A stretch of DNA of 64,000 bases, from the IMG/VR virus record IMGVR_UViG_3300045988_161114, positions 120,640-184,639 of that record; one strand, written 5' to 3'. Made by a program: the position numbers and the translations under genes. The notes beneath the pieces were generated by a model. That model was not told where the DNA came from and did not search any database. It saw nothing but the letters and a program-made list of their open reading frames with translations. Positions 1 to 64,000 of the stretch are shown piece after piece (positions within the stretch are counted from its first letter, which is position 1; every line of letters begins with the position of its first letter). The DNA comes from a virus.

Positions 1-111
1 AATTACATTAGGATCGGATTCTAGCTGTTCAAAGAAGGCATATTCATATGCTGAGCGGTATTTCATATAAGATCTGTTCTTTACAGATTTATACATACCG
101 CTTTTGTACAT
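1..111 (-). CDS. 5' end of an ORF that runs out of the window (partial, product unknown)
   Basis: Minus-strand ATG at 111-109 opens a frame (MYKSGMYKSVKNRSYMKYRSAYEYAFFEQLESDPNVI...) that stays open to nt 1. Too short for the ORF track and has no clear RBS. Confidence 0.25.
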   Translation of the reverse strand, partial: MYKSGMYKSVKNRSYMKYRSAYEYAFFEQLESDPNVI

Positions 112-136
112 ATCATTTTTATTGAAATATATTCCG

Positions 137-1525
137 TTATTTTTCTTGCTCTTTTTTCTTGGCATTTAAGAGCTCCTGAATTGCTGGATCTACATATCCA
201 TTGCCGCTTGATGCTCCGACACTTTTTAATATCATTTCAATCTTAGATGACAGTGAAGCCATTTCTGATGTCATACCACTTTGAATAGTGTCAACTGCTA
301 CTTTTGCTGCATCTTTTCTAGTTGCCATCAGCGTTTCTAATATTTTAAGGCGATTCTTTTTAATGCGTTCTTTTATATTAAAATACTTAGATACGTCTTC
401 TTTTATTATTTGTCCACCATTTGCATCAAAACCATAGAAATCTTCTTGAGACATATTTTGATCTTGAAGAGCTAACATAAGTGTTGCTCTCCTTTCATAC
501 AGATCAAGTTCAGACAATTCAGATATCAGATGCATTTCAGTTATTCTACTAGGATCAGCATTGAATTCGTCTAGATATCCTTCTATTGATTGTCTTAGAT
601 ATGTTTGTTCATATATACATTGTGATCCTATTGGGGCTTTATTAATCTTATTAAGTTCACAGTTGTGAACTAAGATACCATTTGCAAAGAAATTAGAATT
701 CAGATTCACAGTTATGTCGTATACATCTTCTATTCCTGAATATTCGATACTCACTATTTCAGATTCTAGAAGATCTCCATATTGATTTACATTTTCAATA
801 TTTGTTTCTAATTCCTCATTGTAAAATAAATCAGTTACTAAAACCTTATGTCCTACTTCTAAACCATCATCAATAGAGATATATGAATATACATCTCCGT
901 TAAAAGCATAGAATAAATGATTTGTTGTAACTTTTAAAGAATGACCGTGTTCAGTAACAACAGTGTAGACTTCTTGTCTACCTGTTGGTATAACTGATCC
1001 TATAACTATATCACTACGGATTTCTTGTGTTTTAGTATCAAAGCTATATATTTTATCTTTGTCTACTATATCGGTTATCTTTTTAGCTATTCCATATCTC
1101 ATAGATACTAGTGTATCACCAGTTACACATGTTTCAGCAAATGGACATTTAGAACCTCTACATATCATTGGTGCTGCTGCTGTTACACCTCCAGAAGTCA
1201 TTTTAGCAATACTTTTATTAAGATTCTTTGCTTCATCTTCTGTTAATGCAATATGTTTATATTGATCTTCATCAATATCAAATGCTCTTAAGTAATTTGT
1301 TTTGGTTAGTTTATCACCACTAACAGCTATTGCTTGTGATGATAACAAAATTGGAATTGTTTTACTAGTATCACTACCAGAGGATATGGATTTCATTTTA
1401 TCTTCTAAAACAGATTCTACAACTGTTTTACTTTTATTAGAATTTGTCAGTTGTTCTGACAAATTGAATACAGTATCTAGTTCCGATTTAGGAATTCCTT
1501 TACCATAATTGAATTCATTATTCAT
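137..1525 (-). CDS. Intein-interrupted protein, host protein not recognised
   Basis: 462-aa ORF. Residues 133-288 form a Hint-type mini-intein. The extein junction is Cys-rich: ...MICRGSKCPFAET / CELNKINKAPIGSQC... Confidence 0.85.
   Translation of the reverse strand: MNNEFNYGKGIPKSELDTVFNLSEQLTNSNKSKTVVESVLEDKMKSISSGSDTSKTIPILLSSQAIAVSGDKLTKTNYLRAFDIDEDQYKHIALTEDEAKNLNKSIAKMTSGGVTAAAPMICRGSKCPFAETCVTGDTLVSMRYGIAKKITDIVDKDKIYSFDTKTQEIRSDIVIGSVIPTGRQEVYTVVTEHGHSLKVTTNHLFYAFNGDVYSYISIDDGLEVGHKVLVTDLFYNEELETNIENVNQYGDLLESEIVSIEYSGIEDVYDITVNLNSNFFANGILVHNCELNKINKAPIGSQCIYEQTYLRQSIEGYLDEFNADPSRITEMHLISELSELDLYERRATLMLALQDQNMSQEDFYGFDANGGQIIKEDVSKYFNIKERIKKNRLKILETLMATRKDAAKVAVDTIQSGMTSEMASLSSKIEMILKSVGASSGNGYVDPAIQELLNAKKKEQEK
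662..1129 (-). mobile_element. Mini-intein (about 156 aa, no homing-endonuclease domain)
   Basis: N-terminal block CVTGDTLVSM (Cys1 codon at 1129-1127). C-terminal block GILVHN followed by the +1 Cys (Asn codon 664-662). The length is too short for an endonuclease insert. Confidence 0.8.
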
Positions 1526-1740
1526 ATTTTTTCCTATTGTTAAATATCTTATAATCTTTTAGAAATGTTATTAAAATAACTAATAATAAATAAAAAGCTG
1601 TAAATGATATAAGTAAGTCTCGTTATTTAATAAGACATTCCATTTAAGCTTATAATCTTTTTAATATAGTATACAATATTTATATTTTTTAAACAATATA
1701 TTTATTTATATTTTTTAATATGATCCCATATTTTCTTGTA

Positions 1741-2500
1741 GTGTATTATAACACTGCGTTCTTGTGGAACGCTGTGTTTAAAAATTTAAAAATGTTTAGA
1801 CATCTGTTGAAGAATTGTTTAAAATAGATGTATACATTTTTAATAGATACAATTAGGCCTAGCAAAGCAAGGCTTTCATCTAAAAAGATATAGCTGTATC
1901 TGCCATGTTATTCCCAGTTCCACTTTCGTAACTTCCTTTGCGATTATCAAGCAGTGATCCAAATGATCATCAGAAGTAAGCTTTTACACTTTGTCGTGTC
2001 TTAACTAACAGGATATTGATTACTCCAAGTGTCGTTATTTCGCAACACTCTGTTAAGTTCTGGTTCATTATATTTATAGTCGAGCAACTTTTATAAGTTG
2101 CTAGGTTATATCTCATTGCACTATCTATATAACCCTAAAGTTGTCTGTCTGACCATACGGCTCGATTTCGAGGATAATCCGTTATTTGCAACAGGTCATT
2201 ATTTTTATACTGCCCAACTTTCATAACTCTTTATGTATTACTTTTTGTAAGGGAGCTTACACAGGGAGAATTACGCTACTTCAACAAACAGTTTTTCGAT
2301 ACCTCCCTAGCTAGGCTTGCCCACATCTTGGGAGATCATTATACTTTCGCTACCGGCCTCTACCGATTATTCTATGAGTTACTTGGTATAAGGTCAACTC
2401 TCTTTTAGTTCCGATGCCGTAGTTTATCCCGACTAGATACTAACCTCAACGAGTTAACAGAGCGAATTATACTCTCATTTTATACAGTTGTGTGTTAAGG
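1741..2500. ncRNA. Candidate large structured non-coding RNA #1 (family and strand unresolved)
   Basis: 1526-2658 has no ORF of 60 aa or more in any frame. The core is clearly less AT-rich than its flanks and is full of local helices (agcaactt/aagttgct, ctccc/gggag, gtaag/cttac, tgacc/ggtca, ctcga/tcgag). Confidence 0.4.
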
Positions 2501-2574
2501 AAGTGTAAAAAATAATGTAAAAATATTTTTACATATACTAAAAATAAGTGGTTGTTTTTAAATATAAAAAAGTT

Positions 2575-2603
2575 TTGACTTTTTATAAAAACATAGGTAT
2601 AAT
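2575..2603 (+). promoter_or_regulatory. Consensus sigma70-type promoter
   Basis: TTGACT (2575-2580), a 17-nt spacer, then TATAAT (2598-2603). It lies about 55 nt upstream of the ATG at 2659. Confidence 0.7.
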
Positions 2604-2658
2604 TCAAATCTTAGTCACCACAAAGAAGATTATTATTTTTTATTTAAGGATTTAAATT

Positions 2659-3486
2659 ATGCGTTTTGGCAATACTTACGAAGACAGAATTTTCTTTCAC
2701 CAACCAGAAAGACTGACATTTTACAACCTACAAAATACTTGTGCACTGTGCCGTACCGGCCGCACTATGGTAACAACCCATAAAAAATATGGTAACATTG
2801 TTGACATCTGGGGCTCAAACGATTACTGTACAGGATACCTGTCAAATGCTTTTGTAAACATGCAAAAGAAAGACTATAACGAAAAAGTATATAAACTAGA
2901 AATATACCCTGTAGTGTACATGGTTTCAGAAGAGGAAAGAAAATCAATGGCAGGTATTGAAGAACTTGAAAACAAATATATTCTTAATTCTGCATTGATG
3001 GTTTATAGATCTGGAAAACATCCTCAATACAATGTATCGGTAGCTAAAACAGATTATAATCATGTTAAGGTAAAAATGAATTACAACGTAATTCTAGAGC
3101 AATCACTAGATGGTGTTGTATTACCGCTACGAGAACTGATAGCAAGGATGACAGTATCAGCGATCAACTACAATAGAGCGATTAAGTTTATTCCTCATCA
3201 AGATATGATTATTGAACTGTGTATACCACAATCTGTTATGGATGAGATCAAAATGGAGCAAGACAGTGAACAAACAGACTTCGATAGTGAAGCGTTACTG
3301 ATAAAACTTCTTGCGAATGTTCTTGGTTCTGATTTTGGAAGCTTCTCAAATAAATTCAATAGAGATAAATTCAAGATCAAAATAATCGATGACTCAACCG
3401 AAGTAAAAGCCGAAAATAATTTACCGGCAGTGTACAGAGAATTGATTGATGTATATCGCGGATCATTCGTTTCAAATCCTCTATAA
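2659..3486 (+). CDS. Hypothetical protein
   Basis: 275-aa ORF downstream of the consensus promoter and followed by a strong hairpin terminator. Confidence 0.8.
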   Translation: MRFGNTYEDRIFFHQPERLTFYNLQNTCALCRTGRTMVTTHKKYGNIVDIWGSNDYCTGYLSNAFVNMQKKDYNEKVYKLEIYPVVYMVSEEERKSMAGIEELENKYILNSALMVYRSGKHPQYNVSVAKTDYNHVKVKMNYNVILEQSLDGVVLPLRELIARMTVSAINYNRAIKFIPHQDMIIELCIPQSVMDEIKMEQDSEQTDFDSEALLIKLLANVLGSDFGSFSNKFNRDKFKIKIIDDSTEVKAENNLPAVYRELIDVYRGSFVSNPL

Positions 3487-3493
3487 AAGTAGA

Positions 3494-3525
3494 AAGCCCT
3501 AGCTTCTGTGCTAGGGCTTTTTTAT
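3494..3525. terminator. Hairpin terminator between convergent genes
   Basis: aagccctagc / gctagggctt 10-bp stem, loop ttctgt, then T-run. It sits between the stops of 2659..3486(+) and 3522..4010(-). Confidence 0.7.
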
Positions 3526-4010
3526 GGCTTAATCCATGTTATTTTCAATGTATTATCACCAGACTCTTCTATATACTTCAAAAGATACCCTAAGGCCTCG
3601 AACCCATCAATAGGTTCATAGAATCCTCTGGAATCAAACTTGGTACTCGCGCCTATAAGGATAAATCTACCATAAATCTTATCTATTCCGTCTGCGGCAA
3701 CTGGTAAAAAACAATGTCCAGTTCTATCTGTAGACTTAACTTTAGCCCTTAAGCATACGCCTAGTGATTCATTAAATATGAATGGATATCTCTTTCCGTT
3801 AACAGGGGATTTTTCAATGGAGATGGTATATGAACCATCTTTTATACATGATAAACCCGTAATACCATTCGGTGAATCATTATTGTAGTCCCAAGGAGAC
3901 TCAAGTGTATAGATGTAGACATCCTTACCAGAAAGATTCAGCTTAATGCGTCCATGTACGCCATACTCTCGCGCGATTGCATGGTTTTGTTTCAATCTTT
4001 CTAATATCAT
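3522..4010 (-). CDS. Hypothetical protein (resembles the DUF5675-type phage proteins; weak)
   Basis: 162-aa ORF, last gene of the minus-strand operon. Its start overlaps the upstream stop. Confidence 0.7.
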   Translation of the reverse strand: MILERLKQNHAIAREYGVHGRIKLNLSGKDVYIYTLESPWDYNNDSPNGITGLSCIKDGSYTISIEKSPVNGKRYPFIFNESLGVCLRAKVKSTDRTGHCFLPVAADGIDKIYGRFILIGASTKFDSRGFYEPIDGFEALGYLLKYIEESGDNTLKITWIKP

Positions 4011-4399
4011 TTTTTGTCATCCATAGTATCTTCGATCTTTTCTACGGACTTCTTCATAGATTCAAGCCTTTTATCAAACTTGTCAAGATTTTTCATCTCT
4101 CTTAATTGTAATTTGATAGAATCTAAATCACTACGAATGGCACTAAATTTACTCTTTATATCTCTTTCGCTATACCTTCTTATAGTTTCTATATCCATCC
4201 TATTGCTAGATGACATAGATATCATATCTTTAATCATGTCTTCTGTTTCTACAATTCTTAACTCCAATTTAGAAATGTTTTCGTTAAGAGCGTTATACTT
4301 TGTATCAACATAATAATTAGCGGATATGTTTGCAATTAAAATTACAAGAGAAGATAGCGTCAAAAATATGTGGTTACACCATATTTTTCTGCAATCCAT
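4007..4399 (-). CDS. Membrane-anchored coiled-coil protein
   Basis: 130 aa. N-terminal hydrophobic helix followed by heptad-like, charged sequence. Confidence 0.7.
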   Translation of the reverse strand: MDCRKIWCNHIFLTLSSLVILIANISANYYVDTKYNALNENISKLELRIVETEDMIKDMISMSSSNRMDIETIRRYSERDIKSKFSAIRSDLDSIKLQLREMKNLDKFDKRLESMKKSVEKIEDTMDDKK

Positions 4400-4427
4400 T
4401 TAAACTCCCTAAGTTCTGAGTTATGAA

Positions 4428-4727
4428 TTAACTCTTATGTGGAAAATATATTGGTTCGTCTTGTGAAGTTTCCCTTTCAATAACAGGAGCATCTTCCTCA
4501 GCTGTTTCTTGTGATGTCTCATCGACAGCAGCTTTATACTTTTCATTCACAAATCTAGTTGCAACATTAGAGCCCAGATATGCCATAGAAATTGTGATAA
4601 CAATATCTTTGTAGACAGTGCTATCAATTCTATTAATCAATAGGATGCTACTGACTAGTGCTATGACACTCAACGAAAAGACGAACTTTCTTGATAGAAA
4701 GTTTAGAGCATATTCTTTGATCGACAT
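4428..4727 (-). CDS. Small membrane protein
   Basis: 99 aa with one clear TM segment and an acidic C-terminus. Confidence 0.65.
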   Translation of the reverse strand: MSIKEYALNFLSRKFVFSLSVIALVSSILLINRIDSTVYKDIVITISMAYLGSNVATRFVNEKYKAAVDETSQETAEEDAPVIERETSQDEPIYFPHKS

Positions 4728-4728
4728 T

Positions 4729-5055
4729 TTATCTTTCCTTCATTAAGTATTTGATATCAGATTCATGTCTGTCAAGAATTTTTCTCATTTCGTCCATTTC
4801 TCTTTTATAGGACTCATTTTGTACAGCAGCTTCGGATCTGGTGTACATATCATTTCGAAGTTTTTGTATATCTTGTGATAACTGTGCAACCTGATTTGCA
4901 GAGTTTTGTATATTGTTGTTGATGGAAGCTAAACTCCATGTACTATATACGACAAAGCACATCATCGACCAAAAGGTAGCAATACCAATTGTTTTAGGAA
5001 TTGTCACTCCAAAAACAACATAGCCGTTGTTGTTGCTTTCTTTTGCTTCAGACAT
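4729..5055 (-). CDS. Membrane-anchored coiled-coil protein
   Basis: 108 aa with a TM segment then a coiled-coil-like tail. Abuts the next gene. Confidence 0.7.
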   Translation of the reverse strand: MSEAKESNNNGYVVFGVTIPKTIGIATFWSMMCFVVYSTWSLASINNNIQNSANQVAQLSQDIQKLRNDMYTRSEAAVQNESYKREMDEMRKILDRHESDIKYLMKER

Positions 5056-5143
5056 TTAAATCCCCTATCTTAGCATTGTGTTCAAAAATCATGCAAGGGA
5101 TTTCATTTTGAAAAAGAGTGCGTTTGGGGTCGCATCAATACAA

Positions 5144-5725
5144 TCACACTTTCATGTTCATATTGGCTCTTTTCCAACCATACCCTCCTACACTCTCAGG
5201 TGCAGTCTTCCGATACATAGAGAATGAATCAAGTGCTGATTGCGAAGCAGCACGTGCCTTTTCGGAATTCTGAATCAAAGATTGTGAGAAGGACATTCTT
5301 GGTAGCTTGGAAACAATATCTTGCCCAGAGCTACGACTCATGATATGTGCACGTTGAAACGAATCCATATCAGAAATGATTCTTCCAGCAGCACCTCTCC
5401 TAAATCCTCTGAATGCACCAAATGCAGCACCAAGTGCAGCACCTGATTTCAAACCATCAAGAGTCTTATCAGTAACATCACCACCAGTAGCCATAGCAAT
5501 AGCAGCATTCATGCCACCAATTGTAGCAGCCCCTGTAGTGATAGACCCTAAGAATCTTGAACGAGATTCTGCTTGTGTGATAAAACCAGAGTTCTTAAAT
5601 AGTTTTTCTGTTTGCGAAGCAGGGGTATTTAGAACCTTGTTCGCAATAACACTCATGGTTTCATCAGCTGTTGGTGCGCCACCTTTTTTAGCAAATGCAC
5701 CAGTAAGTTTATTGAACAGACCCAT
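5144..5725 (-). CDS. Gly/Ala-rich protein
   Basis: The ORF track starts at a TTG (5731). The ATG at 5725 is 2 nt after the upstream stop. Contains Gly-zipper-like GxxxG runs. Confidence 0.65.
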   Translation of the reverse strand: MGLFNKLTGAFAKKGGAPTADETMSVIANKVLNTPASQTEKLFKNSGFITQAESRSRFLGSITTGAATIGGMNAAIAMATGGDVTDKTLDGLKSGAALGAAFGAFRGFRRGAAGRIISDMDSFQRAHIMSRSSGQDIVSKLPRMSFSQSLIQNSEKARAASQSALDSFSMYRKTAPESVGGYGWKRANMNMKV

Positions 5726-5727
5726 AA

Positions 5728-6270
5728 TCAAATGACTCCGTTACGTTTTAAGAAGCTCTCAAATTCCGGACCTCTGTCAAAGTCCTCTTTAGGACTTGGA
5801 CTCCAGCTATTTGCAGCATTTCTTGTTTGGAAATCTTTTCTGAACAAACCTTCAAATGCTTTAGCATCTCCAGGTCCAGCCCCATCAAATGCACTAGCAA
5901 AAGCTTTGTCCATGTGTTTACTTCCTCCATTCATCCCTGAACCAGCATCAAATCCGGCCATAGCCTCTGAAACAGCTTTCTTAGCGCCAGTTGCACTGGC
6001 AGCTAAATCACTAGCAAGGTTACGGAATCCAGTTGATTTGTGAGCAGCGTAAGCAATGCCCGCGCCGGCAATCGCACCAAAGGTGCCACCACCAACTGTA
6101 CCTCCAAATGCTGTAGTGTTGTCGGACAAGATGCCATTTCCTAAGCCATAGGCTGCGCCAGCAGCGGCACCAACACCGACCCCACCTGTCCATTGTGGAG
6201 CAATTTCGGATTTACCAAGGAAGTTTTGTACTCTAGCATACATACTGAAACGTTTATTGGCGATAGCCAT
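5728..6270 (-). CDS. Glycine-zipper-type Gly/Ala-rich protein
   Basis: 180 aa, with GVGVGAAAGAAYGLGNG...GGTVGGGTFGAIAGAGIAYA. First gene of the minus-strand operon. Confidence 0.65.
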   Translation of the reverse strand: MAIANKRFSMYARVQNFLGKSEIAPQWTGGVGVGAAAGAAYGLGNGILSDNTTAFGGTVGGGTFGAIAGAGIAYAAHKSTGFRNLASDLAASATGAKKAVSEAMAGFDAGSGMNGGSKHMDKAFASAFDGAGPGDAKAFEGLFRKDFQTRNAANSWSPSPKEDFDRGPEFESFLKRNGVI

Positions 6271-6305
6271 AAAGTACGCTCCTTGTAAGATTGAATTAAA
6301 AATTT

Positions 6306-6337
6306 TTCTAGATCTAGAAACACTTTTATAGTGTTTC
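6306..6337. promoter_or_regulatory. Palindromic operator-like site in a divergent control region
   Basis: Perfect 14-bp palindrome TTCTAGATCTAGAA (6306-6319), overlapping the hairpin gaaacac/gtgtttc. It lies just upstream of the minus-strand operon start. Confidence 0.35.
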
Positions 6338-6744
6338 CAATATAATACTATACATATTTGTTTTTGGGTAGACCGAAAGTGCCATTGGGGAAATATTTTT
6401 GATATATATAATTTTTGGGAGAATTTAATATTGATTTAAGGGAGAAGTGATTTATTTTGCCCCCGGGGTGATGTGAGGGAGAGAAGAAGACCGAGAGTGA
6501 TAATGGATAAGCACTATAAAAATATAATTATTGAAACCTAATGTAAACACAAAATACATCTGCACTTCGACTGAGCACAATATATAAAATAAGTACATCT
6601 ATTGTTAGTCTGAGCACCTGGTGTGTATTTTATGGTTTCTTGTGGAGTGGGGTATAGTCCGGGATTTGCCCCCTGGACTGTATCCATGTTATTACATCAT
6701 CCACATTCATTAGATTAATTTTATTTTTATAAGGAGTAACCAAA

Positions 6745-6891
6745 ATGGTTAAATTCATCATCGCTTTAGTAGTATTCTTCTCAGTCCTGTTTTGCGGAAT
6801 TGAATCTTTAATGAGCTCATCCAAAGCAGCTGATGCATTAAGTAGTCGTAATGCAGTAATCGAATGCAAGGTTGAAGGCAATTGTAAGTAA
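6745..6891 (+). CDS. Small secreted or membrane peptide (48 aa)
   Basis: AAGGAG RBS 8 nt upstream of the ATG. Sequence: MVKFIIALVVFFSVLFCG.... Preferred over the antisense 83-aa ORF 6630..6881. Confidence 0.55.
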   Translation: MVKFIIALVVFFSVLFCGIESLMSSSKAADALSSRNAVIECKVEGNCK

Positions 6892-6959
6892 TTATCTTAT
6901 TTTTATTAATTTATTTGTTTTTCAATTCTATTTTTTATTTTTTAAGAAAGGTTTATATT

Positions 6960-7130
6960 ATGAAAAGCCCAATCAAATTCCGTTGGATCTTGGTTATCCT
7001 GTTTGCAGTATTTATGTTTAATACTGTTAATAATAGTCTTAAACGTTCAGACTATAACCATTGTCTTGTTACGTCTAAAATGACATCTGAGCAATGTCAA
7101 TCTTTAACTGGTTATCAACTAAATAAGTAA
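6960..7130 (+). CDS. Small membrane protein
   Basis: An internal ATG (MKSPIKFRWILVILFAVFMF...) was chosen over the upstream alternative start of the ORF track. Confidence 0.55.
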   Translation: MKSPIKFRWILVILFAVFMFNTVNNSLKRSDYNHCLVTSKMTSEQCQSLTGYQLNK

Positions 7131-7145
7131 TTTAAGGAGATTAAA

Positions 7146-7481
7146 ATGGTTAAATTTGAAAACAAAAACCAAGTAATTGATACACTGAATTCTGCTGAGC
7201 TTTGGCTTGGCATTTTCAAAGATGTTGAGGATCAATTCTATTTAAAAATGGAATGCTTTGATGATCCAAGTCATCTTGTGATACAATTGGATTATTACTG
7301 TGATCATTGGCTTGAACCATTGCTTTATAATGCCCGATTGCGTGAGTGCATTAAATGGTTTATTGATAATAATAAATCATTAGATGAGCTGAATGACGTT
7401 ATCAATGATGCACTTATAGGTAAGACATCTTATCTAGTGCCTCGTAAACCAATAGAAGAGGATGATGAAATCCCCTTCTAA
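7146..7481 (+). CDS. Hypothetical protein
   Basis: 111 aa with a TAAGGAG RBS. Confidence 0.75.
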   Translation: MVKFENKNQVIDTLNSAELWLGIFKDVEDQFYLKMECFDDPSHLVIQLDYYCDHWLEPLLYNARLRECIKWFIDNNKSLDELNDVINDALIGKTSYLVPRKPIEEDDEIPF

Positions 7482-7612
7482 AAATAATATAGCCTTATAG
7501 AAATATAGGGCTTATTCGAAACACCCCTGTAGCATATGGGGTGTCTAGTGGAATTGACCTACCACTACTGATGAGATTGGTCTTTTATAACTTTCTTCAA
7601 AAGGATATCAAA

Positions 7613-8350
7613 ATGAAATTAAATTTACAAAAACTCGACATCGAAAGAGAATACTTCATTGAAAAAGAGGTAATCGTTTCTATGGATGGGACAGATCCAG
7701 AATCTTACGTAAAATACGTAAGCAATCCCGGATTTATGTGGCTTTCAGACATCATAGAAAATAAAATGCACTTTCTTCAAAAAGAAAGGGGCACTCAAAG
7801 GTATAAAGAGTATGAGTACGAAGACGATTACTACCTCTGGGATTTCTATGACAAAAGAAATACAGAGATGCCTCCAAGCGATGGAACTTATACATCAGTC
7901 CATTATCATGGTCTTGAAGCGTATACGGATCTAGGTTCTTTAGATGATAAAATAACTCCTATTATCACTAAAGATGTAGTAATATGCGGGTCCGACGTTC
8001 CGATAGGTCGTGTTGGTATTGTATTCGATGGCATAATTCACCGCGCCTTTTTTGTTGATGTAATGTCACACAAGAAAGAAAGGGATTCTGTTGACAGAAG
8101 TATGTCTATAAGAGAGGATGTGTTTTATGCAATGTCTAAGGCTATTATTGGCAAACGTCAATATATAGAGACATATTCTTCATGCAGGAATATACTTGGC
8201 ATATGGGTCGAGTATTTTAAAGATGAAGAAGATGAGTTTAGTATCAGAAACATGGCAAATAAACTAAATGTTCCTATTTCTAATATTACAATACCTAATA
8301 GAGTCGGGAGACACAAAGATGGAAATGAATTAAAAAATTATCTTTTTTAA
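7613..8350 (+). CDS. Hypothetical protein
   Basis: The ATG at 7613 has an AAGGA RBS. The ORF-track start at 7541 is a GTG. Confidence 0.75.
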   Translation: MKLNLQKLDIEREYFIEKEVIVSMDGTDPESYVKYVSNPGFMWLSDIIENKMHFLQKERGTQRYKEYEYEDDYYLWDFYDKRNTEMPPSDGTYTSVHYHGLEAYTDLGSLDDKITPIITKDVVICGSDVPIGRVGIVFDGIIHRAFFVDVMSHKKERDSVDRSMSIREDVFYAMSKAIIGKRQYIETYSSCRNILGIWVEYFKDEEDEFSIRNMANKLNVPISNITIPNRVGRHKDGNELKNYLF

Positions 8351-8444
8351 TAATATTAGTCCTGAGTATGACTATAAACTGCTCCTGTATATGGATGTGT
8401 ATCCATACTGTTGAGTACAAAAGTACGAAACAGCTTTCTTCATG

Positions 8445-8480
8445 GGTTTATAGTACAGCCTTACTATAAACCTTTATTTT
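8445..8480 (+). terminator. Strong hairpin upstream of the first RNAP-like gene
   Basis: ggtttatagta / tactataaacc form a perfect 11-bp stem, followed by TTTATTTT. Confidence 0.5.
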
Positions 8481-8506
8481 AACTTGTCTATAGAAAGGAC
8501 ATTATT

Positions 8507-11500
8507 ATGGCTAACACTATCAACACAATCAACTTCTTTGCTTCTCTTCCTGAAGATCGTCAAACTGCTATCAAAGAGGTGGCGAATCAACTGGTATCGG
8601 CAATTGGAACGGTTGCTACAAATGAACATAGAGATGTTAAAATCTCTGTACACGGCGTAGAGATTGCGATGCGCATTAAATCTGTATCGCGTAAAGGCAA
8701 AGCGTTTGTGACCTTTGTTAAGGGTCGCAATAACGGAGCAGCTCTTCAATTAATGGGCGCCCTTAAACTTGTAGAGGGTCGCAACTATGCAGTCAATAGG
8801 GTTCTTTGCAGTGGTTACGAGTCTTTCGTTAACAAATTCTTTATGTTAAATAAAGAAACCACAATTGTTGAGAAGAAAAAAGAAGTTACTTTCCGTAAGG
8901 AAATCATCACTTCTGCGGAGGCATTCTTCGGTTTTGTTGTAAAATTGTCTTCCGATTCTAAAAACAAGATCGAAGATATTCTGGATGCTATGCGTCAACG
9001 TCCAGGTCTCAGATATGCGCCCGTATCACATATCATGCCGCGTGCTCAACTTGCCCAATACCGCATTCCTGGTTGGGAGATTGAAACTGGTGAACTGGAT
9101 AGCATGAATTTATCTCCAGACATCAATAGCAAGTTGGCGTCTATTGGTGCATTTAGCCAAGGCGCAGTTGATTCTATGGCTGCAGTGTTCGACAATGATA
9201 TGACATACAGCATCAATGATAGCACTAAGTCAATCGCCCGTTTTGGATTGAATCCATCTGAACATAAATCAGTATCTATAGGCGTTAAAAAAGTTGCAGT
9301 CATTGTAGGTGTCGATATGCCAGAAGGTTACAATCGTCTCAACGATAGCATCTATACTTCTATTGTTGGCGGTGCTATACATGCCAACAAAAATGAGTAC
9401 CTGAAATATGGTGCTGTCCGCGTCATCTCTGAGAACCATGCAAAAGGCGTGGCTGCCTTTATTGGTGATGAGTTTGAGGCTGCTGCTAAAGAACTTGGCG
9501 TTCAATACATCACAGGCAAATTAAAATCCAAGTCTGTAGGCTTAGGATATAATCTTGTTAGCAATGGTAAAAGCCTGAAGGAGTTTATCATTGACCTGTA
9601 CAACGATGCTGAATTCCGGGCTGAGGTAAACAACACTCTGGCTTCTTTTGTTAAAGAGGTTAAGATTGGCGGGCTTGTTTATAAAGTTATCATTATCAAC
9701 GAAGAGCTGCATGTAACTTCTTTCTATTCCCTGGAGGGATGGGAATATACTGAGAAGTTCCTGAACAAGCAAGAGGATATCAAATCTCATGCCTCTATTG
9801 ATGAGGCTGAGTTTGAATTATTGGGTGTTGAACAAATCGACGAGGATTCTTTATCCGAAGAGGAAATCGAGACTCTGAATGCTAGCAGCGTTATGAAATT
9901 GTTTATTGAAAGCATCAAAACCAACCCTGATTTCAAAGTAGGGGAAGAATTGCTTAATATGAAACGCGAAGGCCTGATCACTAAGAGCAAGAAAGTGGGC
10001 CGTATCTCTCTGTTGACCCTTGATTCTATTAAAGATCAATTTGGCGAAGAAGCCCTGAAGTCCTTCTTGGAGGCAAACATTGATAACTCATACCTGGTTG
10101 AGTCATCTATTATGACCAAAGACCTCTCTCCTCGTATTTATGAAGAGGGTGAAATCAAGTTCATCTTGAAAGAACTGTTTGATGATAGCATTGCTTATGC
10201 GGGTAACGGAACTCTGAAGGCAGGGAACTTTAAGTCTTATGGCAAGGACAAACAAATGATCTCCAACACGATCGATCGTTTGCTTAATGGTGATTCTTCA
10301 ATTGGTTGGGTTGGTCTGACCAATACGGGGTTTACTATTGAGTTTGCTGGATACGATTTTGTGTTCCCAGCATGGGGCAAACTTAAAGGCCAGATCATTC
10401 TTCCTAATGAGGATGATTTGAGTGAGGGCCTTATTGGTGGCAAGCTGGTGGGCACTTTGATGTCTATCTACCAAATGATCAAGTTCCAAAACAATAAAGG
10501 TGCTGTATTGACCTATGCCAAACATATGTTGACCTTAGAGCAACTGTTCTTGGGTAGCCGCATTACCAAGATGCGTATGTCTAATAATGCGAACATGATA
10601 CTGGTTCCACAAACAAAAGATCTGGTAAATGTATACACTACAAACAAGACTGTCCGCAAAGGTATCCAAGAAGATGGTCAGCTTGGCTATATCAAATACC
10701 CAGAATTGATGCTGCAATCATTCAAGTTGGTTAGCGCCAAGTCTGATACACCGTTCTGGACATCTTCTGAAGAATATTCTATTTTTGATATCCTGGAGGA
10801 GTCTGTTCTTCGCATTCCTCCAATGCTTGCTTTGTCCAACCAAGACGATTTCGACGGTGATAGAGCCACCGTTTTCTTTGCTAAAGGTCTTGATGGTTAC
10901 GATACCTGGACAACTGAACATACTCTTGGGAAAGATAATCTGATTGGTGCGTATCAGGCTGCATATGTTGCAGATGAAGAAGAGTCTTTGTTAAAAGGTT
11001 TGGATGTTATCAATGATAGCACTATTAAGTGCTATCCTGTTGAGGAGTTCCAAAGTGGTGTAGAAAAACTGGTTAAAGCTAAGCAGGATACCGGGAAATA
11101 TACCAATGCCTTGGTTCAATCAATTCCACTGTTCGAAGCCATGACTGCTTTGAAAGACGGTTTATCTAAAGAAGAGGCACGTATTGCTATTGCCTCTATG
11201 GGTGTTGCCGTACAGAACGGTGCAATTTCACAAATGAAGCATGAGAATAGGGGTTATTCACTTATCGATATGATGTACCTGTTCTCAGCTTCTGAGCGTA
11301 ATGCACACGACGACTCTATCTCTTTGGCTGATGCTTGGGAAGAGGCAATTGAGTCTACAGTCGGCAACAAGGAAATGGCACGTCGCATCTCCACAATTAT
11401 TGCTGAGAAGGCTCCACGTATCATCGAGCACAGCAACATGGTCAAACTTGGCAAAGTATACAGTGAGGGTGAGTACGATTACTACAACCACTTCGGTACA

Positions 11501-11857
11501 AGAGCTACAGGTCTGGCTTTGTCTCGTATGGGGTTTGGCTCATACATGCAAAACCTTAATGGTGTGATCTATTCCTCTATTGATGGAACCGAAGAGGAAA
11601 TCAAAGATTATGTAGATGCTACAATGTCTATTGGTCGTACATTTGATGACTTCTTCAAAGTGGTTGAGTCTCGTGGTACTAAGCACTCTACTGCTCCCAA
11701 AGCCAGCATCTACGGAGCAATAGGTATGTTCTTTGAAGCTGCCGAGAAAGCTGCCAAATCATTGAAAGCTATCCAAGCAATCAATGTGTTTGCTGAGCGT
11801 GAGGCCTCTTCAACTGTTGAGGAACAAGCTTCAGCCTTGAATGACATGGGCTTCTAA
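8507..11857 (+). CDS. Single-chain two-barrel RNA polymerase-like protein (YonO / RdRP-like class), paralogue 1
   Basis: 1116 aa. VLRIPPMLALSNQDDFDGDRATVFF (DFDGD at nt 10847-10861) matches the beta-prime NADFDGD metal loop and the strand before it. The upstream ENHAKGVAAFIG resembles the beta RHGNKGV motif. Confidence 0.75.
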   Translation: MANTINTINFFASLPEDRQTAIKEVANQLVSAIGTVATNEHRDVKISVHGVEIAMRIKSVSRKGKAFVTFVKGRNNGAALQLMGALKLVEGRNYAVNRVLCSGYESFVNKFFMLNKETTIVEKKKEVTFRKEIITSAEAFFGFVVKLSSDSKNKIEDILDAMRQRPGLRYAPVSHIMPRAQLAQYRIPGWEIETGELDSMNLSPDINSKLASIGAFSQGAVDSMAAVFDNDMTYSINDSTKSIARFGLNPSEHKSVSIGVKKVAVIVGVDMPEGYNRLNDSIYTSIVGGAIHANKNEYLKYGAVRVISENHAKGVAAFIGDEFEAAAKELGVQYITGKLKSKSVGLGYNLVSNGKSLKEFIIDLYNDAEFRAEVNNTLASFVKEVKIGGLVYKVIIINEELHVTSFYSLEGWEYTEKFLNKQEDIKSHASIDEAEFELLGVEQIDEDSLSEEEIETLNASSVMKLFIESIKTNPDFKVGEELLNMKREGLITKSKKVGRISLLTLDSIKDQFGEEALKSFLEANIDNSYLVESSIMTKDLSPRIYEEGEIKFILKELFDDSIAYAGNGTLKAGNFKSYGKDKQMISNTIDRLLNGDSSIGWVGLTNTGFTIEFAGYDFVFPAWGKLKGQIILPNEDDLSEGLIGGKLVGTLMSIYQMIKFQNNKGAVLTYAKHMLTLEQLFLGSRITKMRMSNNANMILVPQTKDLVNVYTTNKTVRKGIQEDGQLGYIKYPELMLQSFKLVSAKSDTPFWTSSEEYSIFDILEESVLRIPPMLALSNQDDFDGDRATVFFAKGLDGYDTWTTEHTLGKDNLIGAYQAAYVADEEESLLKGLDVINDSTIKCYPVEEFQSGVEKLVKAKQDTGKYTNALVQSIPLFEAMTALKDGLSKEEARIAIASMGVAVQNGAISQMKHENRGYSLIDMMYLFSASERNAHDDSISLADAWEEAIESTVGNKEMARRISTIIAEKAPRIIEHSNMVKLGKVYSEGEYDYYNHFGTRATGLALSRMGFGSYMQNLNGVIYSSIDGTEEEIKDYVDATMSIGRTFDDFFKVVESRGTKHSTAPKASIYGAIGMFFEAAEKAAKSLKAIQAINVFAEREASSTVEEQASALNDMGF

Positions 11858-11882
11858 GACTCCGTACCAACAAAAGAACAAA

Positions 11883-11937
11883 GACACTACCGCTCCGTTA
11901 CAAATTACTGTAGCGGAAAAGTAGTGTCGATTCTTTT
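11883..11937 (+). terminator. Conserved stem-loop element, copy 1 (long-stem variant)
   Basis: gacactaccgct...agcgg...gtagtgtc, then GATTCTTTT. Lies right after the RNAP-like gene. Confidence 0.5.
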
Positions 11938-11998
11938 GTGAGAACTTACTAAGGTTTCTAGTGAGATCATTAGTATGTACACTGTTTATTTAAAAGTG

Positions 11999-12030
11999 CC
12001 GGCACTCTTAAGGGTGAGTGTCGACACTTT
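11999..12030 (+). repeat. Conserved stem-loop element, copy 2 (degenerate, no T-tract)
   Basis: cgggcactc / gagtgtcg arms with one bulged G. Confidence 0.35.
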
Positions 12031-12062
12031 AATGATTATTTTGTTAACCCTTGGAGAGTATT

Positions 12063-12401
12063 ATGAACTACAACAAATTATTGAAGAAAGACCTTATCGC
12101 GTTACTGGTGAAGAAAGAGTCTGAGGTACAGGCTCTGACTAACAAGGTTGAGGAACTGACCTTGGCTTTACAACGTAATACCGGTGTTATGGAACAACGA
12201 CCTTTGATTGAATCCAATGCTCGTGAAGAGGTTTTGACGTTCGTTCAGAAACGGGATTTGTTGTTCCGTTTCCAAAGGGCATTTGGTACCAAGTTGTATG
12301 ATACTAGAATCAGTACTAATGGTGCTGAATGGCGTAGGAAAGGGGGTACATATGATACTCCGTGGAATCCTATTACTGAAGATACTTTTACTGGTAGGTA
12401 A
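12063..12401 (+). CDS. Hypothetical protein
   Basis: ATG at 12063 after a TGGAG RBS. The ORF-track start is that TTG. Confidence 0.7.
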   Translation: MNYNKLLKKDLIALLVKKESEVQALTNKVEELTLALQRNTGVMEQRPLIESNAREEVLTFVQKRDLLFRFQRAFGTKLYDTRISTNGAEWRRKGGTYDTPWNPITEDTFTGR

Positions 12402-12411
12402 AGCACTAGAG

Positions 12412-12447
12412 ATCGGCGCATTAATATGTGTGTGTCGATTTCTTTTT
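12412..12447 (+). terminator. Conserved stem-loop element, copy 3
   Basis: atcggcgca / tgtgtcgat arms (two G.T pairs), tail TTCTTTTTGAGG. Confidence 0.55.
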
Positions 12448-12483
12448 GAGGTTTTATACCTTGTGTGAGTGTAAGTAACTTTA

Positions 12484-12526
12484 TCGGCACCTTAAGCTTT
12501 ACGGCTTTCGGTGTCGACTCTTTTTT
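12484..12526 (+). terminator. Conserved stem-loop element, copy 4
   Basis: tcggcac / gtgtcga arms, 20-nt loop, tail CTCTTTTTTGATA. Confidence 0.55.
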
Positions 12527-12554
12527 GATATTAACTTTTTTAATGGAGATTGCT

Positions 12555-12755
12555 ATGTTTGTTCCTCATGTCAACTTTGCCAACACTGAAGTCTTAACAG
12601 CATACTTTGAAGAAAATGATCCCTTTGTAGAGATTAAAGAATACCAAGGGTACGTTAAAGCAGTTGATACCGAAACCGGTGAACGTGCTTTTTGGGTTAA
12701 AGGTCTTAATGGATTCTTAACATTCGATAGCAGTAATGCATCTTATTGCTGCTAA
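12555..12755 (+). CDS. Hypothetical small protein
   Basis: ATG at 12555 after a GGAG RBS. The upstream part of the track ORF overlaps hairpin copy 4. Confidence 0.6.
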   Translation: MFVPHVNFANTEVLTAYFEENDPFVEIKEYQGYVKAVDTETGERAFWVKGLNGFLTFDSSNASYCC

Positions 12756-12761
12756 TATTGG

Positions 12762-12795
12762 AATCGGCATCTATTGTAGGTGTCGATTTCTTTTT
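12762..12795 (+). terminator. Conserved stem-loop element, copy 5
   Basis: aatcggcatct / aggtgtcgatt arms, loop attgt, tail TCTTTTTGATTA. Confidence 0.6.
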
Positions 12796-12834
12796 GATTA
12801 TTTTTTTAACTTTTATGGCTATAGGAGGCCCCAA

Positions 12835-13191
12835 ATGAAATACATCCCTACTAAAAACATGTTCCAAATTTGGAATAACCCTGAAGAACGCAAAAAATTT
12901 GAGGACGCAGCACATGATGAAGCTAAAGAAAACTTCATTGCTGAACTCAAAGAAGAGGGCTATAAATCTGTTGAAGAGTACAAAGACTACCTGCGCGGAT
13001 ATAGCAGTGCAGATCTGTTCCATGATGTACTCGAATACCGTGAAGAACGGGACAGAGAGGATGATTTATCTAACCATCCAGATATCAGCCCGGAACAAAG
13101 TTTCCGCCATATGGTTTCATGTTTTGAGCATATCATTAACATCGATATCCATAATGACATCATCGAACAGTTAGACAGATTAGGTAAATAA
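12835..13191 (+). CDS. Hypothetical acidic protein
   Basis: ATG at 12835 after an AGGAGG RBS. 118 aa. Confidence 0.7.
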   Translation: MKYIPTKNMFQIWNNPEERKKFEDAAHDEAKENFIAELKEEGYKSVEEYKDYLRGYSSADLFHDVLEYREERDREDDLSNHPDISPEQSFRHMVSCFEHIINIDIHNDIIEQLDRLGK

Positions 13192-13204
13192 CAATCTATA
13201 AGAG

Positions 13205-13232
13205 TCGGCACATAAAGTGTCGATTCTTTTTT
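13205..13232 (+). terminator. Conserved stem-loop element, copy 6
   Basis: tcggcac / gtgtcga arms, loop ataaa, tail TTCTTTTTTGAG. Confidence 0.6.
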
Positions 13233-13267
13233 GAGTAAAACCTTTTATACGGAGAAAGGAATCCAAA

Positions 13268-13501
13268 ATGTTTGTTGTAGACAAAAAGGACTTTGATGTC
13301 CAACTTAAAAACAAAATTCAGGAGTGTATTAATAATCCTGAATTACAAGATATTATGCATGCAGATAATGGTAATTCTGTTATCTGCGGCTTTGGATACG
13401 TACAAGTCATCAATACAGATGGCGATGTATTGTATCAAGTTAATCATACGGGGATGGATGTGGTAGCTGATATTCGTAAGATTTGCGGTATCACTTACTA
13501 A
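13268..13501 (+). CDS. Hypothetical protein
   Basis: 77 aa with a GGAGAAAGGA RBS. Confidence 0.7.
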   Translation: MFVVDKKDFDVQLKNKIQECINNPELQDIMHADNGNSVICGFGYVQVINTDGDVLYQVNHTGMDVVADIRKICGITY

Positions 13502-13511
13502 TACAGAAGAG

Positions 13512-13539
13512 TCGGCGCTTTTAGTGTCGATTCTTTTTT
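13512..13539 (+). terminator. Conserved stem-loop element, copy 7
   Basis: tcggcgct / agtgtcga arms, tail TTCTTTTTTGAAG. Confidence 0.6.
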
Positions 13540-13608
13540 GAAGAAAGTTGTTTTTCATAGGATTAGTGTCGACGGGGTCCCTTTTCTCCGCCTGCTCTTC
13601 GTAGTGAA

Positions 13609-13647
13609 AGTCGCCACACCTCCCTAGGGCAGTGTCGACTTCTTTTT
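13609..13647 (+). terminator. Conserved stem-loop element, copy 8
   Basis: agtcgccac / gtgtcgact arms (one C.T mismatch), tail TCTTTTTGATTA. An orphan GTGTCGAC half-site lies at 13566-13573. Confidence 0.5.
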
Positions 13648-13680
13648 GATTATTAACCATGTCTTAGAAAGGACAGCACC

Positions 13681-14058
13681 ATGAAAATCATTTTCTCACC
13701 TAAAGAAGTATCCGCCGCAAAAGAATTCAAATCTAAATTCTTTAGTCTGATTGAAAAGACCGCTGAAAAGGTTTGCATTGTAACCGGTAAAGATCCGAAA
13801 CTGGCTAAGACTAAAGCCAAAGAATTCTTGAATAAGGATATTGTTACAGTATCAAATGAAGAATCTGGTGCATCTATTGTTGAAGTAGATGAAAAATGGG
13901 TTACTGGTTTCATTGATAAATTTGGTGAAACTGTTTATGCTTGGATTGATGTTGGTTTCAATGTCATGGTATCCTGTTTACCATTGGCCAATATCGCATT
14001 CTTTAAGCAAAAAGAGCTTGGTGAACACATGAAACAGTTGAACAAAAAAGATTACTAA
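13681..14058 (+). CDS. Hypothetical protein
   Basis: 125 aa with a TAGAAAGGA RBS motif. Confidence 0.75.
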   Translation: MKIIFSPKEVSAAKEFKSKFFSLIEKTAEKVCIVTGKDPKLAKTKAKEFLNKDIVTVSNEESGASIVEVDEKWVTGFIDKFGETVYAWIDVGFNVMVSCLPLANIAFFKQKELGEHMKQLNKKDY

Positions 14059-14066
14059 TTTGAATC

Positions 14067-14108
14067 ATCGGCACTAGACAAATTAACGTTTAGTGTCGAT
14101 TTTTTATT
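14067..14108 (+). terminator. Conserved stem-loop element, copy 9
   Basis: atcggcacta / tagtgtcgat arms, 14-nt loop, tail TTTTTATTGAAAG. Confidence 0.6.
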
Positions 14109-14136
14109 GAAAGCCATCTAATAGAAAGGAAATGAT

Positions 14137-15072
14137 ATGGCCGACAAAGCAAAAGCTGCGAGAAAGCAGTTGCATAATATTGCAAACGGTATTAAGAATG
14201 CCGCGAAAGGTTATGCTGCTGCTATTGATCAGTCAGTTAAAAAACTCAATGAAGAAAAGGTTATCGCCGGCTTTATTGAGTACAAAACAGTAGCACACGA
14301 ATACATTAAAAATGGTGTACTCGATACGGATCCATACGATGTTATGGATGAAACTAAACCCGAAACCAAACTTGGCAATGTTGCCGATTCAATTTTCACC
14401 AATTACAAGGAAGCCATCATGAAAACCGTAAACGCTAAAAACTTCAAATCTCAACAAGTTCTGGACGCTGAAATGAAAGAAATCAGCAAACTGGACGAAT
14501 CCGGTGTACTGTTGCTGCACTCTGCTGTTGTGAAAGCCAACAAGGAATATATGGCCAACCAAAGCGAAGAAAACAAGGTACGTCTGTATGTTGAAGTTCG
14601 CAAATACATCCGTGCTGTTGCTCACTTTGGTACTAATGATATTACCGGTATCACTATTGCTCAAAGCAATATGGAAGCTGTGAATGAGGTTGCTTCTGAT
14701 ATTTTGTCAGAATTGAAGATGAATGTCAGCACTCATGAAGAAGCTGAAGCTATTGTAGAATCCGTTAAAGATTCTATTAAGCAAACTCCTGAAGCCGTTA
14801 AGAAAGGCTGGACAGGTTCTATTATGGTCGGCCTCACCAAGGTTGGCGGTCTGTTGTGGGACTTTGCCAAAGGTGTTGTATGCTATGTTTATAATGGCGC
14901 TAAGAAAGTAATTGGTTCCATTATCAAAGTATCTGCGCTGGCATTGTCTTGTATCATCGATCTGCTGGACGCCGCTACTACCAAAGACTTTGGTGCTAGT
15001 GGTGCCAAAGGCATCATCCGTAAAGGTATGGTTGCCATGACTAATGTCGAAGAAGAAGCTGTTGCAGCATGA
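14137..15072 (+). CDS. Hypothetical protein with hydrophobic C-terminal region
   Basis: 311 aa with a TAGAAAGGA RBS. Codon usage is less AT-biased than in neighbouring genes. Confidence 0.8.
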   Translation: MADKAKAARKQLHNIANGIKNAAKGYAAAIDQSVKKLNEEKVIAGFIEYKTVAHEYIKNGVLDTDPYDVMDETKPETKLGNVADSIFTNYKEAIMKTVNAKNFKSQQVLDAEMKEISKLDESGVLLLHSAVVKANKEYMANQSEENKVRLYVEVRKYIRAVAHFGTNDITGITIAQSNMEAVNEVASDILSELKMNVSTHEEAEAIVESVKDSIKQTPEAVKKGWTGSIMVGLTKVGGLLWDFAKGVVCYVYNGAKKVIGSIIKVSALALSCIIDLLDAATTKDFGASGAKGIIRKGMVAMTNVEEEAVAA

Positions 15073-15341
15073 TATATGCAGACGCTTCTGAAGTTGGCAA
15101 AGGTGTATTCTTAATTGGATACATCTCTGCTAACAATAGCAAAAGGGCTTATAAGCGCATTAAAGCAAAAGACAATAATGTTGCAGAAAGAGCCGCAATT
15201 GAATTTGCTTTACAGAATAGCGATGGGGAAGTTGTTGCTAGTGACAGTTTAAACAATGTTACTGGTATTAATAACCCACAGGTTGTGTTTGTTCCTCGTA
15301 GCAATAACTTGGCAGACCTGTACATCAAAAGCTGTAAATAG
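15069..15341 (+). CDS. Small RNase H-fold (RVT_3-like) protein
   Basis: 90 aa. YADAS...AERAAIEFAL...ASDSL...VFVPRSNNLADLY follows the D-E-D-D pattern of RNase H-like domains. Confidence 0.55.
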   Translation: MIYADASEVGKGVFLIGYISANNSKRAYKRIKAKDNNVAERAAIEFALQNSDGEVVASDSLNNVTGINNPQVVFVPRSNNLADLYIKSCK

Positions 15342-15349
15342 AAATAAAG

Positions 15350-15386
15350 ATCGACACTCCATCATAGTGAGTGTCGATTTTTTATT
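15350..15386 (+). terminator. Conserved stem-loop element, copy 10
   Basis: atcgacactc / gagtgtcgat form a perfect 10-bp stem, tail TTTTTTATTGAGG. Confidence 0.6.
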
Positions 15387-15454
15387 GAGGATAATGTTGT
15401 CCTCATTAACGGGTATTCGCCCACTTTTATTCTATTTTAAAAAAGGATCTTAAA

Positions 15455-16894
15455 ATGAACCAACAAGCAAACTTTGAAATCAACCCAGCTCGCATCATCT
15501 CTGTTGTACGCAACAACCCTGAAGACTTCCATGAAGTATCCGGTACTGTATACATGCCACGTCCTGAAAATCGTCGTGTGATTTACAGCATCAACCGCCG
15601 CGATACTGATAACGGTCCGGTATTCAGTGTTTACCGTACTCAGAATGTAATGGTGCCTGCGCCTTACAGCAATACCCGTAATGCCCGTGCTACCGGTTGG
15701 GTTATGGCAAATGCCGATGACCATTGGTCTGTAGCACAAAAAGGTGCTGTTGACTTTGTTAACACTCCTGTTGGTGACCATAACCACTGGGCAATGGAAA
15801 CAGCTCTGAAAAGCGATGTTTTCAATGCAATGTCAGTACAAGGTCAATGGACTTATACTTTTGTATGTCCGTCCGATGCAGTAAAACAGTCAGAGTATGA
15901 CGTTATCAACCGTAATGCTTTGGCCATTTTGGGTTTGCAGTCTCAAAAAGAAAACCTGTCTACAATGAACAGCCAATATGTTCACAATACCGGTGAAATC
16001 CGTACTATTGAAAAGGCAATGAATGTTAATGCCATCAATCAGCGTATGGAAGAACTGTACAAAGAATATTTGGTTCAAGTTGCTAAACTGGTCAAAGAAG
16101 AAAAACTGTTTAAAGGTGTAGCGATTTATGCTAACCGCGACACCCTTTTACCGATCGCATTGCCAGAACTTGGTGCTGGTTACGGTCGTGTTGGTAGCAC
16201 AGCAAAAGACTTGTGGGAAAACACTTTGTTCCCTGCAAGCCGCGTAATTGCTGGTTTATTTATGGTAGGTAAAGCAACAGTCAATATGGCTGATGTTGAT
16301 CCTTTGCATTCTGACTTCACCTGCGGTATTCAAGTTACCCAAAACAGCGAGACACAATATACTCGCCGCATTGTTGAAGTAACTAATCCTCAAGGTAATA
16401 AGATTGCAATCCGTACTACTTTGTATGATAACAATCGTGGCAATAGCAATAGCCGTCCTGAAGCCTTTGAACGTGGTATCACTAGCAATCCTGCTATTAT
16501 TTACCAAGCCGGTAACCGTGTAACTATGGAAAGCCGTATTCAAGGTCAAGGACAGCCCTGGGTTACTGTACCGAATATCGTGATTTCCGAATACATCTTC
16601 GACCGCGCTGGTAGTGGTGTTGCCGCTCCTGTCGTATCAGAAGACTTCGATATGTTTGCTGCTCCTGTAGCGACTGTTGAAGAAGTTGAAGAAATCGATA
16701 TCAACAAGATCGAAACAGTAAGCTCTGAAGCTCCGAAAGAGCAAACAGGTGTACAAGCAGCACGTGCACGTCGTTTGGCTCGTGGTACTAAACAGGCTGC
16801 TGAAGAAAAAGAATCAACCCAAACAGTTGATGAATTGCTCTCCGGCGCTGATGGTACTGTAGATCAAGGTGAACAAGAAGAACCTGCTGCTTAA
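15455..16894 (+). CDS. Abundant-looking protein of unknown function with acidic C-terminal tail
   Basis: 479 aa. Flanked by strong hairpins. Codon usage is the least AT-biased in the window. Tail: ...DGTVDQGEQEEPAA. Confidence 0.85.
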   Translation: MNQQANFEINPARIISVVRNNPEDFHEVSGTVYMPRPENRRVIYSINRRDTDNGPVFSVYRTQNVMVPAPYSNTRNARATGWVMANADDHWSVAQKGAVDFVNTPVGDHNHWAMETALKSDVFNAMSVQGQWTYTFVCPSDAVKQSEYDVINRNALAILGLQSQKENLSTMNSQYVHNTGEIRTIEKAMNVNAINQRMEELYKEYLVQVAKLVKEEKLFKGVAIYANRDTLLPIALPELGAGYGRVGSTAKDLWENTLFPASRVIAGLFMVGKATVNMADVDPLHSDFTCGIQVTQNSETQYTRRIVEVTNPQGNKIAIRTTLYDNNRGNSNSRPEAFERGITSNPAIIYQAGNRVTMESRIQGQGQPWVTVPNIVISEYIFDRAGSGVAAPVVSEDFDMFAAPVATVEEVEEIDINKIETVSSEAPKEQTGVQAARARRLARGTKQAAEEKESTQTVDELLSGADGTVDQGEQEEPAA

Positions 16895-16909
16895 TGTAGT
16901 AAAAGAAAA

Positions 16910-16938
16910 GGTCCCACTTTTAGGAGTGGGATCTTTTT
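16910..16938 (+). terminator. Rho-independent terminator
   Basis: ggtcccact / agtgggatc stem followed by TTTTT. Confidence 0.7.
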
Positions 16939-16968
16939 ATGATTAAATTCTTGTTGGAGGTAATAAAA

Positions 16969-17310
16969 ATGGATATTAAAGATATCAATGTTGGCCAAAT
17001 CGTTGTAGATAAATTCGGGAATGAATACGAAGTTATCGACACTGATATATCCCAGTGTATTGCAAAATTGAAATGCACCAAGTTTGTAACAGAAAGTCGT
17101 ACAGATCCTGTTTTTAAATTTGACAGGCTCGGTAAAGTACTTTGGGTTGGTTCAAATGGTGTATATCCAGGATATGATGTTACCTCAGATATTCTTATTC
17201 AAACGTTAAAATTAAAGGTCGGCAATAAAAATTCGGATAACGAACTTGAAGAGCTTAAAAAGCGAGTAGAGCGTTTAGAGAAATTAGTTGGCGTAACTAA
17301 TTTGAGTTAA
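16969..17310 (+). CDS. Hypothetical protein (DKFGN-repeat family, paralogue of 40222..40869)
   Basis: ATG at 16969 after a GGAGG RBS. MDIKDINVGQIVVDKFGNEYEV... aligns with MKLEDIKIGQFLKDKFGNRYKV.... Confidence 0.7.
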   Translation: MDIKDINVGQIVVDKFGNEYEVIDTDISQCIAKLKCTKFVTESRTDPVFKFDRLGKVLWVGSNGVYPGYDVTSDILIQTLKLKVGNKNSDNELEELKKRVERLEKLVGVTNLS

Positions 17311-17446
17311 CAATCATAAAAGAGTATGATTTTATATCATTTCTTATGGCTATTATTGTTATACTATCAACAATAGGAATATTGTATATATTAGAGGCGG
17401 TAATAACTTTATTATTTAAGTTTCTTTTTTGTGTAGAGGTGTTGAT

Positions 17447-17707
17447 ATGTTTGTATTTGGAAGTGTTTGGGATTACTTGCTATATAATTCAATTGTAAAT
17501 AATCCTATCGGATTGTTATACATAATTGGGTTGGTAGTATATACAGCGCTTATAGTAGTTAATCTATCCGCCGCCGTTGATAAGATTAAGTGGTTTAAGA
17601 AACGACAAAATAGTCAAATCTTTATCACAATACTAATACTAATCTCTATTGTATTAGGACATATAGCAACTGTATTAACAGGTAAGCTAATTTCTGTCCT
17701 GATATAG
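17447..17707 (+). CDS. Small membrane protein
   Basis: ATG at 17447 after a GAGGTG RBS. Has two or three hydrophobic segments. Confidence 0.6.
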   Translation: MFVFGSVWDYLLYNSIVNNPIGLLYIIGLVVYTALIVVNLSAAVDKIKWFKKRQNSQIFITILILISIVLGHIATVLTGKLISVLI

Positions 17708-18990
17708 AAAGCAATACAATACGGGGCGAGCGTAAGCGAGCCACTTTACCAATAAAGATTACAACAATACAGTGTCTATTATTTTTTGAGCATAAAAGAT
17801 ACTGGCTGCGATTTTATATATCGTTGTATACATATATATAAGTGAATTAAAAGCAATAGAAGAATAAATAGTATGTTTATATATAAGGTACAATACAGGT
17901 ATATATAACAGTAATACAATAGATAGATAAATAGCACATGTCCGGCGCGGCATGTGTTGTAATAAGTACAGTTATGAATAGTACAGATACGACAAAATTA
18001 CCGAATACTATAGATAAGTATACGGCGGGCGCTCCTATTTAAAGGATTCGTTAAAAAATTAAGTTGTTCACTAAGTGTATATACCAATAAATACAATAAG
18101 AAATAGTATATTACTAGGGATTATATCAAGCATACTGTATATGCTAATACCCACCGTGACCACACGATGTCGCTGGGGACGTAACCTTACAGCTTCACAG
18201 CCCAATTCAGGAACCAAGCATTGCTTATATAGTACACTTATTAGATATAAAACGCCGCTAATAAGTATAATACCTCTGTAGTGTATAAATAAATATACAT
18301 TGACAAAGAACCCTTTAAAAAGAATACAACAAGCACTGATGCGATACAGGAAATATAGAATAAGAAAAGGGATAAATTCTAATATATGTATGCCTTTCCA
18401 TGCACTTAAGGAGTTTATAGTCTCTCCAGTAGGACTACTCTCTAACAATATATATAAGTATAGTATATATAGTATAAGAATGCAATCCCTTAATTTTAAA
18501 ATTGTACTGATATCAGTTGTAGATGTAATTATTTTGACATCTAAAGCCACAGAGTGGCTTGTATTGTATCATCTTTTTGATCGCTGTACCAGGTACATGT
18601 ATCTTAAACTTCTTTAATTGGTATTTAGTATATAAGGAATACACTAAGTGTATTCAGTATTAAAAGTATATTTAGAATTTTAAAATATAGATTACATTTC
18701 ATAGTATTAAATAATTATATAAATTGCTGTAGTGTATTCTTATATATGTATATATGTGTATATGGTATTGTTTTATTGTATTAGGGCTATTTGTTAATAG
18801 CCTTTATTGTATTTTTATTTATTTATTCTTATATAGGTGTTTTTTATTATGATTAGTGTAGATTTAATTGTTGCTTTATTGTTTTATGTTTGTTCTATTT
18901 TTATTGTATATTTTATTTTATGTACAATTGATCAATAGAGAAATAAGTGGCGCGGGTATATGTATATATCACTGTAGTGCTTTATTTAAA
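17708..18990. other. AT-rich ORF-poor region with inverted iteron-like repeats (candidate replication origin or genome landmark)
   Basis: Only low-complexity ORFs on both strands. ATACAATA-type motifs occur on the plus strand at about 17.71, 17.91 and 18.09 kb. The reverse complement TATTGTAT occurs at about 18.78, 18.81 and 18.90 kb. CTGTAGTG(T/C) occurs three times. Small GC-rich islands are present. Confidence 0.4.
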
Positions 18991-19017
18991 TATCGACTTT
19001 AGTGTCGATATTTTATT
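18991..19017 (+). terminator. Conserved stem-loop element, copy 11
   Basis: tatcgac / gtcgata arms, tail TTTTATTGAT. Confidence 0.5.
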
Positions 19018-19045
19018 GATTTATTTTTATTAGTTTGGAGTAATT

Positions 19046-19168
19046 ATGCCACTATTTATTGAGTTAGTTCAAATTCTTTTAATTGTTATTGTTCTTTTTT
19101 GCATATTTTGTATGATTATCTTGACTTGTATTATTATTAAAAGTTTATATGATATTTATTTTAAATAA
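19046..19168 (+). CDS. Very small hydrophobic peptide (40 aa)
   Basis: GGAG RBS. Sequence: MPLFIELVQILLIVIVLFCIFCMIILTCIIIK.... Below the ORF-track cutoff. Confidence 0.45.
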   Translation: MPLFIELVQILLIVIVLFCIFCMIILTCIIIKSLYDIYFK

Positions 19169-19197
19169 CAAGAATATATTTGAATGGCAATATATAA

Positions 19198-19225
19198 GGT
19201 CGGCACAATAGTGTCGACTTTTTAT
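19198..19225 (+). terminator. Conserved stem-loop element, copy 12
   Basis: gtcggcac / gtgtcgac arms, loop aata, tail TTTTTATTGATTA. Confidence 0.6.
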
Positions 19226-19341
19226 TGATTAAATTTTATCCTGCGGGTCTATTATGATTAAGTTCATAGAAAATATGACATTGAATCAATACATGAAATT
19301 CTATGTCTTCCTTATTTTATTAATCTAAGAAAGGGTTAATT

Positions 19342-19455
19342 ATGGGACTTGAAACAGCTATTACAGTATACATGTCTGTACTGTTTGTCATCATGTTTTT
19401 AGGATGGTTAGCATTTACTGTCCTGGAAGGTTTTTTATTACAAAAGAAAGGATAA
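19342..19455 (+). CDS. Very small hydrophobic peptide (37 aa)
   Basis: AAGGG RBS. Sequence: MGLETAITVYMSVLFVIMFLGWLAFTVLEGFLLQKKG. Confidence 0.45.
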   Translation: MGLETAITVYMSVLFVIMFLGWLAFTVLEGFLLQKKG

Positions 19456-19458
19456 GTC

Positions 19459-19821
19459 ATGATTGGGCTTATTGTATTTGGATCACTAGTGACTAGTGTT
19501 GCCATTATTTCTATTTTGGCTAAGGCATCGCCGAAATTATTAAAACGTGTATTGGGATATGAAGCCTATGTTGATTTAGCATTTTCATTGCTGATTGGTA
19601 TGGCTTGCGGTTTTTCTGGTACTATGTCCGGTTTCGTAATTGGTGCAGCTACTGGTCTGATTTTTGGTGTTACTCTTTTTATTCTTGCGCGGGTTTATGG
19701 TTATGCTTGTTATGAAAAGCAGGAAGATGGTACCTATAAATGGGTTGAATATGAACCCAAGTTCAAGATCTCCAATTGGCTGTCTAAATATACCAATAAA
19801 AATATTGGTAAGTTTGCATAA
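19459..19821 (+). CDS. Membrane protein
   Basis: 120 aa with three or four TM segments. Confidence 0.7.
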   Translation: MIGLIVFGSLVTSVAIISILAKASPKLLKRVLGYEAYVDLAFSLLIGMACGFSGTMSGFVIGAATGLIFGVTLFILARVYGYACYEKQEDGTYKWVEYEPKFKISNWLSKYTNKNIGKFA

Positions 19822-19884
19822 GGTTTCATCATGACATTTTATCTTTTGTATTTGTTTTTAATTTCCATCTTTTAAGGTGAAAGT

Positions 19885-20127
19885 ATGAAAAAGTATTTCA
19901 TTGGTGCATCAACTATTGCACTTGCTCGTCTGCTTTATAAGAAAGATGGTAATATCTCTCTTACTAAAGTTTGTGCTATTCTTGGCATTTCTGTTTTTGT
20001 TATTTTGTATGCCCCGGGCGTACTTGAATTTTTTGTAACATTAGCAGTATTAGCTGTTTTTGGCTATGTTGCTTTTGGTATTGTTAAAGCTGTTATGGAC
20101 GGCAGCTTGTCAAAAATTTCTAAATGA
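19885..20127 (+). CDS. Small membrane protein
   Basis: 80 aa with an AAGGTG RBS and two TM segments. Confidence 0.65.
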   Translation: MKKYFIGASTIALARLLYKKDGNISLTKVCAILGISVFVILYAPGVLEFFVTLAVLAVFGYVAFGIVKAVMDGSLSKISK

Positions 20128-20178
20128 TAATTTCTCATTAATGATATATCATTTATATTTTGATCTTAAAGTTTTTGG

Positions 20179-20206
20179 AAATCGACCTTAGTGTCGATTT
20201 CTTTTT
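20179..20206 (+). terminator. Conserved stem-loop element, copy 13
   Basis: aaatcgac / gtcgattt arms, tail CTTTTTGATTA. Confidence 0.55.
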
Positions 20207-20240
20207 GATTATTTTTATTTTAATAGAAAAGGATTTTGTT

Positions 20241-20456
20241 ATGCTTCCATTTGATTATAAAAAAGCTTTGAGTGGCCGTCATTTATGCAAGCTTAAGAAT
20301 GGTATGTATGCAATTTTATATGCCGATATAAGCAATGATCCTCGTATTCCTAATGAACATGAATCCCCTTTATTAGGTATCGTATTTAACCTTGATAAAG
20401 TGTCATATCCTCAGCATTGGACTCTTTCAGGTAGATTTAAAGTCAATAGTGATTAA
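20241..20456 (+). CDS. Hypothetical small protein
   Basis: ATG at 20241 after an AAAGGA RBS. The upstream part of the track ORF overlaps hairpin copy 13. Confidence 0.6.
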   Translation: MLPFDYKKALSGRHLCKLKNGMYAILYADISNDPRIPNEHESPLLGIVFNLDKVSYPQHWTLSGRFKVNSD

Positions 20457-20486
20457 AACATTATTGGAATTCTTGACCCCCATGAA

Positions 20487-20690
20487 TTGGACACTGTTGA
20501 TGCGATCAGAATTTTAAAAGAGGCTTGCAAATCTAAAATGCCGGTACAATGGGATGGCTGTCTAATTGATAAGCCTCTTACTGTTGAAGAAGTGTATCCT
20601 AGTGGAAATTTTAAGCTGTCTTTTGGTAAATGGGTATATAATACCGACGGAAGCGAACTTCCGAATATTCGTATTGTTCATAAGGAGTAA
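20487..20690 (+). CDS. Hypothetical small protein (TTG start, uncertain)
   Basis: 67-aa ORF whose only in-frame upstream start is a TTG. Confidence 0.4.
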   Translation: MDTVDAIRILKEACKSKMPVQWDGCLIDKPLTVEEVYPSGNFKLSFGKWVYNTDGSELPNIRIVHKE

Positions 20691-21162
20691 CTATGGTTGC
20701 ACGTCCCAATTTAAAAATTCCACTACTGACAGTGCTCTCATTGATTCTGAAAAAGTATCTGATGCTGGCGTTAAATCTGATCCTCGTGATGAATCAAATT
20801 TTGATAAACCTAAGGACGGTACATTTATTAAGCCTGAAATGATTGTTGATTTTCATGGCAAATATTTTGTTACAGATCGTGGAATACAGGTTTATGTAGA
20901 TGCCAGATATTGTCATCATAAATGGCGGTATGAAGGCAGCTCTATACAGAAAGGTAAAGAAAAATTTGACATTTGGGATGTTAATGGATATTCTCCTGAT
21001 TCTGGTACTATTGTTGGTTTTAGTGATAGCAGCAAATACAATGCAGCGCATTGGGATGTTCCTAAGCATTGGAAAGAATATACCGATTACCATAAAACTG
21101 ATTGGGAAGAAATTGGGTTTCTTGAACACAAGAAACGCCAAGAGCGTTACTCCATGAATTGA
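20566..21162 (+). CDS. Hypothetical protein, start codon unresolved
   Basis: The frame is open from 20566, but the plausible protein (..DSEKVSDAGVKSDPRDE...HKWRYEGSS...) has no ATG before 20839. A good RBS+ATG at 20694 is in another frame. Confidence 0.5.
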   Translation: MISLLLLKKCILVEILSCLLVNGYIIPTEANFRIFVLFIRSNYGCTSQFKNSTTDSALIDSEKVSDAGVKSDPRDESNFDKPKDGTFIKPEMIVDFHGKYFVTDRGIQVYVDARYCHHKWRYEGSSIQKGKEKFDIWDVNGYSPDSGTIVGFSDSSKYNAAHWDVPKHWKEYTDYHKTDWEEIGFLEHKKRQERYSMN

Positions 21163-21170
21163 TTATAAAA

Positions 21171-21199
21171 GTTGACACAATAGTGTCAACTTTTTTTTT
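21171..21199 (+). terminator. Conserved stem-loop element, copy 14
   Basis: gttgacac / gtgtcaac arms. A compensatory C>T / G>A change keeps the family stem paired. Loop aata, then T9. Confidence 0.65.
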
Positions 21200-21223
21200 G
21201 GTTAAAATATTTTGGAGTCTATC

Positions 21224-21727
21224 ATGGATTTAATTGAAACTATCAAAGAAATGAATAAAGAAATGGCTGAAAAGTTTCCTGAAATAAATTATGGAGGCTG
21301 CGGTAAATCATCTTTTACTTTGTTTAATCTTCTTTCAAAGATAAAAGGTGTATCAAATGTTGGCATATCAGTAACTTGGTATAGAGATAATCATGATTGC
21401 GGTTATAATAAAATTCGTAAAATAAAAATTACAGACGATAATGTTATGCGCTGTATCGATAGCCACGATTGGGATCATATTATGGTTAAATTCAAATATA
21501 ATGGAAAAGTTTATTATGTCGATCCATTAAGAATTGTTCATGTAAAAGATCTCAAATCTAATAATTTAAATGCTCATTATGGCACTGTCAATGCTAATAG
21601 TATTATATATATTATCCGTAAATCAGGCGTTATTTGGAATTGGATATGGACTTCTGTTAAAAAAGATAATGAAGCCCGTCTTGTTATGAAAAAGTATTTG
21701 AGACCACATTTTAAGAAAGGAAAATAA
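21224..21727 (+). CDS. Hypothetical protein
   Basis: ATG after a TGGAG RBS. 167 aa. Confidence 0.7.
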   Translation: MDLIETIKEMNKEMAEKFPEINYGGCGKSSFTLFNLLSKIKGVSNVGISVTWYRDNHDCGYNKIRKIKITDDNVMRCIDSHDWDHIMVKFKYNGKVYYVDPLRIVHVKDLKSNNLNAHYGTVNANSIIYIIRKSGVIWNWIWTSVKKDNEARLVMKKYLRPHFKKGK

Positions 21728-21728
21728 A

Positions 21729-22154
21729 ATGTCACCAGAAAAGTTTAATTTCTTTTATCGGACTAATATCAAGTCCTATGAAAGATTTCTATCGACTATC
21801 AAGTTGAGCAATAAAATATTTGCTCAGCAAGAAAAAGCTTTGAATAAAGTATACTTTAGTCCTGCAAACTTTTTATACCCTAAATTATGGTTTAATTATT
21901 CTTTAAGTAATGATCTTTACTTTTTGAATAATGGTTTGTATTTTGAATCTCTGAAAATGATCGAATATTTTGGAATTAGTGATGATAATCCTATTCCAAA
22001 ATGTGACTTGAAAGCATTTATGCTTAGTGAGAACATTTCAAAGAATGCTAAAGGACGTATGCGTCACTTTTATGATATTCTTTGCCGCATTCATAATGAA
22101 ATTCAAAGATTTAAATCTTTTAAATTTGATTGCTATCCAGAATCCTGGTTCTGA
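21729..22154 (+). CDS. Hypothetical protein
   Basis: 141 aa. Starts 1 nt after the upstream stop. Confidence 0.7.
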   Translation: MSPEKFNFFYRTNIKSYERFLSTIKLSNKIFAQQEKALNKVYFSPANFLYPKLWFNYSLSNDLYFLNNGLYFESLKMIEYFGISDDNPIPKCDLKAFMLSENISKNAKGRMRHFYDILCRIHNEIQRFKSFKFDCYPESWF

Positions 22155-22164
22155 TTTAAAAATG

Positions 22165-22192
22165 TTCGGCACATTAGTGTCGAATATTTTTT
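22165..22192 (+). terminator. Conserved stem-loop element, copy 15
   Basis: ttcggcac / gtgtcgaa arms, loop atta, tail TATTTTTTGATTA. Confidence 0.6.
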
Positions 22193-22221
22193 GATTAAAA
22201 TCATTTTATTTGGAGTATGGT

Positions 22222-22533
22222 ATGTCTAGTTTTAAAAAGTTTGCAGTAGAATCATTGATTCCTGCTGTTATTACTGGTGTTTTTGCCATTGCTATTTTGG
22301 GTTTGCTTTTCTATTGGGCTTTAAATGCTACGCCGCGCCCGAAAGATAAAAAAGACAATCCAGTAAAACTTGAAAAAGTTGAAAAGCCTTTAACTGGAGT
22401 AAAGAACCATTTTTCTATTGATGGTTATAAATTCACTTCAACAAATGTTTGCATTGATGGTAAACAAATTCTTTTTGTACAGCAATTTGCAAAAGATTTT
22501 GTTGTACTTAACCTTAATGAACCCTGTAAATAA
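22222..22533 (+). CDS. Membrane-anchored protein
   Basis: ATG after a TGGAG RBS. N-terminal TM helix. Confidence 0.65.
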   Translation: MSSFKKFAVESLIPAVITGVFAIAILGLLFYWALNATPRPKDKKDNPVKLEKVEKPLTGVKNHFSIDGYKFTSTNVCIDGKQILFVQQFAKDFVVLNLNEPCK

Positions 22534-22545
22534 CGGAGACTTTAA

Positions 22546-22881
22546 ATGAAAAAATTGGCTATCGTAATTGCCGCATCTTTCGTATTAACTGCCTGTAACC
22601 CTTTTAAAGGCGAAACAAATAATCGTATGTATATCAATTCAAATTATTGGATTGAATCATATGTTGATCATGATAAAACTGTCTATCAAGAATGTGTAAA
22701 TGATATGGTTCCCGGCAAAGAGGCAAAAGCTTTGTGCCGCCCAATTGACAAATCTCATTTTGAAGATATGCAATATCAGCATATTAATCACTCTATTGAG
22801 ATGTCTAAAGCTGTAGATCGCAAAAATGATCGTGCAATTACAGCATTGGAACAATTGCCTGATAAAAAGGCTTCTGAATAA
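22546..22881 (+). CDS. Lipoprotein
   Basis: Signal peptide MKKLAIVIAASFVLTAC with an L-T-A-C lipobox. Confidence 0.7.
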   Translation: MKKLAIVIAASFVLTACNPFKGETNNRMYINSNYWIESYVDHDKTVYQECVNDMVPGKEAKALCRPIDKSHFEDMQYQHINHSIEMSKAVDRKNDRAITALEQLPDKKASE

Positions 22882-22892
22882 AAGTTAAAAAT

Positions 22893-22924
22893 AATCGGCG
22901 CGATATTAGTGTCGATTATTTTTT
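22893..22924 (+). terminator. Conserved stem-loop element, copy 16
   Basis: aatcggcgc / agtgtcgatt arms (G.T pairs), tail ATTTTTTGATTA. Confidence 0.55.
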
Positions 22925-22949
22925 GATTAAATTTTTTGGAATTTTTATC

Positions 22950-23276
22950 ATGAAATTTGTTTTTAAATCTACTTCGGAGTATGAAAAGAATGCTCCAGTA
23001 TATGCTGTTCGTGTTTTTACACCAATTCAATCTGGTGTAACAGATGAAGACATTGATTGGCTTTTGTTTGAATCTTCAAAAGATCGTGATACTTATATTA
23101 AGTGTCACAAAGAGTCAATAGATTCCTATTTGAAATCATTGTCTGTAGAAGACCCTGAAACTGAAGTGTTAACAACATGCCAACGGGCACATAAATTTGA
23201 TACTACCATGAGTATTGAAAATTGTAAGAAATATATTGGCTATACGCCGCAATTTATTATTTCTTCTGTTGCTTAA
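22950..23276 (+). CDS. Hypothetical protein
   Basis: The ATG at 22950 was chosen. The upstream part of the track ORF overlaps hairpin copy 16. Confidence 0.65.
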   Translation: MKFVFKSTSEYEKNAPVYAVRVFTPIQSGVTDEDIDWLLFESSKDRDTYIKCHKESIDSYLKSLSVEDPETEVLTTCQRAHKFDTTMSIENCKKYIGYTPQFIISSVA

Positions 23277-23301
23277 TAATGCTATTTAATTGGAGACTAA
23301 A

Positions 23302-23556
23302 ATGGCATTTAAAATATGGTCTTTCCCCAAAAGCTATAATCCTATGCTCGGCAATATAAGCTATAAGGAATTTAATGCTTTTATGGAAAAAATTAAAAAA
23401 CATCAATTAGAATACTTTACTTTAGGTAGTGCATTCTATATTGAATTCAAAATTGATAAGTTGTGCCCAAACGACGTACAGCTTCGAAAAGTTTTGTATT
23501 CTTTAAATGGTGGTCGCGCCATAGACTTTATTAAGTCTAACTTCAATTTAATTTAG
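23302..23556 (+). CDS. Hypothetical protein
   Basis: ATG after a TGGAG RBS. 84 aa. Confidence 0.65.
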   Translation: MAFKIWSFPKSYNPMLGNISYKEFNAFMEKIKKHQLEYFTLGSAFYIEFKIDKLCPNDVQLRKVLYSLNGGRAIDFIKSNFNLI

Positions 23557-23569
23557 AAAGGGCTTTAAA

Positions 23570-24085
23570 ATGAAAGCACAAAAAATTCAATTAAGTGTGG
23601 GCATGAATAAATATATGCCTTTGGAAATTGTTACTCATACTGGGAACAAAGGTTTCATTGGATCTATTCTTTCAGATGGCCAAGTCGCTATGGCAATTGG
23701 CTTTGTTTATTCAAAAACTCATGGTAAGATGCCTGTAGCATGGAATATGTATGGTGAATCTACCGATCGTGTTTCAGCACTCGGCCTTGGCGATATTAAG
23801 CCAACTAAAGATCTCTGTATTAAAGAAATTATTACAAAGATTCCCAAAGAGCCAAAAGAAACTGACGTTTTCAAACAAGCATTTGGTGCAATTAGCAAAG
23901 CTAATGGTGCCGAATCTAAAGCTGAAAAAAATCATTCAATTGACACTTTGCCTCAAGAAATTCAGGCTCATTTGTCTGAATTATTTAGCAAATTAGGCGA
24001 TGGTGTTGAAGTTAAAGCGTACATGGTGGATTCAGAAGGTAATCTTGTTAGCCTTGATAAACCTGAAAACGAAACCGTACACTGA
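23570..24085 (+). CDS. Hypothetical protein
   Basis: 171 aa with an AGAAAGGG RBS. Confidence 0.7.
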   Translation: MKAQKIQLSVGMNKYMPLEIVTHTGNKGFIGSILSDGQVAMAIGFVYSKTHGKMPVAWNMYGESTDRVSALGLGDIKPTKDLCIKEIITKIPKEPKETDVFKQAFGAISKANGAESKAEKNHSIDTLPQEIQAHLSELFSKLGDGVEVKAYMVDSEGNLVSLDKPENETVH

Positions 24086-24176
24086 AACAGATCGTAAGTG
24101 AAAAAACAACAAAATGGACTAACGCCACATCGTTGGTACGATTAGCTTCCATTTGAGATTTCCGATAGATAGGTTT

Positions 24177-24218
24177 GTGCGTTTTCCTTAAAAACGTACA
24201 CCTCCATTTCTTTTTTTT
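24177..24218 (+). terminator. Hairpin + T-tract, sequence variant of the conserved element
   Basis: gtgcgtttt / aaaacgtac stem, then ...TTTCTTTTTTTTGAAAG. Confidence 0.45.
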
Positions 24219-24237
24219 GAAAGTTTATTTATTTAAA

Positions 24238-24579
24238 ATGACTCAAACTAAAAAGGCCAAAGCACACGTTCGACGTGCCTTTGACCACAAATCTAAATCT
24301 AAACCTAAATTTGATGGCATTAAAGTGCCGAAAGTTGGTGATGATTTGATTATTGACATCAAACCTGTTTTGGATCAATTTGGTCCGACTGGTGTATATG
24401 AAAAATGCACTGGTAAAGGCGTTGGTGATGAAATTCTGACACGTAAGATTGTTTCGGTTGTTCAAATCGGAACTAAGCGCTTCGCAGTACGCGATTTTGC
24501 GCGTGAATTCTGGGTTGTGTACCCTAAAGGTGGTGCATGGTACCCGGATAAAAACCAACGTGTTCATTACGAAAATTAA
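24238..24579 (+). CDS. Hypothetical basic protein
   Basis: ATG at 24238 (MTQTKKAKAHVRR...). The upstream part of the track ORF overlaps the hairpin. Confidence 0.65.
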   Translation: MTQTKKAKAHVRRAFDHKSKSKPKFDGIKVPKVGDDLIIDIKPVLDQFGPTGVYEKCTGKGVGDEILTRKIVSVVQIGTKRFAVRDFAREFWVVYPKGGAWYPDKNQRVHYEN

Positions 24580-24836
24580 TGCATTAAATTGCATAAATTG
24601 ACGTAAAAAGCAATCAAAATTTGTATGCATCTATTTATATCGGGTTTACATTCGGTATAAGTGGTGCATACAAAAACAAAACTTTGTAGAATATTGAAAT
24701 ATAAAGAAATATTCTTATGTAAAAGTTTATTAAGAAGTGTATGCAATTTAAATAGCTCAATAAGCATGTAGTCATGCATCGGGTATATCAAACGACTTTT
24801 TTAACTGGGCCAAAGCATATTTTGTGTACATTTCTT

Positions 24837-25340
24837 AATGAGCTTTTGCTCATTTATTGCCGTAAAGGTGATATTTATTAAGATCGTTTGGACGCGGGTT
24901 CGACTCCCGCCAACTCCACCAAAAGACATTTCAAAGATGTTGATACTCTGAAAAGAGTTAGCGATTCCATATAGCCTATTTTTAACCCTATTACATTATT
25001 GCGATTGAGTTAAAATGTCTTATGAGATGTCTTCTGATGGGGTTGTAATGGAATTCGACAGGCGGTGAATAGGGATATTGCTCGGCACGAGTTGCTTCGT
25101 AAAAGCAAAATTAAAATAAATGCAAACGATGATGTTTACATGGTACGCGCCGCTGCCTAATTTAGGTAGTTGAGCATAAATGTACAGGGTTTGGACAGTA
25201 CCTGGTAACAGAAACTGTCCGAGAATTCTAACACTGCGGCTAGTGCACAGTGAGTTTCGTAATCGTCTACGATTGGGTAGAGCTGGAATCGTAACCAGCA
25301 ATTATAAAAGAGTAAATATGTTTGGGCATACCTAGTAACC
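24837..25340 (+). ncRNA. ssrA: Circularly permuted (two-piece) tmRNA gene: acceptor piece, spacer, coding piece
   Basis: 24890-24921 is GGACGCGGGTTCGACTCCCGCCAACTCCACCA (T arm + 3' acceptor strand + CCA). 25039 onward is GGGGTTGTAATGGAATTCGACAGG (tmRNA 5' end). GGGGTTG/CAACTCC pair with a G3.U70 wobble. Tag ORF: GCA at 25122, ANDDVYMVRAAA, TAA at 25158-25160. The outer ends are approximate. Confidence 0.7.
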
Positions 25341-25439
25341 AACTAGTGAAATTTAAACAAGCATATATTTTGTGGAAATAACTTAACCATATATCGGTAT
25401 ATACCGACTTTTTGCATGAGTTTTAAATACCTTAAGAAT

Positions 25440-26195
25440 CGAATTTTGTGGTGACTACTTACAGAATTTAAGGTTTCAGGACATGTTTACTCCTTTATGA
25501 TTCAACCCCCCGCAGCTCTAAGGTGTTTCAACCTTAAATTGATGGTGCATACCATTGTCCTTTCTTGACAGCATAGCAATTTATATTAGTTGCTATTTGG
25601 CTCATCAGCAACGGAAAGACGGCCTGATGAAAACAAATTTATGTAGTACGTCTTACCTGTAGTATACCCTAAGACGTGCTATTAAATCAACTGTACTAGG
25701 CAAGCTAGGATGAGCTGAATGCAGTTGTAAAACCTTGGGTAGTCCTAGAAATCCAGCTATGGGTTGACCAAAAATAGCATTTATGGTAATAATGGGTCCG
25801 TCTCCTGCCCTGAGCCATACGACCAATGATATCATTAAGGCATTCGATATTATGTCGTTAAACTACTATACTTATTGCGTAGTAGAAAGAAATGCCTAGA
25901 TCGCTATAAAATGCGATCGAATCGTTAAACCTTGCCGAGGTACTATATCGGCCCTTCTAGGATGAAGAGCTACATCCTAGTATGTGTTCATTGATGTGAT
26001 AGGCCCTACCAACTTCGCCGACTCACTTATAGCTCAATCTCAGACTTGTCTGACTATTCCGTCTTTGGATTATGGACGGAAAGAGTGAGTTTACGACCGG
26101 CGATTCCGGAGTAATACCACTCTAATAATGATCCACTGAATAGCGTCGGCGCACTTTATGTGACGCCGGCGCATTCTTTATTTAATTAATTTATA
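25440..26195 (+). ncRNA. Candidate large ornate non-coding RNA #2 (family unknown)
   Basis: No credible ORF. At least 12 local helices, e.g. ttaaggtt/aaccttaa, tcatcag/ctgatga, acgtctta/taagacgt (extended by a plus-strand-only G.U pair), ctaggatg/catcctag, gatcgc/gcgatc, ttccgtc/gacggaa, actcact/agtgagt. Ends in a GC-rich hairpin followed by ATTCTTTATTT. Confidence 0.45.
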
Positions 26196-26247
26196 CAAGA
26201 TGCTATTTTATTGGTATTTTATATAAATTCTTTATTGAGGAATAATA

Positions 26248-26439
26248 ATGGTTGTATGTGTTTGTAATAATGTTAGCACCAACACGATCAATAAAGATTA
26301 TATTGATTTAAATAAAAGTGTTGATGATCTTATTATTGACACAGGTGCAACTATGTGTTGTGGAAAATGTGCTGATTATATTAATTGTATGTTTTCTGAA
26401 AAAGTTTTGTTAGTGCCATCTCTCCAACTGGACTCCTAA
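26248..26439 (+). CDS. BFD-like [2Fe-2S]-binding domain protein
   Basis: VCVCNNVS...MCCGKCADYI follows the C-x-C...C-x-x-C pattern and spacing of bacterioferritin-associated ferredoxin. Confidence 0.55.
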   Translation: MVVCVCNNVSTNTINKDYIDLNKSVDDLIIDTGATMCCGKCADYINCMFSEKVLLVPSLQLDS

Positions 26440-26534
26440 GGGTATGATGTTCTGCCCTCATATGGTATTATCATATGTTGCCTATTTTTAATAGGAAGAA
26501 CAAATTCTTTTTTAATCATTATGGAGGATTAAAG

Positions 26535-26951
26535 TTGAAGAAGAAAATACTTGCTATACTATTAGCACTACCATCTGTTAGTTTTGCCAAAGAAATTAAA
26601 TGTTTATCAGAAATGGCTTACTATGAGGCTCGCGGCGAAGGCACTCATGGTATAAAAGTTGTTACAGATGTAATGTTTAATAGAATGAAAAGCAATCAAT
26701 TCCCTGATGGAGTTTGTGCTAATTTTAGAAAAAGTGGTCAATATTCTACGGCTAAAATGGCCGGAGGAAGAAAAGACCAAGAGTTGTATAAAAAGGTTTC
26801 AGAACAAGTTGAATCTGAATATGCCAAATATCGTTTAGGTGATTGGCAAGACTCTACTAGTGGAAGTCTTTATTTTAATTCTAATGGATCACGTCCATCC
26901 AATAAAGTAAAATTTAAAGGGAAACGTGGAAGACATTTTCTTTATGGATAG
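26535..26951 (+). CDS. SleB-type cell-wall hydrolase (candidate endolysin) with signal peptide
   Basis: CLSEMAYYEARGEG..GIKVVTDVMFNRMKSNQFPDGVC is the Hydrolase_2/SleB signature. A likely TTG start at 26535 after a GGAGG RBS gives (M)KKKILAILLALPSVSFA. The track ORF starts at 26475. Confidence 0.7.
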   Translation: MKKKILAILLALPSVSFAKEIKCLSEMAYYEARGEGTHGIKVVTDVMFNRMKSNQFPDGVCANFRKSGQYSTAKMAGGRKDQELYKKVSEQVESEYAKYRLGDWQDSTSGSLYFNSNGSRPSNKVKFKGKRGRHFLYG

Positions 26952-26958
26952 TTTTAGT

Positions 26959-26993
26959 AGCCTAGCACTTATGTGTTAGGCTTTCTTGTTTTT
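26959..26993 (+). terminator. Rho-independent terminator
   Basis: agcctagcac / gtgttaggct stem (one G.T pair), then TTCTTGTTTTT. Confidence 0.65.
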
Positions 26994-27022
26994 ACAACAA
27001 TGTTCTCAGAAAGGACACAAAG

Positions 27023-30000
27023 ATGTACATTCGCTTAAAAGACATTCCAGTAATTGATGCTGATGCTACAGTTGCGGAGGTTTATGAAATTTATTCTAAA
27101 CAGTTGCCACAGGATCCAAGACTTAATTGGAAACTGTTGCAAGATCGTATTGCAATGGAAATTGTAAATGAGATTTCTGAACCGACTACAATTGAGATTC
27201 CTAAATCTTTTTATGATCTCAAATTGAATTGGCCTGAATTTTTGTTTGCAACCAAACATATTGACAGCAGTTCTGACATTGAATTGATGAGTCATCATGA
27301 ACTTATGTTTATGATGTTGTATGAACGCCTTGAATCTTTGTTCAAGTATGATCAACTCTTTACTGAATTGATTCGCAAAGACATCAATTATGTCAAGAAC
27401 CATGTATTGTATGTAACAAGTAATGCATACAATGCTGCTTTGAAAGAATCTTCTGAACTTGTTATTATTTCTCCTTATAATGAGTACAGTAAAGTTTTGA
27501 CATATTTGCATCAAGATAAAGTTATGGGCGACGCATTGCCCATGTTGTTTAATCCATCCGATCGTGCTATTAAGACTTCTGCATTATATTTTAATGTATT
27601 GCCCGGAAGTGAATCAATGCTTGCTGAATCTAATAAAATTATCATTTCTAAAAACGGTAAAGAGTTTCAGGCTCCTGGATTCCAAGTATTTAAAGATGAA
27701 AACGGTGGCTTTGTAGGTTATTCAAGTTTGTTCAAAGTTGGACAGTCTTTGCCTGCCCGTTTCAAGACTCATCTTAATGGTAATGCATTTGGTGTAAGCA
27801 ATCCTTCTAAGTTCATCTTTTTACAGGATGCAATTGAAAAGGATGGTGAATTAATCACTAAGGATAATACCTTAGTTGATGCAGTAATGGTTTATAACGA
27901 TATTGAATTGGAATCGTATCGTTTAGTAGGCGGCGAAATTGAAGTATCGCCTAAAGTAGGCAAAGAAATTGTGTTCACTCCTCGTCATATTGAAACTGAA
28001 TTTGATGAGATTGATGTAAAAGTTGGACAGACTATTTACAGCAAAGGTGGGTACATTAAAATTGGTTCACGTGGCGGTGAAGCAATTTATATCGAAATGG
28101 TAGACCATATTCAGGTTACTTCTATTGAAGAATCGGGATATAATGGGTCCGCCCGCATTGATTATATTGCCTACTATAAAGCTGGTAATGCCCGTATTAC
28201 AAGCCAAACTGGCTTGAAAGGTGTTACTAAAACTATGCGCAGTTGTGGCAAAATCAAGATTCATGAAGATGGCAAAGAAGATAAAATCATCGACGTGGAT
28301 ATTGTAGCTGGTATTAATAGCCTTAAAGGTAAAATGAATACTATTCGTCTTGCTCAAGCAGCTTTTGCATTTAAATATGGCTATTATACCAATGATAAAG
28401 ATTACCTCGACAGTCTTAATGAAGAGGAAATCAATGCCGCTGTTGCGTCATTGCCTACTGCAACTTATGAAAAACGTATTAAACGTGTTGATGGTTATGA
28501 TGATGAAATTATTGTAATTGAAAACGTTAAATACGGCCTGGTTCAGTATTCTTACACTGAATTGGGTAGCCATTTTGCTAAGATTAAGAATCAAGGCATG
28601 TCATTTAATTGTTTGAAATATATTTGTCAAACAACAGATTCATCTCTTGGACAATATATTTTAGATAATTGTATTGATAAATCTGATAAGCAAATTGTTG
28701 AAGAATTGGCAAAAATCTTGTCAGATGAAGGTCATGTATTTGAATACGCTGATAATTATCCGTCATATACATTGATTGAATTGAAGTCAATGTTTAATGA
28801 ACAGGACTTAATCTTGAGTCGTTCTGCTATTATTCCTACTAGCAGTAAATTGTTGGATCCTGAATTCAATAAAGGTTTCTATATCGACTTAAGTAAGGTT
28901 CGTTCTGGTACAAGTATTCGTGTACCATCTGCAGAGATTTTAAATAAATTCTGCGGTAAGCAAAATGATGGTCAATATGTATATCCAACTATGCTTATTG
29001 AATTGTCTAAAATCATTCGTGCAGCAATTGCTGGCCCTAGCCAGTATTTTACTATTGCGCCGCATCGTAATGAACGTAATCATAAGCGTCCTTCCGCATG
29101 GAATGGCTATTTGAATGCAATTAAATCAATGCTGTATCGTACTGAATTAGGTGGTCAAACTTATGTTAAATCACTTATTCAGCCAAGTCTCAAAGGTGTC
29201 AACCTTAAACAGGTTCATGATAAATATGTTCCTGAAGGCAAAGTCGTAATTCTTGATCGTAATATTCTTGAGAGTATTCGTGAGTATATTTATGGCAAGC
29301 CTAATAATAAGACAACTGAAGAGGCAATGCTTGACCAGTTCCGTCCATTAAATGCATTTACTTTGCGTAATCCGTTTTTATGGCGTTCACAGATGATTAT
29401 TTCCCAACTTTGGGGAATTGATGAATTCAATGATTATCTTCAGGAGAATTATGGAATGACTGTCAATGATTATCTGGATGTACAGGGAAATCTGCATTGC
29501 GCTTTGATTTCTACTGAAATTGTAAGACGTAGCCATAGCGACAATGATGGCGACTTATTGCAAATTAGTTCAATACCAGGAATTGAGCAACAAGAAATGA
29601 TGGCTCAATTCAAATTGGAATACTTTACTGAAGATCAAAAACAGTGGGATGAAGACTTCTTGTTGTCTGAGTATTCATCTATTGAAGATGTTGATTGGAG
29701 TAAAAAGTACGAATTGTATTATGTTCCAATTTATCCTAAGCATCCTGGTGATAATGCTTATATGGAATTTCTATGTTCATCAGCTATGGCTAAGAATGCA
29801 GTTGGTCCTGGTACAAATGATGCATGGGTATTTTACATGTTAGTTCAGCTGTATTATGGACTGGCGCGTGATAATGATCCTAAATCGTATGTACCTTGGG
29901 AACGTAAACGTAAAGTACAACTTCGTATTAAAGAAGAAGACTTGTTTACTTATGACCATATTTATACAATGGTTCTTGAAAATCGTGTAATTAATGCGAT

Positions 30001-30409
30001 TAAACATGTGTCAGGTGGAGCTAGCTCTCATGCTGTCTTCTACCTCAAAAACATGACAAAAGACGACAAGAGTGTTAAAAAGGTAATTAAAAGTATCGAG
30101 AATGACTTAGGTTATTCAAGAGAAGTTGCCGTTTCTATTTGTCGTATTGTAAATTGGGCAGTTAATACCAATGCACTTGAAATGTGTAATAAGTTTTTAC
30201 GCATGCACAATAAAGGTGCCCTAGTTGATCTAGGTGATGCGGATATTCAGATGTGGTTTAAACACATTGTTGATTATACGTTCTTTGGCAGTATGCTTGC
30301 ACCGATTTTTACCATTTATGGTCAAAGTCAAGGATTAATTCCTTTAGGCGAAAATGCAGAAAATAATGTGGCCGAAGTTATGGACACTTTTGACGCAATT
30401 GGTTTTTAA
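27023..30409 (+). CDS. Single-chain two-barrel RNA polymerase-like protein, paralogue 2
   Basis: 1128 aa. TSQTGLKGVTK...VDIVAGINSLKGKMNTIRLAQ resembles beta GRHGNKGVISK...VDIVLNPLGVPSRMNIGQ. About 440 aa later, LHCALISTEIVRRSHSDNDGDLLQI (DNDGD at nt 29540-29554) resembles the beta-prime NADFDGD loop. Confidence 0.75.
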   Translation: MYIRLKDIPVIDADATVAEVYEIYSKQLPQDPRLNWKLLQDRIAMEIVNEISEPTTIEIPKSFYDLKLNWPEFLFATKHIDSSSDIELMSHHELMFMMLYERLESLFKYDQLFTELIRKDINYVKNHVLYVTSNAYNAALKESSELVIISPYNEYSKVLTYLHQDKVMGDALPMLFNPSDRAIKTSALYFNVLPGSESMLAESNKIIISKNGKEFQAPGFQVFKDENGGFVGYSSLFKVGQSLPARFKTHLNGNAFGVSNPSKFIFLQDAIEKDGELITKDNTLVDAVMVYNDIELESYRLVGGEIEVSPKVGKEIVFTPRHIETEFDEIDVKVGQTIYSKGGYIKIGSRGGEAIYIEMVDHIQVTSIEESGYNGSARIDYIAYYKAGNARITSQTGLKGVTKTMRSCGKIKIHEDGKEDKIIDVDIVAGINSLKGKMNTIRLAQAAFAFKYGYYTNDKDYLDSLNEEEINAAVASLPTATYEKRIKRVDGYDDEIIVIENVKYGLVQYSYTELGSHFAKIKNQGMSFNCLKYICQTTDSSLGQYILDNCIDKSDKQIVEELAKILSDEGHVFEYADNYPSYTLIELKSMFNEQDLILSRSAIIPTSSKLLDPEFNKGFYIDLSKVRSGTSIRVPSAEILNKFCGKQNDGQYVYPTMLIELSKIIRAAIAGPSQYFTIAPHRNERNHKRPSAWNGYLNAIKSMLYRTELGGQTYVKSLIQPSLKGVNLKQVHDKYVPEGKVVILDRNILESIREYIYGKPNNKTTEEAMLDQFRPLNAFTLRNPFLWRSQMIISQLWGIDEFNDYLQENYGMTVNDYLDVQGNLHCALISTEIVRRSHSDNDGDLLQISSIPGIEQQEMMAQFKLEYFTEDQKQWDEDFLLSEYSSIEDVDWSKKYELYYVPIYPKHPGDNAYMEFLCSSAMAKNAVGPGTNDAWVFYMLVQLYYGLARDNDPKSYVPWERKRKVQLRIKEEDLFTYDHIYTMVLENRVINAIKHVSGGASSHAVFYLKNMTKDDKSVKKVIKSIENDLGYSREVAVSICRIVNWAVNTNALEMCNKFLRMHNKGALVDLGDADIQMWFKHIVDYTFFGSMLAPIFTIYGQSQGLIPLGENAENNVAEVMDTFDAIGF

Positions 30410-30419
30410 AGCATAAGAA

Positions 30420-30458
30420 AGAGAGGCACGAAAGTGTCTCTCTTTTTATTTTTTTATT
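30420..30458 (+). terminator. Rho-independent terminator
   Basis: agagaggcac / gtgtctctct stem, GAAA loop, then T-run. Confidence 0.8.
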
Positions 30459-30474
30459 TTTAAAGGGAGACATT

Positions 30475-30717
30475 ATGTCAATTGTTTTTAATAAGTTGGA
30501 TGTCGTTGCTACTGGTGAAAAACCATTGCAGATTATAACAGATACTGAATTTAATTCAGAAATGGGAACTTGTTGTAGATGTCAAAAGGTTAAACCTTTA
30601 TATGGTTTACCGTTTAATCGTTATGGTAGGAAATTTATTTGCTCCCAATGTTTGATTGAATTTCAGCAATCCCGACTTCCGTTTTTAAAACTTATGCCTG
30701 TTAATTTAGGCGCATAG
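30475..30717 (+). CDS. Zinc-ribbon-like small protein
   Basis: CCRCQK...20 aa...CSQC. Confidence 0.6.
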   Translation: MSIVFNKLDVVATGEKPLQIITDTEFNSEMGTCCRCQKVKPLYGLPFNRYGRKFICSQCLIEFQQSRLPFLKLMPVNLGA

Positions 30718-30739
30718 GTTTTATTTAGAAAGGTTTGGT

Positions 30740-31132
30740 ATGGAACTTAGTCGTAAAAATTTAATTTATCGTTTTGTAAATTTGTATACAGAGCCTAATG
30801 AAAATTTCTGTATATTTGCACGTCAATTTTTTATTGGTATATTTTTAATTCTTGTCCTTATAGCAGGAACTGCTGGAACTTTTGCATTTGCATATTTTAA
30901 TGTAAATGCCATATCAGGATTCTTGTACTTTTTGAAATTCTTTTCAGTAATATCAACATTGATCATACTTGTATTGGTTGTTATGTCTGTTTTATTTTTA
31001 GCTCTATATGTTTTGGCAGAAGGTAAAAATAAAATGGAAGAAACAGAATTTTATAAGGGAATGTTATCAAAGATGACTCCCATTAAAAATAAGTACAGCA
31101 AATTATGTTGCAAAATCAAGTTTAAAGATTAA
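30740..31132 (+). CDS. Membrane protein
   Basis: 130 aa with three TM segments. Confidence 0.65.
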   Translation: MELSRKNLIYRFVNLYTEPNENFCIFARQFFIGIFLILVLIAGTAGTFAFAYFNVNAISGFLYFLKFFSVISTLIILVLVVMSVLFLALYVLAEGKNKMEETEFYKGMLSKMTPIKNKYSKLCCKIKFKD

Positions 31133-31137
31133 TATAA

Positions 31138-31170
31138 AGGACCAGATATTTACTGGTCCTTCTTTTATTT
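31138..31170 (+). terminator. Rho-independent terminator
   Basis: aggaccag / ctggtcct stem, then TCTTTTATTT. Confidence 0.7.
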
Positions 31171-31182
31171 CTAGGCACTAAA

Positions 31183-31713
31183 ATGTATAAAGAGATTATT
31201 GTTTACAAAGATTGTAGTTTTGAATTGAAAATAAATGGCAACATTGTATATTCTATGTTTATAAAAGATAAAAATGCAATGACCAGGACATATAGAGTTC
31301 TTGCTCCGCATGTTGATCGCATATGCAATATTTTGCTTTCATCAAATCTTAATGCACCATTATTTAATATAAAGATTGATATGTTGCAACAAAGTAATAC
31401 TACTGGATTAAAAGAATATTGTATTACCTTTAATTATCAAGATAAGAATTTAATCAATAAAGGGTATGGTAATCATCCGGATATTTTACTTGGTCCTCAA
31501 TATTTCAGAGTAAAATCTGTTACTTGCCCAGAATTAAAAGCAGGTGAAGGAATTTTGTTTACTTTAGGTGATAGGCTTAATCATAATTCTACAAAGTGTG
31601 TTATTCAACATGTTGCTACACAAGAAAAGCTATTCAGAACTGTAAAACGTCTTAATGAGACACCTGCTATTGAAATTATATTTAATCATTTGCAATATTA
31701 TTCATTTGGATGA
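31183..31713 (+). CDS. Paralogue-array protein 1 of 4
   Basis: 176 aa. Shares the N-terminal beta-like motif (I/V)VYK(D)..F.(L/I)..NG..(I/V)YS and the mid-protein V.CPE motif with the next three ORFs. Confidence 0.7.
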   Translation: MYKEIIVYKDCSFELKINGNIVYSMFIKDKNAMTRTYRVLAPHVDRICNILLSSNLNAPLFNIKIDMLQQSNTTGLKEYCITFNYQDKNLINKGYGNHPDILLGPQYFRVKSVTCPELKAGEGILFTLGDRLNHNSTKCVIQHVATQEKLFRTVKRLNETPAIEIIFNHLQYYSFG

Positions 31714-31719
31714 TAAGGT

Positions 31720-32247
31720 ATGTTTGAAATAGTATATGAAGAAAATAAATATTTTGCTATAGAAAATAATTATAAAGTAATATATACATATCCTTCTAAT
31801 ATTAAAAATGAAGATATGGATATATCAAAACAGTATTTATATAGATTGAAATACGGTCTTGATAATACTGAAGAATTGTCTTCTATTTTTTTAAAAATTG
31901 ATTCAAATAAACCATTTTTACAATCTCTTCATTCAATTGATGGCGATCATATTAGTTTTCAAATTTTAAAGCAAAATGATTTTATTAGAGGTAGTTTTCT
32001 TTTGCCTATTTTTATAGGTAAAGAAAGATACGAAAAAATAAGTGTAGAAAGTGTTGCATGCCCTGATGTTAGTTTTAACAATATATATTTGCGTGGAACT
32101 AGCATAGATAGAGATAGAGTTAAGATATATAAAAAGATTAACCCTATTCAGGCAAAAATTGTAATGAAAATACTTGACGATTTAAATACAAAAAGTGTTC
32201 ATCAGGTTTTCTTAGACTCATTAAGCGGAATGTATAAAAAGCTTTAA
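31720..32247 (+). CDS. Paralogue-array protein 2 of 4
   Basis: 175 aa. MFEIVYEENKYFAIENNYKVIYTYPS...VESVACPDV. Confidence 0.7.
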   Translation: MFEIVYEENKYFAIENNYKVIYTYPSNIKNEDMDISKQYLYRLKYGLDNTEELSSIFLKIDSNKPFLQSLHSIDGDHISFQILKQNDFIRGSFLLPIFIGKERYEKISVESVACPDVSFNNIYLRGTSIDRDRVKIYKKINPIQAKIVMKILDDLNTKSVHQVFLDSLSGMYKKL

Positions 32248-32258
32248 GGGAGACTATT

Positions 32259-32825
32259 GTGAGATTAGATATATTTTATAAAAAGGATAAATTCTTTTTT
32301 ATAACACGAGATAAAGATATTATTTATATCTATCCTAGTGATTATATTTTGACTAAACAAGATGTAGATACATCTATTCGGGTTTATAAAAACTATAATA
32401 CGAGTGGCGACTTTTATGAATATGAAAATTTTATTAAAGCGATTTTATTTTGGGATAACAATAAGAAGACTTTAGTTTCTAAACAATCATTTTATAAAAA
32501 TAAAGATGATAAAAGTGATATAATTGAATTTGAATTAATCGAACAAGACTCTCTATTGTACCAATTTTATTTTTCATTTGATACCGATATTGTTGGTGTA
32601 GAACGAATTATTTTTTCTTCTAGACTACATGTGGATATATATCCTTATGCTATATTTTTAAAAGGTACAAATAGTAATAATTGTGATACGAAAGCTAAGC
32701 ATTACTTTTCTGATGAAAGATTAAAATCTGTCGCTAATGAAACGATAAGAGTTCTTGAATTAGCTAATAATCACCCTTTGCCTGAATTTGTATTTTTAAC
32801 TTTATGTAAAGAAGCTTATAAATGA
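32259..32825 (+). CDS. Paralogue-array protein 3 of 4
   Basis: 188 aa with a GTG start. MRLDIFYKKDKFFFITRDKDIIYIYPS. Confidence 0.65.
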   Translation: MRLDIFYKKDKFFFITRDKDIIYIYPSDYILTKQDVDTSIRVYKNYNTSGDFYEYENFIKAILFWDNNKKTLVSKQSFYKNKDDKSDIIEFELIEQDSLLYQFYFSFDTDIVGVERIIFSSRLHVDIYPYAIFLKGTNSNNCDTKAKHYFSDERLKSVANETIRVLELANNHPLPEFVFLTLCKEAYK

Positions 32826-33346
32826 GTTTTTCATTTTATGTAAAAAAGGATAAGGCATTTAAAGTAGCCTATAATGGTAAATTTATTTTTTCTTATTCCA
32901 AAGATGGGGTTGTAAATATTGAAGATTTTGATATGCAAATATTACCATCTTTTGGTTGGAGAGCTGTTACATTAATACAATTAGCTCTTAAAATGGGTAT
33001 AAATGAAAAGTTTATCAATATTGGTTATCAATATGATGATTATGATGAAGGGCTTAGAATAAAAATTAATTATCAAAATGAAGCTGTTCGTGGATTATTG
33101 TTTGCATGTTATTACATTGATGGTCATAAAATTTATTTAAGATCTGCAAATAATCCTGAAATTTCATTTGTTGGATATAATACTGTAGAATTTTTTGTAA
33201 GAGGAAAAGACCGATATGAAGATGATAGAGTAATCTTTTTGCCATGTTCTTGTGATAATGCAAGTAAAATAATTAAACATATTGATTTTCTTAATCATGC
33301 TACTATAGCTGAAATTTTATTAATGGATTTGTCAGCTAGATTTTAA
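32822..33346 (+). CDS. Paralogue-array protein 4 of 4
   Basis: 174 aa. MSFSFYVKKDKAFKVAYNGKFIFSYS. Overlaps the previous stop (ATGA). Confidence 0.7.
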   Translation: MSFSFYVKKDKAFKVAYNGKFIFSYSKDGVVNIEDFDMQILPSFGWRAVTLIQLALKMGINEKFINIGYQYDDYDEGLRIKINYQNEAVRGLLFACYYIDGHKIYLRSANNPEISFVGYNTVEFFVRGKDRYEDDRVIFLPCSCDNASKIIKHIDFLNHATIAEILLMDLSARF

Positions 33347-33359
33347 TAAGGATACTGTT

Positions 33360-33800
33360 ATGTCTTGTACTGTATATTTATACACAGATGGAGCATGCAA
33401 AGGCAATCCTGGTCCTGGAGGATGGGGATACCTTTTGAAATGTGGTGAAAAATCTATACATGATTCTGGTTCTGAAAAGGACACTACGAATAATCGTATG
33501 GAATTAATGGCGGTTATTAATGGCTTATCTAAGCTTAACCAATTTTGTAATGTAATCATTTCTACTGATTCCCAATATGTTAAAAACGGAATGGAAGAAT
33601 GGATACATAATTGGAAAAAGAATGGCTGGAAAGGTTCCAATAAAAAACCTGTTAAGAATGTTGATTTATGGCAAAGGCTTGATACTTTAGTTCAAAAATT
33701 TAATGTTTCTTGGGAATGGGTTAAAGGTCATTCCGGCCATACTGAAAATGAATTTGTTGATACTCTAGCTAGCAATGCAGCAGAATCAATTAAGGATTAA
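33360..33800 (+). CDS. rnhA: Ribonuclease HI
   Basis: YTDGACKGNPGPGGWGY...NNRMELMAVINGL...TDSQYV...WVKGHSGHTENEFVD is the full RNase HI signature. Confidence 0.9.
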   Translation: MSCTVYLYTDGACKGNPGPGGWGYLLKCGEKSIHDSGSEKDTTNNRMELMAVINGLSKLNQFCNVIISTDSQYVKNGMEEWIHNWKKNGWKGSNKKPVKNVDLWQRLDTLVQKFNVSWEWVKGHSGHTENEFVDTLASNAAESIKD

Positions 33801-33989
33801 TTATGTTTCGTAAATTTAAATTGTATATACTTATTAATCCTATTAATTGTATTGTTGAGTATATTAAATATTTGAAAGGTAAGTATGCGCCGAAGAATAA
33901 ATAAACATCAGTGCCAGCGTAGAAGAAATAATTGGTATATGTTGGAAAGAAAAAATAAATTGTTTTGGAAAACAAAACAATGTAGTATT

Positions 33990-34021
33990 AGCACTAAGGT
34001 TTAATACCTTAGTGCTTTTTA
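33990..34021 (+). terminator. Rho-independent terminator
   Basis: agcactaagg / ccttagtgct 10-bp stem, then TTTTT. Confidence 0.75.
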
Positions 34022-34059
34022 TGTTTGTGAATAATATTTTTTATAAGAATAATAATAAG

Positions 34060-35331
34060 ATGGCAATAAACACTGAAGAATTAAGACCGTATGCATATAC
34101 GGATAGACAAAGATTTATATTGGACGCTATTGATCAATATGGCGGACAATTGCCTGCTGCTAAAGCATTGAATATTTCAAATGGAACTGTATCATCCCAT
34201 TTAGCTGCTATTAGAAGAGCTAAAGAAGAGGCAAATATAGACGAAGCAATTCGTTCTAGAATTAATGTTAATAAAATAGCTAAGACTGCTAAAGTCCTTA
34301 CTAGTGATACATATTCTTTATCTGACAAAGTAAAAGAAATTGAAGGCAAACTTTTTAAAAAAGATATGTCTAAAGCAGAATTTTTAAATTCTAAATCTTC
34401 ATCTACTTTGTATGATGCAAATGGCAATGTAAAATTACAATGGATTAAAACAGATTCTAAAGAATCTGCTATTGCAGAAACGATTAAATCTGCAATGGAA
34501 GAGTTTTACAATTTTGCTAAACCGGTATCAATACCAGTAGTACCGCGCCCTATTGTTGAAAATAAATTGTTAGCACAATATACCATTACTGATTATCATC
34601 TTGGTATGTTTGCTGATATGTTTGAAACTCATGAAGGTAAACCTTGGAATACTGATATTGCTACTGCTAAATTAGCTGAAGTATTTGACAGAATGGTTAA
34701 TGCCGCTCCTTATACTGAAAGAGCTGTTATTAATATTCTAGGTGATTTCTTACACTATGATAGTGAGAAACCCGTAACACCAGCACATGGTCATATATTA
34801 AGTGCAGATGCACGTCCTGGCAAATTAATTAGATTAGCTATTAAATTGGTTAATCATGCTGTAATGAAAGTATTAGAGAAAGCTGAAAATGTTACTCTTA
34901 TAATTTCCCAAGGTAATCATGACCCAATAAGTTCCTTATGGTTACAAAATTGTTTTGCATTTATGTATTCTGAAGAAGAAAACGTAGAAGTTGTTGTAAA
35001 CTCTACACCTTGGATTGCATATGAATGGGGCAACACATTACTTGCTTATCATCATGGTCATAGAATTAAAAAGTTGAGTGATATTGCAGTTAAGATTCCT
35101 AATCTATTTGCAGTTGAATGGGGCAATACAATATATCGTTATTGCCATGTTGGTCATCACCATCATCAACACATTGAAGAAGTTGGCGGCATAATTATTG
35201 AACGTCATCAAACACTAGCACCAAATGATGATTATGCTAGTGGAATGGGATTAACATCTCAGAGAGGTGCAAATCTTATTATTTATTCCCAAGATCATGG
35301 TGAAATTTCTAGGATGACATTCCGACCATGA
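34060..35331 (+). CDS. Metallophosphoesterase with N-terminal HTH-like region
   Basis: Calcineurin-like motifs DYHLG, GDFLHYD, GNHD and HHGH. The ATG at 34060 was chosen because the track start lies inside the terminator. Confidence 0.65.
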   Translation: MAINTEELRPYAYTDRQRFILDAIDQYGGQLPAAKALNISNGTVSSHLAAIRRAKEEANIDEAIRSRINVNKIAKTAKVLTSDTYSLSDKVKEIEGKLFKKDMSKAEFLNSKSSSTLYDANGNVKLQWIKTDSKESAIAETIKSAMEEFYNFAKPVSIPVVPRPIVENKLLAQYTITDYHLGMFADMFETHEGKPWNTDIATAKLAEVFDRMVNAAPYTERAVINILGDFLHYDSEKPVTPAHGHILSADARPGKLIRLAIKLVNHAVMKVLEKAENVTLIISQGNHDPISSLWLQNCFAFMYSEEENVEVVVNSTPWIAYEWGNTLLAYHHGHRIKKLSDIAVKIPNLFAVEWGNTIYRYCHVGHHHHQHIEEVGGIIIERHQTLAPNDDYASGMGLTSQRGANLIIYSQDHGEISRMTFRP

Positions 35332-35534
35332 AATATCAAACAACAAGTGAAGTATTGTGTTATGATCCAAAAGAATATCCGCCGCCATTAAATACAAAAA
35401 TATATTGTGTTTCAAAATATGGTGTAGGAAGACTTGGACATTGGGTTGAAGATTTTGATATAGCATGGTATCCATTACCTAAACTACCTCAATCCGTTAA
35501 AGATTTAATTAACGAAAGATTGCTTAAAGCATAA
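35328..35534 (+). CDS. Hypothetical small protein
   Basis: 68 aa. ATGA overlap with the upstream gene. Confidence 0.6.
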   Translation: MKYQTTSEVLCYDPKEYPPPLNTKIYCVSKYGVGRLGHWVEDFDIAWYPLPKLPQSVKDLINERLLKA

Positions 35535-35555
35535 TCTTTTGTTCTTATTTTCAGT

Positions 35556-35587
35556 AAGCTGGTATTTAAAATGCCAGCTTTTATTTT
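35556..35587 (+). terminator. Rho-independent terminator
   Basis: aagctggta / tgccagctt stem, then TTATTTT. Confidence 0.65.
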
Positions 35588-35601
35588 ACTGTAATTTAAA
35601 T

Positions 35602-35868
35602 ATGATAGAATATTTATTAGGATTTTTCGTTACATTCTGTATTTTATTTGGGGCATTTATTGCAGCTTATAAAAACGGAAAAATTAAATATTATGCAAAA
35701 TATAATGAAAAAGATAAGATTATAGAAATCTCATTTCTTATAGTTTGTTTTATCGTATTATCTTTCATATGGCCATTATCAGCTTTTATTTTATTAGCTC
35801 TTTTGCTATTGTTTTTATTTTATAAAGTTATTGTCTTTATTGCAATTTCAATAGTTAAAAGGTTTTAA
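35602..35868 (+). CDS. Small membrane protein
   Basis: ATG at 35602 (MIEYLLGFFVTF...). Three TM segments. Confidence 0.55.
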   Translation: MIEYLLGFFVTFCILFGAFIAAYKNGKIKYYAKYNEKDKIIEISFLIVCFIVLSFIWPLSAFILLALLLLFLFYKVIVFIAISIVKRF

Positions 35869-35938
35869 TGTTTTATTTTAGTATAGTATTTTTATATACT
35901 ATTTATTTTTCATTTCATTTTTTATAAAGGGATTAAAC

Positions 35939-37414
35939 ATGAAAAAGACTTTTATTGCATTTGCTTTAGCCGCATTTATTACTCCTGCATTTGCTGTAAA
36001 TACTACTTATGGTAGTGATCAAAATGTAGACGGTAATTATAATGTAACTACTGGTCAGAAATTGATTGTTGCTGGTCAAGGCAATACAGTAACCGGAGTA
36101 GATATTATTACTGCCGGTGATTCTAATGTAGTATCCGGTATTCATAATATTGTTGATGGTAAAATCAATGTCGTATCTGGTCATAATGCTGCTGCAAAAG
36201 GCAACATGTCTGTAGCAATCGGTCAACGCGCTGAAGCTTACAATAGCATGGTTACTGCCGTAGGTTCTGACACTAAAGGTCTTGGTGAATCATCTGTAGC
36301 TCTTGGTAAGGGTGCTACAACTGGTGAAGAAGCTAAAGCTTCTACTGCAGTAGGTCCACATGCTACTGCTATGTCTCCTTCTGCATTTGCTGGTGCTTTA
36401 CATGCTTATGCTGGTGGTGCACAATCTGTAGCATTGGGTCAAAGCAGCCAATCTATGGGTGAAAAATCTACTGCCATTGGTTCTGGTGCACAAGCTTTGG
36501 AACGCTTCTCTACTGCTGTAGGTGGCAATGCTGTTGCTACCAATCAACATGATGTCGCTTTGGGTTTCGGTTCCAAAACAACTGGTGCTGTTGGCACTGC
36601 TACATCAGAAATTAATGGTGTTAAATATGGCACTTATGCCGGTCATCGCCCTACAAGCGAATTAAGTGTTGGTAGTGAAGGCTGGGAACGCAATGTAACC
36701 AATGTTGCAGCCGGTCGTATTACTAAAACCTCTACCGATGCCGTTAATGGCAGTCAGCTTTTCGCCGTTGCTAATCAAGTTGGTGAAAATACCAAAGGTG
36801 TTGAAGCCAATAAGAAAGCAATTGCCGAATTGGGTGATGTTGTAGCTATTAATGCCGGCAATATTGAAGCCAATACTCAACAAATCACTACTTTGAACCA
36901 TACTGTTCAACAGCAAAACACTTGGAACGAAGCTCAAGATGGTCAAATCAATGAGCTGCATGGCAATGTTGGTGTCAATTCTGAACGTCTGGATAATCTG
37001 ACTGCTCTGGTTAAAGGTATGGGTGCTAACGAAGCAATCCTGCGTAAAGAAATGCACGATCTTCGCCGTGAATCTCGTGCCGGCATTGCTGGTGCTAATG
37101 CTATTGCTGGCATTCCGCAACCACACGCTCCTGGACAAACTGCATTTGGCGTTGGTGCTGGTTATTTCAAACACGAAGGTGCAGTAGCTTTGGGCGTTTC
37201 CCACATTTCCAACTCTGGTAAGTGGGTCACCAAGGCTGGTGTCAATTTTGACACCCGTAAAAATGTTGGTGCGACAATTGGTTTGAGTTATGTATTGGGA
37301 GGCGTTCCTGTTGTAGCTCCTGCTCCTGTTGTAATTCATAAAACTGAAGTTGTTGAAAAAGTAATCGTACGTGAAGTAGCGCCGGTTCCTGCACAAGTAA
37401 AAGTGCGTCAATAA
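35939..37414 (+). CDS. Trimeric autotransporter adhesin (YadA family)
   Basis: Signal peptide MKKTFIAFALAAFITPAFA. Repetitive head/stalk (GxNxxAxG repeats). Neck NVAAGRITKTSTDAVNGSQLFA. Coiled-coil stalk. C-terminal anchor AGIAGANAIAGIPQP...GVGAGYF..GAVALGVS. Confidence 0.8.
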   Translation: MKKTFIAFALAAFITPAFAVNTTYGSDQNVDGNYNVTTGQKLIVAGQGNTVTGVDIITAGDSNVVSGIHNIVDGKINVVSGHNAAAKGNMSVAIGQRAEAYNSMVTAVGSDTKGLGESSVALGKGATTGEEAKASTAVGPHATAMSPSAFAGALHAYAGGAQSVALGQSSQSMGEKSTAIGSGAQALERFSTAVGGNAVATNQHDVALGFGSKTTGAVGTATSEINGVKYGTYAGHRPTSELSVGSEGWERNVTNVAAGRITKTSTDAVNGSQLFAVANQVGENTKGVEANKKAIAELGDVVAINAGNIEANTQQITTLNHTVQQQNTWNEAQDGQINELHGNVGVNSERLDNLTALVKGMGANEAILRKEMHDLRRESRAGIAGANAIAGIPQPHAPGQTAFGVGAGYFKHEGAVALGVSHISNSGKWVTKAGVNFDTRKNVGATIGLSYVLGGVPVVAPAPVVIHKTEVVEKVIVREVAPVPAQVKVRQ

Positions 37415-37424
37415 TAAAAATGAA

Positions 37425-37457
37425 AGCCCTAGCTCGACGCTAGGGTTTTTGTTTTTG
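37425..37457 (+). terminator. Rho-independent terminator
   Basis: agccctagc / gctagggtt stem, then TTTTGTTTTT. Confidence 0.75.
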
Positions 37458-37564
37458 TAGCTTATTAATATTAAAGGTTTTTGAAAGTCAAAAGCTCTTG
37501 ATATTAGTTATATTGATTAGAATAATAAACATAGTGTTGAAAGATTATTTTTGAAAGGTATTAG

Positions 37565-37792
37565 ATGAGTAAATTAGATGGACTACATCCATTCCTAATT
37601 GCAATATCTGTATGGATTTTTGGAATGCTTACCGGATCATGTATCCTCATGGCAATTAATAAGTACAAAATGGGGATATCAAGAACTTACATCGCAATGG
37701 ACAATCAATACCGTGCTGGCACTTGTATTGTCGTAGACTCTAATGAGTTAAGATGTAATTTTGATAAGGAAAGTATATATAAGTCTAATTGA
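37565..37792 (+). CDS. Small TM protein, C-x-FD family (paralogue of 40023..40208)
   Basis: N-terminal TM helix. C-terminal ...ELRCNFD matches ...KKVVCNFD. Confidence 0.55.
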   Translation: MSKLDGLHPFLIAISVWIFGMLTGSCILMAINKYKMGISRTYIAMDNQYRAGTCIVVDSNELRCNFDKESIYKSN

Positions 37793-38114
37793 GAATTCTC
37801 CATTTGATTTGATTGATTCTAATGTATATAGTATGCATCCACCCCAATTAAAAATGGAAGTCGGTAATCTTATAGTGGATATATTCCGAGGATTACAAGG
37901 AATTGTTTTGACAGATTCTTTATTTATGATTCGGGAATTGTATCTTTTTACTAATGGAACTGATATTCCTGTCAAGTATATTAACATTTACTTTGATAAA
38001 GATAAATGGAATATTGAACAATCAGATTCTATTGAAAATATGAAGCATGTATCTTTGCTTAATGAAAGTGAAGTTCAAGATGATAGATATATGAAATGTT
38101 ATACTTCAATATAA
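37761..38114 (+). CDS. Degenerate ABC/AAA_15-type ATPase C-terminal fragment, short copy
   Basis: MHPPQLK...IVLTDSLFMIRELYLF...YINIYFDKDKWNIEQSD...HVSLLNES aligns with 40881..41381. Start uncertain (TTG 37761 or ATG 37833). Confidence 0.5.
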   Translation: MIRKVYISLIENSPFDLIDSNVYSMHPPQLKMEVGNLIVDIFRGLQGIVLTDSLFMIRELYLFTNGTDIPVKYINIYFDKDKWNIEQSDSIENMKHVSLLNESEVQDDRYMKCYTSI

Positions 38115-38123
38115 GGTGTTAAA

Positions 38124-38393
38124 ATGGTTAGTAAGCTATGGGATGAAGAAGCACGTGAAGCATATGAAAAAAAGTTGGAAAAGAAAACAGCTATTATTTT
38201 GACACTTTTTATACTTTTTATTATCTTTTCTTTTATAGCATCTTTTATCTGGATTGGTTATTCCAAGAAAGAAATGTCAACTCCTATTGTATATACTGCT
38301 AAGAATTCTGATGGAACTATTCGTGAATGTGTTTATTTAAGAATTTCTGGAACAATAGAATGCGACGGTAAAGTAATTAAGGAATCTAAATGA
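38124..38393 (+). CDS. Small TM protein
   Basis: 89 aa with a central TM helix. Confidence 0.6.
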   Translation: MVSKLWDEEAREAYEKKLEKKTAIILTLFILFIIFSFIASFIWIGYSKKEMSTPIVYTAKNSDGTIRECVYLRISGTIECDGKVIKESK

Positions 38394-39094
38394 AATTGCC
38401 TGAGTATATAAATAAAGATTATCCAACTGAGAGTAACGCTTTATATTGTTTAAAAGAGATAAAATCCTGCTTGGAAAATAAAAATTCTACTACAAATATT
38501 CAAGATTATTTTGATGTAGTGGAAAATTATATCAATCATATTTCTAAGCAAAGACAAGAAAAGCGGGATTTAGAACTTAAAGAAATTTATTCTGAGGTAG
38601 TTAAAGAATATTTTACTGAGCGTACAAAATTAATTAAAAGATTAAAATCTTTTATTAGTAAAAATTCTTTATCGTCTAAAACCCTTCTTATTGGTAATAA
38701 TTGGATAAGTATGACATATCCAACTTATTATGAAAATAATAATCTTGGTTATTATGAAAATAATTGGGTTAAAAAAGAATTTGTAATACATATTCCTATA
38801 TATAAGGGCTATATAAATTTTATTATTCCTATGGAAGGTAATCCCTTAGAGCTTAGCAATCCCTATAGTGTTCCAATTTTAAAAGTTGAAGCCTTTAGAG
38901 ACGACTTTAAAATACCTTTATTCTCTAAAGAATATAAATGGGCTTTTGCCAGTATGGAATCTCCTTGGCTTGTATGCAATTCAATTTTGGAAAAAGTTTA
39001 TGATGCTAAATCGCATCATAAACCATCAGCAGAATTTGAGGCATTAATGTCACAAATTCTTAAAAGTTATCCTGATACAAGATATCATAAATAG
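38390..39094 (+). CDS. Hypothetical protein
   Basis: 234 aa with an ATGA overlap. Confidence 0.7.
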   Translation: MKLPEYINKDYPTESNALYCLKEIKSCLENKNSTTNIQDYFDVVENYINHISKQRQEKRDLELKEIYSEVVKEYFTERTKLIKRLKSFISKNSLSSKTLLIGNNWISMTYPTYYENNNLGYYENNWVKKEFVIHIPIYKGYINFIIPMEGNPLELSNPYSVPILKVEAFRDDFKIPLFSKEYKWAFASMESPWLVCNSILEKVYDAKSHHKPSAEFEALMSQILKSYPDTRYHK

Positions 39095-39220
39095 AATTAT
39101 TTATCAATTATGAATGATTTTAAAAATGAAGAAATTCCGAGATATGTTGTAATTTTAATATTAATATGGATAGGAATTATTTTAAATTCTTGTATAATTA
39201 AATTATAATAGAGGTATGAA

Positions 39221-39391
39221 ATGAAGAAATGTTATTTCGTAAATGATAAAGAATATAGCTGGATAGAGCTTATAAATCTTGCATCTGATTTAGATGATGA
39301 TTTTAATAATTCATATATTAAAACTACATCTAAAGCTGCTGAAGTTTTAAGAGAATCTGGTTTAAAAGTGACAACTTATAAAGAGGATTAA
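39221..39391 (+). CDS. Hypothetical small protein (56 aa)
   Basis: GAGG RBS followed by ATG. Below the ORF-track cutoff. Confidence 0.45.
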   Translation: MKKCYFVNDKEYSWIELINLASDLDDDFNNSYIKTTSKAAEVLRESGLKVTTYKED

Positions 39392-39453
39392 AAATGGATA
39401 ATAATAAATTAATTGAATAAATTGTAAAAGCTGCACAAGAAGATAGTACTTTT

Positions 39454-39837
39454 ATGGATAAGGTAAATAAAGCTATCTTGGATTCTAAAATTATTTCAAG
39501 AAGAGAGGCTGAAAGAATAGCAAAGTATATTCTTCATATTATTAATGTGAATCTTGGAGAACTTAAAGGGGATATTGTACTTAATACATTGAATTACCTT
39601 AAAGATCGTATTTGCATTCGTATTGGTCAATATTATATGTTTAGACCACTAGAAGAATTTAATTCTAATATTCTGTCTGAATTATCTTATATTTGCGGCA
39701 GAATTATTAAAAATGATTTTAATAACTTTAAAAAATATGTTGAATATAATTATCGTGGCCTAACTATGATTGATATATTTGAAGAAAAAGAAAAAGTTTT
39801 GCAAAGAGTAAAAGATGGACAAAAATATTCTTCTTAA
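39454..39837 (+). CDS. Hypothetical protein
   Basis: 127 aa. Confidence 0.65.
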   Translation: MDKVNKAILDSKIISRREAERIAKYILHIINVNLGELKGDIVLNTLNYLKDRICIRIGQYYMFRPLEEFNSNILSELSYICGRIIKNDFNNFKKYVEYNYRGLTMIDIFEEKEKVLQRVKDGQKYSS

Positions 39838-39966
39838 GGCAATTAAAAACTATGTATTTAAAAATTATCCAGATCTTAAACATTGTGATCTTGAAGAACT
39901 GATTTATGATTTAAGATAATCATAAAGGCTTTAAACAACATTAAACAAAAATATTTAATTAATAGT

Positions 39967-40008
39967 AACCACTGATTTTAATATCAGTGGTTTTATTTTA
40001 TTTTTTTT
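39967..40008 (+). terminator. Rho-independent terminator
   Basis: aaccactgat / atcagtggtt stem, then a long T-run. Confidence 0.8.
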
Positions 40009-40022
40009 AAAGGAATAATATC

Positions 40023-40208
40023 ATGGATAGTCATGCTGGTGTATTTCTTGCTATTTTTATAGCTTCACTTGTTATTATATCTGGCTTATTTGATGATAAG
40101 CCAAAGCCTGAAAATTATATTAGAGAATTTAAAGCTATTAATAATCATGGAAATATTGGTGTTTGTTTTCAAATTGATGATAAAAAAGTTGTTTGTAACT
40201 TTGATTAA
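40023..40208 (+). CDS. Small TM protein, C-x-FD family
   Basis: 61 aa. See 37565..37792. Confidence 0.55.
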   Translation: MDSHAGVFLAIFIASLVIISGLFDDKPKPENYIREFKAINNHGNIGVCFQIDDKKVVCNFD

Positions 40209-40221
40209 AGGAAATTAAAAA

Positions 40222-40869
40222 ATGAAATTAGAAGACATCAAAATTGGTCAGTTTTTGAAAGATAAATTCGGGAATAGATATAAGGTGGTAGAAGTCAATG
40301 AAGATGATGACTTTGCACCAGTAGAATTGAAATGTGTTAAATTTGTAAATAGTGTCTATTTTGGTAGTACATGTTTTGGTCATAGCAATAATCATATAAC
40401 CGAAATTGGTTCACGTGTTTGGGTTTTAAAAGACTATTCACGTCTTATATCATCCAATGGTTTTGTTGGTGAATTTTTAAAACGCAATTTTTGCTCTGAT
40501 ATCAATGTAGATAAATTGCGACGAATCGAACTTTCATTTAATGGAATTAAACGTGATTTTATCTTTGGTAGTCCAGAGGATATTGCAAAAATTGAGGTTA
40601 CATTAAAAGATTTATGTATTGATGATAATACAAATTATCCAACAAAATATAATGTAAGACTTGATGATATCATTGTTGATAAATCTGGTACAGAGTATAT
40701 TGTCATTGCTAGAAATAATGCCGGTATTGAAGTGAAATATAAAAGGGAATTTATTGGTTATAATGGCAAAGTTTTTGATATAAATTCAAAAATTTATATT
40801 CCATTCCCAAATAGTATATATCCTGATGATACTTTTATCACAAAAGAATTTGTGTTTAAAAATAAATAA
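40222..40869 (+). CDS. DKFGN-repeat protein
   Basis: 215 aa. The N-terminal domain is shared with 16969..17310. A second, degenerate copy (VRLDDIIVDKSGTEYIVI) lies in the C-terminal half. Confidence 0.7.
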   Translation: MKLEDIKIGQFLKDKFGNRYKVVEVNEDDDFAPVELKCVKFVNSVYFGSTCFGHSNNHITEIGSRVWVLKDYSRLISSNGFVGEFLKRNFCSDINVDKLRRIELSFNGIKRDFIFGSPEDIAKIEVTLKDLCIDDNTNYPTKYNVRLDDIIVDKSGTEYIVIARNNAGIEVKYKREFIGYNGKVFDINSKIYIPFPNSIYPDDTFITKEFVFKNK

Positions 40870-40880
40870 AGGAATTTGGT

Positions 40881-41381
40881 ATGCATTATCTTGGTTGCGA
40901 ATATGCCAATGTTACAGATAATCGAACTAGAGAAATAAAATTCCCTCGTGATGATAAGTTTCGAAAGCTTTCTCCGGCTATTAATATAGTAACTAGTGAT
41001 CATATGTATGATCTTAATAACGTTGCTGATAGCCTTATGATGCTTGATGAGTCTCATATTACTTATATATGGACTGATTCTAAAAATAGAATGCATCCTG
41101 CTAATTTAAAAGATGAAGCAGAACGTATAATAGCGTTTGCAGAGAAGCAATACCAGTGGCTTATTTTTACTGATTCATTATTCTTTGTTAAAGAGCTTGA
41201 AATGCTGACTAGACAAAAGAAATTAGATATAAAATATTTTAATCTTTATTTTGAGGATAATGTATTAGAAATTGAAGAATCAGATGATATGTATTCTTTA
41301 AATCACTTTAGTTTATTGAATGAATCAATCTCACAATTTGAGAGAGAAACTGATTTATACGATTTATCATTTGCAGAGTAA
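40881..41381 (+). CDS. Degenerate ABC/AAA_15-type ATPase C-terminal fragment, long copy
   Basis: LMMLDESHITYIW..NRMHPANLKD...WLIFTDSLFFVKEL mimics Walker B (hhhhDE), the LHP motif and the TTHSP H-loop of OLD/AAA_15-type ATPases. It has no Walker A, and His is replaced by Asp. Confidence 0.55.
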   Translation: MHYLGCEYANVTDNRTREIKFPRDDKFRKLSPAINIVTSDHMYDLNNVADSLMMLDESHITYIWTDSKNRMHPANLKDEAERIIAFAEKQYQWLIFTDSLFFVKELEMLTRQKKLDIKYFNLYFEDNVLEIEESDDMYSLNHFSLLNESISQFERETDLYDLSFAE

Positions 41382-41460
41382 TATTATGACTGAGGTACTT
41401 GTTTTTCTTATGATTGCCGGACTAATTGACTTTCTGGTATCAAATATATTTGATTAAAAA

Positions 41461-41778
41461 ATGAAATACTTCTTATTTATTGATGACATAAGAAATCCAA
41501 ATTTTGAATCAGATATTGAAATTAAAATTGCGCGCAATTCTGACGAAGCAATTTCTATTTTGAAAGAATTTGGAATTCCGAATCAAATTTCTTTTGATCA
41601 TGATCTTGGTGGTGATGATACATCTATTATTTATATTAATGCACTTACAGATTATATTATTGATAACAATATTAAGTTCTCAAAAGAATTTAAATATTAT
41701 GTTCATTCTCAAAATCCAGTAGGTGCTCAAAATATAATTAGTAAGATGGACTCATTATTAAAATATTTTTGTGAGTAA
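41461..41778 (+). CDS. Receiver-like domain protein (cyclic-phosphate-processing receiver, CPR, type; tentative)
   Basis: 105 aa. MKYFLFIDDIRNP...ISFDHDLGGDD matches my memory of the LDD.R...DHDLG pattern of CPR domains. Confidence 0.45.
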   Translation: MKYFLFIDDIRNPNFESDIEIKIARNSDEAISILKEFGIPNQISFDHDLGGDDTSIIYINALTDYIIDNNIKFSKEFKYYVHSQNPVGAQNIISKMDSLLKYFCE

Positions 41779-41781
41779 ATT

Positions 41782-42432
41782 ATGATTATTAATCCTGACT
41801 TCTTTATTGTCGGTGGCTTTGCTATATCCGGCCTTTTAACAAGTTTTGTTTTTTATTATTTAGAATTTAAAGTACCCCTTTGGAAGAATATTCTATATTC
41901 TTTAGCCTTCTTTATTGTTTGTATCTGTATTTCTATTCATTTACATGATCGAATGGAAAACCGATTGAAGTCTCTTAGACAAACTGTTTATATTAAATAT
42001 AAACACGATAAAGTTATTAAAACTGGTAAGCATAGTTATGGTAAAAGGAACTATTTTACTGTAATTTTTGATAATAAATGTGTAGGCGACATAGTAGTTG
42101 ATGAAGAATCCTACAAGAAATTTAAAGAAGGAGATTACATAAATGTAACTCCAACTTATTTTGTTTATTATCAATATTTGAGAAAAAGTTGTGAATCTAA
42201 TGATATATATGTTGATGACAATTATGACGCTAAAGTAATGTATAAGCGTGTACAGCTTAATGATAATGGTAAGTTCATTTATAAAATGGGATTTAAATAT
42301 CCAAATGGTTGTGTATATGAAAAGAATGTTTCAATACATGATTATCAAAATATTGTAGAGGGCGCTATTATTCGTAGCAATTCAAATATAAAATATGATT
42401 ACAACTCTATTAAGAGTAAACAATGTAATTAA
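41782..42432 (+). CDS. Membrane-anchored protein
   Basis: 216 aa with two N-terminal TM helices. Confidence 0.65.
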   Translation: MIINPDFFIVGGFAISGLLTSFVFYYLEFKVPLWKNILYSLAFFIVCICISIHLHDRMENRLKSLRQTVYIKYKHDKVIKTGKHSYGKRNYFTVIFDNKCVGDIVVDEESYKKFKEGDYINVTPTYFVYYQYLRKSCESNDIYVDDNYDAKVMYKRVQLNDNGKFIYKMGFKYPNGCVYEKNVSIHDYQNIVEGAIIRSNSNIKYDYNSIKSKQCN

Positions 42433-42531
42433 TGTATAAAAATTAAAATAGGGACACAAATGGAATATCTTATTATCGGCAATGTTTTATTAACGTATTG
42501 TTTATTTTTTGTATTTAAAAAGGAATATTAA

Positions 42532-43014
42532 ATGGTTGTTGATGAAAAAACTTATAAAGATTTAATTTATAAGATTGCATCTGAAGATTCTGGATTTAAA
42601 AAGGTTCTTGATGAGCGCATTGACTTATATAAAAAGAATACTTTTGAAATAGAGCAATTAAAAAATCGTGCTTATAAGTTTTGCAATATTGCTCACGATG
42701 TTTTTAAATTTAATGTCAATACAGTTGAACCTTTATCTCAAGATGAATTTATTCAAATTGTAATGGATAAATTTGATAAGATGGTTTCTCAAACTGTTGG
42801 TAATGCAGTGATGAGGAATAGCCCTCTATATAAAGATAAAGCTGTATTTGATACTTTAAAAAGCTTTATATCTAGGTTTTATGATGCCGGATTAGAAGAA
42901 CTTTATCATGATACTTTGAAATATTGTAGATTAGTTTTTCATGAAGTTCTACCTGATATTTATAGTAAATGTAAAGATTATGAAGAATTTATTAATATGA
43001 AGGCAAGACCATGA
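42532..43014 (+). CDS. Hypothetical protein
   Basis: 160 aa. Confidence 0.7.
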   Translation: MVVDEKTYKDLIYKIASEDSGFKKVLDERIDLYKKNTFEIEQLKNRAYKFCNIAHDVFKFNVNTVEPLSQDEFIQIVMDKFDKMVSQTVGNAVMRNSPLYKDKAVFDTLKSFISRFYDAGLEELYHDTLKYCRLVFHEVLPDIYSKCKDYEEFINMKARP

Positions 43015-43340
43015 GTAATGAATGGATTAAATATGAAGAAAAGATTGTACTTGGTGATAACAATACAGTCTTATGTATTCTTCATTTAGATGGCGCCTTA
43101 GTATTTGGTCGCGCGGTTATTGATGAATTAGATGTTAAATATTCTAGTTTAGATTATAAAGATAAAATTAAGAAATGCTATGATATAGCACTTTCTCGTG
43201 CAAATAAAAACTTTTTAAAACCCGGTAGAAATCCTGATAAAGAGTTTTTTCATGAACAAATTACATGTCATGGATTGTATACAAACTATTTATTAAATGG
43301 ATTTACTAATTATACGAAAAGCATTATTAAAATGCTTTAA
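43011..43340 (+). CDS. Hypothetical protein
   Basis: 109 aa with an ATGA overlap. Confidence 0.65.
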   Translation: MSNEWIKYEEKIVLGDNNTVLCILHLDGALVFGRAVIDELDVKYSSLDYKDKIKKCYDIALSRANKNFLKPGRNPDKEFFHEQITCHGLYTNYLLNGFTNYTKSIIKML

Positions 43341-43359
43341 TAGAAAATAGGACAAAGGT

Positions 43360-43593
43360 ATGACAAATATTGAACATTTATCTCTCCCATCAGTTTTTAT
43401 TGAGCCAAGCAAATACAAGGACCAAGTTCTTGTATATAAAAAGAATTCTAATGTAAGTAATGGGGCTCCAGTGTTAATATACTGTAGTGAAAGTATTTTA
43501 TCTGCAATACGAATTTTAAATAAGTCTAATCCGCAAAATAAAGCTGATATTGAGCTTGTAGAGTGGTATATGAATAGATTTTTAAAGGATTAA
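43360..43593 (+). CDS. Hypothetical protein
   Basis: 77 aa. Confidence 0.6.
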   Translation: MTNIEHLSLPSVFIEPSKYKDQVLVYKKNSNVSNGAPVLIYCSESILSAIRILNKSNPQNKADIELVEWYMNRFLKD

Positions 43594-43595
43594 TT

Positions 43596-44630
43596 ATGAA
43601 ATGTATATATTTAAAATCTGATAAAGAATTTGATTTATCTAAACAGAATTTTGATATTAAGTTCTTTAAATATTGTGACCACACTGAGCTTTTAAAAAGT
43701 CTAGTATTTTTGCGTAATAAGATTTTAAAGGATTTCGAATATCAAATTGAAAGAAAGAATTATCAATATGAATTCTCTATTTCTGATGGTTCATTATTTT
43801 TAGATGTTTGGAAAGAAGAAAAGAAAGACTTTTTAGGATTTCATTTGCCATTTCTTGGATATAAAAAGAATTTTATTTATTCAAATGTTTTGGCTTCTCC
43901 AGTCTTATATTATGTCCATAAAGAAGTTGGGATGGAAATGTCAAAGACATTACTTATTTCCAGCTTCATGACTGATAAATATCTTCATTGTTATTCTACT
44001 GAAATTGCTATTAGAGAATTTGAATTAAAATATTTTATTTTATGCAATACTCTTAATAAAAATATGAACTTATTTAATAGCGTTAGTCCTGGCGAAATTT
44101 GTTCACATTTGTTTTTCCCGAATATTAATGTTTCTGAATTTTCATCTATATATAATTTCATTGTTAATGTAGTTGAAGTTAGTAATAATGAAATTGTACT
44201 ATCTGTTGAAAACAGGAAAACTCCAAATGAATTTATACTATTAAAGTATGATGAAACAAATAAATATGAAAAATTTGTACTAGATGCAATAATTAAACTT
44301 GAATCTAGTAAAAGTATATTCGCATTTACGGATAATAGGTATTTAATCTGGAATGGACAATATACCGGCGGCCTTTGTTTGGATGATAAATATTTAAAAA
44401 TGACTACATTTAATGGGTCTATTTATATTTATGTATTATCTAATTCTAAATGGGTAACTTATATTTTAGATCAAGAATCTTTTGATATCAAAATTAAGGA
44501 TAATAATCCTTATAACTATTCTTTTGAATTGTTTGATTCAAATAATTCTTGTATTATCAATTGTGGCATTGAAACTCTTAGAACTGCTTTAAAGGAAATA
44601 AATTATGGAAAAAATTTACCAAATTGCTAA
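43596..44630 (+). CDS. Hypothetical protein
   Basis: 344 aa. Overlaps the AAA+ gene by 26 nt, so the two are likely a functional pair. Confidence 0.7.
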   Translation: MKCIYLKSDKEFDLSKQNFDIKFFKYCDHTELLKSLVFLRNKILKDFEYQIERKNYQYEFSISDGSLFLDVWKEEKKDFLGFHLPFLGYKKNFIYSNVLASPVLYYVHKEVGMEMSKTLLISSFMTDKYLHCYSTEIAIREFELKYFILCNTLNKNMNLFNSVSPGEICSHLFFPNINVSEFSSIYNFIVNVVEVSNNEIVLSVENRKTPNEFILLKYDETNKYEKFVLDAIIKLESSKSIFAFTDNRYLIWNGQYTGGLCLDDKYLKMTTFNGSIYIYVLSNSKWVTYILDQESFDIKIKDNNPYNYSFELFDSNNSCIINCGIETLRTALKEINYGKNLPNC

Positions 44631-45885
44631 TAAGCGTGTGATGTTTAGCCAAGAAATGGATCCCAATATTTTTAAAAAGGATCTCCCTCCTGGATTTTAT
44701 ACTACGGGATACAACGATCGTGAAGGTGTATTCTTAAAAGAAACTGATTCTTTAACTATCCCTTCTAAAATTTATGGTGATTCAAATTCTCGTTTGGGTC
44801 GCATTTTGAATTCTTTTGAGTATGCTACCAAAAATCTTGGTGTTTTGCTTTACGGCAATTCTGGTTCTGGTAAATCTTTGCTTGCCAAACAGGTTTGTGT
44901 AGAACTTGCTAAAACTCATCCGGTTATTATTGTTAATTCAAATCATATCTACTTTCTCAATAATTATATTGAAAATATTAAAGAGCGTTGCGTCTTCTTT
45001 ATTGATGAATTTGAAAAGATGTTCGAAAAGAAAGAAGATCAATCATATATGTTGACTGTTATTGATGGTGCTACTACAAAAAGTAATTTGTTTTTGTTTA
45101 CTGCCAATAACAAGTCTATGGTTAATGACTTCTTCTTTAATCGTCCTAGCCGTATTCGTTATGCCTATGAATACAGTTATCTTTCTGAAGACGTAATTAA
45201 AGAAGTTCTTTTTGATCGCCTGGATAACAAAGATCGTGTAGATGCGATTTTTAATGCTATTGTTCGTTTTGATGATCCATCATTTGATGTCATTTGTGAA
45301 TTAGCTTCTGAAGCCAATTTGTATCCTGACTATACTATTAAACAGCTTATGGAAGGATATAATTCTCGGATGATTTCAAATCGTCTTAGCGACCTTGATT
45401 GTCAATTCCTTATTGATGGAGAAGACATTGGTAAATTTGTTCAATCTATTTGCGAAAAATATGGCGTAACCCTTTCAACTTCATATTGTACTGATTTCAC
45501 AGACTATGATATTGATGATTTACAAGAAATGATTTACTCTTCTTCTAGTCGTAAAACTAACTTCTGTCTTGGCGAGTATAACCTTATTATTAATAATGAA
45601 AATACCGTTATCAGAAATGATCGTTATTTGTATTTTGATATTTCAAATATGAAATTCAATTATGTAAATAAAGATTTGTATATTAATGGCATTAAGCTTT
45701 CTATTGAAGGAATGAAAGACTTTATGTATTTAATCTCTTCAAGTATTGCTAAAGCAGTAAAAGCTGATGATGCTAATTCTTTTGTTAAAGAAATTGATAA
45801 AGTAATTTTACCACAATTGATTAACAAAGAATTTGGTATCGTTGCTAAGCCTATTAAAAAGTATAAAAGCAGCTATGCTTTTTAA
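44605..45885 (+). CDS. AAA+ ATPase
   Basis: Walker A LLYGNSGSGKSLLA and Walker B VFFIDEFEKM. Confidence 0.8.
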   Translation: MEKIYQIANKRVMFSQEMDPNIFKKDLPPGFYTTGYNDREGVFLKETDSLTIPSKIYGDSNSRLGRILNSFEYATKNLGVLLYGNSGSGKSLLAKQVCVELAKTHPVIIVNSNHIYFLNNYIENIKERCVFFIDEFEKMFEKKEDQSYMLTVIDGATTKSNLFLFTANNKSMVNDFFFNRPSRIRYAYEYSYLSEDVIKEVLFDRLDNKDRVDAIFNAIVRFDDPSFDVICELASEANLYPDYTIKQLMEGYNSRMISNRLSDLDCQFLIDGEDIGKFVQSICEKYGVTLSTSYCTDFTDYDIDDLQEMIYSSSSRKTNFCLGEYNLIINNENTVIRNDRYLYFDISNMKFNYVNKDLYINGIKLSIEGMKDFMYLISSSIAKAVKADDANSFVKEIDKVILPQLINKEFGIVAKPIKKYKSSYAF

Positions 45886-45992
45886 GGAATTGTATGCATA
45901 ATAGCTATATTACAATTAAATATTTGATTGGTAAACTTTCTTCTATTATGGAGAAAATTAAACAAAAAGCTTATCAAACAAAATAATGTAGA

Positions 45993-46029
45993 GAAAGCAC
46001 ACTTAAATAGTGTGCTTTCTTTTTTTTTT
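45993..46029 (+). terminator. Rho-independent terminator
   Basis: gaaagcacac / gtgtgctttc stem, then T10. Confidence 0.8.
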
Positions 46030-46040
46030 GGAATTTTAAA

Positions 46041-46883
46041 ATGATTAAGATAAATTCTTTTAATACTGCAATTACAGAATTTCCTAATGGTGAACGTGGA
46101 TACGAATTCACTGTAAGTGATGTAAAGCATGTTCGCCTATTTTTTAAATATGAAGACGATAAAGATATTTTTTCTTTAATTTGTGCTGCTGAGACTATTT
46201 ATCGTTGGAATAAACAGGCTAAAATTGAATTAATTATGCCATATATTCCATACTCACGTATGGATCGTGTTAAAAAATCATTTTCTGCTTTTACATTAAA
46301 ATCTTTTGCTAATGTAGTAAATAGCATTGTTAAACCTCAATATATAAAATGTTTAGATGCACATTCTGATGTATCTTTAGCTTTGTTTGATTGTTATGTA
46401 TATAATTATAAACCTCAAATTAAATTTATTAATGAAAAATATGGTAAAGATACTACACTGATTGTATATCCTGATAGTAACGCAGCTAAGAAATATAAAG
46501 AATATCTTTCGAAATTTAAATCTATTTCACTACTGAAAGATCGTGATTTTGAAAGTGGTCAAATTGCAGCATCTGTTATTGCTGATTCAGCTGATTTGGT
46601 AAAAGTTGATACAACCAAATTTAAGAATGTTGTTATCGTTGATGACTTATGTTCTAAAGGCGGAACCTTTTTAAGAGCTGCAGAAAATATTCGTAAGCTT
46701 TTAAAATCAGAAGATATAAATATTGATTTGGTTGTAGCACATTGTGAATACAATATTTTTAATGGACAACTTCTTTCTGAAGGAAGTCCATTTAATGGTA
46801 AGGTTTATACAAGCAATAGTATTCTTAATGATGATTGTAAAGAACCTCGCATTGTTATTCACGAAGATTTTAGACTTATTTAA
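46041..46883 (+). CDS. Ribose-phosphate pyrophosphokinase-like enzyme (Prs or Adps-type)
   Basis: IMPYIPYSRMDR (Prs PY..Y.RQDR motif) and VVIVDDLCSKGGTF (PRPP-binding loop). At 280 aa it is shorter than typical Prs. Confidence 0.75.
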   Translation: MIKINSFNTAITEFPNGERGYEFTVSDVKHVRLFFKYEDDKDIFSLICAAETIYRWNKQAKIELIMPYIPYSRMDRVKKSFSAFTLKSFANVVNSIVKPQYIKCLDAHSDVSLALFDCYVYNYKPQIKFINEKYGKDTTLIVYPDSNAAKKYKEYLSKFKSISLLKDRDFESGQIAASVIADSADLVKVDTTKFKNVVIVDDLCSKGGTFLRAAENIRKLLKSEDINIDLVVAHCEYNIFNGQLLSEGSPFNGKVYTSNSILNDDCKEPRIVIHEDFRLI

Positions 46884-46894
46884 AAGGAAACAAA

Positions 46895-49360
46895 ATGGAA
46901 TCTCTTATTCCTTCTCTTATTTGTGATTTTTATAAAACATCACATCATAATCAATACCCGAAAGATACAGAGTTTCTGTATTCTACATTAGTGCCGCGCA
47001 GTAATAAATACCTCCCTACAGTTGATCGTGTTGTATCTGTAAATATTACTGGCTTTCTTAAAAAGTATTTTGTTGATTATTTCAATAAATTCTTTTTTGA
47101 GCGTCCAGAAGAAGAAGTAGTACAAGAGTATTGTGAATTTATTAAACGTACTCTTAGGATAAATGATAATGGTAAACATATTCGTAAATTGCATAAATTG
47201 GCTTATTTGCCAATTCGTGTAAAAGCTATTCCTGAGGGTCGTTCTGTTCCTATTGGTGTTCCTAATTTAACTATCGAGAATACCCATAAAGAATTTGCAT
47301 GGTTAACAAATTATCTTGAAACTCTTTTGTCTTGCTCTTTGTGGAGTCCAATTACATCTGCTTCTATTGCACGTCAATACCGAATTATTGGCGAAAAATA
47401 TGCAGCTAAGACATGTGACAATAATGGGCATGTATCATTTCAGTTCCATGACTTTTCTATGCGTGGTATGAGCTCTTTGGAAAGTGCACAAATTTCTGGT
47501 CTTGGACATCTTATTTATTTTGATGGTACAGATAATATTCCAGCTATTACATATACTGATAAATATTATTCTGGTAAAACTGCTAAAGATTGGAATCCAA
47601 CTTCAATACCAGCATGTTATGACAGTGAAACGGAAGTATTGACAGACACTGGATGGAAAAAGTTTCAAAATTTGCAAGAAACTGATAAGGTAGCGCAATA
47701 TCATAAAAGTGGCGAAATTGATTTTGTTAAACCGACCGAATATTATAATATTCCATATAAAGGAAAGATGATTAAATATGGATGGAATTCGGATTTAAAT
47801 TATATCGATATTTTTGTTACACCTAACCATAAAATGGTTAAGAAAAATAAAGAGGGAATTATAGAGCTATTTGAAGCTTCAAAAAATATGTATTCTGTTG
47901 AGGGTTCTAAAGCTATAATAAGTGGAACAAAAATAAAAGGAGATATAACATCCTTATCTCCGCTTGATAAATTTTTAATTGCATTTCAAGCTGATGGATC
48001 ATTCTTTAACAAAAAAGAATATGAAAGTCAATATACCGGAGGAAGATCTGGAACATTTCCTGTTAGATTTACCCTTAAAAAGATTAGAAAGATAGAAAGA
48101 CTTACTAATATATTAAATGATTTGGGATGGGCATTTAATAAAAGTTTTTCAAAGTCTAGAAAAGGTTATGTTTATTTTTATATTAAAGTTCCTTTTTTAA
48201 TAAAGCATAAAATATCTAAATATTTTAAAGATTGGGTAAATTTAAGTGAAATTACAAGTTCTTGGGGATGTGATTTTATAAATGAACTGCAATATTGGGA
48301 TGGTAAAGCTACTGGCAAAGATGGCATAGGTTATTTTACAATTGTAGAAGAAAATGCAGATTTTGTTCAAGCTATTTCACATATATCAGGTTTAAAATCT
48401 AAAATTACTAAAGATAATCCAGATAAAATTAGAGGCAATAGAAAAATAGGATATGATTCTAATATAATTTTTAGAACTGATATTGGAGGGAAAGGAATTA
48501 CTTTTGAAGAAATTGACTATGACGGAACTGTTCATTGTGTATCTGTACCAACAAAAATTCTTGTAGTAAGAAGAAACAAAGCTGTAGCAATATGTGGAAA
48601 TACTGAACACTCTGTAATGTGTGCTAATATTGCTAAACAGCAAGCTGAAGGAAAAGGCCGTGATGAAACTGAAACCTATCGGAAACTGATTACTGAAACA
48701 TATCCATCAGGATATGTTTCTATTGTTTCAGATACTTATGACTTTTGGCATAATGTTAGTGTTGTAATTCCTTCTCTTAAAGATGAAATCATGGCTCGTG
48801 ATGGACGTGTAGTTATTCGTCCTGATAGTGGCAATCCTGTCGAGATTATTTGTGGAACTGTTAAATCTGATGGTGTTACTCCTGAAGAAAAAGGCCTTAT
48901 TGAGGTACTTTGGGAGACGTTTGGAGGCACTGTAAACGAGAAAGGATACAAAATCCTTGATCCGCATATTGGTGCAATCTATGGCGATTCTATCACTCTT
49001 GAACGTGCTGAATTGATTCTTGCCGGATTGGAAGCAAAAGGTTTTGCGTCTTCAAATATTGTTTTTGGAATAGGATCATTTTCGTATGCCGGACCGACAC
49101 GTGATTCACTCGGATTTGCTGTTAAAGCTACTTCTGTAACACAAAGTGGTATCGAATATCCGATTCAAAAGGATCCTAAAACTGATCCAAGTAAGAAATC
49201 CTTCTGTGGTCGTATCAAAATTGTAAACGATAAGTGCATCGACAATATGTCTTCTATTGGGGACTATAGTGATGATGAATTAGAAGTCGTATTTGAAAAT
49301 GGAATTGTATCTCATGTAGATATTGGCACTATTCGTAAACGTGCTTTATCTGAAATTTAA
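46895..49360 (+). CDS. Nicotinamide phosphoribosyltransferase-like enzyme (NAMPT/NadV or Namat-type), intein-interrupted
   Basis: NAMPT-like exteins (...FHDFSMRGMSS...GTDNIPA | TEHSVM...SDTYDFW...IRPDSG...GIGSF...). Residues 241-569 are an intein. Confidence 0.85.
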   Translation: MESLIPSLICDFYKTSHHNQYPKDTEFLYSTLVPRSNKYLPTVDRVVSVNITGFLKKYFVDYFNKFFFERPEEEVVQEYCEFIKRTLRINDNGKHIRKLHKLAYLPIRVKAIPEGRSVPIGVPNLTIENTHKEFAWLTNYLETLLSCSLWSPITSASIARQYRIIGEKYAAKTCDNNGHVSFQFHDFSMRGMSSLESAQISGLGHLIYFDGTDNIPAITYTDKYYSGKTAKDWNPTSIPACYDSETEVLTDTGWKKFQNLQETDKVAQYHKSGEIDFVKPTEYYNIPYKGKMIKYGWNSDLNYIDIFVTPNHKMVKKNKEGIIELFEASKNMYSVEGSKAIISGTKIKGDITSLSPLDKFLIAFQADGSFFNKKEYESQYTGGRSGTFPVRFTLKKIRKIERLTNILNDLGWAFNKSFSKSRKGYVYFYIKVPFLIKHKISKYFKDWVNLSEITSSWGCDFINELQYWDGKATGKDGIGYFTIVEENADFVQAISHISGLKSKITKDNPDKIRGNRKIGYDSNIIFRTDIGGKGITFEEIDYDGTVHCVSVPTKILVVRRNKAVAICGNTEHSVMCANIAKQQAEGKGRDETETYRKLITETYPSGYVSIVSDTYDFWHNVSVVIPSLKDEIMARDGRVVIRPDSGNPVEIICGTVKSDGVTPEEKGLIEVLWETFGGTVNEKGYKILDPHIGAIYGDSITLERAELILAGLEAKGFASSNIVFGIGSFSYAGPTRDSLGFAVKATSVTQSGIEYPIQKDPKTDPSKKSFCGRIKIVNDKCIDNMSSIGDYSDDELEVVFENGIVSHVDIGTIRKRALSEI
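47615..48601 (+). mobile_element. Intein with LAGLIDADG homing-endonuclease domain (329 aa)
   Basis: Starts CYDSETEVLTDTG (Cys codon 47615-47617). Ends AICGN followed by +1 Thr (Asn codon 48599-48601). Internal LIAFQADGSF and FINELQYWDGKA resemble the two LAGLIDADG motifs. Inserted in the conserved ..PA|(S/T)EHS.. active-site segment. Confidence 0.8.
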
Positions 49361-49401
49361 TTCAGGGCCCTTTGGCCCTACTTTTACCTTAGGAAAATAA
49401 A

Positions 49402-49863
49402 ATGACTGTTAAAAAACTTTCTGTTCGTGATCAAAATGACCTTATTCGTCGATTAGAAGAAAAACGTAGTAAAATTCTTCGTACTTATGAAAATCCTAAA
49501 TACAAAACTCTTATTGAATCTAAAGAATACAAAAGAGCTTTAAGCGCTATTGACATTAAAATCAATAAAGAATTTAATCGTCTGATTAATGATCCTACTA
49601 ATGGTATTGTTATTGCCGATATTCTTAATCGTAATCTTATTTATAGTCATGGTTATCAAAATAAAGAGTTTGAACATCTTTCAAATCTTTTAGTTGAGCG
49701 TAATAAATTGGCTGGTGCTATGTTTAATGAAATCATTAAGCCTGATTTAGAAAATATTGACGACATTATTAATAAGGTTAAGAATTATAATCTTATGATT
49801 TCTCTTGGTGAACTTGATTCTAATGATTTTATTGAATCTTTGAAACGCATTATTTTGGAATAA
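49402..49863 (+). CDS. Hypothetical protein
   Basis: 153 aa. Confidence 0.7.
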   Translation: MTVKKLSVRDQNDLIRRLEEKRSKILRTYENPKYKTLIESKEYKRALSAIDIKINKEFNRLINDPTNGIVIADILNRNLIYSHGYQNKEFEHLSNLLVERNKLAGAMFNEIIKPDLENIDDIINKVKNYNLMISLGELDSNDFIESLKRIILE

Positions 49864-49865
49864 AC

Positions 49866-50480
49866 ATGCGACTTATTAAAGGCCTTATTCCAGATAACAA
49901 TACAGAATTTGGATTAGCCTTTAGTGGCGGCGTGGATAGTGTAGTATTTGCACATTATCTGAAATCACAAAATAAGAAGTTTAAGTTATATTTCTTTAAT
50001 CACGGAAATGATGAAGATAAGAAAGCCTTGGCGTTTGCCGAGGCTTTTTCTTTGGAATATAATATTGAGCTTATTACAAATTCTGATGTTGTATATGTAA
50101 AAGAAGCTGAACATGAATGGCGTAGTGCTAGATATAAATGGTTAGAATCTTTTAGTGTGCCTATTGTTACTGGACACAATTTAGATGATGTAGTTTCAGG
50201 ATATTTGTTATTCTGGATTAAAGGGCAGGAGAAATTTATTCCTGTTAAAAGGAACAATATTATTCGCCCATTTTTACTTGTTAAAAAGAAACATATATAC
50301 AAGTATGCAAACAAATTTAATCTTGATTGGAATGAAGAAGAATGTAATTCTAATCTTGATATTCCTAGGAATAGGGTTAATTTAAATATTCTTCCAGAGA
50401 TTTTAAAAATTAATCCAGGTTTTGATAAAAAAATTGAAAAGCTTTTTGAAGAAAAGCTTAAAAGAGAAATGTATTTGTAA
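49866..50480 (+). CDS. PP-loop ATPase, TilS-like (tRNA-Ile lysidine synthetase catalytic domain only)
   Basis: LAFSGGVDSVV (SGGxDS PP-loop) plus VTGHNLDDVVSGYLL (TilS-type HxxDD). At 204 aa it lacks the TilS C-terminal domains. Confidence 0.55.
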   Translation: MRLIKGLIPDNNTEFGLAFSGGVDSVVFAHYLKSQNKKFKLYFFNHGNDEDKKALAFAEAFSLEYNIELITNSDVVYVKEAEHEWRSARYKWLESFSVPIVTGHNLDDVVSGYLLFWIKGQEKFIPVKRNNIIRPFLLVKKKHIYKYANKFNLDWNEEECNSNLDIPRNRVNLNILPEILKINPGFDKKIEKLFEEKLKREMYL

Positions 50481-50491
50481 TAGGATCTGCT

Positions 50492-51193
50492 ATGAAATAT
50501 GTTAAGACCTACAATAGAAATTTAGCTGGCCGTGATTTCGTTGTTGGCGATATTCATGGCTGTTATGATCAATTGATGAATCTCTTAAAAGAGATAAAAT
50601 TTAATTTTGCAAAAGACAGAATGTTTGCTGTTGGAGACCTTGTTGACAGAGGCCCAAAGTCAAAAGAGGTTTTAGATTTACTTTATGAACCCTGGTTTCA
50701 TTCTGTTATTGGTAATCATGATTATAGATTTATCTGTTATTGTGATGCTGTATCTGAAGATTACAAAAAGGCAATAGTAGACTTTGAAGACTATTTAGCC
50801 AGCGATGGTTCTTTTATTAAAAATTTAAAAGAATCTGAAATAATGAAGTATTATAAATTAATAGATAATCTTCCTAGTGTAATAGAAATAGAAACACTAG
50901 ACAAGAAATTTGGTATTGTTCACGCAGAATCATTAAAAGATTGGGATATGTTCAAAATAGGTATTAATAGCAATCACTCTATTAGAACTAATTCAATGTG
51001 GACAAGAAAAAGATTTTATAAAAAAGATAAATCCATTATTAATGGTATAGACTATGTAATAGTAGGACATACTGTTGTTGATGAACCTATTCAATTAGGT
51101 AATACAATATATATTGATACAGGTTATGTATTCGGGGATAATAGAAAACTTACCTGTATATGTTTAAATTATATGGAAATGTATTCTGTTTAA
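50492..51193 (+). CDS. Ser/Thr protein phosphatase-family metallophosphatase (lambda PP / PrpA-like)
   Basis: GDIHGCYDQL, GDLVDRGP and GNHD motifs. Confidence 0.85.
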   Translation: MKYVKTYNRNLAGRDFVVGDIHGCYDQLMNLLKEIKFNFAKDRMFAVGDLVDRGPKSKEVLDLLYEPWFHSVIGNHDYRFICYCDAVSEDYKKAIVDFEDYLASDGSFIKNLKESEIMKYYKLIDNLPSVIEIETLDKKFGIVHAESLKDWDMFKIGINSNHSIRTNSMWTRKRFYKKDKSIINGIDYVIVGHTVVDEPIQLGNTIYIDTGYVFGDNRKLTCICLNYMEMYSV

Positions 51194-51202
51194 GGAGTTA
51201 TT

Positions 51203-52315
51203 ATGGAATTGATTAAGTTTATTCAAAAATATGGCGAAGATAAACTCCATGAATTAGGAGTGCATTTTTATAAATATGGAGATTTGACTGTATATCAATA
51301 CAGTCAAATTGAAAGTTTTCCATTTAAAAGAAATCCAGTTGTTATAGAATCTCGTGGTGTTATCTTAGATAATAATTTAAAAGTTATTGCAAGGCCATTT
51401 GACAGATTCTTTAATTATAATGAAGATGATGTATGTCCAGATATAAACTGGTCTGAATGCCATATTTATGAAAAGGTTGATGGAAGTCTTATTAAGGTTT
51501 TTCATTATAATGGTAATTGGCATGCTGGAACAAAAAAGACTGCATATGGCAATACGGATGTAAATGGTTTTGATGTAATGTTTAAAGACCTTGTTTATAA
51601 GGGCTTTAATGTTCAAACTCAAGAAGAATTTAATTCTATATTTGAAGGATTTGAGGGATTAACTTTAATATTTGAACTTACATCTCGTGAGAATAAAGTA
51701 GTAACATCGTATCCTAGTACACAAATGTGGTTATTGGCAATTCGTGATAATGATACCGGCATGTATATTGATAAAGATGAAATAGTTCTAAATCTTAAGA
51801 ATAGTGGAAGATTGAATAAATATTCAATTAGACTTCCTAAGAAATTTACATTCAATAGCTATTCTGCTTGTGCTAAGGCTGCAGATGAACTTCCAGATCT
51901 AAATGAGGGATACGTTGTTTACAATACAGATGGTGCCCCTATTTTAAAAATTAAGAGTCCTGCATATGTTGCAGCTCATCAGTTACGCGGTAATGGTTTA
52001 AGTGGTAATAAAGCACTTGAACTTGTTATTAATTTTGAAGAATCTGAATATTTATCTTTGTTTCCTGAAGATAAGGAAATTCTTGATAAGTATATTGATG
52101 CAAGAAATGAATTATTTGATTCATTGGATTTTATTTGGGAGAAGTATAAAACTGCTCCTACTATAAAAGATTTTGCATTAACAATAGGTAATTATTCTGA
52201 GTCTGCTATCCTGATTAAGAAATATAAGGATAGAGATAAAACATTTTTAGAGATATTCAATGATTTTCTATTTTCTCGTAGAAAAAATTTTATATCTAAA
52301 TTTTTAAGCAATTAA
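51203..52315 (+). CDS. RNA ligase (Rnl1-like covalent nucleotidyltransferase)
   Basis: Motif I YEKVDGSLI, motif III LIFELTS, motif IV NEGYVVY, motif V ILKIKSP. Confidence 0.8.
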   Translation: MELIKFIQKYGEDKLHELGVHFYKYGDLTVYQYSQIESFPFKRNPVVIESRGVILDNNLKVIARPFDRFFNYNEDDVCPDINWSECHIYEKVDGSLIKVFHYNGNWHAGTKKTAYGNTDVNGFDVMFKDLVYKGFNVQTQEEFNSIFEGFEGLTLIFELTSRENKVVTSYPSTQMWLLAIRDNDTGMYIDKDEIVLNLKNSGRLNKYSIRLPKKFTFNSYSACAKAADELPDLNEGYVVYNTDGAPILKIKSPAYVAAHQLRGNGLSGNKALELVINFEESEYLSLFPEDKEILDKYIDARNELFDSLDFIWEKYKTAPTIKDFALTIGNYSESAILIKKYKDRDKTFLEIFNDFLFSRRKNFISKFLSN

Positions 52316-52327
52316 AAGGAAATTAAA

Positions 52328-53443
52328 ATGGGCGGCAAGTTATCTTCTCGTAGAATGGTAAATGAATATAGCTTTCTTTGCAATGCTATTCTTTCTGCTA
52401 TTAACATCAAGAATATTTATATCCCTCGGCACATTGAAAATAAATCCTCTTTTGGGGATATTGATGTTTACATCAAAGATGGTGATATTAAATTTGAAGA
52501 GGTAGCAGAACTTCTTCGCAAATCAAAATCATTTAATGTCAAAGATGTATTTGTCGGAACCAATCAGGTAGTTATTCATTCTGAAGAATTTAATATTGAC
52601 GTTCAGGTTGATATTAACTTTATAAATAATTGGAGCTTTAGACATTGGCATGATTTTGGAACAATGTCTGCTCTAATAGGACAAATTATTCCTTATGAAA
52701 TGAAGTTTGCAAGTAATGGATTATTCCTTCGTAAAACTGAAAATATGATTGAATATCCTATTAAACTTGATTTTGAAGAAGCTTTGTCATTCTTAGGTTT
52801 TAACGAAGTAAAATTTAGAAACGGATTTAAAACAGAAGAGGCACTTTTTGATTGGCTTGTTACATCTAAGTATTTTAATAAAGCTGATTTACTTATTAAT
52901 CCGCACAATTCTGGTAAACGTAAACGTGACGAAAATCGTGGCATTGATAAAATAGTTGAGCAAATGCTTAACTGTAAAAATAAAGGCAGATTCGATTTGA
53001 ATCGTTTAGAGCCATATAAACGTATGGCTTATAATATGTTTAAATCGGTCCAAAGATGGGAATATGAAATTAAGCGCATTAAAAAATGGTGCAAAATTTT
53101 ATATGTACCTCCATTTAAAATTGAAGAATTAGCTTCAAAGAATACTTTATTACTTAATGCTTCTAAGATTGATAATAAAAAGTTTTCTGATCTGATTGTT
53201 CGACATGCTTATAGTGATCCTGATACTAAGGCTATTGATGCCTCAATTAAGATTGTTAAAAAGCAGGTAAATCCTGCTCTTGTAAAAGAGTATTCAGATT
53301 TATACAGCGGTAGAGAACTGCTTATTAAATTGTCTTACCTTATTTTAAGAAGTAAAGGCATTAAAGAGGCTAAGAATTATATTCCGTCTCGTGTTTTGCG
53401 CGATGTTTTGAAATTGGAAAAGGAATTAAATGGGAACAAGTAA
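52328..53443 (+). CDS. Putative nucleotidyltransferase-fold protein
   Basis: SSFGDIDVYI and later FNIDVQVDI fit the G(S)...DxD...D pattern of Pol-beta-type NTases. Sits between the RNA ligase and Pnkp genes. The product call is weak. Confidence 0.6.
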   Translation: MGGKLSSRRMVNEYSFLCNAILSAINIKNIYIPRHIENKSSFGDIDVYIKDGDIKFEEVAELLRKSKSFNVKDVFVGTNQVVIHSEEFNIDVQVDINFINNWSFRHWHDFGTMSALIGQIIPYEMKFASNGLFLRKTENMIEYPIKLDFEEALSFLGFNEVKFRNGFKTEEALFDWLVTSKYFNKADLLINPHNSGKRKRDENRGIDKIVEQMLNCKNKGRFDLNRLEPYKRMAYNMFKSVQRWEYEIKRIKKWCKILYVPPFKIEELASKNTLLLNASKIDNKKFSDLIVRHAYSDPDTKAIDASIKIVKKQVNPALVKEYSDLYSGRELLIKLSYLILRSKGIKEAKNYIPSRVLRDVLKLEKELNGNK

Positions 53444-54326
53444 ACTTAAAGTATATTTGACTGTTGGTATTTCTGCTTCTGGTAAAACTTCATGGGCAAA
53501 GACCAATCCTATTCCTAATGCTGTTTATATCACTAGGGATGATATTAGATTCAATCTTATTAAGCCCGGGCAAACCTGGGCTGATTATAAGTTCAATAAA
53601 GAAAATGAACAGATTGTTTCTAATATTCAAAGATCAATTGCTGATCAAGCAGTAAAAGATAAAAAGAATATTGTTATTGTAGATACTAATCTTTCTTTTC
53701 ATGTTAGACAATATTGGAAAGATTTTTCCAAAAAAGTCGGTTACGGTTTTGAAATTATTGATTTTGAATGCTCTTTTGAAGAAGCAGTTAAACGTGATAA
53801 TCTCAGAGCAAATGGTGTTGGTCAATCAGTTATCAGAAAGCAATACAAGAATTATTTAGAATATTCTGGATTTAAATTTTATATTCCAGATGAAGCTAAG
53901 CCAGATTGCATTGTTGTCGATATTGATGGGACTGTTGCTCAAATGCATAATCGTTCTGCATTTGAATGGGATAAAGTAGGTAATGATAAGCCTCGTCAAT
54001 TTGTAATCGATCTTATTCTTGCATATGCAGAAAAGCATAAATGCAGAGTTGTATTTTTATCTGGGCGTGATTCTATTTGTCGTGATGCTACTATTGATTG
54101 GATTAAGAAGAACGTTTCAAAAACTATTGATTTTGAATTGTATATGAGAAAATCAAAAGATAATCGCAAAGATTATTTTGTTAAAAAAGATTTATTTTTT
54201 GACTATGTTGAACCATCATATAATGTTAAGGCAGTTTTTGATGATCGCCCTCAGGTAGTTAGATTATGGCATGATCTTAAAATAGAGAATGTCATTTGTG
54301 TTGGTGAGCCATTTATTGAATTTTAA
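53430..54326 (+). CDS. Polynucleotide kinase / 3'-phosphatase (T4 Pnkp-like)
   Basis: N-terminal P-loop GISASGKTSWA. C-terminal HAD phosphatase motif IVVDIDGTVA and FDDRPQVV. Confidence 0.8.
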   Translation: MGTSKLKVYLTVGISASGKTSWAKTNPIPNAVYITRDDIRFNLIKPGQTWADYKFNKENEQIVSNIQRSIADQAVKDKKNIVIVDTNLSFHVRQYWKDFSKKVGYGFEIIDFECSFEEAVKRDNLRANGVGQSVIRKQYKNYLEYSGFKFYIPDEAKPDCIVVDIDGTVAQMHNRSAFEWDKVGNDKPRQFVIDLILAYAEKHKCRVVFLSGRDSICRDATIDWIKKNVSKTIDFELYMRKSKDNRKDYFVKKDLFFDYVEPSYNVKAVFDDRPQVVRLWHDLKIENVICVGEPFIEF

Positions 54327-54337
54327 AGGAATTTATT

Positions 54338-54922
54338 ATGGGTAAAATTTTTACTATTTTTAAAACTATTTTTAGCTCTATCTTTAAAAAGCCCTTTATG
54401 ACAAATCCTGATTTGGCTAAAGCCGAAATTGAAAAACAGATCGAAAAAGGTCGTCAATATCTTCAAAGTCTTTATATCGAATCAGCAAAAACCGATAAAA
54501 ATATTCTTAAATACAAAGAAGCTGTTGCAACTGAAGAGCGTAAATTGAAAGACGCAGAAATTATTGCTGCAGCTGACGATTCTAATGAAGAAAAGATCAT
54601 TAACGCTTTTAATATTAAAAAGTGTTTAGATAATTCAAAAGCTATGCATAAGAATTATGAATCATTTAAGAATCAAATTACTAAACGTATTTCAGAAGTA
54701 ACAATTAAGATTTCATCTCTTGAATTGCAAAAGTCTCAAATTGTAACATCTATGTCGGCAAACAATTTTAATTTGTCTAAATTTAATATGGATAAATTTA
54801 TTGAAGAACTTGATTCCAATACCGAGGGTATTGCAAAATTCCAGAAAGAAACTGGAATTAATGATAGTCAATTCGAGCATGAATATCAAGAATATAAGAA
54901 ATCTTTTAAAAAAGAATCTTAA
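54338..54922 (+). CDS. Coiled-coil protein, possibly PspA/IM30-like
   Basis: MGKIFTIFKTIFSSIF... amphipathic N-terminus followed by a long coiled coil, similar in layout to PspA (MGIFSRF...). Confidence 0.5.
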   Translation: MGKIFTIFKTIFSSIFKKPFMTNPDLAKAEIEKQIEKGRQYLQSLYIESAKTDKNILKYKEAVATEERKLKDAEIIAAADDSNEEKIINAFNIKKCLDNSKAMHKNYESFKNQITKRISEVTIKISSLELQKSQIVTSMSANNFNLSKFNMDKFIEELDSNTEGIAKFQKETGINDSQFEHEYQEYKKSFKKES

Positions 54923-54936
54923 TGTATCATTGGTAA

Positions 54937-54969
54937 AGCCATCCTGTTAATCAGGGTGGCTATTTTATT
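54937..54969 (+). terminator. Rho-independent terminator
   Basis: agccatcctg / cagggtggct stem, then ATTTTATT. Confidence 0.65.
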
Positions 54970-54981
54970 AAAGGGAATGAA

Positions 54982-55590
54982 ATGGATATTGTTGTATATC
55001 AGGAAGACAATGGTAATGTCTCTATACTTGAAAGAGAGAATAGATGGAATTCTTTTAGGAAGTATATAAAAGGAAAATTTCCTCATAATTTATATATATT
55101 TCTATCTGCTTTTATTTTTATTTATTCTTTTTCCTTTGTAGAACCTGTATGGCCTGTTGTTTTTTTATTTTTATTTGGTTTTATATATTTCATTATTGTT
55201 GAGATATTTGGAATTAGAAGATTTATTATTTCTGATAAACCTGAATATATGTCAATATCGCATTCTGATATTATATTATCTTATGGTGAAGTATATCCAA
55301 ACTTAAAATGCTTTATTATTATAAAAGATAAATGTAATATATTGGTTTTTACTTCTGCTTTTGATATAGAAAAAGGATTATATATTTCTGATAAGACTCA
55401 ATCATTTGATGACGGAATAAGTAAAAATTTATACACTACAGAATATTTTGGCGATACATTTGTAAATGATGTTAAGTCGATTATTGGGAATATAAAAAAT
55501 AATAATGATTTTTTCGAATATGGAAAAATAAAAAATTATTATTTGGAAGATTTTATATACATATATAATAAGTATGTAAAAAATATATAA
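54982..55590 (+). CDS. Membrane protein
   Basis: 202 aa with two TM helices. Confidence 0.6.
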   Translation: MDIVVYQEDNGNVSILERENRWNSFRKYIKGKFPHNLYIFLSAFIFIYSFSFVEPVWPVVFLFLFGFIYFIIVEIFGIRRFIISDKPEYMSISHSDIILSYGEVYPNLKCFIIIKDKCNILVFTSAFDIEKGLYISDKTQSFDDGISKNLYTTEYFGDTFVNDVKSIIGNIKNNNDFFEYGKIKNYYLEDFIYIYNKYVKNI

Positions 55591-55631
55591 TATGTAGGGC
55601 GTTATTGCCCTACTATAATAAAAAGGTTAAT

Positions 55632-56597
55632 ATGAGAGAAATTATAAAATTTGGTAGTATAGGGCAGTTTAGAAATTTTATTAAGAATATGCAATATTTA
55701 GGATGGCGCAAACTTAATTTAATTGGAACTGTAAAAATACATGGAACTAATTCATCTGTAGGATTAGATCTTAAAGATAATTCTTTGTTTTATCAAAGTC
55801 GGAATAGAATGTTATCATTAGAAGATGATAATTATGATTTTGCAAAATATATTGAAGATAATAAAGCTGAATTTTTAAAAATATTTGATGAAATAAAAAA
55901 CAAAATCAATATAGAAAAATATGATTCAATCATTATTTATGGTGAATTGGCTGGCAAAGGTATACAAAGTAAAGTTGCTGTTTCTCAGTTAGATAGATTC
56001 TTTGCCCCGTTCTCTATTGTTGGTGTGAATAAAGATACAGTTGACGAATTAGATGTGAAATTGAATATTAATGAATCTATAAGATTTTATCCTGTAGAAA
56101 CTTTTGGTGTTTATAATGTTGAACTTGATTTAGATAATGTTCATTTAGCCCAACAAAAAATAAAAGATTTAACAATAAATGTTGAAAATGAATGTCCAGT
56201 TGGTAAATATTTTGGAGTATCTGGCACCGGCGAAGGTTTAGTATTTACTGATGAAACTAAGCAATATAATTTCAAATCTAAAGGTGAGAAACATTCTGTT
56301 TCTAAAGTAAAAGTAATAGCAGATGTCGATATAGAAAAGATTAACAAGATCAAAGATTTTGTTGACTATTCTGTTACTGAGAATAGACTTAATCAGGGTA
56401 TTGAATATCTAAAAGAAATGAATAAAGAATTAGATATTTCAAATATGGGCGATTTCTTAAGATGGCTTGCTAATGACGTATTAAAAGAAGAGCAAGATGT
56501 TATAACTGAAAACGGTCTTGATAATGATTTAAAAAATATAATGAAATCTGTATCAAGTAAAGGTCGTAAATGGTTTATGGATAAAATAAATGAATGA
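55632..56597 (+). CDS. RNA ligase (Rnl2-like)
   Basis: Motif I GTVKIHGTN (T4 Rnl2-type KxHGTN), motif III IIYGELAG, motif IV GEGLVFT, motif V NFKSKGEKH. The ATG at 55632 was chosen because the track start lies in a hairpin. Confidence 0.8.
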   Translation: MREIIKFGSIGQFRNFIKNMQYLGWRKLNLIGTVKIHGTNSSVGLDLKDNSLFYQSRNRMLSLEDDNYDFAKYIEDNKAEFLKIFDEIKNKINIEKYDSIIIYGELAGKGIQSKVAVSQLDRFFAPFSIVGVNKDTVDELDVKLNINESIRFYPVETFGVYNVELDLDNVHLAQQKIKDLTINVENECPVGKYFGVSGTGEGLVFTDETKQYNFKSKGEKHSVSKVKVIADVDIEKINKIKDFVDYSVTENRLNQGIEYLKEMNKELDISNMGDFLRWLANDVLKEEQDVITENGLDNDLKNIMKSVSSKGRKWFMDKINE

Positions 56598-56832
56598 TTA
56601 CTTTGGTGCTATAATTACATTTGCTCTTTTCTGCTTTATAATTAAAAGATATATAACAAAAGACCAAATTAAAGAGTTGTTATCTGAAGGTGCTACAGTA
56701 TGGGCCATTATAATAACTGTTATTTTGTTTATTTGTACATTTTGGAAAGCCTCTATATTTGTCTTAATAATATGGGTAATTGGTTCGCATATTTTAGGAT
56801 TTTTTGATGACATAAATAAACCTAGGACTTGA
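56590..56832 (+). CDS. Small membrane protein
   Basis: 80 aa with two or three TM helices. Confidence 0.55.
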   Translation: MNDYFGAIITFALFCFIIKRYITKDQIKELLSEGATVWAIIITVILFICTFWKASIFVLIIWVIGSHILGFFDDINKPRT

Positions 56833-56835
56833 GAA

Positions 56836-57162
56836 ATGAATACCAAAAGATTCTATATATTGAAAGAAAATGCAATTTCTTCTATATTTAATGATAAAGA
56901 ATATAATCCCAATATTTTTTCTATTAATGATTTAAAAGAAATTGGTTCTTTAAATAATTACTCTGTTGTTTATACTAAATCAACTTCAGAGTTTTTACAC
57001 AGAAATCTTATATTGTTTTCTGAATATGTAATCGATATTGTTATTTTTGGGAATGATTTAAAGTCTTTTAATGTTCTCAAAAGTAGAGCTGCATTTACTA
57101 TGGAAAATGCAGTAGAATTGTTAGATTTGATTGAGGTAAATAAATATGCAGCAATATATTAA
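56836..57162 (+). CDS. Hypothetical protein
   Basis: 108 aa. Confidence 0.6.
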   Translation: MNTKRFYILKENAISSIFNDKEYNPNIFSINDLKEIGSLNNYSVVYTKSTSEFLHRNLILFSEYVIDIVIFGNDLKSFNVLKSRAAFTMENAVELLDLIEVNKYAAIY

Positions 57163-58015
57163 TTTGGTTAAGGATGTTTTAGAGAATGGAACTCCAAAAC
57201 CAAACCGTACAGAAATCCCTACGCCATATACGGTATTCGGGCGCCAGATTCGATTTGATTTGTCGGAAGGTTTACCTATTCTGACAACCAAGAAGATGGC
57301 TGTAAAAGCCTGTATCGCTGAACTATTGTGGTTTATCGAAGGGAGTTCTCATGAACGTCGTTTAGCCGAGATTCAATACCAAAAGCCTCGCAAAGAATTA
57401 AGAAATAAACGGACAATTTGGTCTGATAATTATGAAGCATGGACTGGTAAAAAGATTAGTAATGTTCGCTATGGAGATCTTGGCTGTGTGTATGGAGTTC
57501 AATGGCGAAATTTTACTATTTATGGTAATCACGCACTTGCAGATGATTTTGACCAATTATTTTGGTTGGTCAATGAATTGAAAACAAATCCCAATAGCCG
57601 GAAGTTAATTATGCTGTCATACAATCCGGCACAAATTGAGAACGCCGCATTAACAGCTTGTCATACACAAGTCCAATTCCAAGTACAAAATGGGAAATTG
57701 AATTGTATGTGGACACAAGCAAGTGTTGACTTATTTCTTGGACTTCCATTCAATATTCTTTCTTATGCTATTTTAACTCATATGTTGGCAAAAGAAGTAG
57801 GGCTCGAAGTTGGAGAACTGATTGGTTCTCTTGGAGACGTACACATTTATGAAAACGCCGTTGAAAATTTAAAGACACAAATTGAACGTGAGCCATTGCC
57901 TCTTCCTAAATTATGGCTAAATCCTGATAAGGATATTTTCCATTATAAAATGGATGATATTCGTATTGATGGATATGAAAGCCATGAAGTATTAAAAGCT
58001 AAAATGGCGGTTTGA
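57146..58015 (+). CDS. thyA: Thymidylate synthase (ThyA) family enzyme
   Basis: NRT...TTKK...ELLWFIEG...ACHTQVQFQV (catalytic Cys)...DLFLGLPFNILSYAIL...GDVHIY is collinear with E. coli ThyA. The QRS phosphate-binding Arg position reads QAS. Confidence 0.85.
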   Translation: MQQYINLVKDVLENGTPKPNRTEIPTPYTVFGRQIRFDLSEGLPILTTKKMAVKACIAELLWFIEGSSHERRLAEIQYQKPRKELRNKRTIWSDNYEAWTGKKISNVRYGDLGCVYGVQWRNFTIYGNHALADDFDQLFWLVNELKTNPNSRKLIMLSYNPAQIENAALTACHTQVQFQVQNGKLNCMWTQASVDLFLGLPFNILSYAILTHMLAKEVGLEVGELIGSLGDVHIYENAVENLKTQIEREPLPLPKLWLNPDKDIFHYKMDDIRIDGYESHEVLKAKMAV

Positions 58016-58121
58016 GTTTATAAGATAGAGAGATGCAAGTATCGTATTGAGCAATTTATATATCCATTAATGCAATTATTGATACCTTTGCTATCTCTAT
58101 TCTTTCTATTGAAAGATTAAA

Positions 58122-58763
58122 ATGGAAATTCTTAGTTCTATTTTTTATAAAATTATCAATTATATAAATTTATATTTATTTAGTGGGAGTTCTTTTAAGA
58201 TCAGAAAGCTTGCTAAAAAGAATAATGGAGACTCAATTTATTCTTCTGCCAGTTTAATGAGTCCATCTTATGTAAAAGTTATATTCCATGATATAGTTGA
58301 TTATAAGAATTTTATAAGAGATGTTATTTTAAATTCTAGTGATATAAAAAATTGGGATTTTTATTTTGCTACTGTTTTAGAAAACAATAATATTATAGCA
58401 ACCTTCCATTATTCTAATGATGAAAATCTTCCTGATATTTTAAGTAAAAAATATATTGATATTGCTTTGCATTCATTGGATATATTTTCTAATATTATTG
58501 AAAGTAATAGTATTTTAGAAATGAAAGTTGAAAGCAATACGGTAATTATTCCGGATGGTTATAATTATTATATTAGTGGTCCTAATAAGTCTACAACCAT
58601 TACTAAAGATGATAAGAAATTGGTTATAAAAAATGAAAGTTATTGCTTGTTAAGCAATTCTTGCTTTGAAGTTTTAAAAAATATGATTGAAAAAATTTCT
58701 TATCAAAACAAAATTTTGTACAATATTGATTTGGATTTAGATAATTTAAAGTTATTCAAATAA
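58122..58763 (+). CDS. Hypothetical protein
   Basis: 213 aa. Confidence 0.65.
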   Translation: MEILSSIFYKIINYINLYLFSGSSFKIRKLAKKNNGDSIYSSASLMSPSYVKVIFHDIVDYKNFIRDVILNSSDIKNWDFYFATVLENNNIIATFHYSNDENLPDILSKKYIDIALHSLDIFSNIIESNSILEMKVESNTVIIPDGYNYYISGPNKSTTITKDDKKLVIKNESYCLLSNSCFEVLKNMIEKISYQNKILYNIDLDLDNLKLFK

Positions 58764-58786
58764 AACAAATCAATGTCAAATTACAT

Positions 58787-59099
58787 CCTTGGGAAGCTTA
58801 AACCCGGTATAAGCAATCGACTCATGAATAATCGTGCGTTTGGAAACGAAAGTTCCAAAATGAATTGGATGAATTCAGGGAAACCTAAGTCTTTTAGATA
58901 TGGCAATCCTGAGCCAAGCTAAGAGCCAACTCTTAGAAGGTGCAACGACTACTGGAGAGGTAAAGGTCCTCTTAATGACCAGATTAGCGTCCAACGCCTA
59001 AGTGATTTATCATATGGCGGTGATATAGTCTAGGGAGTATAGAAATATACACAAACCTGAATCGATAGACAGTGGGTTCGAATCCCACCCCAAGGACCA
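58787..59099 (+). tRNA. tRNA(CAU) (Ile2 or Met) interrupted by a group I intron
   Basis: Acceptor ccttggg/cccaagg. D arm gctt..aagc. Anticodon stem atcga/tcgat. Loop ctCAT|intron|aa. T arm gtggg-ttcgaat-cccac. Encoded CCA. Not initiator-like, because the anticodon stem has no GGG/CCC. Confidence 0.8.
58826..59059 (+). ncRNA. Group I intron, IC3-like (Azoarcus tRNA-Ile intron type), 234 nt, no ORF
   Basis: Inserted after U36 of the anticodon and ends in G. GTG at 58835-58837 can pair with the exon CAU (G.U). The core GGGAAACCTAAG...TATGGCAATCCTGAGCCAAGC matches the remembered Azoarcus core GAAACCUAAG...UAUGGCAA..GAGCCAAGC. Confidence 0.75.
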
Positions 59100-59178
59100 A
59101 GTTTATAAGGTGTTTGGCGTTATTTAAAGCGCCAAATGCCGTGTAAATTTATTTAGAATTTTTGTCTAAGGAACTATT

Positions 59179-60756
59179 ATGACATCTCCACTTTTTAAAA
59201 CTCAACGTCCTAAATTGGCAGTTGGTAAAACTACAAGTATTCCTGCCACTCGTGTTAACACTATAAACGAAGCTGGTGGCGCTGCTTATTCAATGAGTCA
59301 TGAACATGCATTAGCTCAATATGTAGTTACAGGTATGTTTGATAACACTTGTTATCTTGATGGACATACTCAACTTAAGCATATTAAAGAGCTTGCTAAT
59401 AAATGTAGTAATAATTTTGTTATGCGTTTGGCTGTTTATGCTCATGAATATGGTTATATGAAAGATACTTCTGCATATCTGCTTGGTTATTTAATGAAAC
59501 AGAATGACAAGAGTTATTTTAAACGTGCATTTCCGCTCGTTATTACAAATGGCCGTATGCTTCGTACATTTGTTCAAATTATTCGTTCTGGTGCATTTGG
59601 TTCTCGTAGTTTTGGTACAGTGGCCAAAAAAGCTATTCAAGACTATTTGAATAACTGTACTGATAAACAAATTATTAATGCTTCTATTGGTAATAATCCA
59701 TCTCTTAAAGATGTGATCATGATGGTTCATCCTAAAGCAAACAATAGTTCACGTAATCAACTTTATCGTTGGGTATGTGGCTTTGATTTTGATGAAAAAC
59801 AGTTACCGGTAGAATTGCAAAAATATTTAAAATTGCAAAAAGATCCATCTGGATTTGAAGAGCTTCCAAAAGTTCCATTCCAAATGTGTACAAGTATGCC
59901 ATTGACTGATGCTGGATGGAAAGCAATTTTTGATATTTCAACTTGGCAACAAATTCGTATGAATTTGGCTACTTTTGATCGACATAATGTCTTCAATGAT
60001 TTTTCTTATGTAAATAAAGCATATGAACGTTTAGTTTCTCGTGACGATATTCTTCGTTCTAAAGTTATGCCTTATTCTGTATTTAGTGCATATCTAAATG
60101 CAGGTTCTATTCCTGCTCGTATTAAAGATGCATTGAATACTGCTTTACAAATTAGTCTTGAGAATATCCCAAAGACTGATGGCAAAACAGTTCTTGCAAT
60201 TGATTATTCTGGTTCTATGACCTGGAAAATTAATTTGAAAAGTTCTGTTCGTCATATTGATATTGCTGCAGTATTTGCTGCTGCATTGAAATTCCGTAAT
60301 CCGGAAGCAGAGATTGTTTTATTTAACAGTCGCGCAAGAGACTATATTGTCAATCCGGAAACCACTGTGTTACAATTAGCTAATAATATTTCTCGTTTAG
60401 CCAATGGTGGCACTGATTGTGGTGCAGCCCTTCAGCATATTTATGATAAAGGTCGTTATAGTGGAATGCCTGACAATATCATTATGATTAGTGATAATCA
60501 ATCATGGCTTGGATTCAATAGAGGCCATAAAACCACTGCGCAAAGAATTTTCGATGATATTCGAAAAATTAATCCTCGCGCCAAAATGGTTAATATTGAT
60601 ATTGCACCAATGTCAAGTTCTCAGACTTCACCTAGTGAACATGTACTTAATATCGGCGGATTTAATGATACAGTATTTAAAATTGTATCAGATTTCTTTG
60701 AGTCTAAAGGCGATAAGTCATTCTGGGTAAACAAAATTAAGGCTATTGAAATTTAA
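59179..60756 (+). CDS. Ro60-like TROVE-domain + vWA protein (Rsr orthologue)
   Basis: 525 aa. N-terminal ..NEAGGAAY...ALAQYVVTGMFDNTCY.. is TROVE-like. The C-terminal vWA domain has the MIDAS motif LAIDYSGSM. Confidence 0.8.
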   Translation: MTSPLFKTQRPKLAVGKTTSIPATRVNTINEAGGAAYSMSHEHALAQYVVTGMFDNTCYLDGHTQLKHIKELANKCSNNFVMRLAVYAHEYGYMKDTSAYLLGYLMKQNDKSYFKRAFPLVITNGRMLRTFVQIIRSGAFGSRSFGTVAKKAIQDYLNNCTDKQIINASIGNNPSLKDVIMMVHPKANNSSRNQLYRWVCGFDFDEKQLPVELQKYLKLQKDPSGFEELPKVPFQMCTSMPLTDAGWKAIFDISTWQQIRMNLATFDRHNVFNDFSYVNKAYERLVSRDDILRSKVMPYSVFSAYLNAGSIPARIKDALNTALQISLENIPKTDGKTVLAIDYSGSMTWKINLKSSVRHIDIAAVFAAALKFRNPEAEIVLFNSRARDYIVNPETTVLQLANNISRLANGGTDCGAALQHIYDKGRYSGMPDNIIMISDNQSWLGFNRGHKTTAQRIFDDIRKINPRAKMVNIDIAPMSSSQTSPSEHVLNIGGFNDTVFKIVSDFFESKGDKSFWVNKIKAIEI

Positions 60757-60990
60757 TAGCTTAAATAACGTTCCTATAGTTGGGTATTGGTTTCGTTTCC
60801 TTTAACGATATCTGGTTATATGATTGCTATCTGTATTTTGATACAGATAGTGGACTGCACAAAAACAATCAAATGTACGAAAATGCAGATAATCGTACCT
60901 TATAATCAACTGAACCATTTCTTTTGATAGTTGATTTCTACTTTGTAGAGTAATGAGTATTCTAGTAGTATTCATTGCTATGTAAAATAT

Positions 60991-61068
60991 CTAGGCGTAG
61001 CGCAGTCCGGTTAGCGTGCCTGCTTTGGAAGCAGGGGGTCGTAGGTTCAAATCCTACCGTCTAGACCA
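60991..61068 (+). tRNA. tRNA-Pro(UGG)
   Basis: ctaggcg ta gcgc-agtccggtta-gcgt g cctgc-ttTGGaa-gcagg gggtc gtagg-ttcaaat-cctac cgtctag a cca. Confidence 0.85.
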
Positions 61069-61077
61069 AAGATTTAT

Positions 61078-61214
61078 GGGCTGTTGGCGAAATTGGTAGA
61101 CGCAAGGGTTAGTTTAACCTATTAAATTTGTCCAACAGGAATGCTTATAGGTTTACATTTTAAATTGGAAACTTAATACACCCTCTTTTGTGAGTTCGAT
61201 TCTTACACAGCCCA
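61078..61214 (+). tRNA. tRNA-shaped gene A carrying the conserved inserted module (isotype unresolved)
   Basis: Perfect acceptor gggctgt/acagccc. Leu-like D arm gcga-aattggtag-acgc. T arm gtgag-ttcgatt-cttac. No encoded CCA. Module at 61116-61157. agggt(61105)/accct(61183) could be the anticodon stem, but no canonical 7-nt loop was found. Confidence 0.5.
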
Positions 61215-61226
61215 TCCCATTTAAAT

Positions 61227-61351
61227 GCGGAGATAGTTCAAGGGTAGAATGCTTAAAAATTACTTTATAACTTTGTCTGTAAAGAATGCTGTAAAGTTTA
61301 CAATTCCATTCCAAGGAAGTGATGCAGGTTCGAGTCCTGTTCTCCGCTCCA
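61227..61351 (+). tRNA. tRNA-Gly(UCC) carrying the conserved inserted module
   Basis: gcggaga ta gttc-aagggta-gaat g c[tt.. module 61262-61302 ..]ttcc-atTCCaa-ggaag tgat gcagg-ttcgagt-cctgt tctccgc t cca. Without the ~51-nt insert it is collinear with E. coli tRNA-Gly(UCC). Confidence 0.65.
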
Positions 61352-61383
61352 AATTAAAATAGACACATATCCGAGGAATTTAA

Positions 61384-61908
61384 ATGCGAACAATAGTAAT
61401 AAATCTTATAGGAGCCCCTGGTACTGGTAAAAATACAATTGCGTCAGAATTGTTTGCAAAAATGAAATGGGCGGGATATGATGTTGAATTAGTTTCTGAA
61501 TATGCTAAAGAGCTTGTTTGGGAACAAAGAGATGAGACGTTTAAAAACGAATTGTACCTATTTGCTAAACAGCAACATAGAATGTTTAGACTTAATGGCA
61601 AGGTAAAATATATTATTACTGACCGACCATTAATTTTATCTGTATTTTATAATAAGAAATACGGAGATAATAGTAAAGTTTTTAAAGATCTCGTATTACA
61701 AGAGATTGATAAGTTTGAAAATATAAATATATTCCTTAATAGAACTAAACCATATGTTCAAAAAGGAAGAAATCAAACTGAAGAAGAATCTATAGAATTC
61801 GCATTTGAAATGCGTGATATAGTTAAAGAGTATTGTGGCAATTTAATAGTTCTTGATGCTATTGAAAATTCTGCCTCTAATTATATACTTAGCTTATTGA
61901 AAGAATAA
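61384..61908 (+). CDS. P-loop NTPase (small kinase-like)
   Basis: Walker A LIGAPGTGKNT. 174 aa. Confidence 0.7.
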   Translation: MRTIVINLIGAPGTGKNTIASELFAKMKWAGYDVELVSEYAKELVWEQRDETFKNELYLFAKQQHRMFRLNGKVKYIITDRPLILSVFYNKKYGDNSKVFKDLVLQEIDKFENINIFLNRTKPYVQKGRNQTEEESIEFAFEMRDIVKEYCGNLIVLDAIENSASNYILSLLKE

Positions 61909-61923
61909 ACAACTGGTGTTATT

Positions 61924-62070
61924 ATGATAGTATATGAAGTCTATCAATTTGATGGTAGTAATTGCCATCGACTAAAATTGTTTATGTCGTTTGAAGAAGC
62001 AAGAGATTACTTGTTTAATCAGAAGGATTCAATATCGTTTTCGCATGGCATGCGGCAAATAGCAATATAA
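61924..62070 (+). CDS. Hypothetical small protein (48 aa)
   Basis: Its stop overlaps the next ATG (TAATG). Below the ORF-track cutoff. Confidence 0.45.
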   Translation: MIVYEVYQFDGSNCHRLKLFMSFEEARDYLFNQKDSISFSHGMRQIAI

Positions 62071-62294
62071 TGAAAATCTGGAAAATTAAAAAGGCAGAAG
62101 TTAAAGAAATTCTTGAAATAAAAGGATATTTCTTTTGCCACAAATACAAATATTCGCATGATAAAGCTAGAACAATTATGCGCCAATTGTGCAAAGAGGG
62201 TCTAGCAAAAAGATGCCCTAGTCCACCTGGACATATGGATACTGTTTGTATCGAATTAATTAAAAATAGTATTACAGAAGTTCAGCCTGTTTAA
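62070..62294 (+). CDS. Hypothetical small protein
   Basis: 74 aa. Confidence 0.6.
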   Translation: MKIWKIKKAEVKEILEIKGYFFCHKYKYSHDKARTIMRQLCKEGLAKRCPSPPGHMDTVCIELIKNSITEVQPV

Positions 62295-62338
62295 AGTTTT
62301 TGTCTTTCATTTTTTCGGGTTCCTTCTGTACCCAATTT

Positions 62339-62465
62339 GAGGGGTTAGTTTAATCGGGAAAACATTATTGGGAATTTTACAATTTTGTCCCTTATTGGAA
62401 TGCAGTAAGATTTACATTTCACGGCTAATGAAAAGATGTAGGTTCGAGTCCTACACCCCTTACCA
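62339..62465 (+). tRNA. tRNA-shaped gene C carrying the conserved inserted module (anticodon loop atypical)
   Basis: gaggggt ta gttt-aatcggga-aaac a [module 62373-62416] tttca-cgGCTaa-tgaaa agat gtagg-ttcgagt-cctac acccctt a cca. Position 33 is G rather than U. The nominal anticodon is GCU but there is no long variable arm. Confidence 0.5.
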
Positions 62466-62485
62466 AAACAAAAATAGAGACTTCT

Positions 62486-62647
62486 ATGAGAAAATTTAAT
62501 AAGCAAACTATATACAATAGTAATGGATCATTTGTTATGAGTGATACTCAAAAACATAATGTTAAAGTTGGTGGCTATGTATGGAATGCATGTTTCCTAA
62601 TTTTATTTGCCGCTAAAGTTTTCGGCTTTGCAACATATTCTTGGTAG
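62486..62647 (+). CDS. Small membrane protein (53 aa), frame continues past an in-frame TAG to 62755
   Basis: ATG 62486...TAG 62645-62647. The same frame stays open for 35 more, hydrophobic codons and ends in a TGA that overlaps the next ATG. Confidence 0.5.
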   Translation: MRKFNKQTIYNSNGSFVMSDTQKHNVKVGGYVWNACFLILFAAKVFGFATYSW

Positions 62648-62751
62648 GTTGTATTTTCTCCATACCTAATTTTATTGGGTTTAGTTTTACTTATTTTGTT
62701 TGTCTGGTTTATAGCAGCAGTAGCTATTATTGCTGGATCAGGTAGCAGACA

Positions 62752-62967
62752 ATGAAAAAATATTCTTTCTCATATAGATTCGATAATAAAGACTGGACAA
62801 TTAGTATTTATGCTGATAGTGAAAAAGAAGCCAAAAGAAAATTTTGGGCTTTAAAAGAAAATGGCAAATACGATGGTGAGATCGTTTGTAAAATCAATGC
62901 TACAAAGCAATATAATTTTATCAAATCTATTTATCAAAAGATTAAAAATGTATGGAACTCAAACTAA
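62752..62967 (+). CDS. Hypothetical small protein
   Basis: 71 aa. Confidence 0.6.
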   Translation: MKKYSFSYRFDNKDWTISIYADSEKEAKRKFWALKENGKYDGEIVCKINATKQYNFIKSIYQKIKNVWNSN

Positions 62968-63036
62968 TATTAAAAATCAGATATTAGTCCCTGAGTCTAT
63001 ATACATGGGTGTTTACCATCCATGCTCTATTTAAAT

Positions 63037-63128
63037 GCGCTCATAGTTTAATTGGATAAAACAACTGGTTTCTACCCAGTATCCCGTCGAAGGGCTAGTT
63101 CCGGGTTCGAGTCCTGGTGGGCGTGCCA
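63037..63128 (+). tRNA. tRNA with UCU anticodon (nominally Arg) and a class-II-like long variable arm
   Basis: gcgctca ta gttt-aattggat-aaac a actgg-ttTCTac-ccagt atCCCgtcgaaGGGctagtt ccggg-ttcgagt-cctgg tgggcgt g cca. Confidence 0.7.
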
Positions 63129-63149
63129 AATTTATTTCCGAGATACACA

Positions 63150-63353
63150 ATGAAATATTTCAATTGTTTTGTAAAATATGCTATTAGAGAAGAACATACT
63201 ATGTTTATTCAGATGTCAGAGGGATGTATGAATAGCCCTTGTATTGGTGATATTAATAATGCAATTAGAAAAAAGATTGCAGATAGGCATTATGGCGATG
63301 GCGAATCTGCAAAAATACTTGAAGTAAATATTCTTGGTCAATTTGAGATTTAA
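63150..63353 (+). CDS. Hypothetical small protein
   Basis: The ATG at 63150 was chosen because the track GTG start overlaps the tRNA 3' end. Confidence 0.55.
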   Translation: MKYFNCFVKYAIREEHTMFIQMSEGCMNSPCIGDINNAIRKKIADRHYGDGESAKILEVNILGQFEI

Positions 63354-63520
63354 GTTAACAACTCCTCTACCTTTACCCATCTATGTGTTGGGAGTAATAA
63401 GGGTAGAGGCTATCGGATAAGCCCTACCAATTTTCATATTATATATATACTTAATTAATATATTAGAAGTTTCACTTCAAATTTTGATTTGGTAGGCAAC
63501 ATTACAGTCTTTCTTTCTGA

Positions 63521-63592
63521 AGAACAATAGCCTATGTTGGATAGGGCAGCGGAGGTGTCCGCGTATCGTTGGTTCGATTCCAATTTGTTCAA
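63521..63592 (+). ncRNA. Anticodon-less tRNA-like RNA
   Basis: agaacaa ta gcct-atgttggata-gggc a gcgga-GGTG-tccgc gtatc gttgg-ttcgatt-ccaat ttgttca a. The anticodon arm is a 5-bp stem capped by a tetraloop. There is no CCA. Leader and trailer pair (63510-63520 with 63596-63606). Confidence 0.5.
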
Positions 63593-64000
63593 ATATCAGC
63601 AAGAAAACTTATTGTAGGAATCCTGACTATTAAAGTGGTTTGGGTGCTTATTAATATTGTTATTCAAGTTATGGATTCCTACAATTTAAGAATCCCTATG
63701 TCCATTAGGTTAAATGGCTGACTTAGATTGGTTCAAAGCAATCAATCCTGTTGCAGCGGTATCTGTACGTTGGGAACTTTCGATAATAGCTCTGGTCTTT
63801 TTGCGTGTGGAATTCCTTAATAAAACGCGCCGAACCGACAATGAGATATAATATTCGGATAGGCTTAGCTTTTGACTATGAAGAGTGATGTCTTCGGAAC
63901 GTAAAAGCATCTGCGCTGTAAAAGTATGCAGAGTGGTAAGTGCTTGAGAACTTACTGCTGTGTATATTTTAAGAATCCCGCGAGTCTTCGGTTAATGACT

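Follow-up and report, generated by a model that had tools for sequence, protein, structure and literature searches.

A Predicted Structured RNA Family of Three Size Classes in Uncultured Jumbo Phages Carries a Proposed Seed Complementary to the Ribosome-Binding Site of a Polymerase-Like Gene

What is encoded in the gene-free 0.75 kb that follows the tmRNA gene in this viral DNA, and does it act on any identifiable partner? The window, which is the whole stretch of 64,000 nucleotides analyzed here and stems from an uncultured jumbo phage, had been read in an earlier note as containing, at positions 25440 to 26195, a densely base-paired RNA candidate that either belongs to a class such as GOLLD and ROOL or represents a new large structured RNA. 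GOLLD and ROOL are very large ornate RNAs of phages and prophages that are typically located beside tRNA genes. We show by comparison among related phages that the RNA encoded by the plus strand of 25355 to 26190 belongs to a hitherto undescribed family of predicted structured RNAs, found in a clade of jumbo phages in three size classes, and that this RNA carries a conserved sequence complementary to a downstream ribosome-binding site (RBS).

Coding status, composition, and known RNA families

No open reading frame (ORF) longer than 61 amino acids (aa) occurs across 25157 to 26245 on either strand, so that the region is ORF free as had been claimed, although the short ORFs are found on both strands and not only antisense. 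These short ORFs are all that favors a hidden protein gene using an alternative genetic code or frameshifting. Against such a gene, TAA, TAG, and TGA are each present in all six frames of the region, so that one recoded stop would be unable to conceal a gene, the neighboring genes are tightly packed and use the standard code, and the indels among relatives measure 1, 2, 16, or 26 nt. The probability of a hidden gene is negligible, and as far as sequence can tell the idea is refuted.

The GC content is 0.40 at 25501 to 26000 versus 0.33 to 0.38 in the flanks, in agreement with the lower AT content noted earlier. The fold z-score of 25440 to 26195 is -6.98 on the plus strand and -3.81 on the minus strand, but 300-nt windows within the RNA region score -2.5 to -4.8, which is inside the spread of equally long windows in the coding flanks (about -3, from 0 to -7). 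Fold energy is therefore at genome background and does not discriminate, the z-score was rejected as proof of a structured RNA, and the case must rest on comparative evidence. The description of the region as densely base paired held for the helices kept in relatives (about 27; see below) and not for the fold z-score, which is no better than that of coding DNA.

No Rfam family among 4227, GOLLD and ROOL included, matched the RNA, whether in the window or in its short and mini relatives described below. At gathering thresholds, the sole matches in the window were to tmRNA, tRNAs, and a group I intron; with the limit relaxed to E of ≤10, a scan of 24700 to 26500 gave nothing credible in 25250 to 26250, and the short-form relatives gave zero matches. 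Membership in GOLLD, ROOL, HEARO, OLE, raiA, or any other Rfam 15 family was rejected for want of a covariance-model match, as was identity with RNase P, an intron, or a riboswitch, none of which matched at any threshold. No homologue of the RNA was found in cultured phages, in which only the tmRNA T arm has matches. A mimic of 23S rRNA domain V (the A2058 region) was rejected as well, because the 11-nt identity of GACGGAAAGAC to Escherichia coli 23S positions 2053 to 2063 has an E value of ~0.3 and is at chance level, an unrelated 11-mer match being equal to it.

Extent, helices, and size classes of the RNA

Three contigs of IMG/VR and another five from metagenomes contain relatives of the form found in the window, here called the long form, with 88 to 93% nucleotide identity at the locus. 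More than 50 other genomes with the long form (clusters P0020 to P0068) are available. Among these long-form relatives, invariant columns make up 65 to 87% of the noncoding stretch versus ~80 to 85% of the flanking genes, and the indels lie at hairpin tips or are added whole hairpins. About 27 local helices are kept in the eight long forms, where at least a dozen had been counted earlier, with 95.7% of cells paired versus ~36% when the 3' partners are slid. Eight pairs in these helices have changes on both sides, and G·U cells outnumber A·C cells by 93 to 8 in the structures as predicted on the plus strand.

The proposed RNA of ~830 nt (25355 to 26190, plus strand) is ORF free and conserved, contains 27 helices, and begins with a motif that is also found at the 5' end of the short forms. 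This motif, AAACAAG (25355 to 25361), does not vary among the 8 long and 16 short forms, so that the conserved RNA reaches upstream of 25440, the start given earlier, and its 5' end is probably near 25355, ~85 nt farther 5'. Within the motif, CAAG (25358 to 25361) is able to pair with CUUG (25564 to 25567), a pairing predicted by RNAalifold in the short forms, without covariation. A coordinated 1-nt deletion from CAAG/CUUG to CAG/CUG in the mini forms was considered as support for this helix (S1) and set aside as ambiguous, there being two candidate 5' partners. Downstream, the helix ACCUUAA/UUAAGGU (25429 to 25474) surrounds a hairpin (25441-50/25460-69) with G-C and G·U exchanges and is followed by GGUUUCAGGA (25472-81) and, 3' of it, by ACUCC (25489-93), both of which are common to the short forms.

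Positions 25637 to 26137 form a 3' extension specific to the long-form clade, which holds at least 15 hairpins. Its hairpins include 25637-52/25673-87, 25688-95/25720-27, 25756-60/25774-78, 25782-87/25814-19 (with an inner helix at 25794-97/25807-10), 25863-71/25877-85, 25899-904/25913-18, 25934-38/25948-52, 25957-64/25973-80, 26040-44/26049-53, 26057-63/26075-81, and 26082-87/26118-23. The first of these contains the helix gtacgtctta/taagacgtgc (25643 to 25652 with 25673 to 25682) to which attention had been drawn, and it was recovered with its G·U pairs; the window sequence has a private 16-nt insertion at its tip. Compensatory G-C to A-U exchanges are found at 25794/25810 and 25964/25973, and compensatory changes occur also at 26085-87/26118-20. 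The module from 26040 to 26135 is swapped for unrelated hairpins in two relatives (L030 and L034), and in a third (L002) one whole extra hairpin is inserted. Of the nested 3' domain drawn in the earlier note, the inner helices tcaga/tctga (26040-44/26049-53) and ttccgtc/gacggaa (26057-63/26075-81) stand, whereas the outer helix actcact/agtgagt does not: AGAGUG (26082-87) pairs instead with CACUCU (26118-23), in three fully compensated versions. The GC-rich hairpin and T-rich tail that had been seen at the 3' end correspond to an intrinsic terminator (26138 to 26190) with a 16-bp stem (26138-54/26160-76) and a U-rich tail, which is invariant in the eight long forms.

In phages with a large protein 45 to 47% identical to that encoded downstream of the RNA, a gene-free gap of ~450 nt is located directly 5' of a gene for a BFD-like ferredoxin, and CCUUUCUUGACAGC and ACGGAAAGACGG are common to this gap and the window. 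Pattern scans yielded 16 such short-form loci with mutual identities of 58 to 99%. Short-form helices are 88% paired versus 31 to 42% when slid, with 21 pairs changed on both sides and none of 500 shuffles scoring as high; these values come from a plain MAFFT alignment, and the result holds although 3 of the 15 helices in the structure string are mis-nested. The hairpin equivalent to the terminator covaries in the short forms. In the short forms, compensation in four sequences marks an extra helix, UCGU/ACGA, whose crossing of the invariant pairing AGUC/GACU suggests a pseudoknot.

The third, or mini, form was found in seven contigs of ~170 kb, where it is flanked by the BFD gene and a homologue of the 113-aa gene of the window; its core consists of GUCCUUUCUGACAG, a hairpin, and the stem AUGGCG/CGCCGU with a loop containing GUGGAAAGACAG. 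We found 27 related loci, all in uncultured jumbo-phage contigs of ~170 to 187 kb. The family as counted by class has 9 long (~830 nt, as in this window), 16 short (~440 nt), and 7 mini (~270 nt) loci. Common to all classes is a minimal core of ~75 nt that contains GUCCUUUCU(U)GACAG, a covarying hairpin, and a covarying stem closing a loop with the invariant motif GGAAAGAC. In the window, the hairpin (S9, AUAGCAAUU/AGUUGCUAU, 25573 to 25596) occupies a position that is identical in the three size classes with different sequences, and seven of its eight pairs have changes on both sides. The stem (S10, UCAUCAG/CUGAUGA, 25602 to 25630), which closes the 15-nt loop CAACGGAAAGACGGC (25609 to 25623), reads AGGG/CCCU in the short forms and AUGGCG/CGCCGU in the mini forms. 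A covariance model built from the short-form core alone matched the window at 25504 to 25634 with 28.8 bits (E values of 1e-4 to 7e-7), and in a joint alignment of long and short cores, 97% of cells are paired and 13 pairs are changed on both sides. More distantly related is L164, in which UUGUCCUUU occupies a hairpin loop within a stretch free of ORFs and the β-like gene has the RBS AGAAAGGACAA; positions 4140 to 4510 of L164 are a candidate fourth form.

Several further candidates were discarded. The pattern CAGGATNATCCATRACTCC gave only chance matches in coding DNA beyond the known members, L023, L027, L038, and a match to a Bacteroidales metagenome-assembled genome (L181) were likewise chance matches, and the gene-free gap at 2202 to 3748 of L007 is an AT-rich repeat region. 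Resemblances seen by eye (UAGUC..UUGAC and GCCGAG..UCGGCCC) lay behind the idea that the long form is a circular permutation of the short form; this idea was dropped, as a sequence HMM finds only a 65-nt core and the long-form element folds differently.

Covariation in the long, short, and core helices, together with the conservation, the hairpin-tip indels, and the terminator, supports the earlier alternative of a new large structured RNA. Both the predicted structure and the family are well supported.

The neighborhood differs among the classes. A permuted two-piece tmRNA is located at 24796 to 25251 of the window (ARAGORN, 24829 to 25251; Rfam, 24796 to 25222), with scores of 115.8 bits for tmRNA_permuted and 104.8 bits for alpha_tmRNA. 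It adjoins the RNA in the long-form clade only, and no tRNA or tmRNA was found within 7 to 10 kb of the RNA in the 23 short and mini loci; the adjacency is therefore probably incidental and carries little weight. The same observation bears on whether the RNA could belong to the permuted tmRNA as its 3' trailer or as a piece of its precursor. The two are contiguous and share a strand, no clear promoter separates them, and conservation at the locus is highest in 25100 to 25400, where 95% of columns are invariant. The tmRNA models, however, stop at 25222 to 25251, 5' of the RNA, and the presence of the core in 23 loci without a tmRNA within that distance has already largely refuted the trailer reading, which we consider highly improbable. 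The conserved neighbors of the RNA are two genes downstream of it, one encoding the BFD-like ferredoxin and the other an RNA polymerase β-like protein.

Complementarity of motif 1 to a ribosome-binding site

The invariant core of the family includes motif 1 (UGUCCUUUCUUGACAGC, 25556 to 25572, plus strand), which is the complement of an RBS and is proposed to be an extended anti-Shine-Dalgarno (anti-SD) seed. The proposed target is the RBS AGAAAGGACA (27008-17; initiation region, 27008 to 27025) of a gene for a protein of 1,128 aa (27023 to 30409, start codon at 27023), orthologues of which are located downstream of the RNA. The 1128-aa protein has no sequence match in Pfam, PHROG, or PDB, and its closest relative in a cultured phage is that of Acinetobacter phage vB_AbaM_ME3, with 28.5% identity. 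An AlphaFold model of the protein (16 homologues; pLDDT, 84.6; pTM, 0.81) matches RNA polymerase β/Rpb2-type chains in Foldseek with a probability of 1.00 and E values down to 6e-7, at low TM-scores, so that the match is local; as modeled, the protein is β-like. Two further plus-strand copies of AGAAAGGACA are RBSs, that at 8492 to 8501 of a 1116-aa gene, which qualifies as a candidate target solely in the long-form clade, and that at 13666 to 13675 of a 125-aa gene. The 1116-aa protein carries NQDDFDGD, which we take to be typical of RNA polymerase β' subunits, and is probably β'-like.

The SD AGAAAGG is common in the genes between 6900 and 31000, with a fixed 15 nt from the motif A to the ATG. 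The 10-mer AGAAAGGACA occurs on the plus strand of the 64-kb window at 8492, 13666, and 27008 only, each time as an RBS, and its reverse complement occurs once, in motif 1 at 25556. At all 25 loci with enough downstream sequence for the search, the longest perfect complement of the motif 1 window within the following 3 kb coincides with the RBS of the 1128-aa gene's orthologue. The complementarity extends over 9 to 12 Watson-Crick pairs and involves the GUCCUUUCU motif: UUGUCCUUUCU/AGAAAGGACA(A) in the long forms (10 to 11 bp), AUACCUUUCU/AGAAAGGUAU in the short forms (10 bp), AUAUACCUUUCU/AGAAAGGUAUAU in short group 2 (12 bp), and AGUCCUUUC/GAAAGGACU plus GACAG/CUGUC in the mini forms.

Because the seed is anti-SD-like, 7 of these 9 to 12 bp fit any SD of the AGAAAGG type, and the evidence specific to the target lies in 3 to 5 flanking positions. 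For other 18-nt windows, too, 9- to 10-nt complements are present in the 3 kb downstream, at about one or two sites per RNA, so that duplex length alone is not significant. Three SD-flanking pairs are Watson-Crick in all 13 distinct rows, with both sides differing between clades, and the flank covariation score is 0.276 versus 0.096 for shuffled data (0 of 500 as high; slid controls lower), counts that reflect only ~3 or 4 independent clade-level events. The 9- to 10-mer of the seed is unique or nearly so in each locus of 17 to 23 kb, other RBSs bearing other flanks. When 58 initiation regions were ranked with RNAduplex, the three AGAAAGGACA sites of the window came first (1116-aa gene, -21.5 kcal/mol), second (125-aa gene, -20.3 kcal/mol), and fourth (1128-aa gene, -17.2 kcal/mol), the median being -9.0 kcal/mol. 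Outside the long-form clade, homologues of the 1116-aa gene have an RBS without a seed match. At the level of sequence, motif 1 behaves as a conserved anti-RBS seed kept by compensatory change.

An alternative partner is the BFD-like [2Fe-2S] ferredoxin gene (26248 to 26439, plus strand; Pfam Fer2_BFD, E = 4.6e-7), located directly 3' of the RNA, for whose operon the RNA might be a cis-acting 5' leader, that is, a riboswitch or attenuator with the terminator as expression platform and motif 1 as the anti-SD of BFD. The RNA lies directly 5' of this gene on the same strand in nearly all loci and in all three classes, even though the other neighbors are rearranged, and in the short forms the terminator is 25 to 35 nt 5' of the BFD RBS. 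In the mini forms there is no terminator between the RNA and BFD and one is located 3' of BFD. The pairing of motif 1 with the BFD initiation region in the short forms amounts to -21 to -24 kcal/mol, about equal to that with the RBS of the β-like gene in RNAduplex. Only the short and mini forms allow SD/anti-SD pairing with BFD, however, the long-form BFD RBS (GAGGAA) being noncomplementary and outside the top 10, and the flank of the BFD RBS does not covary with that of the seed. The RNA is also kept in three loci (L007 to L009) from which BFD is lost, and there is no riboswitch family match. Inspection revealed no antiterminator formed by the GGGGCCCC segment with the terminator: changes in the terminator stems are compensated without a matching upstream change, and this candidate pairing was rejected. 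We regard the leader as unlikely, although it is still a live rival.

A seed of 10 to 12 bp and an RBS located 0.2 to 1.4 kb apart are formally an inverted repeat, and the region might accordingly function as DNA, as the repeats of an invertible or recombining segment, as an origin or packaging signal, or as a decaying spacer. The excess of G·U over A·C cells in the long-form helices (93 versus 8), the restriction of U-tailed terminators to the plus strand, the compensation in hairpins all along the region, and the fact that one repeat arm is exactly an SD at fixed spacing to an ATG all argue against this, and the probability of a DNA-level element is very small.

Motif 1 may also be occupied within the RNA, both by CAAG/CUUG and by the S10 loop. 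The loop motif GGAAAGAC is invariant, GGAAAG in it is able to pair with CUUUCU of motif 1, and motif 1 is its sole consistent partner within the RNA. Given its likeness to the target RBS and its ability to pair with the seed, GGAAAGAC may keep the latter closed. The loop does not covary with the seed-flank positions. The sequence CUUUCUUG is the exact complement of CAAG plus AAAG, so that a split helix is possible, all its bases being invariant. Two other candidate pairings were set aside, a kissing interaction of the S10 loop with CCGUCU (25798 to 25803) and complementarity to CCGUCUUU at 26059-66; both are invariant or clade specific, and the second site is absent in L030 and L034.

Proposed mode of action and comparison with known systems

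We infer, with about even confidence, that the RNA is a riboregulator that presents the anti-SD seed to the RBS of the β-like gene. The folded body would present, and perhaps gate, the extended seed, which would pair with the translation initiation region of the β-like gene, block 30S binding, and so tune synthesis of the phage polymerase. Within the long-form clade, the seed would also match the RBSs of the β'-like gene and the 125-aa gene. The loop motif GGAAAGAC may hold the seed in a closed state through CUUUCU/GGAAAG; the 5' CAAG can pair with the adjacent CUUG. Since every clade has one or more intrinsic terminators between the RNA and the β-like gene, action in trans by a terminated, stable transcript appears most likely from the arrangement of the loci, with long-range cis action on read-through transcripts as an alternative. 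The riboregulator model does not account for the need for 270 to 830 nt of conserved structure. A more tentative extension is that the RNA could be the founding member of a new class, in effect a "trans-riboswitch": a kind of large multidomain riboregulator in which the fold senses a signal (a metabolite, protein, ribosome, or infection stage) and exposes or hides the anti-SD seed. Seed exposure would then set the translation level of the phage multisubunit RNA polymerase, and the internal GGAAAGAC loop would be a decoy for the target RBS.

The other live rival is a stand-alone ornate RNA with a different function, the complementarity to the RBS being a by-product of an internal pseudoknot that resembles an SD/anti-SD pair. 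It could be a scaffold, a ribozyme, or a protein-binding RNA, for example, as has been suggested of GOLLD and ROOL. In favor of this, the long and short forms have a strong terminator of their own, peripheral hairpins have been elaborated and swapped among close relatives, the invariant motifs lie in junctions and loops and are able to pair with each other, and the RNA is far larger than ordinary antisense RNAs. Such a function would leave unexplained, however, why three seed-flank positions covary with the RBS of one downstream gene; the loop does not covary with these positions, and there is no homology to any ornate RNA. We hold this rival to be rather improbable, though a serious one.

A jumbo phage with RNA polymerases of its own has to control when, and in what proportion, these enzymes are made, and to our knowledge almost nothing is known of such control at the posttranscriptional level. 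If the riboregulator reading is correct, a large conserved RNA fold would be tied to a concrete molecular target, the RBS of a polymerase β-like gene, which is what GOLLD, ROOL, and other large phage RNAs still miss. Even if regulation fails, a new family of structured RNAs of 270 to 830 nt is left, and its three natural size variants and core of ~75 nt suit structure determination and the probing of accessory domains.

The RNA resembles GOLLD and ROOL in its length of several hundred nucleotides, its many helices, its phage origin, and its variable peripheral hairpins, and in this window it also adjoins a tRNA-like gene. It differs from them in failing to match their Rfam models by sequence or structure, in the limitation of tmRNA adjacency to one clade, and in a covarying mRNA-complementary seed; we know of no mRNA target proposed for GOLLD or ROOL. 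By cryo-electron microscopy, both are RNA-only homo-oligomeric assemblies that form multimeric cages (PMC12286853).

With respect to the seed, three kinds of base-pairing regulator invite comparison. Trans-acting small RNAs that occlude an RBS are known, the prophage-encoded DicF among them, and like these the RNA has a short conserved, predicted single-stranded seed complementary to the SD or start region of its proposed target and, in the long and short forms, a Rho-independent terminator at the 3' end. It is, however, 3 to 10 times larger, with a conserved multidomain fold around the seed, its seed mimics the anti-SD of rRNA, and it is encoded 0.2 to 1.4 kb upstream of the target on the same strand. 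Also established are trans-acting RNAs derived from riboswitches or leaders, such as SreA of Listeria, and translational switches built from an anti-SD and an anti-anti-SD. The present RNA shares with these an SD (the target), an anti-SD (motif 1), and an SD-like internal partner (the loop GGAAAGAC), as well as a terminated transcript predicted 5' of genes in the long and short forms; it differs in lacking a known aptamer or ligand and a detected alternative terminator/antiterminator pairing. The Min Jou interaction of phage MS2 is a long-distance RNA-RNA pairing that controls translation of the polymerase. There, as proposed here, an upstream sequence pairs with the RBS of a phage polymerase across hundreds of nucleotides, but in the present case the genome is DNA, the partner lies inside a dedicated noncoding structured RNA, and terminators are located between the two partners.

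A probable divergent RNA polymerase and putatively interrupted genes

Two giant proteins, encoded at window 8507-11857 and 27023-30409, each carry one of the motifs NQDDFDGD and SDNDGD, and the protein with SDNDGD also has a beta-like predicted fold. Neither protein had a sequence match in Pfam, PHROG, or PDB. The two are probably the components of a multisubunit RNA polymerase of the phage that has diverged strongly.

A group I intron was identified with Rfam at window 58814-59052 (83.6 bits), between the open reading frames at 58122-58763 and 59179-60756, which are probably parts of one gene split by this intron. Rfam also returned two tRNA matches of about 122 nt each (window 61227-61348 and 62339-62462), at neither of which ARAGORN called a tRNA; their neighbors are an ordinary tRNA-Pro (60991) and tRNA-Arg (63037). 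These long matches may represent tRNA genes carrying long insertions or introns.

Ribosome-binding sites and intergenic sequences

Two dialects of ribosome-binding site (RBS) were found in the window. In the GC-richer module (6900-31000), at least 10 genes have AGAAAGG exactly 15 nt upstream of the ATG, whereas the AT-richer module (31000-64000) uses AAAGGA or TAAGGA; the dialects may mark expression classes. An intergenic hairpin, (C)CGGCAC...GUGUCG(A) with a U-run after it, recurs 5' of many window genes (about 12000-12050, 13610-13660, 14070-14120, 21150-21200, 22150-22200, and 22870-22920). The terminators of the structured RNA family, GCCCCGGCAC..GUCGGGGC and, in the related phage locus L007, GACCGGCAC..GUGUCGGUC, look like variants of this hairpin.

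Three related phage loci contain gene-free AT-rich regions of 1.5 to 2.5 kb (L007, 2202-3748; L011, 851-2766; L010, 1-2522) that are packed with short degenerate repeats (aatagag, tataa) and may be replication origins or promoter clusters.

Neighbors and likenesses of the structured RNA

The jumbo phage encodes a circularly permuted (two-piece) tmRNA, which lies within window 24796-25354 together with the approximately 100 nt of hairpin-rich sequence after it. Its tag is ANDDVYMVRAAA in the window and ANDNVYMVRAAA in the related locus L001. Conservation of the locus peaks at the tmRNA and the stretch that follows it, with 95% invariant columns at 25100-25300. The 3' element of the tmRNA, GGGUUUGGACAGUACCUGGUAACAGAAACUGUCC (window 25146-25229), is similar to the S8 element of the short-form RNA, AUGGUUUCAGGAUNAUCCAUGACUCCGAAAAAUCCUG; the covariance model R1 gave no significant score to this tmRNA element (E=0.24).

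In L164, a locus of a more distant clade whose beta-like protein is 38% identical, the stretch at 4140-4510 is free of open reading frames. It contains GGGUUUC..CAGGAU..AUCCUG and AUACUCC, as well as a terminator and the hairpin loop UGUCCUUU, and the RBS of the beta-like gene in this locus is AGAAAGGACAA. R1 yielded no significant score on this stretch, a possible fourth form of the RNA.

The most conserved loop in the RNA, invariant in the window (25610-25620) and in all short forms, contains GACGGAAAGAC, the window version being ACGGAAAGAC. At a statistical level expected by chance (E of about 0.3), GACGGAAAGAC is the same sequence as E. coli 23S rRNA 2053-2063, the A2058 macrolide/Erm site.

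What the first reader, a model, noticed from the sequence alone, without database searches (positions are those of the whole stretch)
61078..62465. Three tRNA-shaped genes next to the Ro60 gene carry the same covarying ~42-nt stem-loop module between the D arm and the anticodon arm
Seen in sequence:
- Genes A (61078-61214), B (61227-61351) and C (62339-62465) have clean acceptor stems, D arms and GGTTCGA-type T arms, but each is about 50 nt too long.
- The extra sequence starts right after position 26-31 in each and contains one shared module (A 61116-61157, B 61262-61302, C 62373-62416).
- Helix P1 is AACCTAT/ATAGGTT in A, ACTTTAT/GTAAAGT in B and AATTTTAC/GTAAGATT in C. The sequences are unrelated but always complementary. 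The T.G pairs work only in plus-strand RNA.
- An invariant internal loop reads AAnTTTG on the 5' side and ATGC on the 3' side.
- Hairpin P2 is TCC-aaca-GGA, TCT-gtaa-AGA and TCC-cttatt-GGA. The C>T change is compensated by G>A.
- An invariant TACA follows P1.
- Deleting about 51 nt from B leaves a textbook tRNA-Gly(UCC): cttcc-atTCCaa-ggaag with the 4-nt variable loop tgat.

Why it is unusual: the element is far too short for a group I or group II intron. It is not at the canonical 37/38 intron site, and I could not draw a bulge-helix-bulge motif.

Inference, with two non-exclusive readings:
1. It is a new class of small tRNA intervening sequence. It could be removed by a protein endonuclease and resealed by the phage Pnkp and RNA ligases encoded 5-10 kb upstream.
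2. It is a grafted protein-binding module, for example for the Ro60/TROVE protein whose gene ends about 320 nt upstream of gene A. That would make these tRNA / Y-RNA chimeras.

I know of no described element with this architecture.
Basis: partly seen in the sequence, partly recalled or inferred. Interest (0 to 1): 0.9.

Follow-up and report, generated by a model that had tools for sequence, protein, structure and literature searches.

The report
tRNAs carrying a Ro60-binding Y-RNA arm
Three tRNA-shaped phage genes next to a Ro60 gene carry, inside the anticodon stem, the known Ro60-binding module of bacterial YrlA Y RNAs. They are an un-permuted variant of a known tRNA-mimicking RNA family rather than a new kind of intron.

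Summary
Genes A, B and C are tRNA-shaped, and each carries a ~42-nt stem / internal loop / hairpin module with strongly covarying P1.

The module is already described. It is the Ro60 (Rsr)-binding module of bacterial YrlA Y RNAs (Rfam RF02553), read in circularly permuted order:
- GAAUGC overlaps the published GNCGAAN0-1G motif.
- (U)UACA is the published YUAY.
- AAnUUUG-UC matches the Rfam consensus AAAACUUG-UC.

The signature GAATGC-N6-14-TACA occurs 254 times on the Ro60 strand and 0 times on the other strand in 80 bacterial Ro60 loci. In 78 phage Ro60 loci the counts are 100 and 9.

What is unusual here is the topology. Canonical YrlA has its ends in the module, a closed acceptor stem, no anticodon loop and no CCA. 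In the window the module is closed by a tiny hairpin and grafted into the 5' strand of the anticodon stem of non-permuted tRNAs with normal ends (CCA encoded in B and C).

supported.
not supported, but not excluded for B.

Verdict: a new variant of a known kind, of moderate interest.

The parts
59179..60756 (+). Ro60 (TROVE + vWA) gene, the presumed protein partner of the module
   Evidence: Pfam vWA_Ro60, E 3e-14. Full-length match to D. radiodurans Rsr 2nvo (E 5e-13) and to Thermus phage phiLo Ro60 9kop (E 8e-13). Homologues of 29-93% identity lie next to module-bearing RNAs in other phage contigs.
61078..61214 (+). Gene A: tRNA-shaped RNA with a Leu-type D arm. The AGGGU/ACCCU 'anticodon' stem encloses the module plus a conserved small hairpin. 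There is no 7-nt anticodon loop and no encoded CCA.
   Evidence: Acceptor GGGCTGT/ACAGCCC, D arm and T arm parsed. Orthologues covary AGGGT/ACCCT with AGGAG/CTCCT. Deletion variants give only forced anticodons.
61116..61157 (+). Module A: P1 AACCTAT/ATAGGTT, J UAAAUUUG, P2 UCC-aaca-GGA, AUGC, UACA (GAAUGC at 61139-61144)
   Evidence: R1 hit, 55.0 bits. Pattern hit. Colinear with Rfam YrlA after in-silico permutation.
61227..61351 (+). Gene B: tRNA-shaped RNA with encoded CCA. The module interrupts the 5' strand of the anticodon stem (CUU|..|CC, loop AUUCCAA).
   Evidence: Rfam tRNA 44.0 bits with a 62-nt insertion. Removing 61255-61305 gives tRNA-Gly(UCC). The single-sequence MFE fold reproduces the acceptor stem, P1, P2, anticodon hairpin and T arm.
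61262..61302 (+). Module B: P1 ACTTTAT/GTAAAGT, J AACUUUG, P2 UCU-guaa-AGA, AUGC, UACA (GAAUGC at 61284-61289)
   Evidence: R1 hit, 49.2 bits. Pattern hit.
62339..62465 (+). Gene C: tRNA-shaped RNA with encoded CCA. The module sits between position 26 and an intact anticodon arm UUUCA-CGGCUAA-UGAAA (G33).
   Evidence: Rfam tRNA 44.9 bits with a 65-nt insertion. The loop CGGCUAA is shared by orthologues in L032, L034 and L041 (listed) and in L039 (read). L033 has CUGAUAA instead.
62373..62416 (+). Module C: P1 AATTTTAC/GTAAGATT, J AAUUUUG, P2 UCC-cuuauu-GGA, AUGC, UACA (GAAUGC at 62398-62403)
   Evidence: R1 hit, 53.7 bits. Pattern hit.

Best explanation
Genes A, B and C are Y RNAs of the YrlA kind, built the other way round. 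Each is a tRNA-shaped RNA with normal tRNA ends. An extra arm is grafted into the 5' strand of its anticodon stem.

The extra arm is the Ro60-binding module of bacterial Y RNAs. It consists of two helices around an internal loop: 5' strand (A)AnYUUG, 3' strand AUGC-N. The neighbouring U-C/G-A pairs start the second helix, and UACA follows the first.

The Ro60 ring encoded 321 nt upstream binds this arm. The result is a ribonucleoprotein in which Ro60 carries a tRNA-shaped domain.

By analogy with characterised Y RNAs, the RNA acts as a tether and/or gate. It would dock Ro60 onto proteins that recognise tRNA shape or onto an exoribonuclease such as host PNPase, and it would control access of other RNAs to the Ro60 cavity during infection. 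It may act together with the phage RNA-repair enzymes encoded 5-10 kb upstream.

What is shown:
- identity of the module with the YrlA module;
- strand-specific linkage to Ro60 genes;
- covariation of the helices;
- the un-permuted topology.

What is inferred:
- physical binding by this phage's Ro60;
- processing by RNase P and 3' maturation;
- stability of the unspliced RNA;
- the tether/gate function.
For: 1. **Linkage to Ro60.** Ro60 homologues (92% down to 29% identity) lie beside module-bearing tRNAs in 8 independent IMG/VR loci recovered by a motif-only search. Conversely, R1 finds 27 modules of at least 34 bits in 15 of 78 Ro60 loci fetched by protein similarity, all on the Ro60 strand.
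2. **Strand specificity.** GAATGC-N6-14-TACA occurs 100 (+) against 9 (-) times in the 78 phage Ro60 loci, and 254 (+) against 0 (-) times in 77 of 80 bacterial Ro60 loci.
3. **Match to Rfam YrlA.** RF02553 hits those bacterial units (79.7, 75.9, 70.8 and 66.1 bits). Its consensus is cggCga-AUGCu-uggGgaa-CUAc...uucCcca-aAaAcUuG-ucGccg, which is the window module read in permuted order. The in-silico permuted A, B and C align colinearly with YrlA, with GAATGC, TACA, the core of the T loop and several D-arm positions invariant, and with TTGTC shared in order near the 3' end, though MAFFT shifts its register in two of the eight rows. The 9-nt spacing between GAAUGC and UACA equals the bacterial mode.
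4. **Published motifs.** GNCGAAN0-1G is proposed as the Rsr contact and overlaps the nucleotides protected by Rsr in D. radiodurans Yrn1. YUAY lies at nt 22-25. YrlA and YrlB co-immunoprecipitate with Rsr (PMC4201824).
5. **Other topologies.** The same module also occurs with no tRNA, and in YrlA topology around complete permuted tRNAs, in other phages.
6. **Anticodon loops.** A has no anticodon loop, C has G33, and only 24 of 39 chimeric loops have U33. This is relaxed decoding constraint, as expected for Y RNAs.
7. **Covariation.** P1 and P2 covary.
Against: - No binding or expression data exist for this phage.
- The closed P2 is only 3 bp, against a roughly 6-bp terminal stem in YrlA.
- The 'GNC' part of the published motif is not kept (A CAG, B AAA, C UUG before GAAUG).
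- The D- and T-stem sequences differ from the highly conserved YrlA ones.
- The anticodon stem is precisely restored across the insert in every case and covaries (winB CUUCC/GGAAG against L034 CUUCU/AGAAG). B, and many relatives, keep a canonical loop and CCA, which a pure Y RNA would not obviously need.
- Single-sequence folds are not significantly stable (z -1.3 to -1.6).
Confidence: 0.7

Rival explanations
1. The module is an intervening sequence. The RNAs are pre-tRNAs; the arm is cut out, possibly while held by Ro60. The nick left in the anticodon stem is healed and sealed by the phage Pnkp and Rnl1/Rnl2-type ligases or by host RtcB, giving decoding tRNAs. The permuted forms in other phages would mature through a circular intermediate, as in Cyanidioschyzon merolae.
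For: - Excising 51 nt from B gives a canonical tRNA-Gly(UCC).
- The 5-bp anticodon stem is restored across the insert in all parsed cases, and about 60% of loops are canonical.
- Permuted units in L104 and L083 contain complete anticodon arms and an encoded CCA followed by a short linker.
- Rnl1-like, Pnkp and Rnl2-like genes lie at 51203-56597.
- A nick in a duplex is the preferred Rnl2 substrate (established knowledge).
- Wang et al. [quoted passage not shown]
Against: - The distance from UACA to the junction varies from -1 to +2/3 nt, and the junction lies anywhere from 26|27 to 30|31. That is awkward for an enzyme that measures from the module.
- A and C do not yield canonical tRNAs.
- Orthologous bodies change the loop between phages (AUUCCAA, ACGGUUA, AUGGUUA).
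- Many modules enclose only a 10-48 nt loop, with nothing to splice.
- Bacterial YrlA accumulates unspliced and Rsr-bound (PMC4201824).
- No endonuclease candidate is known.
- No bulge-helix-bulge is possible. The conserved UACA before the 3' junction would need UGUA at the end of exon 1, which is absent in A, B and C (read directly).
Confidence: 0.15
2. The RNAs are working tRNAs that keep the arm. Ro60 bound beside the anticodon loop shields or gates them. This could, for example, protect phage tRNAs from host anticodon nucleases, or hold them in reserve until needed.
For: - CCA is encoded in B and C.
- The cloverleaf is intact and the anticodon stem is conserved and covarying.
- The genes sit in a tRNA cluster beside RNA-repair genes.
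- M. smegmatis YrlA is cut by RNase P and receives CCA in vivo while still bound by Rsr (PMC4201824).
Against: - A roughly 42-nt arm emerging from positions 26-31 would probably clash with the ribosomal decoding sites that contact the anticodon stem (established structural knowledge; not tested here).
- A lacks an anticodon loop, C has G33, and U33 is missing in 15 of 39 loops.
Confidence: 0.1
3. The module is a small mobile element (MITE-like or homing) that targets tRNA genes. Its nearness to Ro60 is incidental.
For: Nearly identical modules sit in different tRNA bodies within one genome: L026 (two copies) and L029 in a 532-kb contig, and L016/L018.
Against: - Strand specificity relative to Ro60 is 254:0 in bacteria.
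- No inverted terminal repeats or target duplications are seen.
- The window copies have unrelated P1 sequences.
- The element is a curated structured RNA family bound by Ro60.
- Copies away from tRNAs are still next to Ro60.
Confidence: 0.03

Closest known systems
YrlA (Y RNA-like A), Rfam RF02553; Chen et al. 2014 (PMC4201824); Wang et al. 2018 (bioRxiv 10.1101/312249)
   Same: - Encoded next to a Ro60 gene and on the same strand.
- Same binding module: helix / AUGC-N vs AAnYUUG internal loop / helix, followed by YUAY (UACA), with the same 9-nt spacing.
- A tRNA-like D arm, T arm and acceptor stem are attached through the anticodon-stem position.
   Different: - YrlA is circularly permuted. 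Its 5' and 3' ends lie in the module, the T arm precedes the D arm, the acceptor stem is a closed loop, and it has no anticodon loop and no CCA.
- In the window the ends lie at the acceptor stem (CCA encoded in B and C), the D arm precedes the T arm, an anticodon arm is present (B, C), and the module is closed by a 3-bp hairpin.
- The GNC of GNCGAA, and the conserved D/T stem sequences of YrlA, are not kept.
- RF02553 gives no hit on the window, even at E up to 10.
RNase P-cleaved, CCA-tailed M. smegmatis YrlA (Chen et al. 2014)
   Same: An Rsr-bound RNA with free acceptor ends, a CCA tail and the Ro60 module at the anticodon-stem side. Topologically this is what the window genes encode.
   Different: The mycobacterial RNA is two pieces held together by the module. 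The window RNAs are one piece. The actinobacterial motif is GCCGA(A/G) rather than GAAUGC (ET08).
D. radiodurans Yrn1 and metazoan Y RNAs
   Same: The Ro60 site lies in a helix with an internal loop or bulge. The RNAs are modular, acting as tether and gate. Yrn1 has a T-arm-like element and an anticodon-arm-like stem.
   Different: In Yrn1 the Ro60-binding stem takes the place of the acceptor stem. Metazoan Y RNAs have no tRNA-like domain and use GGUCCGA.
Circularly permuted tRNA genes of Cyanidioschyzon merolae (Soma et al. 2007, as cited) and archaeal bulge-helix-bulge introns at non-canonical positions
   Same: tRNA genes are interrupted or opened in the anticodon-stem region. Permuted and non-permuted versions coexist across genomes.
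   Different: Those elements use a bulge-helix-bulge motif and a splicing endonuclease. No bulge-helix-bulge can be drawn here, no such endonuclease is known in bacteria or phages, and the element here is a protein-binding motif tied to Ro60.

Membership tests
YrlA-type bacterial Y RNA (Rfam RF02553) | Encoded within a few kb of a Ro60/Rsr gene, on the same strand | tested here: met
   A, B and C lie 321-1583 nt downstream of the Ro60 ORF on the + strand. The same holds in 15 further phage loci.
YrlA-type bacterial Y RNA (Rfam RF02553) | Ro60-binding module: GNCGAAN0-1G motif, then a helix strand, then YUAY; partner strand ..AAAACUUG-UC.. | tested here: met
   GAAUG(C), N9, (U)UACA and AAnUUUG-UC are present in all three genes. 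They match the Rfam consensus and Rfam-confirmed YrlA units. The leading GNC is not conserved.
YrlA-type bacterial Y RNA (Rfam RF02553) | tRNA-like D arm, T arm and acceptor stem | tested here: met
   Rfam tRNA hits on B and C. All arms are parsed for A, B and C.
YrlA-type bacterial Y RNA (Rfam RF02553) | Permuted order: RNA ends in the module, T arm 5' of D arm, acceptor stem closed, no anticodon loop, no CCA | tested here: not met
   The ends lie at the acceptor stem, the D arm is 5' of the T arm, CCA is encoded in B and C, and an anticodon arm is present in B and C. RF02553 gives no hit at E up to 10.
YrlA-type bacterial Y RNA (Rfam RF02553) | Bound by Ro60/Rsr in vivo | not testable with these tools
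   Needs immunoprecipitation or EMSA.
Decoding tRNA | 73-93 nt cloverleaf with a 5-bp anticodon stem and a 7-nt loop carrying U33 and R37 | tested here: not met
   The genes are 125-137 nt and ARAGORN finds none. After deletion only B is canonical. C has G33 and A has no 7-nt loop.
Group I / group II introns and known small self-cleaving ribozymes (hammerhead, twister, pistol, hatchet, etc.) | Match to the family covariance model | tested here: not met
   Rfam 15 at E up to 10 over 60700-63200 returns only tRNA and a noise-level permuted-tmRNA hit. The group I model does detect a real intron elsewhere in the window.
Archaeal/eukaryal protein-spliced tRNA intron | Bulge-helix-bulge at the exon-intron boundaries | tested here: not met
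   By inspection, the 4-bp central helix would need UGUA or a similar sequence at the end of exon 1 to pair with the conserved UACA before the 3' junction. Exon 1 ends ..CAAGGGU (A)..AUGCUU (B) and ..AAAACA (C). The junction position also varies.
MITE-like mobile element | Many copies on both strands, terminal inverted repeats, target-site duplication, no link to a particular gene | tested here: not met
   There are 3 copies in the window, all in tRNA-shaped genes. Counts are 254:0 and 100:9 in favour of the Ro60 strand.

The most novel reading that the evidence does not exclude
The un-permuted chimeras are true pre-tRNAs. Their Ro60-binding arm is removed by a protein-only pathway: cleavage while held on Ro60, then end-healing and sealing of the nicked anticodon stem by phage Pnkp and Rnl2-type ligase or by RtcB. 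This would be the first protein-dependent tRNA splicing in the bacterial/phage world. It would give T4-type Rnl2 and the Ro60-RtcB gene linkage a natural substrate. A weaker version is also possible: these chimeras are surviving intermediates showing that YrlA arose from a tRNA that acquired a Ro60-binding arm and was later permuted.
Probability: 0.12. Interest if true: 0.9.

Novelty: new variant of a known kind. Interest (0 to 1): 0.55.

Why it matters
YrlA RNAs are known as tRNA mimics bound by Ro60, but what their tRNA-like domain does is still unknown. Their origin is explained only by a model of dimeric tRNA transcripts.

The window shows the same Ro60-binding module sitting as an extra arm in complete, non-permuted tRNAs with normal ends, CCA and, in B, a canonical anticodon arm. 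Other phages carry every intermediate: permuted tRNAs with full anticodon arms, module-only units, and tandem arrays.

This gives three things:
- a natural series of circular permutations that delimits the functional core of the Ro60 site;
- a simpler route from tRNA to Y RNA;
- a concrete substrate for asking whether Ro60 RNPs touch aminoacylation, the ribosome or tRNA repair during phage infection.

It also shows that RF02553 misses this variant in the window, and that ARAGORN's default tRNA search missed all three genes, so it is probably missed by routine annotation.

Tried and rejected
1. **Exhaustive deletion scan with ARAGORN.** It was far too permissive: almost any deletion gave some 'tRNA'. 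I replaced it with explicit stem/loop parsing and three targeted deletions.
2. **T4 stable RNAs C and D (rnaC/rnaD) as possible relatives.** R1 gives no hit. Only a weak UUCC..GGAAUUGC resemblance in rnaD. Dropped.
3. **K-turn, loop E/sarcin-ricin, UAA/GAN and T-loop readings of the internal loop.** None fits the conserved strands by inspection.
4. **UACA pairing with UGU of UUUGUC (pseudoknot).** There is no covariation: CUCGUC variants keep UACA.
5. **Small self-cleaving ribozyme idea, prompted by the natural circular permutations.** No Rfam hit, and the motif turned out to be a protein-binding site.
6. **Single-sequence folding.** Only B reproduces the model, and z-scores are weak. The comparative evidence carries the argument.
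7. **GenBank phage DNA search.** Only tRNA-Pro-type matches, so there is no close cultured relative. By protein the closest is Myxococcus phage Mx1 at 39%.
8. **Reviews PMC10870794 and PMC6047535.** Not held. No supplementary files are held for PMC4201824.
9. **Co-occurrence of the module with Pnkp/Rnl across contigs.** Not tested, because loci hold only a few kb around each hit.
Full report

Yes. Reading 60300-63000 shows three tRNA-shaped genes at the stated coordinates.
- A (61078-61214): acceptor GGGCTGT/ACAGCCC, Leu-type D arm, T arm GTGAG-TTCGATT-CTTAC.
- B (61227-61351): GCGGAGA/TCTCCGC, with encoded CCA.
- C (62339-62465): GAGGGGT/ACCCCTT, with encoded CCA.

ARAGORN reports only tRNA-Pro (60991-61068), tRNA-Arg (63037-63128) and a tmRNA. 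Rfam's tRNA model recognises B and C, but only by skipping 62-65 nt in the anticodon arm (44.0 and 44.9 bits).

The core pattern TTTGTCY-N3-8-RGAATGC occurs exactly three times in 64 kb, against 0.01 expected.

Removing 61255-61305 from B gives a 74-nt tRNA-Gly(UCC). The same operation is less clean for the others:
- C gives a class-I body with anticodon loop CGGCUAA (G33).
- A has no 7-nt anticodon loop. Its AGGGU/ACCCU stem encloses the module plus a conserved small hairpin.

**2. Is it a family, and do the helices covary?**

An exact-pattern scan of IMG/VR gave 30 loci, and 14 matches were inside tRNA-shaped genes.

I built a covariance model (R1) from 12 copies. It separates real copies (34-55 bits) from chance pattern matches (20 bits or less).

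On 31 distinct copies:
- all 8 P1 pairs show compensatory changes;
- 97% of cells pair, against 33-62% with slid partners;
- the P2 C-G to U-A change recurs.

**3. What travels with it?**

A tblastn of all window ORFs against the motif-derived loci showed a Ro60 homologue beside the module-bearing tRNA in 8 loci. Identity ranged from 92% down to 29%.

The window protein is a full-length Ro60. It matches D. radiodurans Rsr 2nvo and Thermus phage phiLo Ro60 9kop end to end, and has the Pfam vWA_Ro60 domain.

Going the other way, I fetched 78 phage Ro60 loci by protein similarity. R1 found 27 modules of at least 34 bits in 15 of them, all on the Ro60 strand. Most lie 250-600 nt downstream of the stop codon.

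The looser signature GAATGC-N6-14-TACA occurs 100 times on the Ro60 strand and 9 times on the other strand of these loci.

**4. The module is not tied to tRNA introns. It comes in three topologies.**

In L076/L079, L053/L054, L069, L077 and many others the module appears outside tRNAs and in circularly permuted form. The order is X'-GAAUGC-N-P1'-UACA-[loop]-P1-J(YYG)-UC-X, where X and X' are perfectly complementary over 8-17 nt.

The loop is one of two things:
- 10-48 nt of plain sequence; or
- a whole tRNA in permuted order. In L104 this reads anticodon arm CAU - T arm - CCTCGCC-A-CCA - CTAT - GGCGAGG - D arm.

With strict criteria, 39 phage units were permuted and 28 normal. The conserved core is therefore the internal loop plus UACA, and either helix can be the open one.

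**5. Identification with YrlA.**

The permuted-with-tRNA form has the topology of YrlA, the tRNA-mimicking Y RNA bound by bacterial Ro60 (Rsr). YrlA has its ends in a stem, its T arm before its D arm, and a closed acceptor stem (PMC4201824; 10.1101/312249).

Evidence that this is the same element:
- **Mycobacteriophage ET08**, used in the original YrlA alignment, shows the same architecture with GCCGA(A/G) in place of GAAUGC.
- **Bacterial Ro60 loci.** I fetched 80 of them, from Stenotrophomonas, Lysobacter, roseobacters, Verrucomicrobia, Acidobacteria, Neisseria and others. GAATGC-N6-14-TACA occurs 254 times on the Ro60 strand and never on the other strand, in 77 of the 80 loci. The typical context is GGC-GAAUGC-CG-GUGGAAC-UACA ... 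CCCUUGUC.
- **Published motifs.** GGCGAAUG is the published GNCGAAN0-1G, and CUAC(A) is the published YUAY.
- **Rfam.** RF02553 (YrlA) hits exactly these units: 79.7, 75.9, 70.8 and 66.1 bits.
- **Rfam consensus.** It reads cggCga-AUGCu-uggGgaa-CUAc-[T arm][closed acceptor][D arm]-uucCcca-aAaAcUuG-ucGccg. This is the window module element for element: P2, AUGC-N, P1', UAC(A), P1, AAnYUUG, UC.
- **Spacing.** The 9-nt spacing between GAAUGC and UACA in the window is the bacterial mode, 161 of 186.
- **Alignment.** After opening A, B and C in the P2 loop and joining their ends in silico, they align colinearly with Rfam-confirmed YrlA. GAATGC, TACA, the core of the T loop and several D-arm positions are invariant. 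TTGTC follows in the same order near the 3' end, though MAFFT shifts its register in two of the eight rows.

**6. What is different here?**

[quoted passage not shown] The window genes are the opposite permutation:
- normal tRNA ends, with CCA encoded in B and C;
- D arm before T arm;
- an anticodon arm present in B and C;
- the module closed by a 3-bp hairpin and inserted in the 5' strand of the anticodon stem.

Across the family the insertion point ranges from 26|27 to 30|31:
- 26|27: C, L021 Ile-GAU, L008 Thr-GGU;
- 28|29: L016 and L029 Arg-UCG, L026 Val-UAC;
- 29|30: L026a, and B (ambiguous between 27 and 29);
- 30|31: L017 Met-CAU.

RF02553 cannot see this arrangement and gives no hit at E up to 10.

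In the 80 bacterial loci I found no unambiguous un-permuted copy. There were 171 permuted units. The 4 'normal' and 12 ambiguous cases appear, from the printed contexts, to come from tandem YrlA arrays rather than from a module inside a single tRNA. In this sample the un-permuted form is therefore a phage feature:
- the ~170-185-kb clade of the window, which has 2-3 orthologous chimeras per genome just after Ro60;
- a 532-kb phage;
- several other contigs.

The nearest described thing is the RNase P-cleaved, CCA-tailed, two-piece form of M. smegmatis YrlA that stays bound to Rsr. The window encodes a one-piece equivalent.

**7. Mechanism.**

*Best supported (about 0.7).* The RNAs are processed like tRNAs, and the arm is bound by the phage Ro60. 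The complex works as a Y RNP. The tRNA-shaped domain is the effector or tether module, and the RNA also gates the Ro60 cavity.

Precedents:
- D. radiodurans and Salmonella Y RNAs tether Rsr to PNPase.
- A Thermus phage Ro60 with its Y-like RNAs assembles with host PNPase in vitro (PMC12135203).

The setting fits an RNA-surveillance or RNA-repair role during infection. It is a tRNA cluster, with Rnl1-like, Pnkp and Rnl2-like genes 5-10 kb upstream. That role is inference.

Support for a non-decoding role:
- A has no anticodon loop.
- The CGGCUAA loop of C (G33) recurs in its orthologues L032, L034, L039 and L041, while a sister phage has CUGAUAA.
- Orthologues of B carry AUUCCAA, ACGGUUA or AUGGUUA.
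- Only 24 of 39 chimeric loops have U33.

*The intron reading (about 0.15).* It still has some points in its favour:
- the anticodon stem is restored exactly, and covaries, across the insert;
- B is canonical after excision;
- permuted phage units keep full anticodon arms and CCA.

Against it:
- the junction offsets vary;
- some modules enclose nothing;
- no bulge-helix-bulge can be drawn;
- bacterial YrlA is stable and unspliced;
- A and C do not give canonical tRNAs.

*A retained-arm decoding tRNA shielded by Ro60 (about 0.1) and a mobile-element reading (about 0.03)* are weaker.

**8. Novelty and verdict.**

- The module belongs to a described, curated family, so the claim of a new element class fails.
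- The topology appears undescribed in the literature I could search. That topology is a Ro60-binding arm in a complete, non-permuted tRNA, together with the full permutation series seen in phages. The library is limited, and two key reviews were not available.
- Classification: a new variant of a known kind.
- Interest is moderate. It bears on how Y RNAs arose from tRNAs and on what the tRNA-like domain is for. It also exposes an annotation blind spot.

Noticed in passing
window 58787-59099 (+): A tRNA(CAU) gene split by a ~240-nt group I intron in the anticodon loop (Rfam Intron_gpI 58814-59052, 83.6 bits). The exons are CCTTGGG..ATCGACTCAT and ..TCGAT..GTGGGTTCGAATCCCAC-CCCAAGG-A-CCA. It lies immediately upstream of the Ro60 gene. 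ARAGORN missed it.
   Followed up: partly
window 24796-25222 (+): A phage-encoded circularly permuted (two-piece type) tmRNA: Rfam tmRNA_permuted 115.8 bits and alpha_tmRNA 104.8 bits; ARAGORN tag peptide ANDDVYMVRAAA. This is another permuted tRNA-like RNA in the same genome.
   Followed up: no
window 63037-63128 (+): A tRNA-Arg(UCU) with a 16-nt insertion in the variable region (ucccgucgaagggcua). That is a long variable arm, unusual for tRNA-Arg.
   Followed up: no
window 51203-56597 (+): An RNA-repair gene set upstream of the tRNA/Ro60 cluster: Rnl1-like ligase 51203-52315, Pnkp 53430-54326 and Rnl2-type ligase 55605-56597. A NAPRTase-family gene lies at 46895-49360 and thymidylate synthase at 57146-58015.
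   Followed up: partly
window 61384-61908 (+): A P-loop kinase-like ORF (Pfam AAA_28) between genes B and C. It is conserved at the same place in four related phage contigs (74-77% identity in L008, L015, L019 and L021).
   Followed up: no
L026:4983-5028, L026:13552-13597, L029:905-950 (532-kb contig IMGVR_UViG_3300049215_000771); L016:1426-1470 and L018:932-976: Within one genome, nearly identical modules (the same P1 sequence) sit in tRNA bodies of different identity (Arg-UCG, Val-UAC, a UUU loop with A33). This suggests recent copying of the arm between tRNA genes, or concerted evolution.
   Followed up: partly
L076:5980-6950 (also L079), L053:3660-3850, L064:3650-3830: Tandem chains of permuted module units start right after a tRNA 3' end. 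The P2 strand of one unit overlaps the complementary strand of the next (for example a 15-nt perfect complement TCAAAATTAAAACCA/TGGTTTTAATTTTGA). This allows mutually exclusive foldings.
   Followed up: partly
L110:6133-6155 (Myxococcus phage Mx1, OR576727.2): A cultured phage whose Ro60 is 39% identical to the window's has GGAATGC-GG-TGGGAC-GTACA about 540 nt downstream of its TROVE gene and just before an annotated tRNA-Gly. It could serve as an experimental system for the phage-type module.
   Followed up: partly
L031:3054-3172 (phage T4 rnaD): T4 stable RNA D contains UUCC-cugaguaa-GGAAUUGC and a later UUACA, a faint resemblance to the module. The covariance model R1 gives no hit.
   Followed up: partly

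What the first reader, a model, noticed from the sequence alone, without database searches (positions are those of the whole stretch)
63508..63606. tRNA mimic with a tetraloop instead of an anticodon loop, on a long leader-trailer helix
Seen in sequence:
- 63521-63592 has an acceptor stem (6 of 7 pairs), U8-A9, D arm gcct/gggc, a 5-nt variable loop and T arm gttgg-TTCGATT-ccaat.
- The anticodon arm is gcgga-GGTG-tccgc, so no anticodon exists.
- No CCA is encoded.
- Leader tttctttctga (63510-63520) pairs 10 of 11 with trailer tcagcaagaaa (63596-63606). This continues the acceptor stem across a 4-nt AATA bulge.

Established knowledge: bacterial YrlA Y RNAs encoded near rsr (Ro60) contain a tRNA-like domain joined to a bulged stem that binds Ro60.

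Inference: this may be a Y-RNA-like partner of the Ro60 gene 2.8 kb upstream. Its topology is the opposite of YrlA, because the open end is at the acceptor side. Alternatively it may be a decoy for host factors that read the acceptor/T-arm 'elbow', such as tRNA-targeting toxins, RNase P or the CCA enzyme.
Basis: partly seen in the sequence, partly recalled or inferred. Interest (0 to 1): 0.7.

Follow-up and report, generated by a model that had tools for sequence, protein, structure and literature searches.

The report
Conserved anticodon-less tRNA mimic in phage
A gut phage carries a well-conserved small RNA gene shaped like a tRNA, with a 4-base cap instead of an anticodon and both ends locked in a long stem, so it cannot decode; it probably acts as a tRNA-shaped adaptor or decoy, possibly for the phage's Ro60 protein.

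Summary
Window 63521-63592 scores as a tRNA (Rfam 35.2 bits, threshold 29). Its anticodon arm is gcgga-GGTG-tccgc, no CCA is encoded, and a 13-bp leader/trailer helix (63507-63520 with 63596-63608) extends the acceptor stem.

It is not a decaying pseudogene. Seven distinct copies occur in uncultured ~175-185 kb T4-like gut phages whose Ro60 proteins are only 52-97% identical. The GGUG loop never changes, every stem pairs in every copy, and stems show compensatory and G-U changes. The core is 89% identical between two phages whose real tRNAs are 73-81% identical.

It belongs to a tandem array of small RNA units that lies 1.5-3 kb downstream of Ro60. Each unit is closed by a helix reading UUUAA-GCC[bulged C]...GGC-A. 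Several units are tRNA-like with a tetraloop or a loop lacking U33.

Function is inferred. My best reading (0.35) is a Y-RNA-like adaptor for Ro60, with the topology of Deinococcus Yrn1 rather than YrlA. Against this, it lacks the CGAA motif, and two lineages keep Ro60 without the array. The main rival (0.3) is a Ro60-independent stable tRNA mimic comparable to T4 RNA C and D, whose function is still unknown.

The parts
63507..63520 (+). 5' strand of the closing helix (leader). G63507 and U63508 pair, C63509 is bulged, 63510-63515 pair, U63516 faces C63600, and 63517-63520 pair.
   Evidence: Read. Duplex of 13 bp, dG -9.8, z -3.3. The equivalent helix of 12 bp is present in all six other distinct copies, with different sequences.
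63521..63592 (+). tRNA-like core: acceptor stem with 6 of 7 pairs (A1.A72 mismatch), U8, A9, D arm, tetraloop arm, 5-nt variable loop, T arm and discriminator A.
   Evidence: Rfam RF00005 35.2 bits. All 140 stem cells pair across 7 sequences, with 3 compensatory pairs. RNAalifold recovers the cloverleaf.
63530..63547 (+). D arm: gcct / atgttggata / gggc, with A14, G18, G19 and A21.
   Evidence: The stem is invariant in all 7 copies.
63549..63562 (+). Arm at the anticodon position: a 5-bp stem capped by an invariant GGUG tetraloop (63554-63557).
   Evidence: GCGGA/UCCGC becomes GCGAG/CUCGC in the distant copies (two compensatory pairs) and GCGGA/UCUGC (a G-U pair) in L024, while the loop never changes. 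The hairpin is also kept in the variant that has lost the T arm, L021 13128-13215.
63568..63584 (+). T arm: gttgg-TTCGATT-ccaat, with G53-C61, U54, U55, C56 and A58.
   Evidence: The third stem pair changes from U-A to C-G in the distant copies.
63592..63595 (+). AAUA, the 3' side of the asymmetric internal loop between the acceptor stem and the closing helix, where CCA would be. The loop also takes in the A1.A72 mismatch.
   Evidence: The other tRNAs of the cluster encode NCCA here.
63596..63608 (+). 3' strand of the closing helix (trailer).
   Evidence: The pair U63510-A63606 in the window is C-G in L006 and L024.
63421..63497 (+). Neighbouring unit of the same array: an AT-rich interior closed by GCC[C]UACCAA...UUGGUAGGC.
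   Evidence: Homologues lie directly upstream of the mimic in L006 and L024. Helix-closed units of another sequence precede it in L011, L016 and L017.
59179..60756 (+). Ro60 (TROVE/vWA) gene, the proposed but unproven protein partner.
   Evidence: Pfam vWA_Ro60. It has 333 homologues. It lies upstream of the tRNA/ncRNA island in every family locus.
63037..63128 (+). tRNA-Arg(UCU) with a long variable arm whose loop reads GUCGAA. It marks the start of the ncRNA stretch and is a rival candidate for Ro60 binding.
   Evidence: UCGAAGG is kept in about 20 family loci. Some lineages instead have an ordinary class I Arg or no Arg at all.
63678..64000 (+). 5' part of a conserved structured noncoding RNA of about 500 nt. 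It runs off the window and ends at tRNA-Leu(UAG), L002 15008.
   Evidence: nhmmer E from 1e-13 to 1e-102 in 22 other family loci. 51 of 105 predicted pairs show compensatory changes. No gene is called there and there is no Rfam match.

Best explanation
The element is the gene for a small, stable, non-decoding tRNA mimic.

**How it is made.** It is probably co-transcribed with the phage tRNA/ncRNA cluster and released by cuts in the 5-9-nt AU-rich linkers between units. This is inferred from the spacing.

**What the sequence shows.**
- Its 5' and 3' ends are locked in a 12-13-bp helix with a bulged C and an internal mismatch.
- The acceptor end is therefore not free, and no CCA is encoded.
- A GGUG tetraloop replaces the anticodon loop.
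- The D/T elbow is complete.

**Proposed role (inferred).** It works like a Y RNA. The bulged end-to-end helix docks on the phage Ro60 encoded 2.8 kb upstream. The tRNA-shaped head and the invariant GGUG hairpin then recruit or block a second factor. One candidate is host PNPase, as in the Ro60/Y RNA/PNPase complexes described for Deinococcus, Salmonella and Thermus phage phiLo.

**Family.** It is one of several interchangeable heads mounted on the same closing helix in a tandem array.
For: **It is a real tRNA-like fold.** Rfam tRNA 35.2 bits. The fold has z = -2.6.

**It is under selection.**
- There are seven distinct copies, in phages whose Ro60 is 52-97% identical to the window's.
- The GGUG loop is invariant.
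- All 140 stem cells pair, with 3 compensatory pairs and 3 G-U changes. The G-U changes fit an RNA read from the + strand.
- RNAalifold finds the same fold without guidance.
- The closing helix keeps 12-13 bp in every copy although its inner half is replaced: CUGA/UCAG in the window, CUAAG/CUUAG in L017.
- The core is 88.9% identical between the window phage and L011. Four real tRNAs of the same two phages are 73-81% identical and the Ro60 gene is 64%.

**It differs from the working tRNAs of the cluster.** Those mostly encode CCA, mostly pair 7 of 7 in the acceptor stem, and have no helix lying flush against the acceptor stem.

**It has the Y-RNA layout.** Published descriptions give a long stem formed by the 5' and 3' ends plus an effector module that in bacteria is tRNA-like, with no CCA end and no anticodon loop (10.1101/312249). 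Yrn1 has this same orientation, with a 5-bp 'anticodon' stem and a short loop (PMC4201824). Animal Ro60 recognises a bulged helix (PMC12135203).

**The same bulged-C helix closes many different units just downstream of Ro60 on the same strand**. This parallels several Y RNAs sharing one Ro60-binding stem.

**Association with Ro60.**
- Every IMG/VR contig that holds the GGUG hairpin also holds Ro60.
- Relatives without Ro60 (L116-L119) have no such units.
- In the unrelated Myxococcus phage Mx1, Ro60 also sits in a tRNA island.
- Phage Ro60 proteins with their own Y-like RNAs are documented.
Against: - There is no binding or expression data of any kind.
- The element has no CGAA or GNCGAA(N)G motif (the motifs are defined).
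- L001/L030 and L018/L039 keep Ro60 but lack the mimic and every other helix-closed unit.
- Those lineages do keep a tRNA-Arg whose variable arm carries UCGAAGG. That arm is an equally good Ro60 candidate.
- T4 has no Ro60, yet it carries tRNA-like stable RNAs right after tRNA-Arg.
- All loci come from one phage family, so the co-occurrence with Ro60 may be simple shared descent.
- The Ro60-less relatives also lack nearly the whole tRNA cluster, which confounds that comparison.
- The L021/L041 variant has lost the T arm, so the tRNA elbow is not indispensable.
Confidence: 0.35

Rival explanations
1. It is a stable tRNA mimic that works without Ro60. It would be the counterpart of the T4 small stable RNAs C and D. 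It could act as a decoy, sponge or inhibitor for a host factor that reads the tRNA body, such as a tRNA-directed defence nuclease or a modification or processing enzyme, or it could have some other trans-acting role.
For: - T4 has tRNA-Arg followed by rnaD and rnaC. The window has tRNA-Arg(UCU) followed by this array.
- T4 rnaC folds with a T arm and paired termini and has no anticodon arm. Its function is still unknown (PMC9697503).
- The window phage encodes Rnl1, PNKP and a second RNA ligase just upstream. That is the T4 toolkit against anticodon nucleases.
- Sister units include one with a canonical Lys-UUU loop. tRNA-Lys(UUU) is, from my own knowledge, the classical target of such nucleases.
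- Each type keeps its own loop sequence, which suggests a specific ligand.
- Two lineages have Ro60 without the array.
Against: - There is no sequence homology with T4 rnaC or rnaD.
- A 4-nt loop cannot bait a nuclease that reads anticodon loops.
- The buried acceptor end cannot bait enzymes that act on the CCA end.
- A decoy for a catalytic nuclease is a weak strategy unless it is an uncleavable inhibitor.
- This reading does not explain the shared bulged-C helix.
Confidence: 0.3
2. It acts in cis as a processing or stability element of the cluster transcript. In this reading a tRNA-shaped punctuation mark and a leader/trailer stem guide RNase P, Z, III or E cuts that release the neighbouring RNAs, and the excised piece has no job of its own.
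For: - Units are packed head to tail with linkers of only 5-9 nt, and there are no promoter-like or terminator-like sites beside the element.
- The same closing helix flanks non-tRNA units as well.
- The element lies between other structured RNAs, including the ~500-nt RNA.
Against: - Punctuation needs only the acceptor/T minihelix. It would not explain an invariant GGUG loop, a core more conserved than real tRNAs, or the retention of the GGUG and D hairpins after the T arm was lost.
- From my own knowledge, a leader paired to the trailer hinders RNase P rather than helping it.
Confidence: 0.15
3. The end helix is only a precursor feature. RNase P and 3' trimming remove leader and trailer, host CCA-adding enzyme completes the end, and the mature ~75-nt anticodon-less tRNA is aminoacylated or otherwise used outside decoding.
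For: - M. smegmatis YrlA is cut by RNase P and receives CCA (PMC4201824).
- The acceptor/T minihelix and the elbow are intact.
- The discriminator A73 and the A72 next to it are invariant.
Against: - Compensatory changes keep the leader/trailer helix paired, which argues that it is part of the functional molecule.
- The A1.A72 mismatch is kept in all copies.
- No known identity set is present. There is no G3:U70 and no long variable arm.
- The other tRNAs of these phages nearly all encode their CCA.
Confidence: 0.1
4. It is a decaying tRNA pseudogene that happened to lose three loop bases.
For: - The region is a hot spot for rearrangement. L001 has an HNH endonuclease gene and a tRNA 3' remnant at this position.
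- The window itself seems to have lost the unit that follows the mimic in L006 and L024.
Against: - Seven distinct copies across deep divergence keep all stems paired through compensatory and G-U changes.
- The loop is invariant.
- The core is more conserved than functional tRNAs.
Confidence: 0.03

Closest known systems
Deinococcus radiodurans Yrn1 (Y RNA bound by the Ro60 orthologue Rsr)
   Same: - A long stem made from the 5' and 3' ends sits where the acceptor end would be.
- It has a tRNA-like T arm.
- The arm at the anticodon position has a 5-bp stem and a shortened loop.
- It has no CCA end.
- It is encoded next to Ro60 on the same strand.
(PMC4201824; 10.1101/312249.)
   Different: - Yrn1 has a 6-nt loop, only a partial D arm and no variable loop. 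Here the cloverleaf is complete and the loop has 4 nt.
- Yrn1 carries a recognised Ro60-binding sequence, which is not seen here.
- Yrn1 lies upstream of rsr, whereas this element lies downstream.
- I did not have the Yrn1 sequence, so homology was not tested.
YrlA Y RNAs of bacteria and mycobacteriophages
   Same: - A tRNA mimic with intact D/T tertiary nucleotides, no anticodon loop and no free CCA end.
- Encoded within 4 kb of Ro60 on the same strand.
- D and T stems conserved beyond what the fold requires.
   Different: - YrlA is circularly permuted: the T arm comes before the D arm, the acceptor stem is closed by a loop, and the ends lie on the anticodon side.
- YrlA carries GNCGAA(N)G near its 5' end.
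- Neither feature holds here.
Phage T4 small stable RNAs C and D (species 1 and 2, rnaC and rnaD)
   Same: - Small non-tRNA RNAs inside the tRNA cluster of a T4-type phage, immediately after tRNA-Arg.
- rnaC has a canonical T arm and paired termini but no anticodon arm.
- Their function is unknown (PMC9697503).
   Different: - There is no detectable sequence similarity.
- T4 rnaC is 139 nt, with long hairpins in place of the D and anticodon arms.
- It has no UUUAAGCC[C]...GGCA closing helix.
- T4 has no Ro60.
Yrl1 and Yrl2 of Thermus phage phiLo
   Same: Phage-encoded RNAs next to a phage Ro60, each with a 5'-3' stem. They were shown to bind Ro60 and host PNPase (PMC12135203).
   Different: They were defined by CGAA-bearing hairpins or bulges and are not described as tRNA-like. 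The mimic has no CGAA.
Other tRNA mimics that cannot decode (tmRNA tRNA-like domain, mascRNA)
   Same: An acceptor/T-arm elbow is kept while the anticodon function is lost.
   Different: Those RNAs have free, processed acceptor ends: tmRNA is aminoacylated and mascRNA is made by RNase P and Z. Here the end is sequestered in a conserved helix.

Membership tests
Canonical (decoding) tRNA | 7-nt anticodon loop with U33 and an anticodon | tested here: not met
   The loop is the 4-nt GGUG in all 7 distinct copies. ARAGORN makes no call.
Canonical (decoding) tRNA | Cloverleaf with conserved D-loop and T-loop nucleotides | tested here: met
   Rfam RF00005 35.2 bits against a gathering score of 29. 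U8, A14, G18, G19, A21, G53-C61, U54, U55, C56 and A58 are read.
Canonical (decoding) tRNA | Free acceptor end carrying CCA (encoded in the other tRNAs of this phage) | tested here: not met
   AAUA follows position 72. The flanks form a conserved 12-13-bp helix. Most canonical tRNAs of the cluster encode NCCA and none has a helix flush with the acceptor stem.
YrlA Y RNA | Encoded within about 4 kb of Ro60 on the same strand | tested here: met
   It lies 2765 nt downstream of Ro60 on the + strand. The same arrangement holds in all copies.
YrlA Y RNA | GNCGAA(N0-1)G (CGAA) motif near the 5' end | tested here: not met
   There is none in 63507-63608. The only match near Ro60 is at 63086, in the tRNA-Arg variable arm.
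YrlA Y RNA | Permuted tRNA-like domain: T arm 5' of the D arm, closed acceptor loop, ends at the anticodon side | tested here: not met
   The arms are in normal tRNA order and the ends are at the acceptor side. No Y-RNA family matched at E up to 10. That check is uninformative, however, because bacterial Ro60 loci used as a control also gave no Y-RNA match.
YrlA Y RNA | Binds Ro60 | not testable with these tools
   This needs EMSA or immunoprecipitation.
Y RNA in the broad sense (including Yrn1) | Long stem formed by the 5' and 3' ends, with bulged nucleotides, that carries the Ro60 site | tested here: inconclusive
   The helix is present, conserved and bulged. Nothing shows that it is a Ro60 site, and it has no known Ro60 motif.
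Y RNA in the broad sense (including Yrn1) | A second module of loops or stem-loops, tRNA-like in bacteria | tested here: met
.
T4-type stable RNAs (rnaC and rnaD) | Position in the tRNA cluster of a T4-like phage, after tRNA-Arg | tested here: met
   T4 layout. In the window, Arg is at 63037-63128 and the mimic starts 393 nt later. rIIB and other T4-like genes are present in the family.
T4-type stable RNAs (rnaC and rnaD) | Sequence homology | tested here: not met
   nhmmer found nothing at E up to 10 against the T4 region. blastn of 59000-64000 against 50,697 phage records matched only the tRNA-Pro.
tRNA pseudogene | Unconstrained substitutions that break stems, with patchy conservation | tested here: not met
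   100% of stem cells pair, changes are compensatory or G-U, and the core is more conserved than real tRNAs.

The most novel reading that the evidence does not exclude
The element would be one head of a previously undescribed modular system. In this reading, a tandem array of Y-RNA-like units shares one bulged-C docking helix for phage Ro60. Each unit carries a different tRNA-derived head: GGUG- or GACG-capped, Lys-UUU-like, or with a CGAUAAC loop. Together with the phage RNA-repair enzymes, the array would let the phage capture, shield or degrade specific tRNA-directed host factors or RNAs. This would also suggest a function for the T4 RNAs C and D, which have been unexplained since they were first described.
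Probability: 0.2. Interest if true: 0.85.

Novelty: new variant of a known kind. Interest (0 to 1): 0.66.

Why it matters
Phage tRNA clusters are usually read only as codon-supply or anti-defence devices.

Here a tRNA-shaped RNA that cannot decode is kept more strictly than the working tRNAs beside it. It is one of a set of similarly packaged RNAs next to a phage Ro60 gene and an RNA-repair gene set.

If it binds Ro60, three things follow:
- The Y-RNA family gains a non-permuted, fully cloverleaf form.
- Phages would be shown to carry arrays of Y RNAs with exchangeable heads.
- There would be a tractable in vitro system: one protein and RNAs of about 100 nt.

If it does not bind Ro60, it is a clean, covariation-supported example of the unexplained class of stable tRNA-like phage RNAs known from T4.

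Either way, the locus is a compact source of new structured RNAs, including an RNA of about 500 nt with strong covariation.

Tried and rejected
- **Rfam Y-RNA or YrlA match.** Nothing matched at E up to 10 around the element or at E up to 1 across L002. The control on seven bacterial or jumbo-phage Ro60 loci also returned no Y-RNA family. This negative result therefore carries no weight.
- **Published YrlA alignments.** The supplement of PMC4201824 is not held, so I could not build a YrlA model. Two reviews were also not held.
- **Exact-sequence scans of IMG/VR with window-type strings.** These gave no match. The window clade is absent from IMG/VR.
- **Architecture pattern GCGGA-N4-TCCGC-N8-GGTTCGANTCC in IMG/VR.** This gave two unrelated hits.
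  - L005 lies between the relaxase and coupling-protein genes of an integrative element and may be an oriT-type DNA structure.
  - L004 encodes CCA.
  - I rejected both as comparators.
- **GNCGAA(N)G scan.** The count is at chance level in the window. The only hit near Ro60 is in the tRNA-Arg variable arm.
- **Promoter and terminator scan.** Nothing informative lies beside the element.
- **UUUAAGCC as a promoter.** I considered this and rejected it. The spacers between units are only 5-9 nt, and the GCC is part of the helix.
- **GenBank phages.** There is no DNA homologue. The nearest Ro60 is 39% identical, in Myxococcus phage Mx1.
- **Homology to T4 rnaC or rnaD.** None was found.
- **Protein-coding reading.** Only ORFs of 41-50 aa overlap the element, none is called in the source contig, and the substitution pattern follows the stems.
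- **GGAGGUG as a Shine-Dalgarno mimic.** The window copy contains this string, but distant copies read GAGGGUG, so I did not pursue the idea.
- **Tools left unused.** I did not build a covariance model, and I did not spend the one genome-contig scan.
Full report
**1. What is in the sequence**

- The acceptor stem is agaacaa/ttgttca, with 6 of 7 pairs and an A1.A72 mismatch.
- U8 and A9 are present.
- The D arm is gcct/gggc. Its 10-nt loop holds A14, G18, G19 and A21.
- An arm gcgga-GGTG-tccgc sits where the anticodon arm should be.
- The variable loop has 5 nt.
- The T arm is gttgg-TTCGATT-ccaat.
- The discriminator is A, followed by AUA rather than CCA.
- Leader 63510-63520 pairs 10 of 11 with trailer 63596-63606.

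I add two more pairs beyond a bulged C63509: G63507-C63608 and U63508-A63607. That makes 13 bp in all.

The Rfam tRNA model scores 63521-63592 at 35.2 bits, above its gathering score of 29, and places 4 nt where it expects 7. ARAGORN does not call it. The minimum-energy fold of 63508-63606 is the cloverleaf plus the outer helix, z = -2.6.

**2. Where the window comes from**

The window matches a 184.7-kb contig from a human gut metagenome (L002), 100% identical over the element and carrying the same Ro60 protein. Window position equals L002 position plus 49178.

Upstream lie these genes, in order: NAPRTase, a PP-loop ATPase, a metallophosphatase, T4-type RNA ligase 1, PNKP, a second RNA ligase, ThyA, a group I intron and Ro60. 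A tRNA cluster follows.

Ro60 homologues define a family of uncultured phages of about 175-185 kb that carry T4-like genes such as rIIB. No isolated phage is close. The best Ro60 match in 50,697 GenBank phage records is 39% identical, in Myxococcus phage Mx1. No DNA homologue of the element exists in that collection.

**3. It is conserved, not decaying**

nhmmer and blastn find the element in six further distinct sequences:
- L006
- L024
- L011
- L036
- L016
- L017, which is identical to L019, L038 and L069

The Ro60 proteins of these phages are 52-97% identical to the window's.

*Loop and stems.*
- The GGUG loop is invariant.
- The stem below it reads GCGGA/UCCGC in the window clade, GCGGA/UCUGC (one G-U pair) in L024, and GCGAG/CUCGC elsewhere. 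The last form is two compensatory swaps.
- The T stem changes from GUUGG/CCAAU to GUCGG/CCGAU.
- Two acceptor pairs become G-U or U-G.
- On alignment A5, all 140 stem cells form standard pairs. Sliding the partners by one to three columns drops this to 29-57%.
- RNAalifold recovers the same cloverleaf and part of the outer helix without guidance.
- The G-U changes fit an RNA read from the + strand.

*Closing helix.*
- It has 12-13 bp in all seven copies, with dG from -9.8 to -14.9 and z from -2.2 to -4.3 against shuffled trailers.
- The pairing is kept through changes on both strands. U63510-A63606 in the window is C-G in L006 and L024.
- U-A becomes C-G in L036.
- The inner CUGA/UCAG is replaced by CUAAG/CUUAG in L017.

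*Degree of conservation.* Between the window phage and L011:

| Sequence | Identity |
|---|---|
| Mimic core (72 nt) | 88.9% |
| Four real tRNAs | 73-81% |
| Ro60 gene | 64% |

The pseudogene reading is therefore rejected.

**4. It differs from the working tRNAs beside it**

Most of the ordinary tRNAs of these phages encode NCCA, and most pair 7 of 7 in the acceptor stem. Their flanks show no helix lying flush against the acceptor stem. Their duplex energies are mostly between -0.5 and -8 and are never in register.

The mimic and about ten other CCA-less tRNA-like genes form a separate class. Most of them have a mismatch at position 1:72. All have a leader/trailer helix of -8 to -17 kcal/mol that abuts the acceptor stem.

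**5. It is one unit of an array**

Units with the signature UUUAA-GCC-[bulged C]-helix...helix-GGC-A lie in tandem 1.5-3 kb downstream of Ro60 on the same strand. They are separated by only 5-9 nt.

Their interiors differ:

| Unit type | Example or evidence |
|---|---|
| The GGUG mimic | this finding |
| tRNA-like with a 6-bp stem and GACG tetraloop | L008, L014, L017, L021 |
| tRNA-like with a CGAUAAC loop (no U33) | |
| tRNA-like with a GCGGAUG loop (no U33) | |
| Lys-UUU-like | |
| Ala-like | |
| Non-tRNA hairpin of 56 nt | |
| AT-rich unit | window 63421-63497, directly upstream of the mimic |

All these types were traced. nhmmer links the tRNA-like types to one another, so they are paralogues.

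A variant in L021 and L041 keeps the closing helix, the D hairpin and the GGUG hairpin but has lost the T arm and the 3' acceptor strand. The helix and the GGUG hairpin are therefore the most persistent parts.

The spacing leaves no room for separate promoters. No promoter-like or terminator-like sites flank the mimic. I infer that the units are co-transcribed and then cut apart in the AU-rich linkers.

**6. What it may do**

*The sequence shows:*
- the RNA cannot decode;
- it has no free acceptor end;
- it has an intact elbow;
- it carries a sequence-constrained hairpin.

*Published descriptions of Y RNAs fit this layout.*
- Y RNAs have a long stem made by the 5' and 3' ends that holds the Ro60 site, plus a second module. 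In many bacteria that module is a tRNA mimic without a CCA end or an anticodon loop (10.1101/312249).
- YrlA is circularly permuted, with its ends at the anticodon side.
- D. radiodurans Yrn1 has the orientation seen here, with a 5-bp 'anticodon' stem and a 6-nt loop (PMC4201824).
- Animal Ro60 recognises a bulged helix (PMC12135203).
- Phage Ro60 proteins with their own Y-like RNAs that engage host PNPase have been shown for Thermus phage phiLo.
- Several Y RNAs sharing one stem but differing in their heads is the normal Y-RNA pattern.

On this basis my best explanation is a Y-RNA-like adaptor for the adjacent Ro60.

*The case is circumstantial, and there are real counter-indications.*
- The mimic lacks the CGAA or GNCGAA(N)G motif used to recognise bacterial and phage Y RNAs.
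- L001/L030 and L018/L039 keep Ro60 but have none of the helix-closed units.
- Those lineages do keep a tRNA-Arg(UCU) whose extra variable arm displays UCGAAGG. That arm is a competing candidate for Ro60 binding.
- All the evidence comes from one phage family.
- The Ro60-less relatives L116-L119 lack the units, but they also lack almost the whole tRNA cluster.

*The T4 comparison.*
- In T4, tRNA-Arg is followed by the stable RNAs D and C.
- rnaC folds with a canonical T arm and paired termini but has no anticodon arm.
- Their functions are still unknown (PMC9697503).
- T4 has no Ro60.
- There is no sequence homology to the mimic.
- The positional and architectural parallel supports a rival in which such RNAs act independently of Ro60.

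I give the Ro60 adaptor reading 0.35. The other readings are: Ro60-independent mimic or decoy 0.30, cis-acting processing element 0.15, matured and CCA-tailed anticodon-less tRNA 0.10, and pseudogene 0.03.

**7. Comparison with known kinds, and novelty**

By direct test it is not a canonical tRNA, because it has no anticodon loop and no CCA or free end. It is not a YrlA, because it is not permuted and has no GNCGAA motif.

It works most like a Yrn1-type Y RNA or a T4 RNA C-type stable RNA. Membership in either could not be established.

I found no description of a fully cloverleaf, non-permuted tRNA mimic with a tetraloop-capped anticodon arm and a conserved bulged closing helix. I also found none of tandem arrays of such units.

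I class it as a new variant of a known kind, namely tRNA-mimicking small RNAs of phages and Y-RNA-like RNAs.

**8. Limits**
- There is no expression or binding data.
- Covariation rests on seven distinct sequences, and much of it maps to one deep split in the family.
- I aligned the outer helix by hand, because MAFFT shifts its register.
- The Rfam negative result for Y RNAs is uninformative.

Noticed in passing
window 63678-64000, continuing to L002 15005: A noncoding stretch of about 500 nt between the mimic and tRNA-Leu(UAG) is conserved in 22 other family loci (nhmmer E from 1e-13 to 1e-102). Its consensus fold has 105 pairs, 51 of them with compensatory changes. No ORF is called there and no Rfam family matches. 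It looks like a new large structured RNA.
   Followed up: partly
window 61227-61348, 62339-62462 and probably 61079-61216: These are tRNAs with full acceptor stems whose bodies are 50-70 nt too long; two of the three encode CCA. For the 61227 type, the extra piece is a sequence-conserved hairpin inserted between the D arm and the anticodon arm. The same scaffold carries different anticodon loops in different phages (UCC, GGU and others). It could be an odd fifth arm or a new kind of small intron. The phage encodes Rnl1 and PNKP, enzymes of a heal-and-seal pathway.
   Followed up: partly
window 63037-63128: tRNA-Arg(UCU) has a long variable arm: a 3-bp stem with the loop GUCGAA. UCGAAGG or ACGAAGG is kept in this arm in about 20 family loci, while some lineages have an ordinary class I Arg(UCU). 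CGAA is the motif used to recognise Ro60-binding RNAs of bacteria and phages, so this arm could be a grafted Ro60 site.
   Followed up: partly
L001 15552-15637; also L007 15462-15547, L011 15301-15387 and about 15 other family loci: A second anticodon-less tRNA mimic is present in many relatives. In L001 it is a class II-like tRNA shape with a long variable arm, a 7-bp stem capped by a GAAG tetraloop, no CCA and no closing helix. ARAGORN calls the homologues in L007 and L011 tRNA-Leu(UAA), so the tetraloop may not hold in every copy. It was not found in the 21.6-kb L002 locus around Ro60 or in the window.
   Followed up: partly
window 24796-25222: A two-piece (permuted) tmRNA gene is encoded by the phage, with tag peptide ANDDVYMVRAAA.
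   Followed up: no
window 58814-59052: A group I intron (83.6 bits) lies between a 213-aa ORF (58122-58763) and Ro60, with no obvious interrupted gene. ThyA (57146-58015) looks complete. L006 has an HNH gene at this place.
   Followed up: no
L001 14066-14556: In the close relative L001 (Ro60 93% identical), the position of the mimic is taken by an HNH endonuclease ORF followed by the 3' remnant of a tRNA (TTCGAGTCCCACCTTTCGCACCA). The island is a target of mobile endonucleases.
   Followed up: partly
L125 (Myxococcus phage Mx1, record 50969-64561): In this unrelated 170-kb phage, the Ro60 gene also sits inside a tRNA island. ARAGORN finds 16 tRNAs there, and a peptidyl-tRNA hydrolase gene lies nearby. 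The link between Ro60 and tRNA clusters therefore recurs.
   Followed up: partly
L005 8857-8935 (- strand): A high-GC element has a tRNA-like fold with a cgcgga-GTTG-tccgcg arm and a leader/trailer helix of about 14 bp. It lies between the relaxase and coupling-protein genes of an integrative element, with no Ro60 nearby. It may be an oriT-type structure rather than an RNA.
   Followed up: partly
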